Positions 1-34,138 of a stretch of 34,138 nucleotides of DNA are shown here, one piece after another (the first letter of the stretch is position 1; the number at the start of each line of letters is the position of its first letter). The stretch comes from Geodermatophilaceae bacterium (GTDB lineage Bacteria; Actinomycetota; Actinomycetes; Mycobacteriales; Geodermatophilaceae). Position numbers and translations under genes: made by a program. The stretch spans positions 1 through 34,138 of the forward strand of contig JACCQS010000380.1 in assembly GCA_013814015.1 (NCBI GenBank). The letters are read 5' to 3'. Under the pieces are notes generated by a model. The model saw only the letters and a list, made by a program, of their open reading frames with translations. It had not been told where the DNA came from and ran no database searches.

Positions 1-209
1 TCGGTCGCGTCGATCGGCTCCGCGGTCACCGTGGCATCTCGCTCGGGCACCGGGCCACGCTACCGAGAGTGCCTGGCCCGCCTCGCAGGGGCCGAAGCCC
101 CACAAATCCTTTGCGGCCATGCAACCTCCGATCGGCAGCCGGCGTATCCATTCCACGACATCACCGCGGTGTCGCGCATCAAACTCACCGACCCGGAAGG
201 GGTCATGAC

Positions 210-776
210 ATGAGGACCTGGCTCAAGGGGATTGCGATCGCCGCAACCATCGCTTCGATTGCACTTGTAGTTCCAACATCCATTGCACAGGCGGCGCCGT
301 ACTGCGGGATCACCTGGGGATCCCTGGACAAGGCTGCCGGGACTCTTTCGAACGACGCGCTGTACAACGTCCGAGCTGGCCGGCACGCCTGCTTTGACCG
401 GCTGGTCATGGACGTCACGGACGTCGATGTCGGGGGAACCCCGGCCGGTTACACCGTGCGCTACGTCTCCGCCGTACGTCAGGACGGCTCGGGCAACGTC
501 GTCCCGCTGCGGGGCGGGGCGTTCCTGGAGATTGTCCTGCAGGTCTCCACGTCGGACCCGTTCAACGGTTCGCCGACCTACTTGCCGATCAACCCGAGGG
601 AACTGGTCAACGTCAACGGATACCAGACCTTCCGGCAGGTCGCCAGCGGCGGCAGCTTCGAGGGTTATACGACGATCGGACTGGGTGTCCGTGCCCGGTT
701 GCCCTTCCGGGTTTTCACCCTGGACGGTCCTGCCGATGGATCACGCGTGGTGATTGACGTCGCCCACCGCTGGTAG
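210..776 (+). CDS. Secreted protein of unknown function (AMIN-like domain suspected)
   Basis: In-frame ATG at 210 inside ORF 69..776, preceded by GAAGGGG. N-terminus MRTWLKGIAIAATIASIALVVPTSIAQA looks like a Sec signal peptide with an AQA cleavage site. The C-terminal ...SRVVIDVAHRW resembles actinobacterial AMIN-like secreted domains. No catalytic motif recognised. Confidence 0.7.
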   Translation: MRTWLKGIAIAATIASIALVVPTSIAQAAPYCGITWGSLDKAAGTLSNDALYNVRAGRHACFDRLVMDVTDVDVGGTPAGYTVRYVSAVRQDGSGNVVPLRGGAFLEIVLQVSTSDPFNGSPTYLPINPRELVNVNGYQTFRQVASGGSFEGYTTIGLGVRARLPFRVFTLDGPADGSRVVIDVAHRW

Positions 777-793
777 TCGAGAACGCCGCCAAA

Positions 794-845
794 GTGGTCA
801 CCAACTGCACCGGACACCGCCGGACGGATGCAGTTTGGTGACCAC
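794..845. terminator. Bidirectional hairpin between convergent genes
   Basis: GTGGTCACCAACTGCA (794-809) pairs with TGCAGTTTGGTGACCAC (829-845), giving a 16-17 bp stem with one bulged A and a 19-nt loop. It sits between the stop at 776 (+) and the stop at 851 (-). Confidence 0.6.
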
Positions 846-850
846 TCAGG

Positions 851-2929
851 TCAGGCAAAGCCGATCTGTGGCTGCCGCAATCGGAGGATGTGGGCCACCT
901 CGCGATGCGGGCCGAGTTCGACGTAGTTGTACTGACCCCACTCGAACTCCGCCCCGGTGAGTTCGTCGATCACCGGAAAGCGGTCTGCCCAGTCCAGCCC
1001 GAGTGCGGGCATGTCGAGGGCGGTGGTCCCGATCTGCGGGCCGTAGGGATCCAGCGAGCAGACGACCAGCACCACATCCCGGCTGCCCGGGTCGGACTTG
1101 GAGAAGCAGAGCAGGTTGCCGTTCTCGATGTGGTGGAACTGCACTGTCCGCAGCTGCTGCAGCGCTGGATGCGCGCGCCGGATCTCGTTGAGCCGGCGCA
1201 GGAACGGGGCCAGTGACTGGCCGGCGGCCTCGGCGGCGGCATAGTCCCTGGGCCGGAGCTGGTATTTCTCCGAGTCGAGATACTCCTCGCTGCCCGGCCG
1301 GACCGGGCGATGCTCGAAGAGCTCGTAACCGGAGTACACCCCCCAGCTCGGCGCCATCATCGAGGCCAGCACGGCGCGGATCTTGAACATCTGCGGGCCG
1401 CCGACCTGCAGCGACTCGTGCAGGATGTCCTGGGTGTTGACGAAGAAGTTGGGCCGCATGTAGTCGGCGGCCTGGGCCAGCTCCTGGCCGTACTCCTCGA
1501 GTTCGGTCTTGCCGGTCCGCCAGGTGAAGTAGGTATAGGACTGGGTGAACCCGAGCTTGGCCAGGGTGTGCATCATCGCCGGTCGGGTGAAGGCCTCGGC
1601 GAGGAAGAGCACGTCGGGATCGGTCTTCTTGATCTCCCAGATCAGCCAGTGCCAGAAGTTCAGCGGCTTGGTGTGTGGGTTGTCGACCCGGAAGACCCGC
1701 ACGCCGCGGTCCACCCAGAGCTTGGTGATACGGAGCACCTCGGCGTAGAGCCCGGCAGGGTCGTTGTCGAAGTTGAGCGGGTAGATGTCCTGGTATTTCT
1801 TGGGCGGGTTCTCCGCGTAGGCGATCGTGCCGTCCGGCTTCGTGGTGAACCAATCCGGGTGCTCGGTGACCCAGGGATGGTCGGGGGCACACTGCAGCGC
1901 GAGATCCAGGGCAACTTCCATTCCCAGCTCCCGCGTCTGGCTTACGAAGTCTGCGAAGTCCTGCTCGGTTCCCAGCCCACGGTGGATGGCGTCGTGCCCG
2001 CCTTCCTTGCTGCCGATCGCCCACGGACTGCCTACATCTTCCGGACCGGGATCCAGGGTGTTGTTGGGTCCCTTCCGGTTGACCTCGCCGATGGGATGGA
2101 TCGGGGGGAGATAGACGACGTCGAAGGCCATCTCGGCGATGGCTGGCAGCCGCTTGGCGGCATCGGTGAAGCTGCCGTGGACCGGCTTGCCATTCGCGTC
2201 GAGCCCGCCCTCGGAACGGGGGAAGAATTCATACCAGGAGCCGTAGAGCGCCCGCTGTCGATCCACCCAGATCTCGTGCCGAGCTGAGCGGGTGACCATC
2301 TCCCGCACCGGAGTTGCCTGCAGCAAGGCGTCGACCTGCGTACTGAATGCCGAGGCGACCCGCGCGGTGAGACCGGAGTTCTCGTTTCGGAGTTGGCCTG
2401 CCGCCTCGCGCAGCGTCCTACGGTTGGGCCCCGTTGCGCCGGCGGCTGCCCGGTCGAGGATGCCGGCGCCGAGCTCTAGGTCGTTGGCGAGTTCGGCCGC
2501 ATCCTGACCCGCGTCGAGTTTGACATGTACGGCGTGCAGCCAGGTCGCCCACGGGTCCCGCCATCCTTCTACGACGAATGTCCACAAGCCTTGTGTCGCC
2601 GGAGTGAGCAGGCAGGTCCAGCGGTCGGGCTCTTCCCCGTCGGGCTGCATCCGCACGACCTGCTGGCGCGAAGCGCCCGGATTTTTATCCGTACCGCCGG
2701 CCCCGTACGAGACGAGCCCGCGGCCCTGGCCTGGGATGTGCGGCTTGCCTGAAGTGCCCTTGGGGGCGGTCCACACGACGGCTGCCGCGACGAGGTCATG
2801 TCCCTCGCCGAACACCGTGGCGGTGATCGGTATCCATTCGCCGACCACGGCGCGCGCGGAGTAGGCGCGGCACGAGACCGACGGAGCGACATCGGCGATT
2901 CCCAGTCGAAGATCAGCGCGTCCAGCCAT
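851..2929 (-). CDS. glgE: Alpha-1,4-glucan:maltose-1-phosphate maltosyltransferase GlgE
   Basis: 692-aa ORF. GlgE-type N-terminal domain (RLGIADVAPSVSCRAY...IPITATVF), YEFFPRSEGG, and GH13 core strings FRVDNPHTKP and LFLAEAFTRP. Confidence 0.93.
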   Translation of the reverse strand: MAGRADLRLGIADVAPSVSCRAYSARAVVGEWIPITATVFGEGHDLVAAAVVWTAPKGTSGKPHIPGQGRGLVSYGAGGTDKNPGASRQQVVRMQPDGEEPDRWTCLLTPATQGLWTFVVEGWRDPWATWLHAVHVKLDAGQDAAELANDLELGAGILDRAAAGATGPNRRTLREAAGQLRNENSGLTARVASAFSTQVDALLQATPVREMVTRSARHEIWVDRQRALYGSWYEFFPRSEGGLDANGKPVHGSFTDAAKRLPAIAEMAFDVVYLPPIHPIGEVNRKGPNNTLDPGPEDVGSPWAIGSKEGGHDAIHRGLGTEQDFADFVSQTRELGMEVALDLALQCAPDHPWVTEHPDWFTTKPDGTIAYAENPPKKYQDIYPLNFDNDPAGLYAEVLRITKLWVDRGVRVFRVDNPHTKPLNFWHWLIWEIKKTDPDVLFLAEAFTRPAMMHTLAKLGFTQSYTYFTWRTGKTELEEYGQELAQAADYMRPNFFVNTQDILHESLQVGGPQMFKIRAVLASMMAPSWGVYSGYELFEHRPVRPGSEEYLDSEKYQLRPRDYAAAEAAGQSLAPFLRRLNEIRRAHPALQQLRTVQFHHIENGNLLCFSKSDPGSRDVVLVVCSLDPYGPQIGTTALDMPALGLDWADRFPVIDELTGAEFEWGQYNYVELGPHREVAHILRLRQPQIGFA

Positions 2930-2981
2930 TGCCCGAGGCTAGCGAGGGAGAAATTCGACCCGGTGGCGGTCCCCAGCAAGG

Positions 2982-3680
2982 TCACTGCGTACGCACGAAG
3001 ACGCCGTCGCACCAGAGCAATTGCCCCGTACGGGGATGGAAGAACCCGGGATCCAGGGCGTGCAGGGAGTACCCCAGATCCCTGAGCCTGGTCAGCATGT
3101 CGTCGAAGAGCTGCTGGCCCTCGTACAGAACGGCAAGAGACAGTTCGAGTTGAACAGCCGCCAAGGAGCCGAGCGCCGTCTGTGCCCCATCCAGGACGGA
3201 CTGCTCGTACCCCTGTGCGTCGATCTTGAGCAGCAAGTTGCTCGGATTCAGGTGGTAGCGCTCGATCAAGGCGTCCACGGTCGTGACCGAAACTTCCTCG
3301 GTCGCGACGACCCGGGCAGCGGGGGTGATCTCCAGCTGCAAAGCTGCGGGCGACAGGAACGACGACGAGTACGAGTTGCGCGCGATATTGATCAGCAGCG
3401 TCGAGTCCTGCGCCCCAGCGGCCAGCGGGACCGCTTCCCATAGCGGGTCGCCGGCCACTCGAGAGGCCAGCCTGCCGTGCGCCAGCGACTGCGGTTCGCA
3501 CGACACGATGCGGCCCGCGAAACCACCGGAACGCAAGCCCGACCCGTACTGCCCGATGTTGGCCCCGACGTCCAACACGGAGTCGATTCCGTGGGTGTCG
3601 ATAATCCGTTGTAGCTGCACGCTGAACGGGCTGCGGGTGATGTCGAGGCCGCGACGGCGGACCTGATTCAGGATGAACAT
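2982..3680 (-). CDS. FkbM-family SAM-dependent methyltransferase
   Basis: VLDVGANIGQYG (motif I) and LLKIDAQGYEQSVL (FkbM K-I-D-x-x-G-x-E motif). Start moved from 3728 to the internal ATG at 3680 because AGGAGG lies 8 nt upstream of it. Confidence 0.85.
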   Translation of the reverse strand: MFILNQVRRRGLDITRSPFSVQLQRIIDTHGIDSVLDVGANIGQYGSGLRSGGFAGRIVSCEPQSLAHGRLASRVAGDPLWEAVPLAAGAQDSTLLINIARNSYSSSFLSPAALQLEITPAARVVATEEVSVTTVDALIERYHLNPSNLLLKIDAQGYEQSVLDGAQTALGSLAAVQLELSLAVLYEGQQLFDDMLTRLRDLGYSLHALDPGFFHPRTGQLLWCDGVFVRTQ

Positions 3681-3798
3681 CTTCGCCGCCTCCTGCCCGA
3701 TGAAGAGCAGATGCCGGGGGGAAACCACGCAGGCACCCTACCGAGGCGGCGAGGTGTGGCCCGCCGGCTCTCGGACGAGCAGCCTTACGGTCAACGCC

Positions 3799-4590
3799 AT
3801 GTCTGGCGATCGTCGGTTGATCACCATCGTGACGCCATGTTTCAATGCCGCGGCAACGCTGCAGGCGACCCTGGCCAGCGTCGCTGCGCAGGGCTATCCG
3901 AACGTCGAACACATCGTCATCGACGGTGGCTCCATAGACGGAACCCTCGACATCTTGGCCCGGACAGCGGGAATCAGCTATGTCTCCGAGCCGGACAGCG
4001 GTCGTGCGGAGGCGGCGAACAAAGGGGTCCGCCTGGGCAGCGGGGAGATCATCGGATGGCTCAACGCTGACGACACCTACGAGCAGGGTGCCCTTCAGGC
4101 CGTCGCCGACGCTTTCGCCGATCCCGCGGACCCGTTGTGGGTCACCGGCTACTGCCGGATCGTGGATGCCGACGGCGTCGAGATACGCAGGGCCGTCACG
4201 TGGTACAAGAACTTCTTGCTCCGGCACTACTCACTGTCGCTCTACCTGACCCAGAATTTCGTGCCCGACCCGGCCACTTTCGTCCGCAGGCACGTCCTGG
4301 ACGAGGTCGGCCTGCTGGATCAGAACTACAAGATCTCCCATGACTACGACATGTGGCTGCGAGTGGCCCGGCTCGGCGACCCAGTGGTCCTACGTCGCTA
4401 TCAGTCGAGGTTCTCGATGAGCGAAGGCACCCTCAGCATGTCGGGTTTCGAGCGACAGTTCGACGAACATGCACGGATCGCCAGGCGCCGCGGGAAGGGT
4501 CACCAGGTCCCGGTCGCGGTCAACATGGTCATGAGCCGCCTTATCGTGCTGGTCTACCGGAGTCTGCGGCTGGTCCGACGGTTGCGCTAG
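3799..4590 (+). CDS. Glycosyltransferase family 2
   Basis: ITIVTPCFNAAATL...HIVIDGGSIDGT...GWLNADDTY (GT-A fold with DxD). ATG at 3799 chosen within ORF 3673..4590 because the upstream extension is Arg/Gly-rich and the GT2 domain starts right after this Met. Confidence 0.85.
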   Translation: MSGDRRLITIVTPCFNAAATLQATLASVAAQGYPNVEHIVIDGGSIDGTLDILARTAGISYVSEPDSGRAEAANKGVRLGSGEIIGWLNADDTYEQGALQAVADAFADPADPLWVTGYCRIVDADGVEIRRAVTWYKNFLLRHYSLSLYLTQNFVPDPATFVRRHVLDEVGLLDQNYKISHDYDMWLRVARLGDPVVLRRYQSRFSMSEGTLSMSGFERQFDEHARIARRRGKGHQVPVAVNMVMSRLIVLVYRSLRLVRRLR

Positions 4591-4619
4591 TCCGAGCCGG
4601 CCGCTGCCGATGCACCAGG

Positions 4620-5609
4620 TCAACCGAGCGGCTCTGCGCGTCTCTTCAGGGGCTCCCACCAGTCGCGATTGTTCCGATACCAGGCCACCGTGTCGGCCAA
4701 ACCCTCGTCCAGCGTCACTGCCGGTTCAAAGCCGAGCTCGGTGCCGATCTTGGAAATGTCAAGGGAGTACCGGCGGTCGTGGCCCTTGCGGTCATCGACC
4801 GGCACTACCGACTTCCACGTGGCTCCGCAGGCGGCGAGCAGTTTCTCGGTCAGCTCCCGGTTAGTGAGCTCGGTACCGCCGCCGATGTGATAGACCTCGC
4901 CGGCCCGGCCCGCCCGCAGCGCGAGGGCGATGCCCGCGCAGTGATCATCCACGTGCAGCCAGTCACGGACGTTGAGTCCGTCGCCGTACAGCGGAACGGT
5001 CCCTCCGTCCAGGAGGTTCGTCACGAACAACGGGATGACCTTCTCCGGGAACTGGTAGGGCCCATAGTTGTTCGAGCACCGGGTCACCACCACGTCGAAG
5101 CCGTGGGTGCGGAAGGAGGCCAGGGCCATCAGGTCACTCGACGCCTTGGATGCGGCATAGGGCGAGCGGGGTGCCAACGGCTGGTCCTCGGCCCACGAGC
5201 CTTTTTCGATGGAGCCGTACACCTCGTCGGTGGACACGTGCAGGAAGCGGGCGACACCATGGCGACCAGCGGCTTCAAGGAGAACCTGAGTACCCAGGAC
5301 ATTGGTGCTCACGAATGCTGTGGCACCGAGGATCGAGCGGTCGACGTGAGACTCCGCGGCGAAGTGGACCACCGCGTCGTGACCTGGCATCACGTCATCG
5401 ACGAGGGCTCTGTCGGTGATGTCGGCTTCGATAAAGCTCAGCCGGGGGTCAGCCTCGACGGGACGGAGATTGTCTCGATTTCCTGAGTATGTGAGCGCAT
5501 CCAGCACAGTCACATTCGCAAGCTCGAGACCGGCGTAGCTACCGCTCAGGGCGCTGCGGACGAAATGAGAACCGATGAACCCGGCACCGCCGGTGATGAG
5601 GACTCGCAC
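4620..5609 (-). CDS. rmlB: dTDP-glucose 4,6-dehydratase
   Basis: [16 protein letters not shown] Rossmann start, [11 protein letters not shown] (YxxxK), [17 protein letters not shown] at 5609 preferred over TTG at 5627. Confidence 0.94.
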
Positions 5610-5650
5610 GGGCTGCCAGCCTAGCAAGGCAGGTCGTTAGGGTCGGGCCG

Positions 5651-6547
5651 GTGAAGGGCATCATCCTGGCCGGAGGAACCGGCTCGCGGCTGTCCCCGAT
5701 CACTCGCGCGGTGTCCAAGCAACTGATGCCCATCTACGACAAACCGATGATCTATTACCCCCTCTCGACGCTCATCCACGCCGGTATCCGAGACATCCTG
5801 GTAATCACCACACCCGAGGACAGTGCGCAGTTCCGCCAGCTGCTCGGCGACGGGTCCGAGCTCGGATTGGCGATCAGCTATGCGGTGCAGCCGCGCCCGG
5901 AGGGTCTGGCCCAAGCCTTAACTATCGGCGCCGACTTCATCGGGACCGAACCGGTGGGACTGGTCCTGGGGGACAACATCTTTCACGGTGTCGAACTCGG
6001 CGAGCAGCTCCGGGCCGAGGGCAACCTGAGCGGTGGTCTCGTGTTCGCCTACCAGGTTGCCAACCCCGCCGAGTACGGCGTCGTCGAGTTCGACGAGCAC
6101 GGGAGCGTCGTGTCGATCGAGGAAAAGCCGGCACGCCCAAAATCGCGTTATGCGGTGCCGGGGCTCTACTTCTACGACAACTCCGTCGTCGAGATCGCCC
6201 GGGGGCTGACGCCTAGCGCTCGCGGCGAGCTGGAGATCACCGCGGTCAACGAAGCGTATCTGCGGGCGGGCCGGTTACGGGTCAGCCTGCTCTCCCGTGG
6301 AACCGCGTGGTTGGACACCGGCACGTTCTCCTCCATGATGGCCGCCGCCGAGTACGTACGGGTTATCGAGGAGCGCCAAGGACTGAAGATCGGCTGCATC
6401 GAGGAAGCCGCCTGGAGGCAGGGCTTTGTCGACGATGATGCCCTGGCCGCACTTGCCGAGCCGCTGCGCAAGAGTGGGTACGGGGACTATCTGCTCGACT
6501 TGTTGACGACCGCGGCCGCACCGGTCGGGATGACCGGGTCGGACTGA
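5651..6547 (+). CDS. rmlA: Glucose-1-phosphate thymidylyltransferase
   Basis: [18 protein letters not shown]...[19 protein letters not shown]...LGDNIF...EKP; GTG start at 5651. Confidence 0.96.
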
Positions 6548-6548
6548 T

Positions 6549-7175
6549 ATGCAGGCCCGTCCACTACGGATCTCCGGTGCCGTCGAGTTCACACCACGTC
6601 AGCACGGGGACAACCGCGGTCTGTTCCTGGAGTGGTTCCGCGCCGATGAGCTCGCAGCCGCAATCGGCCATCCGTTGCATCTTGCCCAGGCCAACCTGTC
6701 GATCTCCACGCGTGGCGTCGTCCGTGGCATTCACTACGCCGCTGTCCCTCCCGGTCAGGCGAAGTACGTGACGTGCATCAGTGGGCGGGTCCTCGACGTC
6801 GTGGTGGACCTGCGGGTGGGCTCGCCGACCTTCGGGACATGGGACAGCGTCGTCCTCGACGACTCCGATCGCCGTGCGGTCTACCTTGCCGAAGGCCTCG
6901 GGCACGGCTTCTGCGCGCTCACCGACCATGTGGCGGTGACCTACCTGTGTTCGCAGCCGTACACCCCCGAGCGTGAGCATGGGGTGCACGCGTTCGATAG
7001 GGACATCGGCATCGACTGGCAGATCGCCGAGGTCACGATCTCTGACCGCGACGCAGCAGCGCCGAGTCTGGCGCAAGCACTGGCGGCCGGAACGTTGCCG
7101 GATTTCGGTGTGTGTGCCGGGTACGCCGAGGGACTGCGAGCTGACGAGCTGACCGACAGAATCACCAAGCCATGA
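6549..7175 (+). CDS. rmlC: dTDP-4-dehydrorhamnose 3,5-epimerase
   Basis: FTPRQHGDNRGLFLEWF...RGIHYA...KYVTCISGRVLDVVVDLR...GHGF cupin epimerase pattern. Start lies 1 nt after the rmlA stop. Confidence 0.92.
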   Translation: MQARPLRISGAVEFTPRQHGDNRGLFLEWFRADELAAAIGHPLHLAQANLSISTRGVVRGIHYAAVPPGQAKYVTCISGRVLDVVVDLRVGSPTFGTWDSVVLDDSDRRAVYLAEGLGHGFCALTDHVAVTYLCSQPYTPEREHGVHAFDRDIGIDWQIAEVTISDRDAAAPSLAQALAAGTLPDFGVCAGYAEGLRADELTDRITKP

Positions 7176-9132
7176 CGCGGTCGGCCAACTCCGGGTCGAT
7201 CAACTGACGGATCGCGGCGAGGAGCTGCGGTCCGACGGCGACGAGGTTGTCCGGGGAAGCGAGCAGGACGCGTTCGGTGGCCTCCGCGGCTGCTGCGACG
7301 GTGTTTTCCTCGACGACCGAGTCGGGGACAGTGGCTTGAGCGTCGAAGGTCCAGTTATCGGTCAGTCCCAGGAACCATTGGGTCATGCTGTATCCGCTGG
7401 TCCGGCTGTCCGAAGGAGCAGAGAGGTAGAAGACCGGCCTTCCCGGGAACGCTGCGGAGAACCGGTCGACATCCTCGATCATGCCTGCTGCCAATGGTGG
7501 CTGCCGGATCAGTTCTTCGCTGACGTCACGCCCGAGAGCGCCCGGAGCGTTCGCGGCGATGGCGAAGGGAGGGGGGTCCGGTACCGCGAGGCCGAAGATC
7601 TGGGTCGCGGCCACCGAGAGCGCACCGACTGTCACTGCGCTCGGGAGACGTGCCACCCGCAGCCTGGGCGTGCGGCTCACCAGGGCTGCGACCCCGATCG
7701 CCAGCACCACCACCGACAGTAACTCCAGAGCCGTGAGGTACTTCCAGAAGTAGTAGGAGAGCTCTCCGGCTGTGGCCAGCTGATAGCCGCCCAGAATGCC
7801 GGCGCCCACGATGCCGGTCACCGGCAACGTTGCCAGCCAGGCACTTCGAACGTCGATGGCGCGGCGCCGGCCTTGGTCCGGGCTGGCGGTGAACTGCGGG
7901 ACGAGCAGACAGGCGGCGAGAGCGCTGAGCACAAGTACCAGTACCAAGCCGAGCGGGGGAATCGAGACGCCGCCCGGAGTGGCCAGCACAGTCAATGGAA
8001 CGTCGAGAACGATGACCACCGCCCAGCCCAGGCCGCCAATTGTCGCTGCGGCTATTGCTGCGCAGAGCCACAGCGCCCATCGGTCAGCCACCCAACGGCG
8101 CCGACGTAACGGCATCAGCGTCAACAGGAGCGCTGGCAGGGCGAGGACGAGCAACATCGCCCAGCCGTGCGCGATCCCGACCACGGCTCCCCCCAGTGCC
8201 GCGAGATGCAGCGGATTCGGTACCGCTTCGAGCGGCACCGTCAGCATCGGTACTGCGGCTGCCAATGCGGCGGCAAGCAGGAAGTTGGGAAAGCCGTCCT
8301 GCAAGGCAGCGCCACCCGGGCCGAGCAAGAAGGCGGCTGCGACCAGCGCCACCAGGGGCAGGGCAACGGTCGGGCGGCGCCGCAGGCTCGACAACGCACA
8401 CAGGCCAGCGCACACCATCACAACGGCCGTCAGCACCACCAGCCCGACAGCCTGCGTGTACGTGGTGATCTCCGCGTCTGCAGATCCCGGCGTAGGACTT
8501 CCGACCAGCTCCATCAGCCCGGCGACCGTCGCGTGGAAGCTCTGCGGGTATCCGTCGAAGTGGTAGACCTGACCGGCCGACTCCGGCGTGGGCAGTCCTT
8601 GCGCCGTGACTGCGTGGATGCGAATCGAATGAGTCATCGAATAGTGGGCTGAGTTGTCCCAGCCGGCGGTCAGCATGGCCATCGCCGATGTGCCACTCTT
8701 TGCCTGTAGCCACTTCCACAGCACACCTGCCGCTGCTAGTCCTGCGAGCAGCGGAAGGGCGTCGACCAGCCGGAGGCGCGGGAGCAGAAGCCGTGCCCTG
8801 AGCATCGGTTCACGCGCTATCACGAGCCAGCCGACGAGAGCCGCCGCGACGACCGCGACGAGCAGCGCGCTTCGTCCTGTCCCGCCCGTCGGCAGGTCCC
8901 ACCAGTAGAGAACTGGAACCCAGCCGAAAAAGAGGCATCCGGCCAGCAGCAGACGCCGGGAGAGAATTCGCGAGGTAGGTACCGCGAGAACGATCAGCAC
9001 CGAGATTGCCAGCGAAAGACTACCGGGGACGACGTCGCTGGCCAGGGCCAAGATGACCACGGTGCCGACGATGATGGCGGCCACGACTGCGCGGATGGCG
9101 CGGGCGGTAACCCTCACCTCCTGGTCGAACAC
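7162..9132 (-). CDS. Large polytopic membrane protein, candidate GT-C-type glycosyltransferase (paralog of 9168..11216)
   Basis: 656-aa ORF, many hydrophobic segments by eye, soluble C-terminal ~130 aa. Shares the collinear motif W-D-x3-H ... Y-P-(Q/N)-S-F-H with the neighbouring protein at nearly the same residue numbers (WDNSAH 158-163, YPQSFH 195-200). GTG start. Confidence 0.8.
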   Translation of the reverse strand: MFDQEVRVTARAIRAVVAAIIVGTVVILALASDVVPGSLSLAISVLIVLAVPTSRILSRRLLLAGCLFFGWVPVLYWWDLPTGGTGRSALLVAVVAAALVGWLVIAREPMLRARLLLPRLRLVDALPLLAGLAAAGVLWKWLQAKSGTSAMAMLTAGWDNSAHYSMTHSIRIHAVTAQGLPTPESAGQVYHFDGYPQSFHATVAGLMELVGSPTPGSADAEITTYTQAVGLVVLTAVVMVCAGLCALSSLRRRPTVALPLVALVAAAFLLGPGGAALQDGFPNFLLAAALAAAVPMLTVPLEAVPNPLHLAALGGAVVGIAHGWAMLLVLALPALLLTLMPLRRRRWVADRWALWLCAAIAAATIGGLGWAVVIVLDVPLTVLATPGGVSIPPLGLVLVLVLSALAACLLVPQFTASPDQGRRRAIDVRSAWLATLPVTGIVGAGILGGYQLATAGELSYYFWKYLTALELLSVVVLAIGVAALVSRTPRLRVARLPSAVTVGALSVAATQIFGLAVPDPPPFAIAANAPGALGRDVSEELIRQPPLAAGMIEDVDRFSAAFPGRPVFYLSAPSDSRTSGYSMTQWFLGLTDNWTFDAQATVPDSVVEENTVAAAAEATERVLLASPDNLVAVGPQLLAAIRQLIDPELADRVMAW

Positions 9133-9170
9133 CGAGCCAGTGTCTCACTCAACTCCAACTAGGCTCGGTG
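9130..9170. repeat. Perfect 9-bp inverted repeat embedding both divergent GTG start codons
   Basis: CACCGAGCC (9130-9138) and GGCTCGGTG (9162-9170) flank a 23-nt spacer AGTGTCTCACTCAACTCCAACTA (10/23 GC). Each arm ends in the annotated GTG start of one of the two paralogous membrane-protein genes. Confidence 0.75.
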
Positions 9171-11216
9171 CGTGACCGGCTCACGAATGCGAACCAGCCC
9201 GGGAACCGGCGGGTGACCTTCGATCCGTCCGATCTCGGTCTGCTGTTGGCGCACATAGCCGTGCTCTGGGTGCCCGGTCTGGCCCTTGCCCTGGCAGTGG
9301 GAATGCGGCCGTGGATCGCAGCCGCCTCGGCGCCTCTGCTCACGTATGGCATCGCGACGGTGGCCGGTCCGTTCACCGCCACAGTGGGCTTGCGCTGGGG
9401 GCCGACAACGCTGATCCTTGCCGCCGTTCTCGCGTCAGTTCTCGCTGTGACCTTCCAGTTTCTACCTCGGCGACTACGGCGTCTGAGCGGCGTGGACGAC
9501 CCGACGATCGCGCCGGGAGCGCCCGGCTTGGGCAGCGATCTCGCTATGGCTGCCGGAGTCCTCGTCGGCGGCGTCGTCTCCGTTGCCGCCAGCTTGGCCG
9601 GAATGGGTTCTTTCGCCACCATCAACCAGGACTGGGACGCGGTCTTCCATGCGAACACCGTGCGGTTCATCCTCGACACCGGCGATGCAGACCCCACCGC
9701 GCTTGCCGCGATCAACGACTTCGAGCTTGGATCCTTTTTCTACCCCAACAGCTTTCATTCGGTCGCCGCGGTCACCGGCGAACTGACCGGAGCCGGCATC
9801 TTCCAGCTTCTCAATGTGCCGATCGCCCTGCTCGGGGGTATCGCTGGCCTTGGCCTCGCGGTACTCATGCGTACCTTCGGCGCGAGAGTCGCAGCTGCGG
9901 CAGCCGTACCCGTGCTGCTCGCCGCCTTCGCCAGCTTCCCCTACGACGTGTCCTGGCGGGGCCCGCTGATCCCGTTCGCGATGGGGGTTGCTCTGCTGCC
10001 GGCCTTTGCCGTGCTCACGGAGACGACGCTGGCCACGCGACGACCGGCCAGCTTTCTCCTCACCGGACTGGCGGCCTGCGGACTGTTCGGCCTGCACCCC
10101 AGCGTCGCAGTGGTCGGGGCGATGTTCGTCGTGGCATTGCTCGCCGCACGCTGGTGGGGACATCGACAGCGCTTTCGCAGTGATCTGATCTGCGGTGGCA
10201 TCCTGGCACTCCTCACGGTGGTTCTGGGAATCCAGCAGATTCTCGGTGCCCTGGGCACGCGGGTGATCGATGTCCAGGACTGGCCAGCCGTGACAACACC
10301 CGGCCGCGCCTTCGGCGACCTACTTCTCCTGAATCACGATTCGATCTTCCCGCAGTACTGGCTCGTCGTGCTGATGCTGATCGGTGCCCTTGGGATCGGC
10401 AGGATACGAGCGCTGTGGTGGTGGCTGGCGGTGACCGCCGCCTTCGTCGGCTTGTTCGTGCTCGCCGCCGCCTATGAGGGCCCATGGGTCGCCAAGCTCA
10501 CCGGCCTGTGGTGGAACGATCGCTACCGGCTGGCGGCGATCGCGGTACTCGGCTTCGCCGTCCTGGCCGCCAATGGCGTCGTCGTGGCCGCCGACAGGGT
10601 AGTCGCGTTGCTGGGCAAGAGTTCGAGGGTGGCACGGCTGCCCCGGCGCAGCGCTGTTGCCGCAGCCAGCGCCGTCATCCTGGTGATGTTCGGAACGTTG
10701 AGCTCTGGGTTCTACCTTCCGCCGAATGTGGCCAGGATGAGTTCTGCGTATCAGGACGGCCTGCCCTACGCCGTTGGCGTCAACGTGACCACTACCGACC
10801 GGGAGGCGATGGAGGAACTGGCCAGGATGGTCGAACCGGGACAGCGCGTGATGAACGATCCCAACGACGGGTCCGCTTTGATGTATGCCCTCGTCGGTGT
10901 TCAACCGATGTTCGGCCACATCACGCCCAACCCACTCGAGAAGGGCCCGGACCGGGCGGCGCTGGTGCTCTCGTTCAATTGCCTGGACAGTGATCCCGAC
11001 GTTCGTGCCCTGGTCGAGGAATACGACATCGGGTACGTGTTCCAAGGCGGCACCCTGCTGCGGCCGGGAATGGAACGGTTTCCGGGGCTGCTGGGCCTTG
11101 ATCAGGTCGACTCCCTTGAACGGGTCTGGTCCGACGAGACGGATATGTTGGGCATCTATCGCATCGCTCTGCAACCGCTCGCGGCGCCCTCGACGCCGTG
11201 CGCAGCGCAAGCCTGA
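9168..11216 (+). CDS. Large polytopic membrane protein, candidate GT-C-type glycosyltransferase (DUF6541-like suspected)
   Basis: 682-aa ORF, many hydrophobic segments, C-terminal ~180-aa soluble domain. Motifs DWDAVFH (155-161) and YPNSFH (192-197) are collinear with the divergent neighbour. GTG start; the true start could be further downstream. Confidence 0.8.
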   Translation: MRDRLTNANQPGNRRVTFDPSDLGLLLAHIAVLWVPGLALALAVGMRPWIAAASAPLLTYGIATVAGPFTATVGLRWGPTTLILAAVLASVLAVTFQFLPRRLRRLSGVDDPTIAPGAPGLGSDLAMAAGVLVGGVVSVAASLAGMGSFATINQDWDAVFHANTVRFILDTGDADPTALAAINDFELGSFFYPNSFHSVAAVTGELTGAGIFQLLNVPIALLGGIAGLGLAVLMRTFGARVAAAAAVPVLLAAFASFPYDVSWRGPLIPFAMGVALLPAFAVLTETTLATRRPASFLLTGLAACGLFGLHPSVAVVGAMFVVALLAARWWGHRQRFRSDLICGGILALLTVVLGIQQILGALGTRVIDVQDWPAVTTPGRAFGDLLLLNHDSIFPQYWLVVLMLIGALGIGRIRALWWWLAVTAAFVGLFVLAAAYEGPWVAKLTGLWWNDRYRLAAIAVLGFAVLAANGVVVAADRVVALLGKSSRVARLPRRSAVAAASAVILVMFGTLSSGFYLPPNVARMSSAYQDGLPYAVGVNVTTTDREAMEELARMVEPGQRVMNDPNDGSALMYALVGVQPMFGHITPNPLEKGPDRAALVLSFNCLDSDPDVRALVEEYDIGYVFQGGTLLRPGMERFPGLLGLDQVDSLERVWSDETDMLGIYRIALQPLAAPSTPCAAQA

Positions 11217-11233
11217 CGATGTGAGGTATGCCG

Positions 11234-12139
11234 TCAGGCGTAGACGGAAGCCGCCAGTGTTGCCAGCCAAACAAGGGCCAGGACCTGGAGTACGTGATCG
11301 CGAAGCGCAATGTCTTCTGGCTCTCCGGCATCACCACCGTCCACATCGACGGCGTAGCGCAGCACCGCGATGACGAAGGGAACGATCGAAATCACCGACC
11401 AGGGGGAGTCGTTGAGTTCCCGAATCTCGAAGGACCACAAGCTATAGGCGGTGACGACGCCGGCTGCGGCCAGAGTCCAGACGAACCGCAGGTAGCTGGG
11501 CGTGTAGCTGTCGAGGATGCGTCTGGTGATGACGCCCGTTTTCTCGGAGAGCCGGATCTCGGCGTATCGCTTGCCGGCGACCATGAACAGCGACCCGAAG
11601 CCGGCACACATGAGAAACCATTGCGAGAGCGGGATCTGGGCAGCGGCGCCGCCGGCTACGGCGCGCAGCAGGAAGCCCGAGGCAACGATGCACAGGTCGA
11701 GAACCGGCTGGTGCTTGAGTCCGAAGCAGTAGGCGAGTTGAACCACCTCGTAGACGGCGACGACCACCAGCAATTCCACGGTGGCCATCAGGCTGACACC
11801 GAGCGCGGCCAACAGCAGCACCACGGCGAGGCTGACGGCCAGCGGGGCGGGTACCACTCCGGCGGCGATCGGCCGGTTGCGTTTGATCGGATGGGTGCGG
11901 TCGGCCTCGATGTCGCGCAGGTCGTTGATCAGGTAGATGCCCGAGGCAGCCAAACAGAAGGCGAGGAATGCAACGGCGATGTTGACCAGGACGCCGCGTT
12001 CGAGAAGGACCCCTCCCGCGATCGGCGCGGCGCTGACAAGGACGTTCTTGAGCCATTGCCGCGGACGGACTGCGCCCACGATTCCAGGAAACAGACGTTG
12101 GCTCTTTCCCGCCGTCTCGGTGGGTGCTTCCACACTCAT
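11234..12139 (-). CDS. ubiA: Decaprenyl-phosphate phosphoribosyltransferase (UbiA family, M. tuberculosis Rv3806c type)
   Basis: 301 aa. RPRQWLKNVLVSAAPIAGG N-terminus and UbiA motif YLINDLRDIEADRTHPIKRNRPIAAG. Its ATG overlaps the PAP2 stop as ATGA (12136-12139). Confidence 0.88.
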   Translation of the reverse strand: MSVEAPTETAGKSQRLFPGIVGAVRPRQWLKNVLVSAAPIAGGVLLERGVLVNIAVAFLAFCLAASGIYLINDLRDIEADRTHPIKRNRPIAAGVVPAPLAVSLAVVLLLAALGVSLMATVELLVVVAVYEVVQLAYCFGLKHQPVLDLCIVASGFLLRAVAGGAAAQIPLSQWFLMCAGFGSLFMVAGKRYAEIRLSEKTGVITRRILDSYTPSYLRFVWTLAAAGVVTAYSLWSFEIRELNDSPWSVISIVPFVIAVLRYAVDVDGGDAGEPEDIALRDHVLQVLALVWLATLAASVYA

Positions 12140-12723
12140 CCGATTACGGTCTCACGCCGCTGAACTCGGTGCCATTTCGCGACCGTCAAGCCGAGCGCGG
12201 CAGCAGCGGCAACGTCGGTCGGGAAGTGCACCCCGAGGACCATCCGGGAGATACCCATGGAGACAGCCACCGCGGGCAAGATCACTGACGCCGCCCCGGG
12301 GCGCAGGAGTCGACCGTAGGAGACCGCAGCCGCTGTCGTTGACGTCACATGCGCTGATGGAAAGCTCAGCCGGCTCGGCGTCTTGACCAGAACTCGCACG
12401 CGCAGGTCTTGCGGGCGCGGACGACGGACGATGCGCTTCACGATCACCGCTGCTGCATGTGCGAGGAAAACCGACCCGGTAGCGGTGGCCCACTCGCGCC
12501 GCTGCGGTGCCTTACAGCGGATGGTGGCCACAGCACCGATGAGCAGCCACCCCGCCGCATGCTCGCCGAAGTGGGACAGCGCCCGGGCGCTGGCGACCAC
12601 CGTGTCGCGGCCCAGACTCCGCTGCACAACCAGCAGCGCTCGAGTGTCCTCCCGTCGCAGCGCCAGCCGCAGCGTGTTCGGGGGTGGTGCCGCCATCTCT
12701 TCGGTGGCGCGTCTGGTCGTCAA
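12136..12723 (-). CDS. PAP2-family phosphatase (decaprenylphosphoryl-5-phosphoribose phosphatase type, Rv3807c-like)
   Basis: Acid-phosphatase tripartite motif: KRIVRRPRP, SFPSAHV, SRMVLGVHFPTD. The TTG at 12723 overlaps the emb stop (TTGA); an alternative ATG lies at 12696. Confidence 0.82.
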   Translation of the reverse strand: MTTRRATEEMAAPPPNTLRLALRREDTRALLVVQRSLGRDTVVASARALSHFGEHAAGWLLIGAVATIRCKAPQRREWATATGSVFLAHAAAVIVKRIVRRPRPQDLRVRVLVKTPSRLSFPSAHVTSTTAAAVSYGRLLRPGAASVILPAVAVSMGISRMVLGVHFPTDVAAAAALGLTVAKWHRVQRRETVIG

Positions 12724-15700
12724 CTCGAGGCACCTGCCGGCGCTTGCCAGCCCATAATGGTCACTTCGCGGTCGGAAAGGTCGTAGGCGGCGGTGGGATA
12801 GGGGTTATCGAATCTGTACACCTGCAGCGTTGCGATCTCTGGGAAGTTCCGCAGCTGCGCGGGTAGCAGAACCGCCGAGGCCACACGCGTCACGGGACCG
12901 AAAAGTCCACCGGCGTAGATCGTCCAGGTGTTGTCGCTGAAGCCGTTCGTTCCTTCGGTGCCATAGAGCACGCCGTATTCGATCGGCTCGGTAACACCGT
13001 TCTGGACAACGGGCTGGCGTTGACAAGGAAACACGAACGAAAAGATCCACGAGACCCCGACGGCTGCATCTGCGGGGAGATAGTCCTGCAGGGAGATCAC
13101 GCGCTGGACCGACGGCGCCGTGAAGGCCAACCACCCTCCCGAATCCGCAGTCGCGTCTGTGGCCACCAGTCGAAGCACGATTGCCGCGGAGCCGATCTGT
13201 TCATCGATGTCCAGGGGGATGGAGCGCCAGACCGAACTGTCGATCGAGTCAGCGACCTCTTGACGGTCGAGAATGTCCAGTCGATCGTCTTCAAGACTCG
13301 CGTACTCGACGACAAGGCTGTTTCCGCCGTCCAGACGCCCACTGACAAGGATGCCAACGACCTCGTCACTTTGCAGTTCGTTCGGGATGACGAACCATGG
13401 GCTGACGTAGTCACCGGTGTCGTCTTCGCTGCCAGGTTCGGCTAGAGAGCCCCAGACTTGCGAGGCAGCGGGCGACCCCACGCCACCTGGCGGAGGAGCG
13501 GCGGCGAAAAAGCCGCCCTCTTCGACGAAGGGCGATCCGAGGTTCTCCTCATCGGCAGAAGCGGATCCACTGACTTGGGGTAGCGGCTGCGCTGTCGAGT
13601 CGGCCACAACATCGATGGCTCCGGCAGCGTCACACTCTGTGGCAAGTGGATCTTGGAGGTTGCTGGCCCACGGCGAATAGGTGTCCCACGTCCGGGCGCT
13701 GGCCACGCCGAAACTACCGACCAGATATCCGGTGGACAGCACTAGAAAGAGAACGGCCATGACGGGCGCTGTGACGAACGGCACGATTCCCCGCCACGAC
13801 AACTGAGAACGCCGCGCCCACCAGCCCAGAATGGTCAGCACCACCGCATAGCCCACCAGCCATGCTGGAATGCTGGCCAACTCCAGCGGACCCATCGCTG
13901 GAGGGACTCCCGCATCGGACATACCAAGTAGCCACGAGTAAGGCCAGGAGTTCGGGCCGCGAAAGGACAAGGCGAACACGACGATGGCGGTGAACGCCAA
14001 GGTCAACGAGATTGATCGCGCAACGCGCCGGCCTTGCTTGAGTTGAGCCGCGATGGCTGGGGCAGAGAGCAGAAAGAGCGTCAGAAATGCCGGTCCCAGA
14101 GCGGCGAGGCTGCCGAAGTGGTGGGTCCACTTGCTGGGGGTGATCCAGAACAGGACAAGTGCAAGAGCCAAGCTCGACCCAACGAGTTGCAGAACGGGGC
14201 TGAACTGGATACGCCGACCGCGGCTGACCGCGAAGAGCACAGCGAACCACACGAGGCAGGCTATTCCCAGTAGTACTGGGGCGCGCTTGGCGTAATTACC
14301 TTGCGGATCCGCCAGGAGCAGAAGGGCGTATCGGAAGTACTCTTGGTACCACTGTGTCTGTTCGAAGCGACTTAAGAAGATGTCCTGACCATGAAGAAAG
14401 TCGTGCAGGGATCCGTCACCGAATGCGACGGCGCTGGCCAGTCCTGCTGGAGCGAGGACTCCGATGATATTTCGGGTGGTCATTCCACGGGTTCGAGCCC
14501 GGATGATCGGCCACAAAAATGGCAGTCCTGCGATCAGTGGGGCAAGGGCGATGAAACCCGTGGGGTGACAGACGATGGACAATGCGGCGAATGCGCTGGC
14601 GAGCCCCAATGGAAAGAGGCGTTTCCTTCGCATGGATGAATATACCAGAATCAAGACTGCCGCTGACAACAGCGCGACGATCCCTTCCGGTCGAACACCC
14701 ATGTCAAAGGGTAGCCACCAAGCAAGAAATGTGACACTCAGAGTCGCCGCGACGATCAAGTCGCCCCAACTACTTGTACGAATGGCCTTCGGGAGGAAAT
14801 CCGCGCTAGTGACGAATTTACGGAGAAGAGCCCACGTCAGCAAACCTGCAGCAAGCGCCGGGATTCTCAGGAGAACCTGGCTGCTACCCACGAGTGATTC
14901 CCAGTATCCGAGCGTACGGTAGAACCACGTAAATGGTGTAAAACTTTGGTTCAGCAGCTGGTAGTAATTTCCGACATAGCCCTCGAGTGAACTGTTCCTG
15001 GCCATCGCGGCGTAGTAGCCATCGTCGTCGGTCATCGGTGCTATGAACAGCCATAGAATGAGTACAGCAGGAACGATGAGTTCGATCGCTCGTCGCGCGT
15101 GGCGATGTTTCGGTATCGCTCGTCCGTCTTCGATCACCAAGTCTGCGGGTCTACCGCTCGCGCGGTCGCGCAGCGCCAGGAACAGCAGGCTAGCTGCCGC
15201 GCACACAATGAGAAGAATGGTCAGCAGCAGCTTACCTGTGGTTGGTGTCGTCGAAAACTGATCGTCAACTGTGAGTCTGACCGAAAGGTCATTCCGTTCT
15301 CCGCCTGGCATTCGAGTAAGAGACGTTGCAAGCACATCGACTTGCGGGAGGGACACCGACTGGATCAGTTCAGGTTCGCCTGCATCTTTCCCGATCGTCA
15401 ACTGGTCGGCCTGGATCGACATGTGATATTGACAGTCAGCTGATCCAAGTGCGTCGTCGATGACTTGACGACCGGACACCGAGGCTGTTATCCGATCGTC
15501 TTTCGCCCGAACCACGAGGCCTAATTCATCGAGAGAAGGTTGCCCCGGACGGATTGTGGCGACGACGATTCCATCCTGAGTGTCAGCCGCAGATCTGGCA
15601 GCCGAACAGCTGAACCGAACTTCCATGCCTAGCGGCTGCTGCGCGGTGAGTTCGAGCATGGACGACTGGGGAGCGGTGGGATCAAGTGGCCACGACACGA

Positions 15701-15863
15701 CAGGTTGGTTCATATGGACCGGTGCTAATGGGAGCAGCAGCGCGGCTGCGATCGCGATGCACCCGGCTGCCAGGGCAACGGCATCCCACTTGTGCCTCTT
15801 CTTCGAGGTTCTCATCGATGTGTCCGGGCGCTCGTCCACCTCAGGCTGAGCGGCCCGCGCCAT
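12720..15863 (-). CDS. emb: Emb-type arabinosyltransferase (GT-C)
   Basis: 1047 aa. Emb-like N-terminal periplasmic domain, central multi-TM region with the GT-C acidic motif MTDDDGYYAAMAR (DDD at 15021-15029), and a ~300-aa C-terminal extracytoplasmic domain. Sits directly upstream of the PAP2 and DPPR-synthase genes. Confidence 0.88.
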   Translation of the reverse strand: MARAAQPEVDERPDTSMRTSKKRHKWDAVALAAGCIAIAAALLLPLAPVHMNQPVVSWPLDPTAPQSSMLELTAQQPLGMEVRFSCSAARSAADTQDGIVVATIRPGQPSLDELGLVVRAKDDRITASVSGRQVIDDALGSADCQYHMSIQADQLTIGKDAGEPELIQSVSLPQVDVLATSLTRMPGGERNDLSVRLTVDDQFSTTPTTGKLLLTILLIVCAAASLLFLALRDRASGRPADLVIEDGRAIPKHRHARRAIELIVPAVLILWLFIAPMTDDDGYYAAMARNSSLEGYVGNYYQLLNQSFTPFTWFYRTLGYWESLVGSSQVLLRIPALAAGLLTWALLRKFVTSADFLPKAIRTSSWGDLIVAATLSVTFLAWWLPFDMGVRPEGIVALLSAAVLILVYSSMRRKRLFPLGLASAFAALSIVCHPTGFIALAPLIAGLPFLWPIIRARTRGMTTRNIIGVLAPAGLASAVAFGDGSLHDFLHGQDIFLSRFEQTQWYQEYFRYALLLLADPQGNYAKRAPVLLGIACLVWFAVLFAVSRGRRIQFSPVLQLVGSSLALALVLFWITPSKWTHHFGSLAALGPAFLTLFLLSAPAIAAQLKQGRRVARSISLTLAFTAIVVFALSFRGPNSWPYSWLLGMSDAGVPPAMGPLELASIPAWLVGYAVVLTILGWWARRSQLSWRGIVPFVTAPVMAVLFLVLSTGYLVGSFGVASARTWDTYSPWASNLQDPLATECDAAGAIDVVADSTAQPLPQVSGSASADEENLGSPFVEEGGFFAAAPPPGGVGSPAASQVWGSLAEPGSEDDTGDYVSPWFVIPNELQSDEVVGILVSGRLDGGNSLVVEYASLEDDRLDILDRQEVADSIDSSVWRSIPLDIDEQIGSAAIVLRLVATDATADSGGWLAFTAPSVQRVISLQDYLPADAAVGVSWIFSFVFPCQRQPVVQNGVTEPIEYGVLYGTEGTNGFSDNTWTIYAGGLFGPVTRVASAVLLPAQLRNFPEIATLQVYRFDNPYPTAAYDLSDREVTIMGWQAPAGASS

Positions 15864-16121
15864 TCGGTATCGGGTCCCTTCATCGTCGGCGTGCGATCTG
15901 CAGTGCTCTGTGCCGACCCGCGGGTCAGAAGGGTGCGGATGGCTGGGAGTCGCCAGTTCGACGCGTTACGGTCAGGTTAGGTCCGGCCACGGTACCTGAG
16001 GCTGCTGGTTGGGCCGCGACGGGCGCGCCCGTGTCCGGCTACTGTTGGATGGGCCTGTGCGCCAGTAGCTGGCAGTTCGTCATGGTGGCTTGGGGACTAG
16101 TGAGCTAGGAGTGCAACGGGC

Positions 16122-17267
16122 ATGGCGGAGCGGGCGACGGGGCGTGACGATCTACTCGTCGTACTCAGTTACTACAGCCCGTACGTCAGTGGCCTGACGA
16201 ACGTGGCCCGTGACGTGGCCGAAGGACTGGCCGCTCGCGGTCGCCGAGTGCGGGTGATCACCACCCAGCACGATCCCAGCCTTCCTCGTTACGAGGTGCT
16301 CAACGGTGTCGAGGTCGAGCGAGCCCCGGTTGCCCTGCGTTTCGGCAAGGGGTCGATCAGCCCTGGTTTGCTCAGTCGGGTCACAAGGGCGGCCCGGTCA
16401 GCTCGGCTTGTGAATCTGCACCTTCCTATGCTTGAAGCCGGACTCCTCGCGCGCAGGGCAACCATTCCTGTTGTCATCACCTACCATTGCGACGTGAGTT
16501 TGCCGCCGGGAATCATCAACAGTTTGCAGCGACGAGTCATCGATGCATCAAGCCGAATGGCCATGAAGTCGGCGCAAAGAATCATTGTCACTTCACAGGA
16601 CTATGCTGACAATAGTCGGCTTGCAAGCAGTATTCGCGGGAAGTCTGTTGTGATTCCGCCGCCTTGTCACCAGTATCCAATCGGAGATCCTTCATTTCGA
16701 CAGACTGAGGGTCTTCATATCGGGTTTCTGGGTCGGATAGTTGAAGAAAAGGGTTTGGAGCACTTAGTACAGGCCTTCCGTCGCCTCCCCGCTCCTGATG
16801 CACGGCTGCTGATCGGTGGCGACTTCTCCAAACTCGCTGGTCGAAGCGTGATCGACCGAGTAACGGATCGCATTGGAGACGACAGCCGTATCCAGTTACT
16901 AGGATTTGTACGCGAAGACAGGCTCGCCGACTTCTATGCGTCAATAGACATCTTTGCGCTGCCCTCGATAAACGCTTTTGAAGCGTTCGGGATAGTGCAA
17001 GTCGAGGCCATGATGGCGGGTGTACCCGTTGTTGCCAGCGATCTGCCCGGTGTGCGGGTACCTGTCAGAGAGACTGGCCTCGGACGGATCGCCGCTCCAG
17101 CCGATGTCGATTCGATCGAGTCGGCGATAGGAGGTCTGATCACGTCGCCATTAGAGCGTGAGCGGGGGCGGGCTGTAGCCGTCAACCTCTACGCCGCAGC
17201 CGGGGTGATTGATCAGTACGATGATCTGCTCGAATCTCTGTCTTCCGGCTCGGCGTCCGCTCGATGA
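16122..17267 (+). CDS. Glycosyltransferase family 4 (GT-B)
   Basis: LVVLSYYSPYVSGLTNVARDVAEGLAARG N-terminus, GFLGRIVEEKG, and the E-x7-E motif in FALPSINAFEAFGIVQVEAMMAGVPVV. AGGAG lies 10 nt upstream of the ATG. Confidence 0.88.
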   Translation: MAERATGRDDLLVVLSYYSPYVSGLTNVARDVAEGLAARGRRVRVITTQHDPSLPRYEVLNGVEVERAPVALRFGKGSISPGLLSRVTRAARSARLVNLHLPMLEAGLLARRATIPVVITYHCDVSLPPGIINSLQRRVIDASSRMAMKSAQRIIVTSQDYADNSRLASSIRGKSVVIPPPCHQYPIGDPSFRQTEGLHIGFLGRIVEEKGLEHLVQAFRRLPAPDARLLIGGDFSKLAGRSVIDRVTDRIGDDSRIQLLGFVREDRLADFYASIDIFALPSINAFEAFGIVQVEAMMAGVPVVASDLPGVRVPVRETGLGRIAAPADVDSIESAIGGLITSPLERERGRAVAVNLYAAAGVIDQYDDLLESLSSGSASAR

Positions 17268-17725
17268 CACACGCAAGCCGGGCGCCCGCCGGCATTCCGG
17301 AGCACACCGGGCAGTCACACCGACGAAACGTGCCGTTGTTTCTCTTGATCGGCGGCATGAATGTCCTGTTGAGCTTGTTCGCTTTCGCGCTGCTCACATC
17401 CTTTTCGTGGTCGCCCATGAGAGGGCGGGAGATGGTGGCCTACATCATCGTCACGGTGCTCATCTCACTGCTGGCGGCCCTGCTGTGGGACCGGGTTGTG
17501 TGGCGAACCGACAGCAAGCGCAAGACTGTCGCGCTGTCACTGATCGTGCTGTGGTTTCTGGCCGCGGTCACCGGTCTGTTGGTCGAAGTATTGGTCGCCG
17601 AGACTGGCTGGAACTCCTTCGTGCTGGCCGCGCTGCTCACCGTCCCGGCTACGGCCGTGAACTACCTGTCCCAGGCCGGTCTGCGACGTCAGGCTGGGCG
17701 GCGTCGATCTGGACGCGCCGCATAG
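17264..17725 (+). CDS. GtrA-like small membrane protein
   Basis: 153 aa, four hydrophobic segments, LFLLIGGMNVLLSLFAFALL typical of the GtrA family. Its ATG overlaps the GT4 stop (ATGA at 17264-17267). Confidence 0.75.
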   Translation: MTHASRAPAGIPEHTGQSHRRNVPLFLLIGGMNVLLSLFAFALLTSFSWSPMRGREMVAYIIVTVLISLLAALLWDRVVWRTDSKRKTVALSLIVLWFLAAVTGLLVEVLVAETGWNSFVLAALLTVPATAVNYLSQAGLRRQAGRRRSGRAA

Positions 17726-18498
17726 AGGTAACCCAAGCCGCGATGTACCTGCGACTCATCGACCGTCACTCGGTAACCGCGGCGCCGGAGGCTGTGTGCA
17801 ATCTCGCCGACGTCGCGACCTGAACTCTCGTGGTATTCCATGACGATACGTGAGATCGCGTCGAAGACGGCATCAGGCGTGTCCAAAATGATCTCGAACT
17901 CGGCCCCTTCGCAATCGAGCTTGAGTAAGTCACAGTGACTGTCCGGTAGCGAAGGGAGCAGCGTCGACAGGGTTTTTCCTGGAACCGCATCGGGCGAGTC
18001 GGCGTCGACGTCGGAGGCGGCAGCGTGGAGCGATCGCAAACCGGCCTGACTCGGAGGGAGGTGCATCAGACGTTCGGTGGCAACGACTGCGGCCCGCTCC
18101 ACGATCACCTGTGATTCGGCGAGGCCGTTGAGGCGCAAGTTCGTCCGGAGAAGGTCGAGGGACGCGGCGGCAGGATCGACAGCGAGGATGACGCTGGCTC
18201 CCTGCTTCAGAGCGTGGACGACGAACTCGCCACTGGCACAACCGATATCGATGATGGTCCAACCCGGCTGAACCGCCAGGCCATGCTGACCGTAGAAGTC
18301 GTCAAGAAGCGTCTCCTTGATCGACCAAAGCTCCATGAAGCCACGGGCCTGCATCTTCGTGCCGTCAACTGAGACGGTGACGGGCGTTCCTTCCTCCCGC
18401 CGCGCGAGGAGCCTCAACGGAGCACCCAGCGGACGGACGCTACGCAGCAGCGTGCCTATTGAACCCAGGTAGTACGGGGCCGCACTGGCCTTGCGCAT
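17689..18498 (-). CDS. FkbM-family SAM-dependent methyltransferase
   Basis: IIDIGCASGEFVV (motif I) and LLKLDCEGAEFEIIL (FkbM motif). GAGGAG lies 8 nt upstream of the ATG at 18498. Confidence 0.85.
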   Translation of the reverse strand: MRKASAAPYYLGSIGTLLRSVRPLGAPLRLLARREEGTPVTVSVDGTKMQARGFMELWSIKETLLDDFYGQHGLAVQPGWTIIDIGCASGEFVVHALKQGASVILAVDPAAASLDLLRTNLRLNGLAESQVIVERAAVVATERLMHLPPSQAGLRSLHAAASDVDADSPDAVPGKTLSTLLPSLPDSHCDLLKLDCEGAEFEIILDTPDAVFDAISRIVMEYHESSGRDVGEIAHSLRRRGYRVTVDESQVHRGLGYLYAARPDRRRPA

Positions 18499-18506
18499 GT
18501 TGCGGT

Positions 18507-18531
18507 CTCCTCATGCCATGACATTGAGGAG
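18507..18531 (-). promoter_or_regulatory. Hairpin that sequesters the Shine-Dalgarno of the FkbM gene
   Basis: CTCCTCA (18507-18513) pairs with TGAGGAG (18525-18531): 7-bp stem, 11-nt loop. On the minus-strand mRNA the 3' arm is the GAGGAG SD of the CDS starting at 18498. Confidence 0.45.
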
Positions 18532-18578
18532 GTAGATGATCTCACTCGTGTCGGTTGGGCGTCGAGTTTGCCATGGCG

Positions 18579-20645
18579 TTACGCGAGCTGTCCGCCAACC
18601 GACGTCCACGTCGATCCGGTACCAGTTGGATTCGTGGCATTCAGCCACAAGCCAGAATCAGTGCCGCGTACGAAGGTCCACACCGTGCCGTCAGCCCACT
18701 CGACAGTCGCCGTCGCCGAAGTCGCCTGGCCACCGAGAGACAACTGCGCGAGTGACGATCGAATCTGTAGAAGTGAGCCAGTCGCCGTATTGACGGTGAC
18801 ACTGCCAACGCTGCGTGCCCAGAACGCGGTCGCTCCGACGCTCGGCGCCGCCGTCGAGATCTGTCCCGTCGCGGTCCAGGCTCCCGCTGGTCCTCCGGTC
18901 CAGTGCAGAAGTCGAGACCACACCAAGCCGTCCGTGCCAACAACCCGGATGCGGTAGAGGGAACTGCTCGACGCCTCGAGTGCCGGAGCGGAGATGCTCA
19001 GGCCGTCGAGTCGGGTCCACTCGCGCCAGACTGAGCCGTCCCACGTCAGCTGCCAGAGAGCGTTGTCCGTGCCGCGTGCGGTTACGGAGAGCACACCGTT
19101 CCCCGTGGAGGCGGCTGCCGGCGCCGTCGTGAGAACCCCGCCCAACCGGCGCCATGGTGTCCAGGAGGTTGGTTCGCCGCTTGCCGACGTGAACGTGACC
19201 GCTTGCCACAATGCGCCGTCCAGCCCGATGACGAACAGATCAACTCGCTTGCCATCCCAGCTCACAGCGGCCGGGGCTCCGACGAGTGTTCCTTCCGGCA
19301 CGGTGGTCCAAGCGCCGAATACACCGCCTCGTCCTACCTTGTAGACGACAGTGCCATCCGTGGCGCGAACGAACACGATGCCGGTGTCAGCGGCGGTGCG
19401 CACGGCCGCAATGCCAGCCGGTGAAATGTCCGGAAGGATCGGAGCACCCGGGAAGGAGAACCAATCCGATCGCAGACCCAGACTGCTGCGGAATTGATCA
19501 CCTGAGACGACAACGGATCGACTCGTTCCCGATACGCGGACAGCCAGGACCCGCCCGCCGTCAGCGCCCAGTCCATTGCGGGATGTGACGATCAACTCCT
19601 GCAGTTGGCCCACGCCGAATGCCGACTCGACGCTTGATGTCAGGACAGTCGTCGACCAGTTGTGGTACGGGCTGGCCGTGTCCCCGTCGTCACGTACGGC
19701 AGGAAAGGTCCCTCCAGCGGTGAAACCACCGGAAGAGGACGAGAACTCGGTACGGGCCACGGCGCCACCGAGGAGCCGGACCTGACCGTAGGTCGCATTC
19801 ACCGCGTCATCAGTCTGCGGATCTTCGATAAATCGGCCGTCTAGAGCCGCGCCCCCGTAGACCTGGCACGACGTGGTGTCGCATGTCTTGGCGTACCACG
19901 TCCGGTTCTCCGCCCACGCATAGGAACGCGCGGCGACACTTTGAGCCATCAGCGCCTGCATCCCTCGCCCCCCGTCCGCGCTGCCCCACGACGCCGGGGA
20001 CTCGCGGGGTACCACGCCCCGGAGATAGTGCTGGACGGTCAGGTAGTTGATCACCCGAATGCCGCCGTCCCATACGACACCGATGTGCCCGCGATAGGTG
20101 CGTCGCTCCGATCCGCAGGTCGTCAGCATGTCGCCGATGACCTCGGAGTACCGGTATGGCCGCATAACCGGATCCGACACGGAGAATGATCCTGTGACTG
20201 AACCGCCACAACCGGAGCGGGTGGTGAGTTGCCACGTGCCGTTCGAGTTTCGCGACAGCTGGGCACTTTGTCCGCCGCCGACCTGGTAGGGCCCGACGGT
20301 GTACGCGGCTGAGGAGACCAACTCCGGCGCAATGTTGTCCAGTGCCGAAAGCCGTACGGATATCCACGGATCACCGATGTAGCCTGCGGCTGTGTTGCTG
20401 TAATAGTGAGCCAGGATCTGCGCGTAGTCCCAGTCGTACTCCGTGGCATAGCCGTAGGAGCCCCATTGCGATAGGCCGCGCCCGTGCCCGTAGCCATGCC
20501 CGGTGATTGCGATGGTGGCCTCGGCCGCCTGTGCGCTCGCATCGTTGTCGGACATCGACGGACTCATGGTCAGCACCACTGCGAATGCCATCGTCGACAG
20601 AAGGCTGCGTGCCCAGGTGGATCGTGGCGCCGATGCCGCGGGCAT
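18579..20645 (-). CDS. Secreted SpoIID/LytB-domain protein with C-terminal six-repeat Trp-rich propeller-like module
   Basis: Signal peptide MPAASAPRSTWARSLLSTMAFAVVLTM...ASAQA, then a SpoIID signature ITGHGYGHGRGLSQWGSYGYA ... LGLRSDWFSF. About 290 aa of ~45-50-aa repeats follow (e.g. VLSVTARGTDNALWQLTWDGSVWREWTRLDG). ATG at 20645 (GGAAGG 8 nt upstream) overlaps the upstream stop as TGATG; an alternative GTG lies at 20675. Confidence 0.85.
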   Translation of the reverse strand: MPAASAPRSTWARSLLSTMAFAVVLTMSPSMSDNDASAQAAEATIAITGHGYGHGRGLSQWGSYGYATEYDWDYAQILAHYYSNTAAGYIGDPWISVRLSALDNIAPELVSSAAYTVGPYQVGGGQSAQLSRNSNGTWQLTTRSGCGGSVTGSFSVSDPVMRPYRYSEVIGDMLTTCGSERRTYRGHIGVVWDGGIRVINYLTVQHYLRGVVPRESPASWGSADGGRGMQALMAQSVAARSYAWAENRTWYAKTCDTTSCQVYGGAALDGRFIEDPQTDDAVNATYGQVRLLGGAVARTEFSSSSGGFTAGGTFPAVRDDGDTASPYHNWSTTVLTSSVESAFGVGQLQELIVTSRNGLGADGGRVLAVRVSGTSRSVVVSGDQFRSSLGLRSDWFSFPGAPILPDISPAGIAAVRTAADTGIVFVRATDGTVVYKVGRGGVFGAWTTVPEGTLVGAPAAVSWDGKRVDLFVIGLDGALWQAVTFTSASGEPTSWTPWRRLGGVLTTAPAAASTGNGVLSVTARGTDNALWQLTWDGSVWREWTRLDGLSISAPALEASSSSLYRIRVVGTDGLVWSRLLHWTGGPAGAWTATGQISTAAPSVGATAFWARSVGSVTVNTATGSLLQIRSSLAQLSLGGQATSATATVEWADGTVWTFVRGTDSGLWLNATNPTGTGSTWTSVGGQLA

Positions 20646-22705
20646 CAGAAGAGCCTTCCGCCCAGAGGCTGCCACGAGAAGACGCCCCTACTCGGGCTCC
20701 AACCGCTTGCCCACAGTTGTCCGTCGATTCCACGGACGTAGACGTCCACGCCACCATCAGGCTCCCGCACGATGCCGACGGTCGAAGTCGCAACCCCACC
20801 TACGTTGATCGTGGAGCCGTTCGCCGGGTTCAGCAACGACACCCCGCGCCGGCTGTCGCCAATCGTCAACGTGCCGGCTTGTGCTGGTGTCGGTCCCGTG
20901 GCATCGCTTTGTGGACCCAGAGACGACGGCAGCATGCCTCCGCTCCAGGCCCCTGTCGCCCCAGGCCCGTCTGCGCCGGTCGGAATCCGCCAGATGCGGC
21001 CATCGAGTCCCACAGTCGAGACGATGTACCCAGGGGCAGCACCGAGCGGAGCCCGTTCAACCGCGGGAGCGGACACCGATACACCGCCCAGGCTCGTCCA
21101 GCCGCGGTACCGGGATCCGTCCCAGTTCATCTGGAAGATGGCACCGTCGGTGCCTCGTCCGAGAATGGTCATGAGATTTGGCCCGGCGGTTGCAATCGTT
21201 GGAGCTGACGTGAAAACGCCGCCCAGGGCAACCCACGGTCGCCACGTAACGGGGACCCCGTTGACGTCGTAAGGGGCGTTGGTCACCCAATAGCCGCCGT
21301 CGACTCCGCGGACTGCAAGGTGCAGATGGGCTCCGTCACTGAATGCGGCGACCCCGAGGGTCGACACTCCGGCCGGAAGGGCTGTGTATGGACCCCATTC
21401 CCCGGCGATTGTCCTGGTTCGCGTGAACAGTGTGGAATCCGCGCCGCGGACGACGATGGTCGTCTGCCCGGAAGCAGCGCGGGCAGCAGCCACCGCGGCG
21501 TTGCTGATATCAGTCAGCGGTGTCTGCCCGGCGACTCGAGTCCGGATCTCGTCCAGTCGCGCGTAACCGTATTGCCCAGGACACGTGGTGCTGCCGACAT
21601 CTCTATGGCCGAAGATCGTGGGCAGAGTTACCGTTTGACCGGCGGGATAGCGCGAGGTTCCACCGCCACCCGATACGAGTTGGGTGGAACCCAGCGGGTT
21701 GACACCGTACAGACCGAGCTTCCACGCGATGACAGCCACGACAGCGTCGATCATCGCCGGTGGGGTGCCTACTACATCGTAGTTACCCAGCATGGACACG
21801 CCGAAAGTGAAGGTATTGAATCCCCCTGCGTGCGCCCCAATCACGGAGCTGGCAATTCCGCCGTATCGTCCTTCCCAGATTCGGCCGAACTTGTCGACAA
21901 CAGCGTTGTATCCGATGTCCCCCCAGCCACGACTGACTGCGTGGTAGTAGTAGATACCGCGCAGCAGCGCTGGTACGTCCTCCGCGTCGTAGTCGTTGGA
22001 ATCGGCGGTGTGGTGCAGCGTTGCGGCTTTCGTGGTCGATGCGTACTCCGGATTCCAGGAGCGGATGCTTTCGTCGGCTCCCCACTGAGCACGTGAGTAG
22101 ATGGGCGGGGCGGCGTTGGCCGCTGCTTCGGAAGGCTCCACCGTATTCTGCGGCTGCGACGGGGCTGCGTCGGCAGGGGAATCCCCGGGATCGAGCAGAA
22201 TAAGTCGCACGTCCTGCGGATCGGCACCTGTGAGGGTGAGAACTTCCAGCTCGACGCCGAAACTGGGACCGACCCACCGTGCTTCACTGCCGCCTCGTTG
22301 CTCCCCATTCGCGGTGGCCTCCGGATTGGGAGCCGTTCCGACGTCATCTGTTCCCAAGTCTGTCCATCCCGATGATGAACCTGCGTCGTCATACACCCGG
22401 AGCCGAAGCGCAATATTCCGCACTGCTGGATCGAGGCTCCACGTGACGGCCACCAGAGAGAATTCCGGTGTTTCTGCTTGGGTCGCGGTCAGGACGGGCG
22501 TCGTCTCGTACCCGGGAACGTCCTGCGTCGTGCCTTGTTGCACATCTCCCCCGCCGCGGGGGGCAGAGACGGTTCCGAGCGGGATCTCTTGAACGGCCGT
22601 GCGCACCGGTACGGGCGGGGGAGCCGATTGAGCGTGCACCGGAAGCAGGAGCAACAAAGTGGTCATCCCGGCCGTGGCAGCTGAACCGATCATCACACGG
22701 CGCAT
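20645..22705 (-). CDS. Secreted N-acetylmuramoyl-L-alanine amidase (Amidase_2/PGRP) with C-terminal six-repeat Trp-rich propeller-like module
   Basis: Signal peptide MRRVMIGSAATAGMTTLLLLLPVHAQS. Amidase_2 strings YSRAQWGADE, ATLHHTAD, GWGDIGYNAVVD, GAHAGGFNTFTFGVSMLGNYD, GHRDVGSTTCPG (about 21536-22108). The repeat module spans about 20648-21508. ATG at 22705 is preceded by AGGAGA; the ORF track start at 22720 is less likely. Confidence 0.88.
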   Translation of the reverse strand: MRRVMIGSAATAGMTTLLLLLPVHAQSAPPPVPVRTAVQEIPLGTVSAPRGGGDVQQGTTQDVPGYETTPVLTATQAETPEFSLVAVTWSLDPAVRNIALRLRVYDDAGSSSGWTDLGTDDVGTAPNPEATANGEQRGGSEARWVGPSFGVELEVLTLTGADPQDVRLILLDPGDSPADAAPSQPQNTVEPSEAAANAAPPIYSRAQWGADESIRSWNPEYASTTKAATLHHTADSNDYDAEDVPALLRGIYYYHAVSRGWGDIGYNAVVDKFGRIWEGRYGGIASSVIGAHAGGFNTFTFGVSMLGNYDVVGTPPAMIDAVVAVIAWKLGLYGVNPLGSTQLVSGGGGTSRYPAGQTVTLPTIFGHRDVGSTTCPGQYGYARLDEIRTRVAGQTPLTDISNAAVAAARAASGQTTIVVRGADSTLFTRTRTIAGEWGPYTALPAGVSTLGVAAFSDGAHLHLAVRGVDGGYWVTNAPYDVNGVPVTWRPWVALGGVFTSAPTIATAGPNLMTILGRGTDGAIFQMNWDGSRYRGWTSLGGVSVSAPAVERAPLGAAPGYIVSTVGLDGRIWRIPTGADGPGATGAWSGGMLPSSLGPQSDATGPTPAQAGTLTIGDSRRGVSLLNPANGSTINVGGVATSTVGIVREPDGGVDVYVRGIDGQLWASGWSPSRGVFSWQPLGGRLF

Positions 22706-22925
22706 GAACTCTCCTGTCATACCCCATCAGGGCCCGTGCCCATTAGCACGGGGGACCTCGAACCGCTCGCCCAGATTTATTCGGGCGTCCCGCGTGTCGT
22801 GCGGAGTTCCGAGGAGGCGTGGGGCTACAGTGACCTATGCGACAGCTGTGACGCAAGTGGTTGAGGGTAACAATGTTTCTCACGCCTGTCCGTCTCTTGA
22901 CGCCGATATGGCAGGGTCTTGAGAC

Positions 22926-23771
22926 ATGCGCTCAGCCAACCGTGTTCGTGCAGCGCTGCGTGCGAGTGAGGGAGCTCTTCGTCGTGCCGTATTCGCCAGC
23001 AGCCATATTCGTGACACGCTGATCGCGCAGCGCGAACTCGTGGACCGCTATCGAACGGCGGGGCATGAACCACCTGACCTGACCGCCTACGAACTGCGCG
23101 TCTTCTCCCAGAACGGCGAGGACGGTGTGATCGCCGAACTCCTTCGACGCTGTGGCGTCGGCAACAAGTTCTTCGTCGAGTTCGGCGTAGAGAACGGAAG
23201 TGAGTGCAACACGGCGTTCCTGGCCCACACGATGGGCTGGTCAGGAATCTATTTCGAACCGCACGCGCCGTCGTATGAAGCACTGGAGTTCCGGTACCGC
23301 AACAACCCTCGGGTCACGGCGCTGCCGCATGCCATCACCGCTGAGAACGTCGCGGAGAGGTTCGCCGCCGCCGGTGTACCGGATGAGCCGGACATCCTCA
23401 GCATCGACATCGACGGAAACGATTACTGGATCTGGAAGGCGCTTGACGGATATCGGCCCAGGATCGTCATCATCGAGTACAACTCCGCGTTGGATCCGGC
23501 CGTCCCGCTGGTCCAGCCCTACGGACAGGCCCAGGGATGGGATCACAGCAGCGGGTATTCGGCGTCCCTGGCCGCCTTAGAAGTTGTGGCCAAGCAGAAG
23601 GGCTACCGGCTGGCGCACACCGAGTCGATCGGGGCCAACGCATTCTTTGTGCGGGAGGATCTGGCCTCGGGACTACCAACCGAGGTGCCACGTCGGGCGG
23701 CCAACTTTGCTTTCAGCGGCGCAGGGTGGCACCCCGCTCCCAAACACCCACCCGAATGGCATCGCCCGTAG
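22926..23771 (+). CDS. Putative FkbM-like methyltransferase-fold protein
   Basis: VFSQNGEDGVIAELL...FFVEFGVENGSECNT...ILSIDIDGNDYWIWKAL...RIVIIEYNS. The SQ-x-GED plus I-D-x-x-G-x pattern resembles a subgroup annotated as FkbM or class I methyltransferases. Function is less certain than for the other two. Confidence 0.65.
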   Translation: MRSANRVRAALRASEGALRRAVFASSHIRDTLIAQRELVDRYRTAGHEPPDLTAYELRVFSQNGEDGVIAELLRRCGVGNKFFVEFGVENGSECNTAFLAHTMGWSGIYFEPHAPSYEALEFRYRNNPRVTALPHAITAENVAERFAAAGVPDEPDILSIDIDGNDYWIWKALDGYRPRIVIIEYNSALDPAVPLVQPYGQAQGWDHSSGYSASLAALEVVAKQKGYRLAHTESIGANAFFVREDLASGLPTEVPRRAANFAFSGAGWHPAPKHPPEWHRP

Positions 23772-23779
23772 CTGCGCCG

Positions 23780-24430
23780 CTACTGCTTGGCAGCCACCAC
23801 CACGAACTCGTTGTAGGGAAAGACCCTGCCAGCGATGCGCGGGAGCGGAAACGAGTATTGCCGGCGTAGGCCAAGTCCTAGGCCTTCAGCCAGCGCTCGA
23901 AGCTCGGGGAAGCCGCAGAATCGTATGTGCGTTGGGTCGGTGGTGTACCCCTTCTCCTGCGGGCAGATGAAGACAACCCTGCCCCCGGGTCGCAGGTAGT
24001 CGAGGTACTCCCGGACGATGTCCAGCGCCTGCTGCTCGCCGACGTGCTCGATCACATGGGCAAGCAACAGCGAGTCGAACGCCGCCGGAGCTGCGTGCTT
24101 TGAGGCGTGGAAGTCGGCGACGGTAAAGGCGGCAAGGCCACGAGCTTGGGCGATGGCGATCGAGTCGGCGTTGTGATCCACGCCGATCCCGTTGCCGTCC
24201 AAGTGCCCGAGATTGCGCCCGATCCCGCAGCCGATCTCGAGCACCCGTCCGAGGTTGAGCCGGCGGATATTCCACCGGTAGGGAGCTTGGACGTCCAGGA
24301 TCCGCTTCCAGCGAGCCGTCTCCAGGCGCTGCAGACGAGCGGCATAGTCCGCTCCGGCGGTGTCCTCACCGGCCAGTCCGGGACCCGGCTCGGCGGCTGA
24401 ACGGACGGAACGACCAGTCGGGCGATTCAC
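23780..24430 (-). CDS. Class I SAM-dependent methyltransferase (Methyltransf_11-like)
   Basis: VLEIGCGIGRNLGHL (motif I), GIGVDHN, FDSLLLAHVIEHV, LRPGGRVVFICP; GTG start at 24430. Confidence 0.85.
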   Translation of the reverse strand: MNRPTGRSVRSAAEPGPGLAGEDTAGADYAARLQRLETARWKRILDVQAPYRWNIRRLNLGRVLEIGCGIGRNLGHLDGNGIGVDHNADSIAIAQARGLAAFTVADFHASKHAAPAAFDSLLLAHVIEHVGEQQALDIVREYLDYLRPGGRVVFICPQEKGYTTDPTHIRFCGFPELRALAEGLGLGLRRQYSFPLPRIAGRVFPYNEFVVVAAKQ

Positions 24431-24504
24431 CCGTCGAGCCTAACGGCCGACCATGCGTGGGTAGGGTCGTAGCCCGTGCGTCGACCAACTTCGGGGCAGA
24501 GGCG

Positions 24505-25569
24505 ATGAGCCGCGAGGTCGCAAGCATCGCAGCGGTGTCTTCGCCGCTGCTGTCGGTGGTCGTTCTCGCCTACGGTGACGAGCCCTACCTCAGCGATGCT
24601 GTACGGGCGATTCTGGCTTCACAGGATCGCCGTGGCCACGAGCTGGACCTCGAGGTCGTGCTGGTCGACAACGGGGCGAGCCAGGAGGCCATGGCACAGG
24701 TTGCCGGACTGCCGCGGGTGCGCGTACTGACTCCGATGGAGAACACCGGTTTCGCCGGCGGCTGCAACCTCGGTGCGGCCAAGAGCAGGGGGGCCTTCCT
24801 GGCATTGGTCAACTCCGACGCATCGGTGACCGAGGACGCGTTGGTCAGGCTCCTGGAGGTCGCGGCCGAGTCGGGTGTCGGCATCGCGACGAGCAGTCTG
24901 CGACTGGCCGATGCGCCCGAGACGATCAACTCCGCCGGAAATCCCCTGCACCTGTCCGGGCTCGTCTGGGCAGGCTCGTACGGCCAGCCAGCGACTCGCC
25001 ATCGGAAACGCCAGCAGGTGGCCTGCGCCAGTGGGGCTGCACTGGCGCTGCGCCGCGGCCTGTGGGAGGAACTGGGCGGCTTCGCTCCGGAGTACTTCGC
25101 CTACCACGAGGACACCGAATTGAGCCTGCGCTGTTGGCAACGTGGACTGACGGTGGTCTATGTCCCGGATGCCGTGGTGCTGCACCACTACGAGTTCTCC
25201 CGTACCCCGACCAAGCTCTACCTGGTCGAGCGCAATCGACTCGTGCTGGTCGCCACTGCCTACAGCGGACGGCTGATACTGCTGCTCTCGCCACTGTTGG
25301 TCGTGTTCGAGATTGCGGTGGTCTGCTCCGCGATTGCTGGCGGTTGGTGGTCCCAGAAATGGGCCGGATGGCGCTGGGTGATCCGCAATCTTGGCTGGAT
25401 CCGGAGCCGACGAGCTCAGTTGCAGAGCGAACGCACAGTGAGCGACCGAGAACTCGCCGGTCTGTTCAGTGGTCGGCTCGATGCCGCAAACATCGACATA
25501 CCCAGAGTCATGTCGGTGTTGAACCCCCTGGTGGTCGGCTACTGGGCCGTCGTACGCCGCCTGCTCTGA
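24505..25569 (+). CDS. Glycosyltransferase family 2 with C-terminal membrane segments
   Basis: LLSVVVLAYGDEPYLSDAVRAIL, VVLVDNGAS, ENTGFAGGCNLGA, LVNSDA, YHEDTELSLR, then hydrophobic LILLLSPLLVVFEIAVVCSAIAGGWW. ATG at 24505 preferred; an alternative GTG lies at 24457. Confidence 0.85.
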   Translation: MSREVASIAAVSSPLLSVVVLAYGDEPYLSDAVRAILASQDRRGHELDLEVVLVDNGASQEAMAQVAGLPRVRVLTPMENTGFAGGCNLGAAKSRGAFLALVNSDASVTEDALVRLLEVAAESGVGIATSSLRLADAPETINSAGNPLHLSGLVWAGSYGQPATRHRKRQQVACASGAALALRRGLWEELGGFAPEYFAYHEDTELSLRCWQRGLTVVYVPDAVVLHHYEFSRTPTKLYLVERNRLVLVATAYSGRLILLLSPLLVVFEIAVVCSAIAGGWWSQKWAGWRWVIRNLGWIRSRRAQLQSERTVSDRELAGLFSGRLDAANIDIPRVMSVLNPLVVGYWAVVRRLL

Positions 25570-26909
25570 CCCTCCGGGATCCGAAGCCGGACGAGCATCC
25601 GGACCACACCGTGCGTGGAGAACAGCTCTATGAGTGTGATCGCGCTGCCGATGACGATCGCGTTGGCCGCGATGAGCATGCCGGTGGACTTCCCAAAGAC
25701 CAGCAAGGCCGCGAAGTGAATGACCGCCAGGCCGACAAAGGCAAAGCCGAAGCCGCGATCACGCGCAGCGATTGCGATCGTCAGGTGGACGTTGAGGATC
25801 CCCGCGCCGGTCATGATCAGCGTGATCGGAAAGATCAAGTTCCCCGCCTGCGCGTACGCAGATCCGAATATGGCGACGATGAGCCGGTCGGAGGCAAGCA
25901 GAAAGGTTGTTGCGGTCAGCAGCCCCACGCCGACGACGGTCAGCAGGGTCAGCAGGGTGGCCTTGGCGTAATCCAAGCCTCTGGTGATGCGTTCGCTCAC
26001 TTTGGGCAGCAGAACGAAGCCCAACGACACGGTCGCATAGAGAGCCACCTTGCCCAGCAACGCCGCTGAGGAGTACGTGGCTGCCACCTCAGGGGCAAGT
26101 CGGATCTTCGCCGTGACGATGTCGATGTTGGTGATGGCTGCGAACGCGAGCAGGCAGCCGATCGGAAGGCCGAGCAGGTGCGTTGGGTCGCCCGGATGGC
26201 GCGCTCTGGTCAAGCCCCGGATCGGCCGAAGAGTCCCGCGCAGTGACCACAGCACCGTCGCGGAGCCGACGAGGGTGGCCAGGATCAGTGCGAGTAACGC
26301 GCCGTGCAGTCCCAGCAGCAGCACCAGCGGGAAAAGGAAGAGCAGCCGCAGGATCCCCAGCGGACCGGCAAGTACCCATCCCACGGTGGGAAAGCCGCTG
26401 AAGCCCTGGATCGGACCGAGCAGTGCCTGCACACCGGTTGCGAGGGCAAACCAGATGGCGGCAAGGAGCCAGACCGTGGGTTGGCTGAGGCCGAAGAGGT
26501 ACGAGCTGACCGGCGTGATGGCGGCGAACAGAGCGAACAGGGCGACTTGGACGACAAGGACCCGGCAGAACAGCCAACGGATCATCGCTGTCACGTCGTT
26601 CCCGTCGCCTCGGGCACGGGACTGGGCCACGTCCCTGGCCATCGCGGCCTGCACGCCGCTGATCGGCGTGAGCACGATCAGCGCCAGCGACGTCAAAGAC
26701 GCCAGTGCTGCGAACTCGCCGGGATCGAGAGAACGAGCCGCGACGACGTAGAAGAGGAAATTGCCGAGGTGGCCGATCAGCGAGGCGATCAGCACGATCA
26801 ATCCCTCGCGCATGGCGCCCCTTGCCGAAGGTGCATTCAGCGGAGAAGGTGCGGCGAGCGCGGAAGCATTCCCGCCTTCCCGGGACGGGCCCTGCTCCTG
26901 ACTGCTCAT
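25539..26909 (-). CDS. MOP-superfamily polysaccharide flippase (Wzx / polysaccharide biosynthesis protein type)
   Basis: 456 aa, roughly 12-14 hydrophobic segments by eye, N-terminus ...LIVLIASLIGHLGNFLFYVVAARSL typical of this family. Its ATG overlaps the DUF2304 stop (ATGA at 26906-26909). Confidence 0.8.
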   Translation of the reverse strand: MSSQEQGPSREGGNASALAAPSPLNAPSARGAMREGLIVLIASLIGHLGNFLFYVVAARSLDPGEFAALASLTSLALIVLTPISGVQAAMARDVAQSRARGDGNDVTAMIRWLFCRVLVVQVALFALFAAITPVSSYLFGLSQPTVWLLAAIWFALATGVQALLGPIQGFSGFPTVGWVLAGPLGILRLLFLFPLVLLLGLHGALLALILATLVGSATVLWSLRGTLRPIRGLTRARHPGDPTHLLGLPIGCLLAFAAITNIDIVTAKIRLAPEVAATYSSAALLGKVALYATVSLGFVLLPKVSERITRGLDYAKATLLTLLTVVGVGLLTATTFLLASDRLIVAIFGSAYAQAGNLIFPITLIMTGAGILNVHLTIAIAARDRGFGFAFVGLAVIHFAALLVFGKSTGMLIAANAIVIGSAITLIELFSTHGVVRMLVRLRIPEGQSRRRTTAQ

Positions 26910-27310
26910 TGCTCGCGGTCACCGAGTTGCGAGCTCGGATTGTCGGCGGCAGCTTCCTTGATCTGGCGGTTGCCCACTTCCAGCTCTTCCACTCTGCTGC
27001 GCAACAGCGCCAGCTCCTCGGCCAGGGACCGCGTTTCGTCCTCCAGCCGGGACAGTTCCCAGGACAGGTGTACCGAGACCCCGAGCAGCAAGGTCAGCGC
27101 CAAGAGGAAGAGAAGGTTGGCCGGCACCTCGAAACCCAACGCCTCGGATGCCCAGTTCAGCAGGCCCGGGGCGATGAGCAAGATGAGCACGCCTAAACCG
27201 ACTATTAGCCAGAGCGCGGCGTACTTCTCCGAAAGCTGTCGTCGGCGCAAGAGTTCCAGCATGAGCCCGAGGACGACAACAGCGCCGGCGATGGCGACCA
27301 CGTAATTCAC
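26906..27310 (-). CDS. DUF2304-family small membrane protein
   Basis: VNYVVAIAGAVVVLGLMLELLRRRQLSEKYAALWLIVGLGVLIL... followed by a C-terminal coiled-coil-like tail. The GTG at 27310 overlaps the upstream GT2 stop (GTGA at 27307-27310). The longer 252-aa track ORF is an out-of-frame overlap with the GT2 gene. Confidence 0.78.
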   Translation of the reverse strand: MNYVVAIAGAVVVLGLMLELLRRRQLSEKYAALWLIVGLGVLILLIAPGLLNWASEALGFEVPANLLFLLALTLLLGVSVHLSWELSRLEDETRSLAEELALLRSRVEELEVGNRQIKEAAADNPSSQLGDREQ

Positions 27311-28095
27311 CGCACCGGCACCGGGTGGTCCGGGTCGAGCATGACCATGGTCGGCCAGCGGCGAATCCTTGCCAGAAGCAGGATCAGCGCAGCCCGAAAG
27401 AGATACACCGCGGCTCCGGTCGGCGACTTGCTGGGCTTTCCGCCTGCGCGCGGTCGCATGTGGACCGGCACCTGGGTGACGGTGAGTCCGGCCCGGATGG
27501 CGATGACCAGGGACTCGATCGTGTCGCCGAGGAACTCGGCAGGATAGTGCCGGGCGTACAGCGAGATCGCTCGGCGATTCGCCGCTCGAAACCCCGAGGT
27601 CGTGTCGGTGAGCCTGGTTCTCGCCATCCTCGTGAGCACCTTGGCCAGCAAGGTCATCGCCCAACGGCGAGGCCCCGTGACGCGATAGCCGCCCTCGTCG
27701 GCAAAGCGGGCGCCGACCACGACATCGGCCGTGCCGGTGGCATCGTCGTCGGAACCCACCGGCCGGGAGAGCTGGCCGACGAGGTCCATGATCTCGCTCG
27801 GATCGTGCTGACCGTCCGCGTCGACCTGGATCACCGCGTCGTAGTGGTGGTGCAACGCGAACTTGAACCCGGCCCGCATTGCTGCGCCGACACCGAGATT
27901 GAACGGGAGAACCAGGACCGCCGCTCCGGCCGCGCGAGCCCGGTCAACGGTGCGATCGGCGGACCCGTCGTCGACTACCAGCACGTCGGCTTGGGGAACT
28001 GCAGCCTGGATCTCGCGGATCGTGCCCGCGATGCACTCCTCCTCGTTCCACGCCGGTGTCACGACCAAGAGGCGCAACGAAGGCGGCTCGGGCAT
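27307..28095 (-). CDS. GT2 polyprenyl-phosphate glycosyltransferase (PpgS/GtrB/Dpm1-like)
   Basis: LLVVTPAWNEEECIAGTIREI, VLVVDDGSADRT, QVDADGQHDP, TSGFRA. Paired with a DUF2304 gene as in M. tuberculosis ppgS (Rv3631)-Rv3632. ATG at 28095 chosen within ORF ..28293. Confidence 0.85.
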   Translation of the reverse strand: MPEPPSLRLLVVTPAWNEEECIAGTIREIQAAVPQADVLVVDDGSADRTVDRARAAGAAVLVLPFNLGVGAAMRAGFKFALHHHYDAVIQVDADGQHDPSEIMDLVGQLSRPVGSDDDATGTADVVVGARFADEGGYRVTGPRRWAMTLLAKVLTRMARTRLTDTTSGFRAANRRAISLYARHYPAEFLGDTIESLVIAIRAGLTVTQVPVHMRPRAGGKPSKSPTGAAVYLFRAALILLLARIRRWPTMVMLDPDHPVPVR

Positions 28096-28182
28096 GGTCG
28101 TTGAGCGTAGTTGAGCCAACCGGTCATCTCGAACGGCCGTCACCCGGTCGCCAGGCTGAGCCGCCCGGTAGCTTCTCCACAC

Positions 28183-30735
28183 GTGAAGGCCCTTCGTCGA
28201 CTGACCGTCCGCGCTGCCCTGCCGCCGGAGCTCATCCCGCTCAGTGAGTTGGTGATGAATCTGCGCTGGTCGTGGCACGCGCCCACCCGCCATCTGTTCG
28301 AGACGGTGGATCCCAAGGTCTGGCAGGCCTGCGATGGTGATCCGGTCCGGCTGCTGGGCCAGGTCAGTTCACAGCGACTGGCCGGGCTCGCCGCGGACGG
28401 GGCGTTTCTCGAGCGGCTGCACGCGGCAGCCGAGGACCTGCACGCCTATCTCCGCGAGCCGCGCTGGTACCAGACGGTCACCGACGAAGCCGACATCAAG
28501 CAGGATCTGCCGCTCACCCGCTGGCCGAATGCGATCGCGTACTTCTCGCCTGAGTTCGGGATTACCGCAGTCCTCCCGCAGTACTCCGGCGGTCTCGGGA
28601 TCCTGGCCGGCGACCACCTCAAGGCGGCTTCTGACCTCGGGGTACCCCTGATCGGGGTGGGCCTGCTCTACCGGTCGGGGTACTTCAGCCAGAGCCTGTC
28701 GGCCGATGGCTGGCAACTCGAGCACTATCCGGCCCTCGATCCGCACGGACTTCCGTTGGCACTGGCCAGGGACGACGACGGCACGGCGGCGCGGATCACG
28801 GTGGAGCTTCCCGACGGCGGGCGGCTCTATGCCCAGGTGTGGATCGCGCAGGTCGGCCGGATTCCGCTGTTGCTGCTCGACTCCGACATCGAGGAGAACA
28901 CCGCTGCTGAGCGCGGCGTCACCGACCGGCTCTACGGCGGGGGAGAGGATCACCGCCTGCGCCAGGAGCTGTTGCTCGGGATCGGCGGTGTCCGCGCCAT
29001 CCGCGCCTACTGTGCGCTCACCGGGCACCCGGAGCCGGAGGTTTTCCATACGAATGAAGGGCACGCCGGCTTTCTGGGCATCGAGCGGATCCGCGAACTC
29101 ACCGAGCGCGGCCCGAAGCTCAGCTTCGACGAAGCCATGGAAGCGGTACGCGCCGGAACGGTCTTCACCACTCATACCCCGGTCCCGGCCGGCATCGACC
29201 GGTTTCCACGGTCGCTGATCGAGGCGCAGTTCGCGACCTTCGGTGCCGGCATCCCGGTCGATCGGCTGCTGGCCCTCGGCGCCGAGGAGGACCGGGACAA
29301 ATTCAACATGGCGCACATGGGATTGCGGCTGTCCGGGCGGGCGAACGGCGTCAGCAAGCTGCACGGCCAAGTCAGCCGGGACATGTTCGCAAGCCTCTGG
29401 CCGGGCTTCGACGACGACGAGATCCCGATCAGCTCGATCACGAACGGAGTCCACGACCCGACCTGGGTGGCTCGCGAGATCCAGGAACTGAGCGGAAGGG
29501 GTGAATGGCCGGATGGTATTGCCGCGCAAGATGTTTGGAAGTTGCGTCGCGAACTGCGCGGTCAGCTGATCACCGAGATACGTCGGCGGCTACGGTCTTC
29601 GGCTGCCGCGCGGGGGACGCATCCGGCCGAGTTGGCCTGGGTCGACTCCGCTTTCGATCCCGACGTCCTGACCATCGGGTTCGCGCGCCGGGTCCCGTCG
29701 TACAAGCGGCTGACCCTGATGTTGCGAGACCCTGAACGCCTACGAGGCCTGCTGCTCGACCCGGAGCGGCCGCTGCAGTTGGTGATCGCCGGCAAGAGTC
29801 ACCCAGCTGACGAGGGTGGCAAGAAGCTGATCCAGGAGATGGTCCGCTTCACCGACGATCCCGAGGTACGCGGCCGGATCGCCTTTCTGCCCGACTACGA
29901 CATCGGAATGGCCCGCTACCTCTACTGGGGCTGCGACGTCTGGCTGAACAATCCGCTGCGCCCGCTGGAGGCCTGTGGCACCTCGGGTATGAAATCGGCA
30001 CTCAACGGCGGCCTGAATCTCTCGATCCGCGACGGTTGGTGGGACGAGATGTACGACGGGCGCAACGGCTGGGCGATCCCGACGGCCGACGGGGTCGAGG
30101 ACCCCACCCGCCGGGACGATCTCGAGGCCGAGGCGATCTACGACCTGCTCGGCAAGCAGGTACTGCCGAGCTTCTACAGCATCGACGAGGGCGGTATACC
30201 CAGCCGATGGGTCGAGATGGTTCGGCACACTTTGACCACGCTCGGTCCCAAAGTCCTTGCCACCCGGATGGTGTGCGACTACGTCACCGATCTCTACGCT
30301 CCGGCCGCGACGGCGTCGGCTGCTTTCTCCCCCAACGGGTTCGCCGCCGCTGCGGCTTTCGCAGCGTGGCGTTGCGCCGTGACGCAGGCCTGGCCCGGCG
30401 TACGCGTTGCACATGTCGAGGCTTCGGGGGACGGCGACACTCCCGAGCTCGGTGCGCCGCTGATCCTGCGCGCCCAGGTCGAACTGCCTGGCCTGTCACC
30501 CGCGGACGTCGACGTCCAAGCGGTGTACGGCCGGGTTGACGACCACGAACAACTCCACGATGTGACGACCAGCCCGATGCGGTTCGAGGGCAGCGACGGC
30601 GACCAGCACTGGTACGTCGGAGAGGTGCCGCTGACTCGCAGCGGCCCGTTCGGTTACACGGTGCGGGTGCTTCCCGCCCACCCGGCGCTGACCGGACCCG
30701 CCGAACTCGGCTTGGTCGTCACAGCAGCCAACTGA
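28183..30735 (+). CDS. glgP: Alpha-glucan phosphorylase (GT35, actinobacterial GlgP type with DUF3417 N-terminus)
   Basis: VKALRRLTVRAALPPELIPLSELVMNLRWSWH (DUF3417-like), GGLGILAGDHLKAASDLG, HTNEGHAGF, AGKSHPADEGGK, CGTSGMKSALNG. GTG at 28183 fits the family N-terminus; the track ORF starts at TTG 28111. Confidence 0.92.
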   Translation: MKALRRLTVRAALPPELIPLSELVMNLRWSWHAPTRHLFETVDPKVWQACDGDPVRLLGQVSSQRLAGLAADGAFLERLHAAAEDLHAYLREPRWYQTVTDEADIKQDLPLTRWPNAIAYFSPEFGITAVLPQYSGGLGILAGDHLKAASDLGVPLIGVGLLYRSGYFSQSLSADGWQLEHYPALDPHGLPLALARDDDGTAARITVELPDGGRLYAQVWIAQVGRIPLLLLDSDIEENTAAERGVTDRLYGGGEDHRLRQELLLGIGGVRAIRAYCALTGHPEPEVFHTNEGHAGFLGIERIRELTERGPKLSFDEAMEAVRAGTVFTTHTPVPAGIDRFPRSLIEAQFATFGAGIPVDRLLALGAEEDRDKFNMAHMGLRLSGRANGVSKLHGQVSRDMFASLWPGFDDDEIPISSITNGVHDPTWVAREIQELSGRGEWPDGIAAQDVWKLRRELRGQLITEIRRRLRSSAAARGTHPAELAWVDSAFDPDVLTIGFARRVPSYKRLTLMLRDPERLRGLLLDPERPLQLVIAGKSHPADEGGKKLIQEMVRFTDDPEVRGRIAFLPDYDIGMARYLYWGCDVWLNNPLRPLEACGTSGMKSALNGGLNLSIRDGWWDEMYDGRNGWAIPTADGVEDPTRRDDLEAEAIYDLLGKQVLPSFYSIDEGGIPSRWVEMVRHTLTTLGPKVLATRMVCDYVTDLYAPAATASAAFSPNGFAAAAAFAAWRCAVTQAWPGVRVAHVEASGDGDTPELGAPLILRAQVELPGLSPADVDVQAVYGRVDDHEQLHDVTTSPMRFEGSDGDQHWYVGEVPLTRSGPFGYTVRVLPAHPALTGPAELGLVVTAAN

Positions 30736-30798
30736 ACCCAGGAACCCGCCGCTATCACGGATTCGGGCTCACCGGTCGTCTTCGGGCGTCCACCCGTT

Positions 30799-31455
30799 TC
30801 ACGTCAGGAAGTTCTCGGCGAGGAGCGCCCCGCCGAGAGCGATCATGCAGGTGCCGGACACCCGCGACACGATGCGGGCGGTGGCCGGCCGGGAGCGCAG
30901 GACGCGCTGGGCGCAGGCACCGACGATCAGGTACACCGCGGCACAGGTGAACGTGAAGACAAGGCCGAGGGCGCCCATCTGGACTGCGACCGGCCACGCC
31001 GCCTCCGGCGCGGTGAACTGGGGCAGCATCGCGACGAAGATGAGCAAACCCTTGGGGTTCAGCCCGCTGACCCCGATGCCCTGGGCGACAGTGGTCGCCG
31101 GGGTGCGCGGGGCATGCTCGGAAACCTCGGAGATGTCGGCGGCCGGTGGCTGGGCGGGGTGGGCGATGGCGGTTGTGCCGAGCCAGATGAGGTACACCCC
31201 GCCGATGACGGTCAGGGCGGTCAGCGCGATCGGGCTGGACGCGACGAGCGCGCCGACTCCGGCGGCGACCACGATCGTCATGGTGAGGTAGCCGAGCACG
31301 ATCCCGGTGGCCGCGGGGACGACATGCCCACGCACGCCCGCGCCGATCGCGAACGCCCAATCGGGTCCCGGCACGATGATGAGCAGGGCTGCGACGGCCC
31401 AGAAGCCGAGCACTGCGCTGAGGGGCACGAACTTCTCACTTCCCGGGGCGTTCAT
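30799..31455 (-). CDS. LysE/RhtB-family amino-acid exporter
   Basis: ~218 aa, six hydrophobic segments, LIIVPGPDWAF near the N-terminus and GLNPKGLLIFVAMLPQF mid-protein. ATG at 31455 chosen within ORF ..31506. Confidence 0.82.
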   Translation of the reverse strand: MNAPGSEKFVPLSAVLGFWAVAALLIIVPGPDWAFAIGAGVRGHVVPAATGIVLGYLTMTIVVAAGVGALVASSPIALTALTVIGGVYLIWLGTTAIAHPAQPPAADISEVSEHAPRTPATTVAQGIGVSGLNPKGLLIFVAMLPQFTAPEAAWPVAVQMGALGLVFTFTCAAVYLIVGACAQRVLRSRPATARIVSRVSGTCMIALGGALLAENFLT

Positions 31456-31546
31456 CGGGTGCCATCCGTAGAACGCTATGTGCGATCCGCGCGAACGTGG
31501 TTCCAACTATTCCCCGCTGGAGGTGCTGAGTGGAAAGATCAGGTTC

Positions 31547-31999
31547 GTGGACGCGATCGATCGAAAGATTCTTGCAACGCTGCAGCTAGAGGGGCGGTTG
31601 ACGCTCACCGATCTCGCGGCTCGGGTGCAGCTGAGCGTGTCGCCGTGCCACCGCCGGCTGCGCGAGCTCGAGCGCACGGGCGCGATCCGCGGCTACCGCG
31701 CTGTCGTGGACCCGGTCGCCCTTGGCCTTACGTTCGAGGCGCTGGTGTTCGTCACGATGCGCCAGGAGGACCGGGAGACGCTGCTCGGCTTCGAGGAGGC
31801 TGTCACCCGGATTCCGAACGTTCTCTTGGCGCAGCGACTCTTCGGAGACCCGGATTACCTGCTGCGGATCGTGACTGCTGACCTCGCGGACTATCAGCAA
31901 CTGCAGGACGACACGCTGTCCGTACTGCCCGGTGTGGCGCGGATGAACTCGACCCTGGTGATGAAGCGGGTTGTCGACGACCGCCCGCTACCGCTCTGA
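31547..31999 (+). CDS. Lrp/AsnC-family transcriptional regulator
   Basis: DAIDRKILATLQLEGRLTLTDLAARVQLSVSPCHRRLRELERTGAIRGY (HTH), then an RAM/AsnC_trans_reg domain. Divergent from the LysE gene. Start uncertain (GTG 31547 or GTG 31523 just after GGAGG). Confidence 0.85.
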   Translation: MDAIDRKILATLQLEGRLTLTDLAARVQLSVSPCHRRLRELERTGAIRGYRAVVDPVALGLTFEALVFVTMRQEDRETLLGFEEAVTRIPNVLLAQRLFGDPDYLLRIVTADLADYQQLQDDTLSVLPGVARMNSTLVMKRVVDDRPLPL

Positions 32000-32021
32000 G
32001 GTTTCCCTCGCTAGGCGAAGG

Positions 32022-33011
32022 TCAGGCTTGCGGGCCGAGAGCGAAGGTGATGATCGTCCAGCCCAGCAGGAGCCGATCACCTTCTTCCAGGCGCCGGGCG
32101 ACACCGGCATCCAGTCGGGTCCATTCCGAGGCCGAGGCCGAGGCGATGTGCGTTCCGTTCAACGAACCGAGGTCGAGCAGATAGACCTCGTTGCCACGGA
32201 CCTGAATGGCCGCGTGGGCGCTGGACAGTACGTTCTGGGTGTCCTCGATGGCGATCGGCCGAGCGCCGCTGTTGACCACCATGTCGTGCTGCTCGGGCCG
32301 GCGTCCGAGCACCAGATCGCTGTCGATGCTGAGGTGCTTGCCGTCGTCGAAGAGCAGCTGAGGAGTCGGCGTCGAGGCCGACCACATCTGCGTGGAAACG
32401 TCGCCGGAGTTCGGGGCGGCGGCCTCGGTGCCACGCGGTTCGGGTTCTGGGTCGGGCGCCGCCGGAGCGACGGCCGCGGCTGCCGCGGAGGAGGGCGCGG
32501 CGGAGGAGGGTACCGCAGCTGAGGACGGCCGCGCCTGGCCCGAGTCCGAGCCCGCTGCCGCTTCGGCGATGAGCAGCGCTCTGCCGCCCGGCACAACGCC
32601 CGCAGTGAGGTCGGTCAGCTCGGTCAGCTCTGCCGAGCTACCGGCTGCTGCAGAACCTCGCGGCGGTGTGCCGACGGTGATGTGTCCGTCCCCGCCGAAC
32701 GCGGACGCCAGCCAACTTCCGCTGGCGGCTGTCCCCTCGAGTTCATCGTGCCCATCGTGAACCCGGCCGTCGCCGCGCCACAGGGCGGTCCATCCCGATC
32801 CGTTGGGGACCGCGACTGCGAAGGACCCCGCGCCGTGGGAGGCCGCAGCGGCCACCGCCCTGAGAACGCCGGCCGAACCGGCGCCGGTGAGCTGTGCACA
32901 CGAGAGCAGAACCTCGGCGAACTCCCGGTCGCAGTCCGGACCGACCCAGACCACACCGGCGCCTCTGGCGACCAGACCGGGCCCCGACTGGACCTCGCAG
33001 CGTTGCGACAT
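32022..33011 (-). CDS. FHA-domain protein
   Basis: C-terminal FHA pattern LVLGRRPEQ...VLSSAHAAIQVRGNEVYLLDLGSLNGTHI...GDRLLLG. The central Ala/Ser/Pro low-complexity linker and the N-terminal ~120 aa are unassigned. Confidence 0.82.
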   Translation of the reverse strand: MSQRCEVQSGPGLVARGAGVVWVGPDCDREFAEVLLSCAQLTGAGSAGVLRAVAAAASHGAGSFAVAVPNGSGWTALWRGDGRVHDGHDELEGTAASGSWLASAFGGDGHITVGTPPRGSAAAGSSAELTELTDLTAGVVPGGRALLIAEAAAGSDSGQARPSSAAVPSSAAPSSAAAAAVAPAAPDPEPEPRGTEAAAPNSGDVSTQMWSASTPTPQLLFDDGKHLSIDSDLVLGRRPEQHDMVVNSGARPIAIEDTQNVLSSAHAAIQVRGNEVYLLDLGSLNGTHIASASASEWTRLDAGVARRLEEGDRLLLGWTIITFALGPQA

Positions 33012-33084
33012 GTCTGCACTCTAACGACCATCCCGCAGGCTCGGAATGCCGCGCCGAACCGGCTCTGAGAGGGCCGCTGGTTTG

Positions 33085-33933
33085 ATGGGTCAGGTGGGTA
33101 GGCATCGAGACGTCGCGGTCTCGGCGGACGGTGTACGCGATGCGGGTGACCTCGTGATCGAGATGGCCGGGGTCAGCGTCGTCCGCGGCGCCACCACACT
33201 GTTGGACGACGTGTCCTGGACCGTCGAACTGGACGAGCGCTGGGTAATTCTCGGGCCCAACGGCGCGGGCAAGACGACGTTGTTACAGCTTGCTGCGGCC
33301 CTGCTGCATCCGACCAGCGGTGAGATTTGGCTGCTCGGCGAGCCGCTAGGCCTCACCGACGTATTCGAACTCCGCCCACGGATCGGGTTCGCCAGCGCCG
33401 CCATCGCCTCCCGGGTGCCACCCGGGGAGATCGTGCGTGATCTCGTCGTCAGCGCCGGATATGCCGTACTGGGTCGTTGGCGCGAGCGCTACGAGGCCGA
33501 GGATCTCGATCGGGCCGTCCACCTGCTCGACCTGATGGGCGTTGCCGGATTCGCCGACCGGCCGTTCGGAACGCTGTCCGAGGGCGAGCGCAAGCGGGTG
33601 CAGATAGCTCGTGCGCTGATGCCGGACCCGGAGATCATGCTGCTCGACGAGCCGGCGGCCGGATTGGACCTCGGTGGACGCGAGGATCTTCTGTTGCGAC
33701 TGTCGAGCATCGCCGACGATCCAGATGCGCCGACGCTGATCATGGTGACCCACCATGTGGAGGAGATCCCCGCTTCGTTCAGCCACGCGATGCTGCTTCG
33801 AGACGGCGCCATCGTGGCTGCGGGCCTGATCCGGGACGTCGTGACGTCGAGCAACCTTTCCGACACCTTCGGGCTGCCTCTCCGGCTGACTCGATCCGGG
33901 GATCGATACTTCGCCCGTCGCAAGCGCGGCTGA
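33085..33933 (+). CDS. ABC transporter ATP-binding protein (no adjacent permease)
   Basis: Walker A GPNGAGKTT, signature LSEGERKR, Walker B MLLDEP, H-loop VTHH. Start uncertain (ATG 33085 or 33046). Confidence 0.85.
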   Translation: MGQVGRHRDVAVSADGVRDAGDLVIEMAGVSVVRGATTLLDDVSWTVELDERWVILGPNGAGKTTLLQLAAALLHPTSGEIWLLGEPLGLTDVFELRPRIGFASAAIASRVPPGEIVRDLVVSAGYAVLGRWRERYEAEDLDRAVHLLDLMGVAGFADRPFGTLSEGERKRVQIARALMPDPEIMLLDEPAAGLDLGGREDLLLRLSSIADDPDAPTLIMVTHHVEEIPASFSHAMLLRDGAIVAAGLIRDVVTSSNLSDTFGLPLRLTRSGDRYFARRKRG

Positions 33934-33947
33934 GTGAAGGCGACCTC

Positions 33948-33976
33948 TTGCTAGGTGAGCCTCACCTAACTATGGT
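33948..33976 (+). promoter_or_regulatory. Sigma-70-like promoter TTGCTA-N17-TATGGT
   Basis: TTGCTA (33948-33953), a 17-nt spacer, then TATGGT (33971-33976), about 50 nt upstream of the GTG at 34027 that is preceded by GGAGG. Confidence 0.45.
33951..33969. promoter_or_regulatory. IdeR/DtxR-type iron box
   Basis: CTAGGTGAGCCTCACCTAA matches the consensus TWAGGTWAGSCTWACCTWA at 16/19 positions. The core TAGGTGAG-C-CTCACCTA is a perfect 17-bp palindrome, and the mismatches at positions 7 and 13 are symmetric. It fills the promoter spacer and overlaps the -35. Confidence 0.65.
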
Positions 33977-34026
33977 TCTCCAGAGCAACGGTCCCGGACG
34001 GGATCATCCCTACATCTGGAGGTCCT

Positions 34027-34138
34027 GTGCGCACGATCCTGGGATCCGGCCGGCGCCGGTCCAGCACTGTCAGCGTGGCTATGACAAGCGCGCTGCTGCT
34101 CGTCGGCCTGAGTGCCTGTGGCGAGAGTGGCGCCGGAG
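34027..34138 (+). CDS. Lipoprotein, 5' fragment (runs off the window)
   Basis: GGAGG (34018-34022) then GTG at 34027. Translation VRTILGSGRRRSSTVSVAMTSALLLVGLSACGESGAG has a positively charged n-region, a hydrophobic core and the lipobox L-S-A-C. Confidence 0.7.
   Translation, partial: MRTILGSGRRRSSTVSVAMTSALLLVGLSACGESGAG

Follow-up and report, generated by a model that had tools for sequence, protein, structure and literature searches.

Two divergent genes of an actinobacterial glycan locus encode predicted GT-C glycosyltransferases, one from the DUF6541/Rv3779 family and one from an unnamed sister family

The arabinogalactan-type cell wall is built and decorated by GT-C enzymes of the kind considered here. 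In Mycobacterium tuberculosis, Rv3779 moves GalN from polyprenyl-phosphate-GalN onto the arabinan of arabinogalactan; the literature reports on its activity conflict. Rv3779 is the orthologue of Cgp_0658 from C. glutamicum, and RptA, described as "a structurally very similar protein," decorates arabinan by adding rhamnose. A third described enzyme, AftA (Rv3792, GT85; PDB 8IF8), is a priming arabinofuranosyltransferase in which D128-x3-R132 and R415 are catalytic, with Arg415 located on TM12 and in contact with the phosphate. Here, we analyzed a 34,138-nucleotide stretch of DNA (the window) that contains two divergent genes, designated M and P. From the letters alone, an earlier note had described their products as large proteins with multiple transmembrane segments and soluble C-terminal domains, and had proposed them as GT-C-like transferases.

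7162 to 9132, minus strand: M-protein gene, an ORF of 656 aa; predicted GT-C-fold polytopic glycosyltransferase of a DUF6541 sister family
9133 to 9167: divergent intergenic region of 35 bp between the annotated GTG starts of the M and P genes
9168 to 11216, plus strand: P-protein gene, an ORF of 682 aa (or 667 aa with GTG 9213 as start); predicted GT-C member of the DUF6541/Rv3779-RptA family

The start of the P-protein is ambiguous between the GTG at 9168 and the GTG at 9213, and a database protein with 98% identity is 667 aa long. The 35-bp region between the two genes is flanked by a 9-bp inverted repeat (CACCGAGCC / GGCTCGGTG), and a search of this region for a sigma-70 consensus promoter found none.

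The two proteins were first linked by a shared loop, WD-x3-H ... YP(Q/N)SFH, which the earlier note had placed at nearly equal residue numbers in each. The residues discussed below are encoded as follows.

7741 to 7743, minus strand: K464 codon of the M-protein (SYYFWK), outer end of the penultimate TM helix; proposed donor-phosphate ligand
8533 to 8550, minus strand: YPQSFH, M-protein residues 195-200, directly before and at the N terminus of the second juxtamembrane helix (198-210)
8644 to 8664, minus strand: GWDNSAH, M-protein residues 157-163, with D159 as proposed catalytic base and H163 as its proposed partner
9630 to 9650, plus strand: DWDAVFH, P-protein residues 155-161, with D157 as proposed catalytic base and H161 as its proposed partner
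9741 to 9758, plus strand: YPNSFH, P-protein residues 192-197, at least 90% conserved in the P family
10527 to 10529, plus strand: R454 codon of the P-protein (WWNDRYR), outer end of the penultimate TM helix; proposed donor-phosphate ligand

When the two proteins were compared by BLASTP, this loop was the sole alignment (residues 146-212 of M versus 144-209 of P, 28% identity, E = 4e-4). Profiles of the two families also aligned, both locally (96.4% probability, E = 1e-9) and globally over the full length of 585 columns (98.5% probability, E = 2.6e-14). Profile alignment paired YPQSFH of M with YPNSFH of P, and the global alignment paired K464 with R454. Among 94 diverse representatives of the M family, no variation was seen at D159, H163, Y195, Y460, or K464, and conservation is 90% or higher at P196 and H200. 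Likewise, D157, H161, and R454 are invariant among 56 sequences of the P family, with conservation of 90% or higher at Y192, P193, and H197. Judged from these alignments, the motif match between M and P is real. The idea of a paralogous head-to-head pair fared less evenly. The paralogy stands, given the profile match and the sister clades described below, but the head-to-head arrangement is not conserved in relatives. M and P are thus an ancient paralogy rather than a conserved gene pair.

The P-protein matched Pfam DUF6541 (PF20176) from position 2 to 644 of the 646-position profile (E = 1e-123; 414.3 bits, cut-off 29) and, by this match, is a clear member of that family. In Mycobacterium-like genomes, DUF6541 is a single-copy gene with an Aminotran_5 gene on one side and, on the other, genes for an ABC ATPase, a GT2, and a DprE1-like protein. 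It lies approximately 12 kb upstream of aftA-embCAB, in Rv3778c-Rv3790 synteny that corresponds to the position of Rv3779. Because of this synteny of the single mycobacterial gene, we conclude that DUF6541 holds the mycobacterial Rv3779 orthologue. The Rv3779-syntenic ORFs are 659 and 721 aa long; the syntenic protein is collinear with the P-protein at 27% identity over its full length (E = 1e-31) and carries STWDAVWH, a WD-x3-H motif, along with YP-x2-FH. According to the literature, together with a match in a control genome, Cg0658/RptA of C. glutamicum also belongs to DUF6541. The earlier note had cited Rv3779 for its size alone; the sizes are indeed similar, and beyond that the P-protein shares a family with the Rv3779 orthologue. 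In our tree, the mycobacterial DUF6541 proteins cluster separately as a long-branched clade. Outside it, the P-protein falls into another clade with proteins named Geodermatophilaceae and Pseudonocardiaceae, and therefore GalN specificity is not transferable to it and the sugar may differ.

The M-protein had no match in Pfam (E ≤ 1) or NCBIfam, so the earlier statement that neither protein could be assigned with confidence to a named family holds for M and not for P. Of 10 M-family representatives searched with PF20176, eight gave no match and two scored 23 to 24 bits, below the cut-off of 29. An HMM purpose-built from the P family gave a best domain score of 14 bits against the M-protein. The M family comprises at least 336 clusters (50% identity, E ≤ 1e-30), found mostly in uncultured actinobacteria and almost absent from species-representative genomes. 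It is monophyletic with 100% support and sister to all DUF6541. Because its PF20176 scores fall below threshold, we filed M as a sister family of DUF6541, not as a member. While the P-protein is a further member of a known family, the M-protein founds a new and unnamed one that has no Pfam or NCBIfam model and is predicted to be a previously unrecognized GT-C family.

Structural models were consistent with the topology described in the earlier note. AF2 models of the P-protein (pLDDT 91.4, pTM 0.93) and the M-protein (pLDDT 91.0, pTM 0.92) each contained 13 to 14 TM helices and an alpha/beta C-terminal domain of approximately 145 to 170 aa. In these models, D157 and H161 of P sit at the N terminus of a juxtamembrane helix (156-171), as do D159 and H163 of M (160-173). 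The motif loop is the acidic first long loop, positioned between Arg-rich cytoplasmic loops. By the positive-inside rule, it is predicted to be extracytoplasmic together with the C-terminal domain in both proteins, which agrees with the GT-C reading under the topology check that the earlier note had proposed. Foldseek searches of the PDB returned 19 matches to the P model at E ≤ 1e-3, all of them GT-C proteins (AftA, STT3, AglB, AftD, and DPY19; query-normalized TM of 0.35 to 0.50). The top match was AftA (8if8, E = 1e-8), and the C-terminal domain also matched that of AglB. For the M model, matches were weaker, led again by AftA (8if8, E = 1.2e-3, probability 1.0, TM ~0.40) and followed by DPY19, STT3, and ArnT, with probabilities of 0.93 to 1.0 and TM of 0.32 to 0.40. 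On these models, both proteins have a GT-C fold, as the earlier note had supposed.

Profiles extended the comparison with AftA for one of the two families. A small AftA profile aligned with the P-family profile over 408 columns (hhalign, 97.1% probability, E = 7e-11), starting just past the Asp motif and pairing FYPAGW of AftA with FYPNSFH and the Arg of SFRLQP with R454. The M-family profile gave no alignment with the AftA profile, and neither P nor M matched PF12250 or PF12249 (AftA_N and AftA_C). From the sequence and profile alignments, together with helix position, D157, H161, and R454 may be equivalent to D128, R132, and R415 of AftA.

Other genes of the window encode possible sources of donor and acceptor.

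4620 to 7175: rmlB (minus strand), rmlA (plus strand), and rmlC (plus strand), ORFs for dTDP-rhamnose synthesis
11234 to 15863, minus strand: operon convergent with the P gene, encoding UbiA (DPPR synthase), a PAP2 phosphatase, and the arabinosyltransferase Emb
25539 to 26909, minus strand: 456-aa membrane protein linked to the GT2-DUF2304 pair; candidate lipid-linked-sugar flippase
26906 to 27664, minus strand: DUF2304 small membrane protein (PF10066, E = 1e-23, residues 122-223), an Rv3632-like GT2 partner
27307 to 28293, minus strand: PpgS-like GT2 (GT2c; best NCBIfam match PpgS NF058614, E = 4e-25), candidate polyprenyl-phosphate-sugar synthase

The window thus holds both a DPPR synthase and a PpgS-like GT2/DUF2304 pair within the same 34 kb. 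UbiA was identified as the decaprenyl-phosphate phosphoribosyltransferase equivalog (437 bits, cut-off 207), and PAP2 and Emb by Pfam matches; on this basis, the operon is likely to supply a decaprenyl-phospho-pentose donor route and the acceptor polymer. Against the PpgS equivalog, GT2c scored 88 bits, far below the cut-off of 370, and its next matches were AglJ and dolichyl-P-hexose transferase. GT2c is the probable source of the donor for either P or M. The true start of the DUF2304 gene is probably near 27310. In Mycobacterium, the gene immediately upstream of DUF2304 is a true PpgS equivalog (405 bits, cut-off 370). The 456-aa protein had no Pfam or NCBIfam match, and unannotated genes of 413 to 441 aa correspond to it by position in the GT2-DUF2304 modules found at four M-family loci (L085, L087, L102, and L103). 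At the other end of the gene pair, the 3' end of rmlC overlaps that of the M gene by 14 bp. Searches of the window's 80%-complete MAG found no DprE1 or Glf homologues.

We consider it probable, at roughly 80%, that both genes encode GT-C-fold, polyprenyl-phosphate-sugar-dependent glycosyltransferases that extend or decorate an arabinan- or galactan-type wall polysaccharide at the outer face of the cytoplasmic membrane. The same figure covers the placement of both in one evolutionary lineage with AftA (GT85) and Rv3779/RptA. By its nearest homologues, the actinobacterium that carries them falls within or close to the Geodermatophilaceae. What the analysis shows is the fold and family of each protein, its conserved residues and predicted topology, and the genes around it; catalysis, donor sugar, and acceptor we infer as follows. 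The PpgS-like GT2 and DUF2304 pair would be the most likely source of a polyprenyl-phosphate sugar for P, with the adjacent decaprenyl-phosphate-pentose route as an alternative, and the linked 456-aa membrane protein may flip the lipid-linked sugar across the membrane. Placed in the first long outer loop, at the N terminus of its first juxtamembrane helix, the invariant Asp (D157 of P and D159 of M) would activate the acceptor hydroxyl. One helical turn further on, a His (H161 or H163) could stand in for Arg132 of AftA and position the Asp. Arg454 of P or Lys464 of M would hold the lipid donor by its phosphate, in the manner of Arg415 in AftA, and the alpha/beta C-terminal domain may cap the active site and help to bind the acceptor. 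M would keep the active-site layout of P.

It is also possible, though on balance doubtful, that the P-protein is a counterpart of AftA, that is, a pentofuranosyltransferase dependent on decaprenyl-phospho-arabinose or -ribose from the UbiA-PAP2 route that primes or branches Emb-made arabinan, instead of a decorating enzyme supplied by the PpgS-like GT2. This alternative draws on AftA being the best structural match of the P-protein as well as a 97% profile match, and on the distribution of the two genes. PF12250 had no match in the window's own genome and was absent from all nine genomes of the window's genus, five of which encode Emb. However, these genomes are MAGs that are 73 to 90% complete, so that failing to find AftA in them carries little weight. 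In relatives with both Emb and DUF6541, the two genes are always 3 to 8 kb apart, and the closest relative (67% identity, locus L004) has the order P, UbiA, PAP2, Emb. The glycan-synthesis neighbors that the earlier note had pointed to were common in relatives more broadly: homologues of the window's glycan genes occurred within 10 kb in 54 of 80 P-family loci, including UbiA in 27, a PpgS-like GT2 in 27, and Emb in 13. Against an AftA-like role, the sugars transferred by characterized DUF6541 members are GalN and rhamnose rather than arabinofuranose. Furthermore, five complete genomes of the same family (G009, G019, G020, G021, and G039) contain DUF6541 without Emb, and therefore the acceptor need not be Emb-made arabinan. 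In locus L005, the P-homologue adjoins a module consisting of a methyltransferase, a GT2, a 456-aa protein (77% identical to that of the window), DUF2304, and a PpgS-like GT2, on a 10-kb contig without UbiA or Emb. The L005 neighborhood is consistent with the lipid-linked sugar of the PpgS-like module as the donor that we favor for P.

For the M-protein, a tentative alternative of similar standing is that it acts as an extracytoplasmic L-rhamnosyltransferase on polyprenyl-phospho-rhamnose, fed by rmlBAC, with an RptA-like function in a different family. Rhamnose-related genes (rmlA, rmlC, rmlD, or RgpF) were near or adjoining the M-family gene in 8 of 13 contexts, and in 4 of the 13 the gene was surrounded by glf/GlfT2/Emb clusters. 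Specifically, the M-family gene has rml genes as direct neighbors in the window, L085, L086, L089, L102, and L103; in L087 they lie within 10 kb, and L108 has an RgpF rhamnan gene. The order in L102 (rmlA, a 256-aa PpgS/AglJ-like GT2, M, rmlD, rmlC) resembles a self-contained lipid-linked rhamnose pathway. The segment that spans FkbM through M (2930-9160) occurs as a unit in the window and is missing between glgE and P in L004. Yet the arabinogalactan linker unit requires rhamnose, so any arabinogalactan cluster would be expected to have rml genes nearby, and they also occur near P-homologues (24 of 80); this weakens the link between rml and the M family. M-family loci L084, L088, and L101 had no rml neighbors. 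In L107, the M gene lies inside a glf-GlfT2-AftA-Emb-AftB cluster without rml genes within 10 kb; it coexists there with a true AftA, and therefore M is not simply an AftA replacement. No PpgS-like GT2 adjoins M in the window, where GT2a (3673-4590) resembles an ordinary Leloir GT2, and our literature search found no polyprenyl-P-rhamnose synthase. For the M family as a whole, extracytoplasmic rhamnosylation of wall polysaccharides from polyprenyl-P-rhamnose is a slightly more speculative proposal still. If true, the small GT2 between rmlA and M in L102 would be a candidate polyprenyl-P-rhamnose synthase.

Finally, it is very improbable that one or both proteins are GT-C-shaped nontransferases (a transporter, a scaffold for polymer export or ligation, or a catalytically dead paralogue): despite the weak matches of M to solved GT-C structures and the conflicting reports on Rv3779, transporter folds reached a probability of at most 0.2 and a TM of ~0.1 with both models versus probabilities of 0.9 to 1.0 for GT-C, and the most conserved residues of each family form the expected GT-C site (Asp at the first juxtamembrane helix, basic residue on the penultimate TM), whose loss would be expected in a dead paralogue.

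Under the favored reading of two wall-polysaccharide glycosyltransferases, the locus resembles described systems to different degrees. Compared to Rv3779 and Cg0658/RptA, the P-protein has about the same length and the same WD-x3-H, YP-x2-FH, and WWxD-R motifs. The window's PpgS-like GT2 and adjoining DUF2304 gene are arranged in the same way as Rv3631-Rv3632, the M. tuberculosis equivalent that supplies the Rv3779 donor. However, the donor genes are clustered with the P gene in the window and occupy a separate locus in Mycobacterium, and the M-protein, which does not reach the Pfam threshold, is a remote sister. Like AftA, P and M have extra N-terminal helices ahead of the GT-C core, a conserved basic residue on the penultimate TM helix, and an alpha/beta C-terminal periplasmic domain. 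Where the first juxtamembrane helix begins, all three have a basic residue four positions after the Asp, and an F/Y-Y-P motif follows approximately 30 residues later. P and M differ from AftA in having His in place of Arg132 and in a Foldseek identity of only 14 to 17%. The logic proposed here is also that of three-component systems, such as GtrA/GtrB with a type-specific GT-C and ORF15/ORF14/ORF12 of Citrobacter youngae (GT136), in which a cytoplasmic synthase loads polyprenyl phosphate with a sugar, a flippase carries it to the other side of the membrane, and a GT-C enzyme whose C-terminal domain is periplasmic attaches it to the finished polymer. In contrast, GT136 belongs to another GT-C family closest to ArnT, the window's putative flippase (456 aa) fits no known family and is neither a GtrA nor a MATE protein, and the window locus holds several GT-C enzymes (Emb, P, and M).

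The two divergent open reading frames that the earlier note had described were confirmed exactly, with GTG starts 35 bases apart.

M-protein and P-protein genes
7162-9132, minus strand: open reading frame of 656 aa, the M-protein
9168-11216, plus strand: open reading frame of 682 aa, the P-protein

The P-protein has two candidate GTG starts, at 9168 and 9213. A database protein 98% identical to it (P0039) is 667 aa long and agrees with the latter, which would widen the divergent intergenic region to 80 bp. The loop motif that the two proteins were said to share (WD-x3-H ... YP-x-SFH; GWDNSAH and YPQSFH in the M-protein, DWDAVFH and YPNSFH in the P-protein) proved to be real. BLASTP aligned the motif loop only (M 146-212 with P 144-209; 28% identity, E 4e-4). 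In alignments built from 38 collected M homologues and 77 P homologues, the motif residues were the top-conserved positions. D159, H163, Y195, P196, and H200 were invariant in the M family; D157 and H161 were invariant in the P family, with Y192, P193, and H197 conserved at 90% or more. Across 94 wider M-family representatives, which are 25-42% identical to the M-protein of the window, only P52, R60, D159, H163, Y195, W324, Y460, and K464 were invariant. The two family profiles matched in local comparison (96.4% probability, E 1e-9) and in global comparison (98.5%, E 2.6e-14, 585 collinear columns). The M- and P-proteins are therefore true but remote homologues, and their motif match is not due to chance.

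Searches of PDB sequences with each protein and each family profile returned only noise (e.g., cytochrome oxidase subunit 4, designed helical proteins, and rhodopsin), and useful PDB matches came only from fold comparison. AlphaFold2 models made with the family alignments reached a pLDDT of 91.4 and a pTM of 0.93 for the P-protein, and 91.0 and 0.92 for the M-protein. Both contain 13-14 long membrane helices and an alpha/beta C-terminal domain; past roughly helix four or five comes a long loop that bears short helices. Using Foldseek, we obtained 19 PDB matches to the P model at E ≤ 1e-3, all of them GT-C enzymes. The best was AftA (8IF8; E 1e-8, TM 0.48-0.53), followed by STT3 (yeast and human OST), AglB, AftD, and DPY19, and the C-terminal domain separately matched the C-terminal globular domain of AglB. 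The list for the M model was weaker but similar, with AftA first (E 1.2e-3, probability 1.0, TM 0.40) and DPY19, STT3, and ArnT below it. A transporter fold was ruled out, as MFS, SLC26, ABC, and pyrophosphatase matches had probabilities of at most 0.2 and TM scores of about 0.1. The proposal that the pair are candidate GT-C-like transferases is thus supported, with GT-C folds matched by both models.

Topology was predicted by taking the AlphaFold2 helices as membrane segments and counting loop charges. Loops rich and poor in Arg and Lys alternate in both proteins; the rich loops are 106-121, 246-253, 340-350, 410-434, and 486-494 in the M-protein, and 98-120, 291-292, 332-337, and 483-494 in the P-protein. 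The motif loop of the P-protein (147-210; one K/R, eight D/E) lies on the poor, acidic side, as does that of the M-protein (143-217), and by charge count the C-terminal domains lie on the same side as the motif loops. Both motif loop and C-terminal domain are accordingly predicted to be extracytoplasmic in the two proteins, as expected for GT-C enzymes and as the earlier note had wished to see checked for the motif.

That note could place neither protein in a named family. This still holds for the M-protein, which matched no family in Pfam or NCBIfam, but not for the P-protein, which belongs to Pfam DUF6541 over its full length (PF20176, E 1e-123). The P-protein adds a new member to the family of Rv3779 and RptA, which is known and partly characterized. 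Our literature search found no mention of DUF6541 by name. The connection came from a whole-genome search, in which each genome of one genus (4.4-6.5 Mb) carried a single DUF6541 gene. We examined its surroundings in two genomes. In one, the gene separates a class-V aminotransferase gene from genes for an ABC ATPase, a GT2, and a DprE1-like oxidase; in the second, it lies about 12 kb upstream of an AftA gene, which is followed by three Emb genes. We take this to be the Rv3778c-Rv3795 arrangement of M. tuberculosis, which makes the DUF6541 protein of these genomes the Rv3779 orthologue. It bears STWDAVWH and YYPSVFH and aligns with the P-protein from end to end (27% identity, E 1e-31). An Rv3779 primer sequence was absent from every fetched locus, as expected for other species.

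RptA is presumably Cg0658, in line with the literature on Cgp_0658 and RptA, and C. glutamicum, one of our control genomes, had a DUF6541 match above the cut-off. Published work has Rv3779 transferring D-GalN from polyprenyl-P-GalN to C-2 of the 3,5-branched Araf of arabinogalactan. Its C. glutamicum orthologue, Cgp_0658, is required both to modify arabinogalactan and for phage Cog to infect. RptA places a decorating rhamnose on corynebacterial arabinogalactan and has been called "structurally very similar" to the mycobacterial GalN transferase. Among other control genomes, PF20176 scored above the cut-off in the archaeon Methanosarcina acetivorans, and PF10066 (DUF2304) scored in Lactococcus lactis and Methanocaldococcus jannaschii, so both families extend far outside actinobacteria.

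We built a maximum-likelihood tree rooted on AftA. Within DUF6541, the mycobacterial Rv3779 clade and the clade of the P-protein, whose members are named Geodermatophilaceae and Pseudonocardiaceae by their sources, form separate branches. Recent tandem or nearby DUF6541 duplicates are common in these two families (loci L006, L007, L012, and L073; contigs C81 of genome G019, C146 of G006, and C447 of G001), and in one genus there are up to four copies per genome. All 39 M-type sequences fell into one clade with 100% support and a long stem, sister to all DUF6541, and some M-protein homologues score slightly under the DUF6541 threshold. An exhaustive profile search for the M family recovered 885 cluster representatives at E ≤ 1e-3, of which 336 also passed E ≤ 1e-30. 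No member was found in 40 relatives or in 300 species-representative genomes of the class, for which the four best first-look candidates per genome were scored. The M-protein is thus a member of an undescribed sister family that lives mainly in metagenomes and has the same predicted mechanism as the P-protein.

Profile and fold evidence together connect DUF6541 to AftA, a candidate tuberculosis drug target. AftA orthologues that we fetched read VDQQFR ... FYPAGW ... SFRLQP. A two-sequence AftA profile matched the P-family profile over 408 columns (97.1% probability, E 7e-11), in an alignment that starts just past the Asp motif, sets FYPAGW against FYPNSFH, and brings R454 opposite the arginine of SFRLQP; the AftA profile had no match to the M-family profile. 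The M/P profile alignment in turn pairs K464 of M with R454 of P, and each of the two sits where the penultimate membrane helix of its AlphaFold2 model ends on the outer side. According to the AftA structure paper, catalytic Asp128 opens the first helix in the protein's first long outer loop, the likewise essential Arg132 stabilizes this Asp, and Arg415 on TM12 touches the lipid-donor phosphate; AftA also has, outside its GT-C core, two additional helices at the N-terminus, and its C-terminal domain is alpha/beta. From these alignments and helix positions, D157 of P and D159 of M would be the catalytic bases, H161 and H163 may take the role of Arg132, and R454 and K464 are putative donor-phosphate ligands. 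This points to one active-site plan common to AftA and DUF6541: an Asp together with basic residues both at +4 and on the penultimate transmembrane helix.

The window as a whole forms a single large wall-glycan locus.

Gene order in the window
glgE, FkbM methyltransferase, GT2, rmlB, rmlA, rmlC
M-protein gene, divergent from P-protein gene
DPPR synthase, PAP2 phosphatase, Emb
GT4, GtrA-like gene, FkbM methyltransferase
SpoIID, amidase, FkbM-like gene, methyltransferase
GT2, 456-aa membrane protein, DUF2304, GT2 with PpgS as best NCBIfam match

Its DPPR synthase scored 437 bits as an NCBIfam equivalog (cut-off 207). The metagenome-assembled genome to which the window belongs (80% complete) has DPPR synthase, Emb, two GlfT2-like genes (contigs C405 and C180), and an RmlD candidate (C463); a tblastn search for DprE1 and Glf homologues in it returned none. 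A true lack of the epimerase would make decaprenyl-P-ribose, instead of -arabinose, the lipid donor. Some window genes recur in this genome as diverged second copies: amidase, SpoIID, FkbM, and GT4 on the 7-kb contig C25 (81-88% amino-acid identity; GtrA-like, 58%) and Emb and PAP2 on the 2.5-kb contig C498 (47-52%). These copies are either genuine paralogous loci or come from a second strain or species that was placed in the same bin.

We compared 13 M-family contexts, namely the window and 12 fetched loci. Genes for rml directly flank the M gene in the window and in L085, L086, L089, L102, and L103, and lie within 10 kb of it in L087; an RgpF-type rhamnan gene is present in L108. The order in L102 is rmlA, a 256-aa PpgS/AglJ-like GT2, M, rmlD, rmlC. 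This GT2 (8837-9607), whose best NCBIfam matches are AglJ, PpgS, ArnC, and dolichyl-P-hexose transferase, is a candidate for polyprenyl-phospho-rhamnose synthesis. In L004, the closest relative, the 6.2-kb window block from FkbM to M (2930-9160; FkbM methyltransferase, GT2, rmlB, rmlA, rmlC, M) is missing, and glgE and P are direct divergent neighbors (1-4001). The block was either inserted in the window or deleted in L004, and its absence there suggests that M is tied to the rhamnose block and not to the P-protein. A rhamnosyl transfer role for the M-protein is plausible, but rml genes are required for the arabinogalactan linker unit anyway and are found near P-homologues too.

Other contexts differed. 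M lies inside glf-GlfT2-Emb clusters in L086, L087, and L107, with AftB also in L087 and L107. The idea that M replaces AftA is weakened by L107, where M occurs alongside true AftA, Emb, and AftB. In L084 and L088, which have no other glycan genes, a YfdI_N gene (PF27133; 11989-13410 and 12028-13575, respectively) overlaps the M gene downstream, suggesting a two-gene unit; in L101, M has no glycan neighbors. An unannotated protein of 563-568 aa without a Pfam match is encoded beside glf, GlfT2, and the M-homologue in the arabinogalactan-type clusters of L086 (4525-6231), L087 (8213-9904), and L107 (6191-7888), and by both family HMMs the L086 and L087 copies are unrelated to M and P. L085 (14686-19776) and L102 (15788-20963) carry a GT2, DUF2304, an unknown protein of about 420-440 aa, and a GT2, followed by a DUF2142 gene.

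A conserved head-to-head pair was rejected. None of the 80 P loci had a detectable M-homologue within 10 kb of the P gene (tblastn, E ≤ 1e-8, at least 40% coverage), and only two of the 12 M loci, L086 and L087, had a DUF6541 gene within 10 kb of M. In L087 that gene is also divergent from M, with one extra gene between. Given the ancient paralogy in the tree, M and P are old paralogues brought side by side rather than a conserved functional unit.

The 80 P loci, fetched with a 12-sequence alignment subset, came from Geodermatophilaceae, many Pseudonocardiaceae, and Sanguibacter. Cultured strains with a P-homologue include Geodermatophilus aquaeductus DSM 46834, Modestobacter sp. DSM 44400, and Blastococcus mobilis DSM 44272.

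P-homologue loci with glycan genes within 10 kb
Any homologue of the window glycan genes: 54 of 80 loci
PpgS-like GT2: 27 of 80 loci
UbiA: 27 of 80 loci
Emb: 13 of 80 loci

For the donor of the P-protein, we favored the product of the PpgS-like route. In Mycobacterium, a DUF2304 gene is immediately preceded by a true PpgS gene (405 bits, cut-off 370); we take the two to be Rv3631-Rv3632, the source of Rv3779's donor. With its PpgS-like GT2 (27307-28293), DUF2304, and P-protein, the window thus contains all three parts of an Rv3779-type system. In L005, the P-homologue is directly beside the methyltransferase, GT2, 456-aa protein, DUF2304, and PpgS-like GT2 of this module. A decaprenyl-P-pentose donor is a serious rival, made stronger by the lack of AftA in all nine genomes of the genus, though these genomes are incomplete. 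In L004 (67% identity), glgE and divergent P are followed by UbiA, PAP2, and Emb. Among 41 relatives, the distance between DUF6541 and Emb was 3-8 kb in every one with both, and six fairly complete genomes had DUF6541 without Emb.

While these findings on M and P reveal no new mechanism, they tie Pfam DUF6541 to the characterized members Rv3779 and RptA. They also define a sister family of considerable size, as yet unnamed, which recurs in rhamnose and galactofuran/arabinan clusters and is all but missing from cultured species. The DUF6541-Rv3779-AftA link and this large uncultured family with its rhamnose association are leads for cell-wall glycobiology. The clustering of GT-C and likely donor genes offers a comparative handle on arabinogalactan-type wall decoration outside mycolate bacteria: in the Rv3779 system of Mycobacterium, the GT-C and donor genes are at separate loci, whereas in Geodermatophilaceae and Pseudonocardiaceae the GT-C gene and its likely donor genes are adjacent.

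Follow-up and report, generated by a model that had tools for sequence, protein, structure and literature searches.

Within a 34,138-nucleotide stretch of Geodermatophilaceae DNA (the window), we identified two overlapping genes encoding an Amidase_2-type amidase and a SpoIID/LytB-type protein, each ending in a copy of the same lectin-like propeller. We consider it fairly probable that they form a co-transcribed, secreted, two-enzyme peptidoglycan-cleaving unit, with both enzymes lectin-tagged to one wall ligand, likely a glycan made by the surrounding gene cassette. This design of two enzymes with one address label recurs in actinobacteria with at least five types of label.

Both genes lie on the minus strand. 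The amidase gene (20645–22705; 686 aa) was defined from the open reading frame list and its Pfam Amidase_2 match, and the SpoIID/LytB-type gene (18579–20645; 688 aa) from the same list together with Pfam, TIGRFAM and PDB HMMER matches. They are joined by a TGATG stop/start overlap (20643–20647, minus strand), read in the sequence as the amidase end ...GGRLF* and the SpoIID-type start ATGCCC, from which we infer translational coupling. Overlapping amidase/SpoIID arrangements were also found in Modestobacter versicolor (L002) and at L089 and L090. An FkbM-family methyltransferase gene follows on the same strand (17689–18498), 80 bp downstream of the SpoIID-type gene (Methyltransf_21, E = 3.7e-10; TIGR01444, 70.6 bits against a cutoff of 37.7), and is possibly a third operon member. 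This layout is as a sequence-only reading of the window had described it. Databases also carry a longer form of the amidase (691 aa) that begins at 22720; the start at 22705 is favoured by alignment to the Modestobacter orthologue, which is 47% identical over the full length. Structural models contain N-terminal hydrophobic helices in the two proteins (aa 11–26 and aa 2–19), and both appear to be secreted by way of putative signal peptides.

The amidase consists of the putative signal peptide, an Rv3811_N domain, the Amidase_2 core and the six-repeat PLL-like propeller, and its precomputed domains are PF27503, PF01510 and PF26607. The N-terminal domain had been called unassigned in the sequence-only reading, which was right about the domain itself; it can now be assigned to the beta-rich Rv3811_N family (PF27503; 22181–22603, minus strand, approximately aa 35–175) from precomputed matches in the protein cluster and its orthologues, the local Pfam search having returned no match for it. 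Its model has strands across aa 37–172 (pLDDT 84–92). The catalytic core matched Amidase_2 at aa 225–378 (53.6 bits, cutoff 26) and was delimited by PGRP structure alignments to 21551–22114 (minus strand, approximately aa 198–385); in the predicted model it has low confidence. Its zinc-site motifs are HHT (H231/H232), GYN (Y266) and GHRDVGSTTCPG (H367, C375). In the structure alignments C375, a Cys typical of catalytic PGRPs, aligns with a Ser in the non-catalytic PGLYRP1. Across 27 amidase homologues H231, Y266 and H367 were invariant and C375 was at least 90% conserved. Thus, the protein is an Rv3811/Ami3-type Amidase_2 enzyme with the H/H/C zinc site kept, and is predicted from these residues to be catalytically competent.

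The propellers occupy 20648–21514 in the amidase gene (aa 398–686) and 18582–19439 in the SpoIID-type gene (aa 403–688), both on the minus strand. Each has six repeats, and repeat alignment bore out the earlier description of collinear repeats with the fifth degenerate in both proteins. The two modules, of approximately 290 aa, are 36% identical (pairwise alignment, E = 8e-45), each repeat finding its best match in the repeat at the same position in the partner (47% for S3–A3), and no further copy of the module was found within the window. The AlphaFold model of the SpoIID-type propeller has 24 strands, equivalent to six blades of four, and from repeat and strand counts both tails are predicted to be six-bladed propellers, one blade fewer than the seven of PLL lectins.

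The DUF346/PLL lectin assignment made from the letters alone was supported by homology and by structure. Searches of the PDB with phmmer matched the Photorhabdus lectin PHL (5mxe) at E = 3.6e-43 for the SpoIID-type protein and 5.9e-21 for the amidase. Precomputed PF26607 (Beta-prop_PLL) matches in both proteins were consistent with this, and the local Pfam search gave no match for the propeller. In Foldseek comparisons PLL-family lectins ranked first (E approximately 1e-18 for the SpoIID-type propeller), and fucose lectins with six blades came next. The Trp/aromatic pair of the hydrophobic (fucose) site defined in PHL (PMC5584973) is kept in five of six blades (1–4 and 6) in both protein families. 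The Thr of that site is poorly conserved, worst in the amidase tail, and on a reading of the sequence the Arg/Glu pair of the polar (Gal) site is mostly missing. Elsewhere PF26607 propellers are joined to PgdA, GH18, M23, Amidase_2/3, glucosaminidase and YkuD domains, and are therefore accessory modules of wall enzymes.

The pair is embedded in a hypervariable wall-glycan cassette (12720–28293, no strand assigned), delimited by Pfam annotation and comparison with the syntenic locus L003. In order, the cassette holds an Emb-type arabinosyltransferase, GT4, GtrA, FkbM, the SpoIID-type and amidase genes, an FkbM-like gene, MT11, GT2, a 12-TM protein, DUF2304 and GT2; rmlA/B/C-type genes are also present in the window. 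Flanking genes are 87–89% identical to those of L003, whereas cassette genes are only 46–55% identical, and GC3 in the cassette is below that of the flanks. The tail type switches with the cassette, from PLL in the window to FG-GAP-like in L003. Each of the six Geodermatophilaceae PLL-type pairs examined, which lie at related loci, had FkbM-family methyltransferase genes nearby; none were found at the four FG-GAP-type loci examined or in the short flank of the Acidimicrobiales PLL-type locus L011. Known ligands of PLL-family lectins include L-fucose and O-methyl sugars, among them a PGL-1 disaccharide (PMC6943638); a complex of PHL with L-rhamnose exists (6rgr, a Foldseek match); and whole-cell sugars, rhamnose included, differ among Geodermatophilaceae strains (PMC9686282). 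The earlier proposal that the propellers target a glycopolymer synthesised by the adjacent genes thus gains circumstantial support from the cassette swap and the co-occurrence of FkbM genes, with the ligand itself a suggestion.

It is possible, at odds we would put well short of even, that the enzyme pair is real and that what its propellers bind is peptidoglycan, or some other invariant component of the wall, or that they mediate protein–protein association. PF26607 propellers sit on many peptidoglycan-active domains in diverse bacteria whatever the locus, generic wall-anchoring modules, LGFP or DUF4214 for example, can substitute for the propeller in other lineages, and the SpoIID-PLL gene of Blastococcus sp. 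PRF04-17 stands outside any glycan locus. PLL hydrophobic sites can also take Met side chains (PMC6943638). Against peptidoglycan as the ligand, peptidoglycan is constant among close relatives, yet tail type and glycan genes change together between the window and L003; FkbM genes accompany every one of the Geodermatophilaceae PLL-type pairs; and the lectin family is known to bind 6-deoxy and O-methyl sugars rather than MurNAc or GlcNAc (PMC6943638).

The SpoIID-type protein comprises its putative signal peptide, a SpoIID core with a beta-rich insert, and the propeller (model pLDDT 89.3). As with the amidase core, its profile matches exceeded curated cutoffs (PF08486 at aa 193–289, 68.7 bits, cutoff 23; TIGR02669 SpoIID_LytB, 131.9 bits, cutoff 83.3), and the score against the sporulation model TIGR02870 spore_II_D was 61.5 bits (cutoff 234.75). 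An N-terminal GHGYGHGRGLSQWG segment (20391–20516, minus strand; aa 44–85) is the counterpart of the C terminus of canonical SpoIID: aa 45–85 align by HMMER to residues 276–315 of 4rwr and the later core to residues 63–268, and TIGR02870 positions 286–333 fall on aa 37–85. By these alignments the order of the core is a circular permutation of that in sporulation SpoIID. The catalytic Glu expected of a SpoIID-like domain is present as Glu215 (codon 20001–20003, minus strand), where YLRGVVPRES aligns with the catalytic-Glu motif GVVasEm of 4rwr. Glu215 was invariant in alignments of 30 and 65 sequences, as were a GHGxGxSQ motif and four Cys residues among the 65 homologues (down to 35% identity).

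A SpoIID fold is no guarantee of lytic transglycosylase activity, given that LytB of B. subtilis is recorded as having no hydrolytic action on peptidoglycan. The partner might be a non-catalytic amidase activator that cleaves no glycan, as LytB/CwbA is for LytC, a reading we regard as unlikely. In PMC10653849 the entry for LytB reads 'does not hydrolyze PG', and references cited there credit it with stimulating amidases; the matched tails and gene fusions described below would equally suit an activator needing a place beside its amidase. The invariance of Glu215, GHGxGxSQ and the four Cys residues is easier to reconcile with a preserved active site than with a scaffold, and the activating and glycan-cleaving roles are compatible with each other.

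The pair holds a fixed position in a wall-biosynthesis locus (UbiA/Emb/GT4), with synteny reaching Quadrisphaera, Rhodococcus and Gordonia. This placement in the organism's own wall locus, the family that the amidase shares with the mycobacterial autolysin Ami3, and the lack of any immunity gene or secretion-system context in the Pfam annotation of the window make it very improbable that the pair serves as a secreted bacteriolytic weapon or as a nutrient scavenger whose lectin tails recognise foreign surface glycans, even though both proteins are apparently secreted and the characterised Photorhabdus PLL-family lectins act on foreign glycans.

We surveyed the pairing in 52 species-representative loci of this SpoIID type with flanks of at least 2.5 kb. 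In keeping with the expected adjacency, an Amidase_2 gene lay within approximately 6 kb in 35 (67%), against a roughly estimated chance expectation of about 1%. The other 17 of these well-flanked loci had no amidase within 6 kb, and in the close relative Blastococcus sp. PRF04-17 the SpoIID-PLL gene stands alone, adjoining pup/tat genes, so an amidase partner in cis is not a requirement. In Rhodococcus, Gordonia and Williamsia the SpoIID-type partner is divergently transcribed. Among non-divergent pairs, 26 of 27 had homologous C-terminal tails (29–84% identity over more than 190 aa). The tails belong to several unrelated types, namely PLL, FG-GAP-like, DUF4214 and a GYW repeat, with LGFP in some Mycobacteriales. 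This gene pair, widespread in actinobacteria, has at least five versions with matched tails, the PLL form being one. Three MAGs encode Rv3811_N, Amidase_2, an 8–10 aa linker, SpoIID and a single tail in one open reading frame. That two independent hydrolases became neighbours by accident and drew a common tail from a local domain pool, as the genomes with no nearby amidase might suggest, is scarcely credible given this proximity, the matched tails, the codon overlap and the fusions, which are very unlikely to arise by chance. Adjacency, fusions and the kept catalytic residues support a functional pair of putative peptidoglycan hydrolases.

In the mechanism we favour, the Rv3811/Ami3-family zinc N-acetylmuramoyl-L-alanine amidase would strip stem peptides, and the permuted SpoIID/LytB-type enzyme would then cut the denuded glycan strands, stimulate the amidase, or both. 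Each enzyme's own copy of the propeller would place it on a common wall ligand, so that the sequential reactions would occur at one place. We infer this order, the co-localisation and the ligand, which would most likely be a decoration carried by the strain-specific wall glycan from the surrounding cassette, with 6-deoxy sugars (L-rhamnose) or O-methylated sugars as candidates.

Several known systems share parts of this arrangement. The propellers have the predicted six-bladed topology in common with the AAL, AFL/FleA and AOL fucose lectins, and target-normalised TM-scores were 0.64–0.68 for the AAL family versus 0.57–0.62 for PLL lectins (Foldseek). Unlike PLL matches, however, those to the AAL family have only 12–19% identity and much weaker E-values, and AAL-family lectins bind fucose in a different, H-bond-based mode (PMC5584973). 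The Photorhabdus PLL/PHL/PLL2-5 lectins (PF26607, DUF346 repeats) have homologous repeats, are the top structural matches and share the aromatic pair of the hydrophobic site. They are stand-alone secreted lectins of seven repeats, whereas here six repeats, one degenerate, form the C-terminal domain of wall hydrolases and most polar-site residues are missing.

Mycobacterial Ami3 (Rv3811/MSMEG_6406) has the same Rv3811_N and Amidase_2 architecture and a similar setting, an arabinan/ubiA-emb wall locus, Rv3811 lying near ubiA. It differs in having LGFP repeats in place of the PLL propeller, and here the amidase has a SpoIID-type partner gene joined by TGATG. Ami3 acts as a potent autolysin under the control of HtrA, and its accumulation is toxic (PMC12735335).

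The sequence-only reading had likened the pair to SpoIIP/SpoIID. In that engulfment machinery (with SpoIIM) an amidase strips peptides and SpoIID then cleaves the denuded glycan, and the idea of a two-enzyme hydrolase pair stands, with the catalytic-Glu motif kept. The closeness of the analogy does not: there is no sporulation context or SpoIIM here, the amidase belongs to the Rv3811/Ami3 family, the SpoIID core is permuted, and the proteins are apparently secreted and lectin-tagged, not membrane-anchored.

B. subtilis LytC/LytB is the better precedent. LytC is an Amidase_3 enzyme, and the module that it has in common with LytB consists of N-terminal CWB2-type repeats. The lytABC operon combines the amidase LytC (CwlB) with the SpoIID-domain protein LytB (CwbA), and titles cited in PMC10653849 (Kuroda et al. 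1992) indicate that LytB, homologous to the LytC autolysin and to SpoIID, enhances the amidase, the two carrying the same wall-binding repeats. The window pair departs from this plan in its Amidase_2 and Rv3811_N domains, in its C-terminal PLL-like propeller as the common module, and in a permuted SpoIID core that keeps the catalytic Glu, LytB being reported as non-hydrolysing on peptidoglycan.

The amidase and the SpoIID-like protein were encoded by two minus-strand open reading frames (20645-22705, 686 aa, and 18579-20645, 688 aa, respectively), in which the stop codon of the amidase gene overlapped the start codon of the SpoIID gene as TGATG. An FkbM-family methyltransferase gene followed 80 bp downstream on the same strand. 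This layout had been described in an earlier, sequence-only reading, all factual statements of which held when the open reading frames, domains, overlap, repeats and FkbM gene were checked. Megablast of the pair against plasmids gave no match, a scan of 17.5-23.1 kb returned no promoters, and a terminator scan of the same interval found one terminator-like site, inside the SpoIID gene, a count below the shuffle expectation.

The Amidase_2 core proposed for the upstream protein was recovered by profile search, with a PF01510 match at aa 225-378 (53.6 bits, cutoff 26), and PGRP structures matched it at E 1e-15. Zinc ligands His/His/Cys and a catalytic Tyr mark catalytic Amidase_2/PGRP enzymes, the Cys being replaced in non-catalytic PGRPs. 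The zinc-site motifs HHT, GYN and GHRDVGSTTCPG of the window amidase aligned with catalytic PGRP-LB (TeCPG), with the Cys shared by the catalytic PGRPs; in PGLYRP1, which is non-catalytic, Ser takes this position (TLSPG). Among amidase homologues H231, Y266 and H367 were invariant and C375 was at least 90% conserved. With the zinc site and Tyr of the PF01510 family in place, the protein is a predicted MurNAc-L-Ala amidase.

Precomputed matches for the protein's cluster and its orthologues placed PF27503 (Rv3811_N) ahead of Amidase_2, which assigns the window amidase to the family of M. tuberculosis Ami3/Rv3811. Our own Pfam scan gave no match to this region or to the tails even at E 10, because the Pfam copy apparently lacked the PF27503 and PF26607 models; homology of the tails was therefore taken from a PDB search and precomputed annotations. 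As in the Rv3811/Ami3 family, the amidase lay in a ubiA/emb arabinan wall region (UbiA at 11234-12139, Emb at 12720-15863), and loci of Rhodococcus, Gordonia and Quadrisphaera likewise had UbiA close to the pair. The LGFP repeats of that family were replaced in the window amidase by a PLL-like propeller; LGFP tails were found instead in Geodermatophilus paralogues or orthologues and in Mycobacteriales. The AlphaFold2 model of the amidase (mean pLDDT 73.4) rendered the propeller well and the catalytic core poorly, and the core model was left unused because of its low confidence. Rv3811 is one of two mycobacterial Amidase_2 amidases (PMC3987819), and M. smegmatis Ami3 is toxic on accumulation and restrained by HtrA (PMC12735335).

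The downstream protein, read earlier as having a SpoIID/LytB core, matched PF08486 (68.7 bits, cutoff 23) and TIGR02669 (131.9 bits, cutoff 83.3), and fell below the cutoff of the sporulation equivalog TIGR02870 (61.5 vs 234.75 bits). Its segment YLRGVVPRE215S aligned with the catalytic-Glu motif GVVasEm of B. anthracis SpoIID (4rwr), so the catalytic Glu is kept, and Glu215 was invariant in 65 homologues. We take this position to be the equivalent of B. subtilis SpoIID E88, reportedly identified by Morlot et al. in 2010. The GHGxGxSQ segment, which as GHGxGMSQ sits at the C-terminal end of canonical SpoIID, was found here ahead of the core at aa 44-85 (window 20391-20516, minus strand), and HMMER aligned the two pieces to SpoIID in reversed order: the core is circularly permuted. 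The N-terminal position of this segment was seen in most of 80 fetched comparison loci (L007-L086) and recurred across the set of at least 404 loci from actinobacteria and acidimicrobia that the pattern GHG[YWF]GHGRG retrieved.

Four cysteines of the SpoIID-like protein (C146, C177, C255 and C260; window approximately 19866-20210) were invariant or nearly so in the 65 homologues; within the permuted core and its beta-rich insert they may pair as disulfides or bind a metal. The AlphaFold2 model of this protein had a mean pLDDT of 89.3. In the fold search aimed at the SpoIID core and Rv3811_N, propeller matches crowded the Foldseek top 50. One comparison locus (L025:3777-7794) carried two tandem SpoIID-type genes, the second 34% identical to the query core, with no amidase in the locus.

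The two C-terminal regions, each of approximately 290 aa, aligned collinearly (36% identity, E 8e-45). Each contained six repeats, every one of which was most similar to its positional equivalent in the other tail; repeat 5 was the degenerate one in both tails, as had been noted from sequence. No further copy of the module was found in the window. The DUF346/PLL-type assignment was borne out by a phmmer search of the PDB, in which the Photorhabdus lectin PHL (5mxe) was matched by the SpoIID protein at E 3.6e-43 and by the amidase at E 5.9e-21, and by precomputed annotation of the tails as PF26607 (Beta-prop_PLL), with PF03984 (DUF346) in relatives; the tail of an Acidimicrobiales PLL-type locus (L011) gave six DUF346 matches (E 4e-34). 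Tail length was 268-309 aa across all PLL-type pairs. Each AlphaFold2 tail model had 24 strands, corresponding to six four-stranded blades. Foldseek ranked PLL-family lectins first (E 1e-18 to 1e-16), followed by the six-bladed fucose lectins AAL/AFL with slightly higher target-normalised TM-scores. Sequence matches, PF26607, the models and the Foldseek ranking together identify the module as a PLL-family lectin propeller, predicted from repeat and strand counts to have six blades rather than seven.

The hydrophobic fucose site of PHL comprises Thr194, Trp199 and Trp214 (PMC5584973). By residue conservation, the aromatic pair equivalent to the two Trp showed strong conservation in both protein families in blades 1-4 and 6, the Thr varied, and in blade 5 the PHL-site residues were all lost. 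Elsewhere, PF26607 propellers were fused to PgdA-type deacetylase, GH18, M23, Amidase_2/3, glucosaminidase and YkuD domains, and are general accessory modules of wall enzymes.

The best homologues belonged to Geodermatophilaceae genera, among them Modestobacter and Blastococcus. They place the window in or near this family, and a Mycobacteriales origin, to which Emb and UbiA had pointed, was rejected. Modestobacter versicolor has overlapping orthologues of both genes, amidase-PLL and SpoIID-PLL, which lie among LCP, epimerase, GT2, acyltransferase and FkbM genes, and four further metagenomic PLL-type pairs had the same arrangement. Some relatives had a SpoIID gene with no amidase nearby; in Blastococcus sp. 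PRF04-17 a lone SpoIID-PLL orthologue (L001:10001-12040) lay amid WYL-domain regulators, pup-proteasome genes and tatA/tatC.

We surveyed the adjacency and the shared module by scanning species-representative genomes with a SpoIID alignment, which verified no fewer than 404 loci from Actinomycetes and Acidimicrobiia; 80 were fetched, and counts were taken from the 52 flanked by 2.5 kb or more on either side. An Amidase_2 gene occurred within approximately 6 kb in 35 of these 52, upholding the proposed neighbourhood of the two genes. The 35 comprised 17 adjacent same-strand pairs with homologous tails, one fusion, seven divergent adjacent pairs (Rhodococcus and relatives) and 10 nearby pairs. 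In 26/27 non-divergent pairs the amidase and SpoIID tails were homologous (29-84% identity over >190 aa). The tail types common to both partners, unrelated to one another, were PLL/DUF346, FG-GAP-like, DUF4214 and an unassigned GYW...DGG repeat, with LGFP on both partners in Gordonia and Williamsia.

In Mycobacteriales (the Rhodococcus, Gordonia and Williamsia loci L039-L045 and L053-L057) the pair was divergently transcribed, 30-200 bp apart and near ubiA; the partner tails in Rhodococcus had no similarity to each other. Acidimicrobiia (L030:5974-7980, L086:3059-5068 and their partners) carried a tail of approximately 260 aa built of GYW(L/M)VASDGG(I/V)FAFGDA.F.GS repeats, for which no convincing Pfam family was found and in which amidase and SpoIID partners were 59-63% identical.

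A single ORF of approximately 1020 aa occurred on three Geodermatophilaceae MAG contigs (L006:2893-5967, L012:179-3289 and L017:4741-7788), in the order Rv3811_N, Amidase_2, an 8-10 aa linker, the SpoIID core and one FG-GAP-like tail; besides the fusion counted among the 52 loci, a second was in a short-flank locus outside them. By the Rosetta-stone argument, these fusions speak for a joint function and for a single tail that serves the two enzymes. Concerted evolution still acting on partner tails was rejected, as the own partner was the best match for only 8/62 tails. Most tails matched an orthologous tail elsewhere (amidase to amidase 24, SpoIID to SpoIID 26; exceptions L011, L063 and L085), so the matched arrangement is mainly old and co-inherited within each type, having been installed independently in each.

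The genes around the pair encoded UbiA, PAP2, an Emb-type arabinosyltransferase, GT4, GtrA, several GT2, DUF6541 proteins, GlgE, a GlgP-like protein and another methyltransferase, together with three FkbM-type methyltransferases (2982-3728 and 17689-18498 on the minus strand, and 22926-23771 on the plus strand, the third being a weak match) and rmlB/rmlA/rmlC-type genes (4620-7175). The FkbM-type and rml-type genes suggest an O-methylated, rhamnose-containing polymer. A trio of GT2, a DUF2304 small membrane protein and a 12-TM protein of approximately 450 aa, the last with no Pfam match, lay at 25539-28293 (minus strand) and recurred in several PLL-type loci at 44-71% identity (including L087:5066-7583 and L088:3228-5727); it presumably resembles GacI/GacJ/GacL-type extracytoplasmic glycan decoration. 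A 656-aa protein with approximately 12 TM segments and no Pfam match (7162-9132, minus strand) lay head-to-head with a DUF6541 protein (9168-11216, plus strand); in Modestobacter two unannotated paralogues of 665 and 686 aa come directly after the SpoIID gene (L002:12159-16216).

We compared the window with a syntenic metagenomic locus (L003). The flanking UbiA, GlgP-like and ABC proteins were 87-89% identical, whereas the stretch from Emb to the methyltransferases, including GT4 and both hydrolase cores, was 46-55% identical and contained different decoration genes; the tails were FG-GAP-like in L003 and PLL in the window. GC3 was also lower in 12720-28293 than in the flanks (0.60-0.73 vs 0.78-0.84). 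Conserved flanks, a divergent middle and the GC3 shift indicate that the central ~16 kb (12720-28293) behaves like a swappable, hypervariable glycan cassette of which the hydrolase pair is part. An FkbM-family methyltransferase lay within approximately 7 kb in 6/6 Geodermatophilaceae PLL-type loci, which are phylogenetically related, and was absent from 4/4 FG-GAP-type loci examined; the short flank of L011 contained none. When the window FkbM proteins were compared with all loci by BLAST, no homologues were found; an HMM built from six FkbM proteins performed better, and by this HMM the FkbM link is limited to the Geodermatophilaceae PLL-type loci.

Known ligands of PLL-family lectins are L-fucose and O-methylated sugars, among them a PGL-1 disaccharide (PMC6943638), and the PDB contains a PHL-L-rhamnose complex. 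Rhamnose and other whole-cell sugars vary between Geodermatophilaceae strains (PMC9686282). That the propellers bind peptidoglycan itself is a live rival. Given the exchange of the cassette together with tail type, the co-occurrence of FkbM genes, the sugar specificity of PLL lectins and the variability of strain sugars, the most likely ligand is a decoration of the glycan encoded by the neighbouring genes.

In the proposed mechanism, the pair would be secreted and co-translated, the amidase acting with a SpoIID-type lytic transglycosylase and/or amidase activator. The duplicated lectin tails would keep both enzymes at one wall epitope, where the stripping of peptides and the cleavage of glycan would coincide. 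A bolder reading, possible but in our judgement doubtful, is that the tails are interchangeable address labels matched to the strain's own wall-glycan type: cassette exchange would give both hydrolases a tail reading the new polymer (PLL, FG-GAP-like, DUF4214, GYW repeat or LGFP), and cleavage would be licensed only at correctly decorated glycan (O-methylated or 6-deoxy sugars for PLL tails). If true, the wall glycan would encode where autolysis takes place throughout Actinomycetota, the Ami3 lineage of Mycobacteriales included.

To our knowledge, neither SpoIID homologues outside endospore formers nor the Ami3 (Rv3811) family have a defined mechanism. The window locus and more than 30 related loci predict that the enzymes work as a unit, are co-localised through duplicated targeting modules, and carry modules that track the variable wall glycan. 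If correct, this would offer a general rule for autolysin aiming in actinobacteria, among them pathogen relatives, where Ami3 is toxic if left unchecked. It would also yield naturally occurring six-bladed lectin modules whose specificity may be for O-methyl or 6-deoxy sugars of bacteria. Both the permuted SpoIID core and the amidase-SpoIID fusions found in nature lend themselves to structural work.

Every domain falls into an established family, and databases already carry automatic annotation of the architectures. In the literature on Rv3811, actinobacterial and Streptomyces SpoIID and SpoIID permutation, of which our coverage was incomplete, we found no description of the pair, its matched tails, the fusions or a permuted core. 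PLL and PHL lectins have seven blades, whereas the window propeller is predicted to have six by repeats and strands. The SpoIIP/SpoIID analogy drawn in the sequence-only reading stands for the reaction logic; amidase family, anchoring and context differ. The SpoIID protein does not reach the sporulation equivalog, its partner is an Amidase_2 enzyme and not SpoIIP, and the annotated window neighbours included no SpoIIM-like gene. The closest precedent is B. subtilis LytC/LytB, an autolysin and a SpoIID-domain partner with a shared wall-binding module. Like LytC/LytB, the window amidase and SpoIID-domain protein are co-encoded and have one module in common, as is the case in nearly all non-divergent pairs. 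LytC is an Amidase_3 enzyme, and the binding module of LytC/LytB consists of CWB2 repeats; unlike these, the window amidase is of the Amidase_2 family and the module is a PLL propeller. Thus, the relation of the window pair to LytC/LytB is one of analogy rather than orthology.
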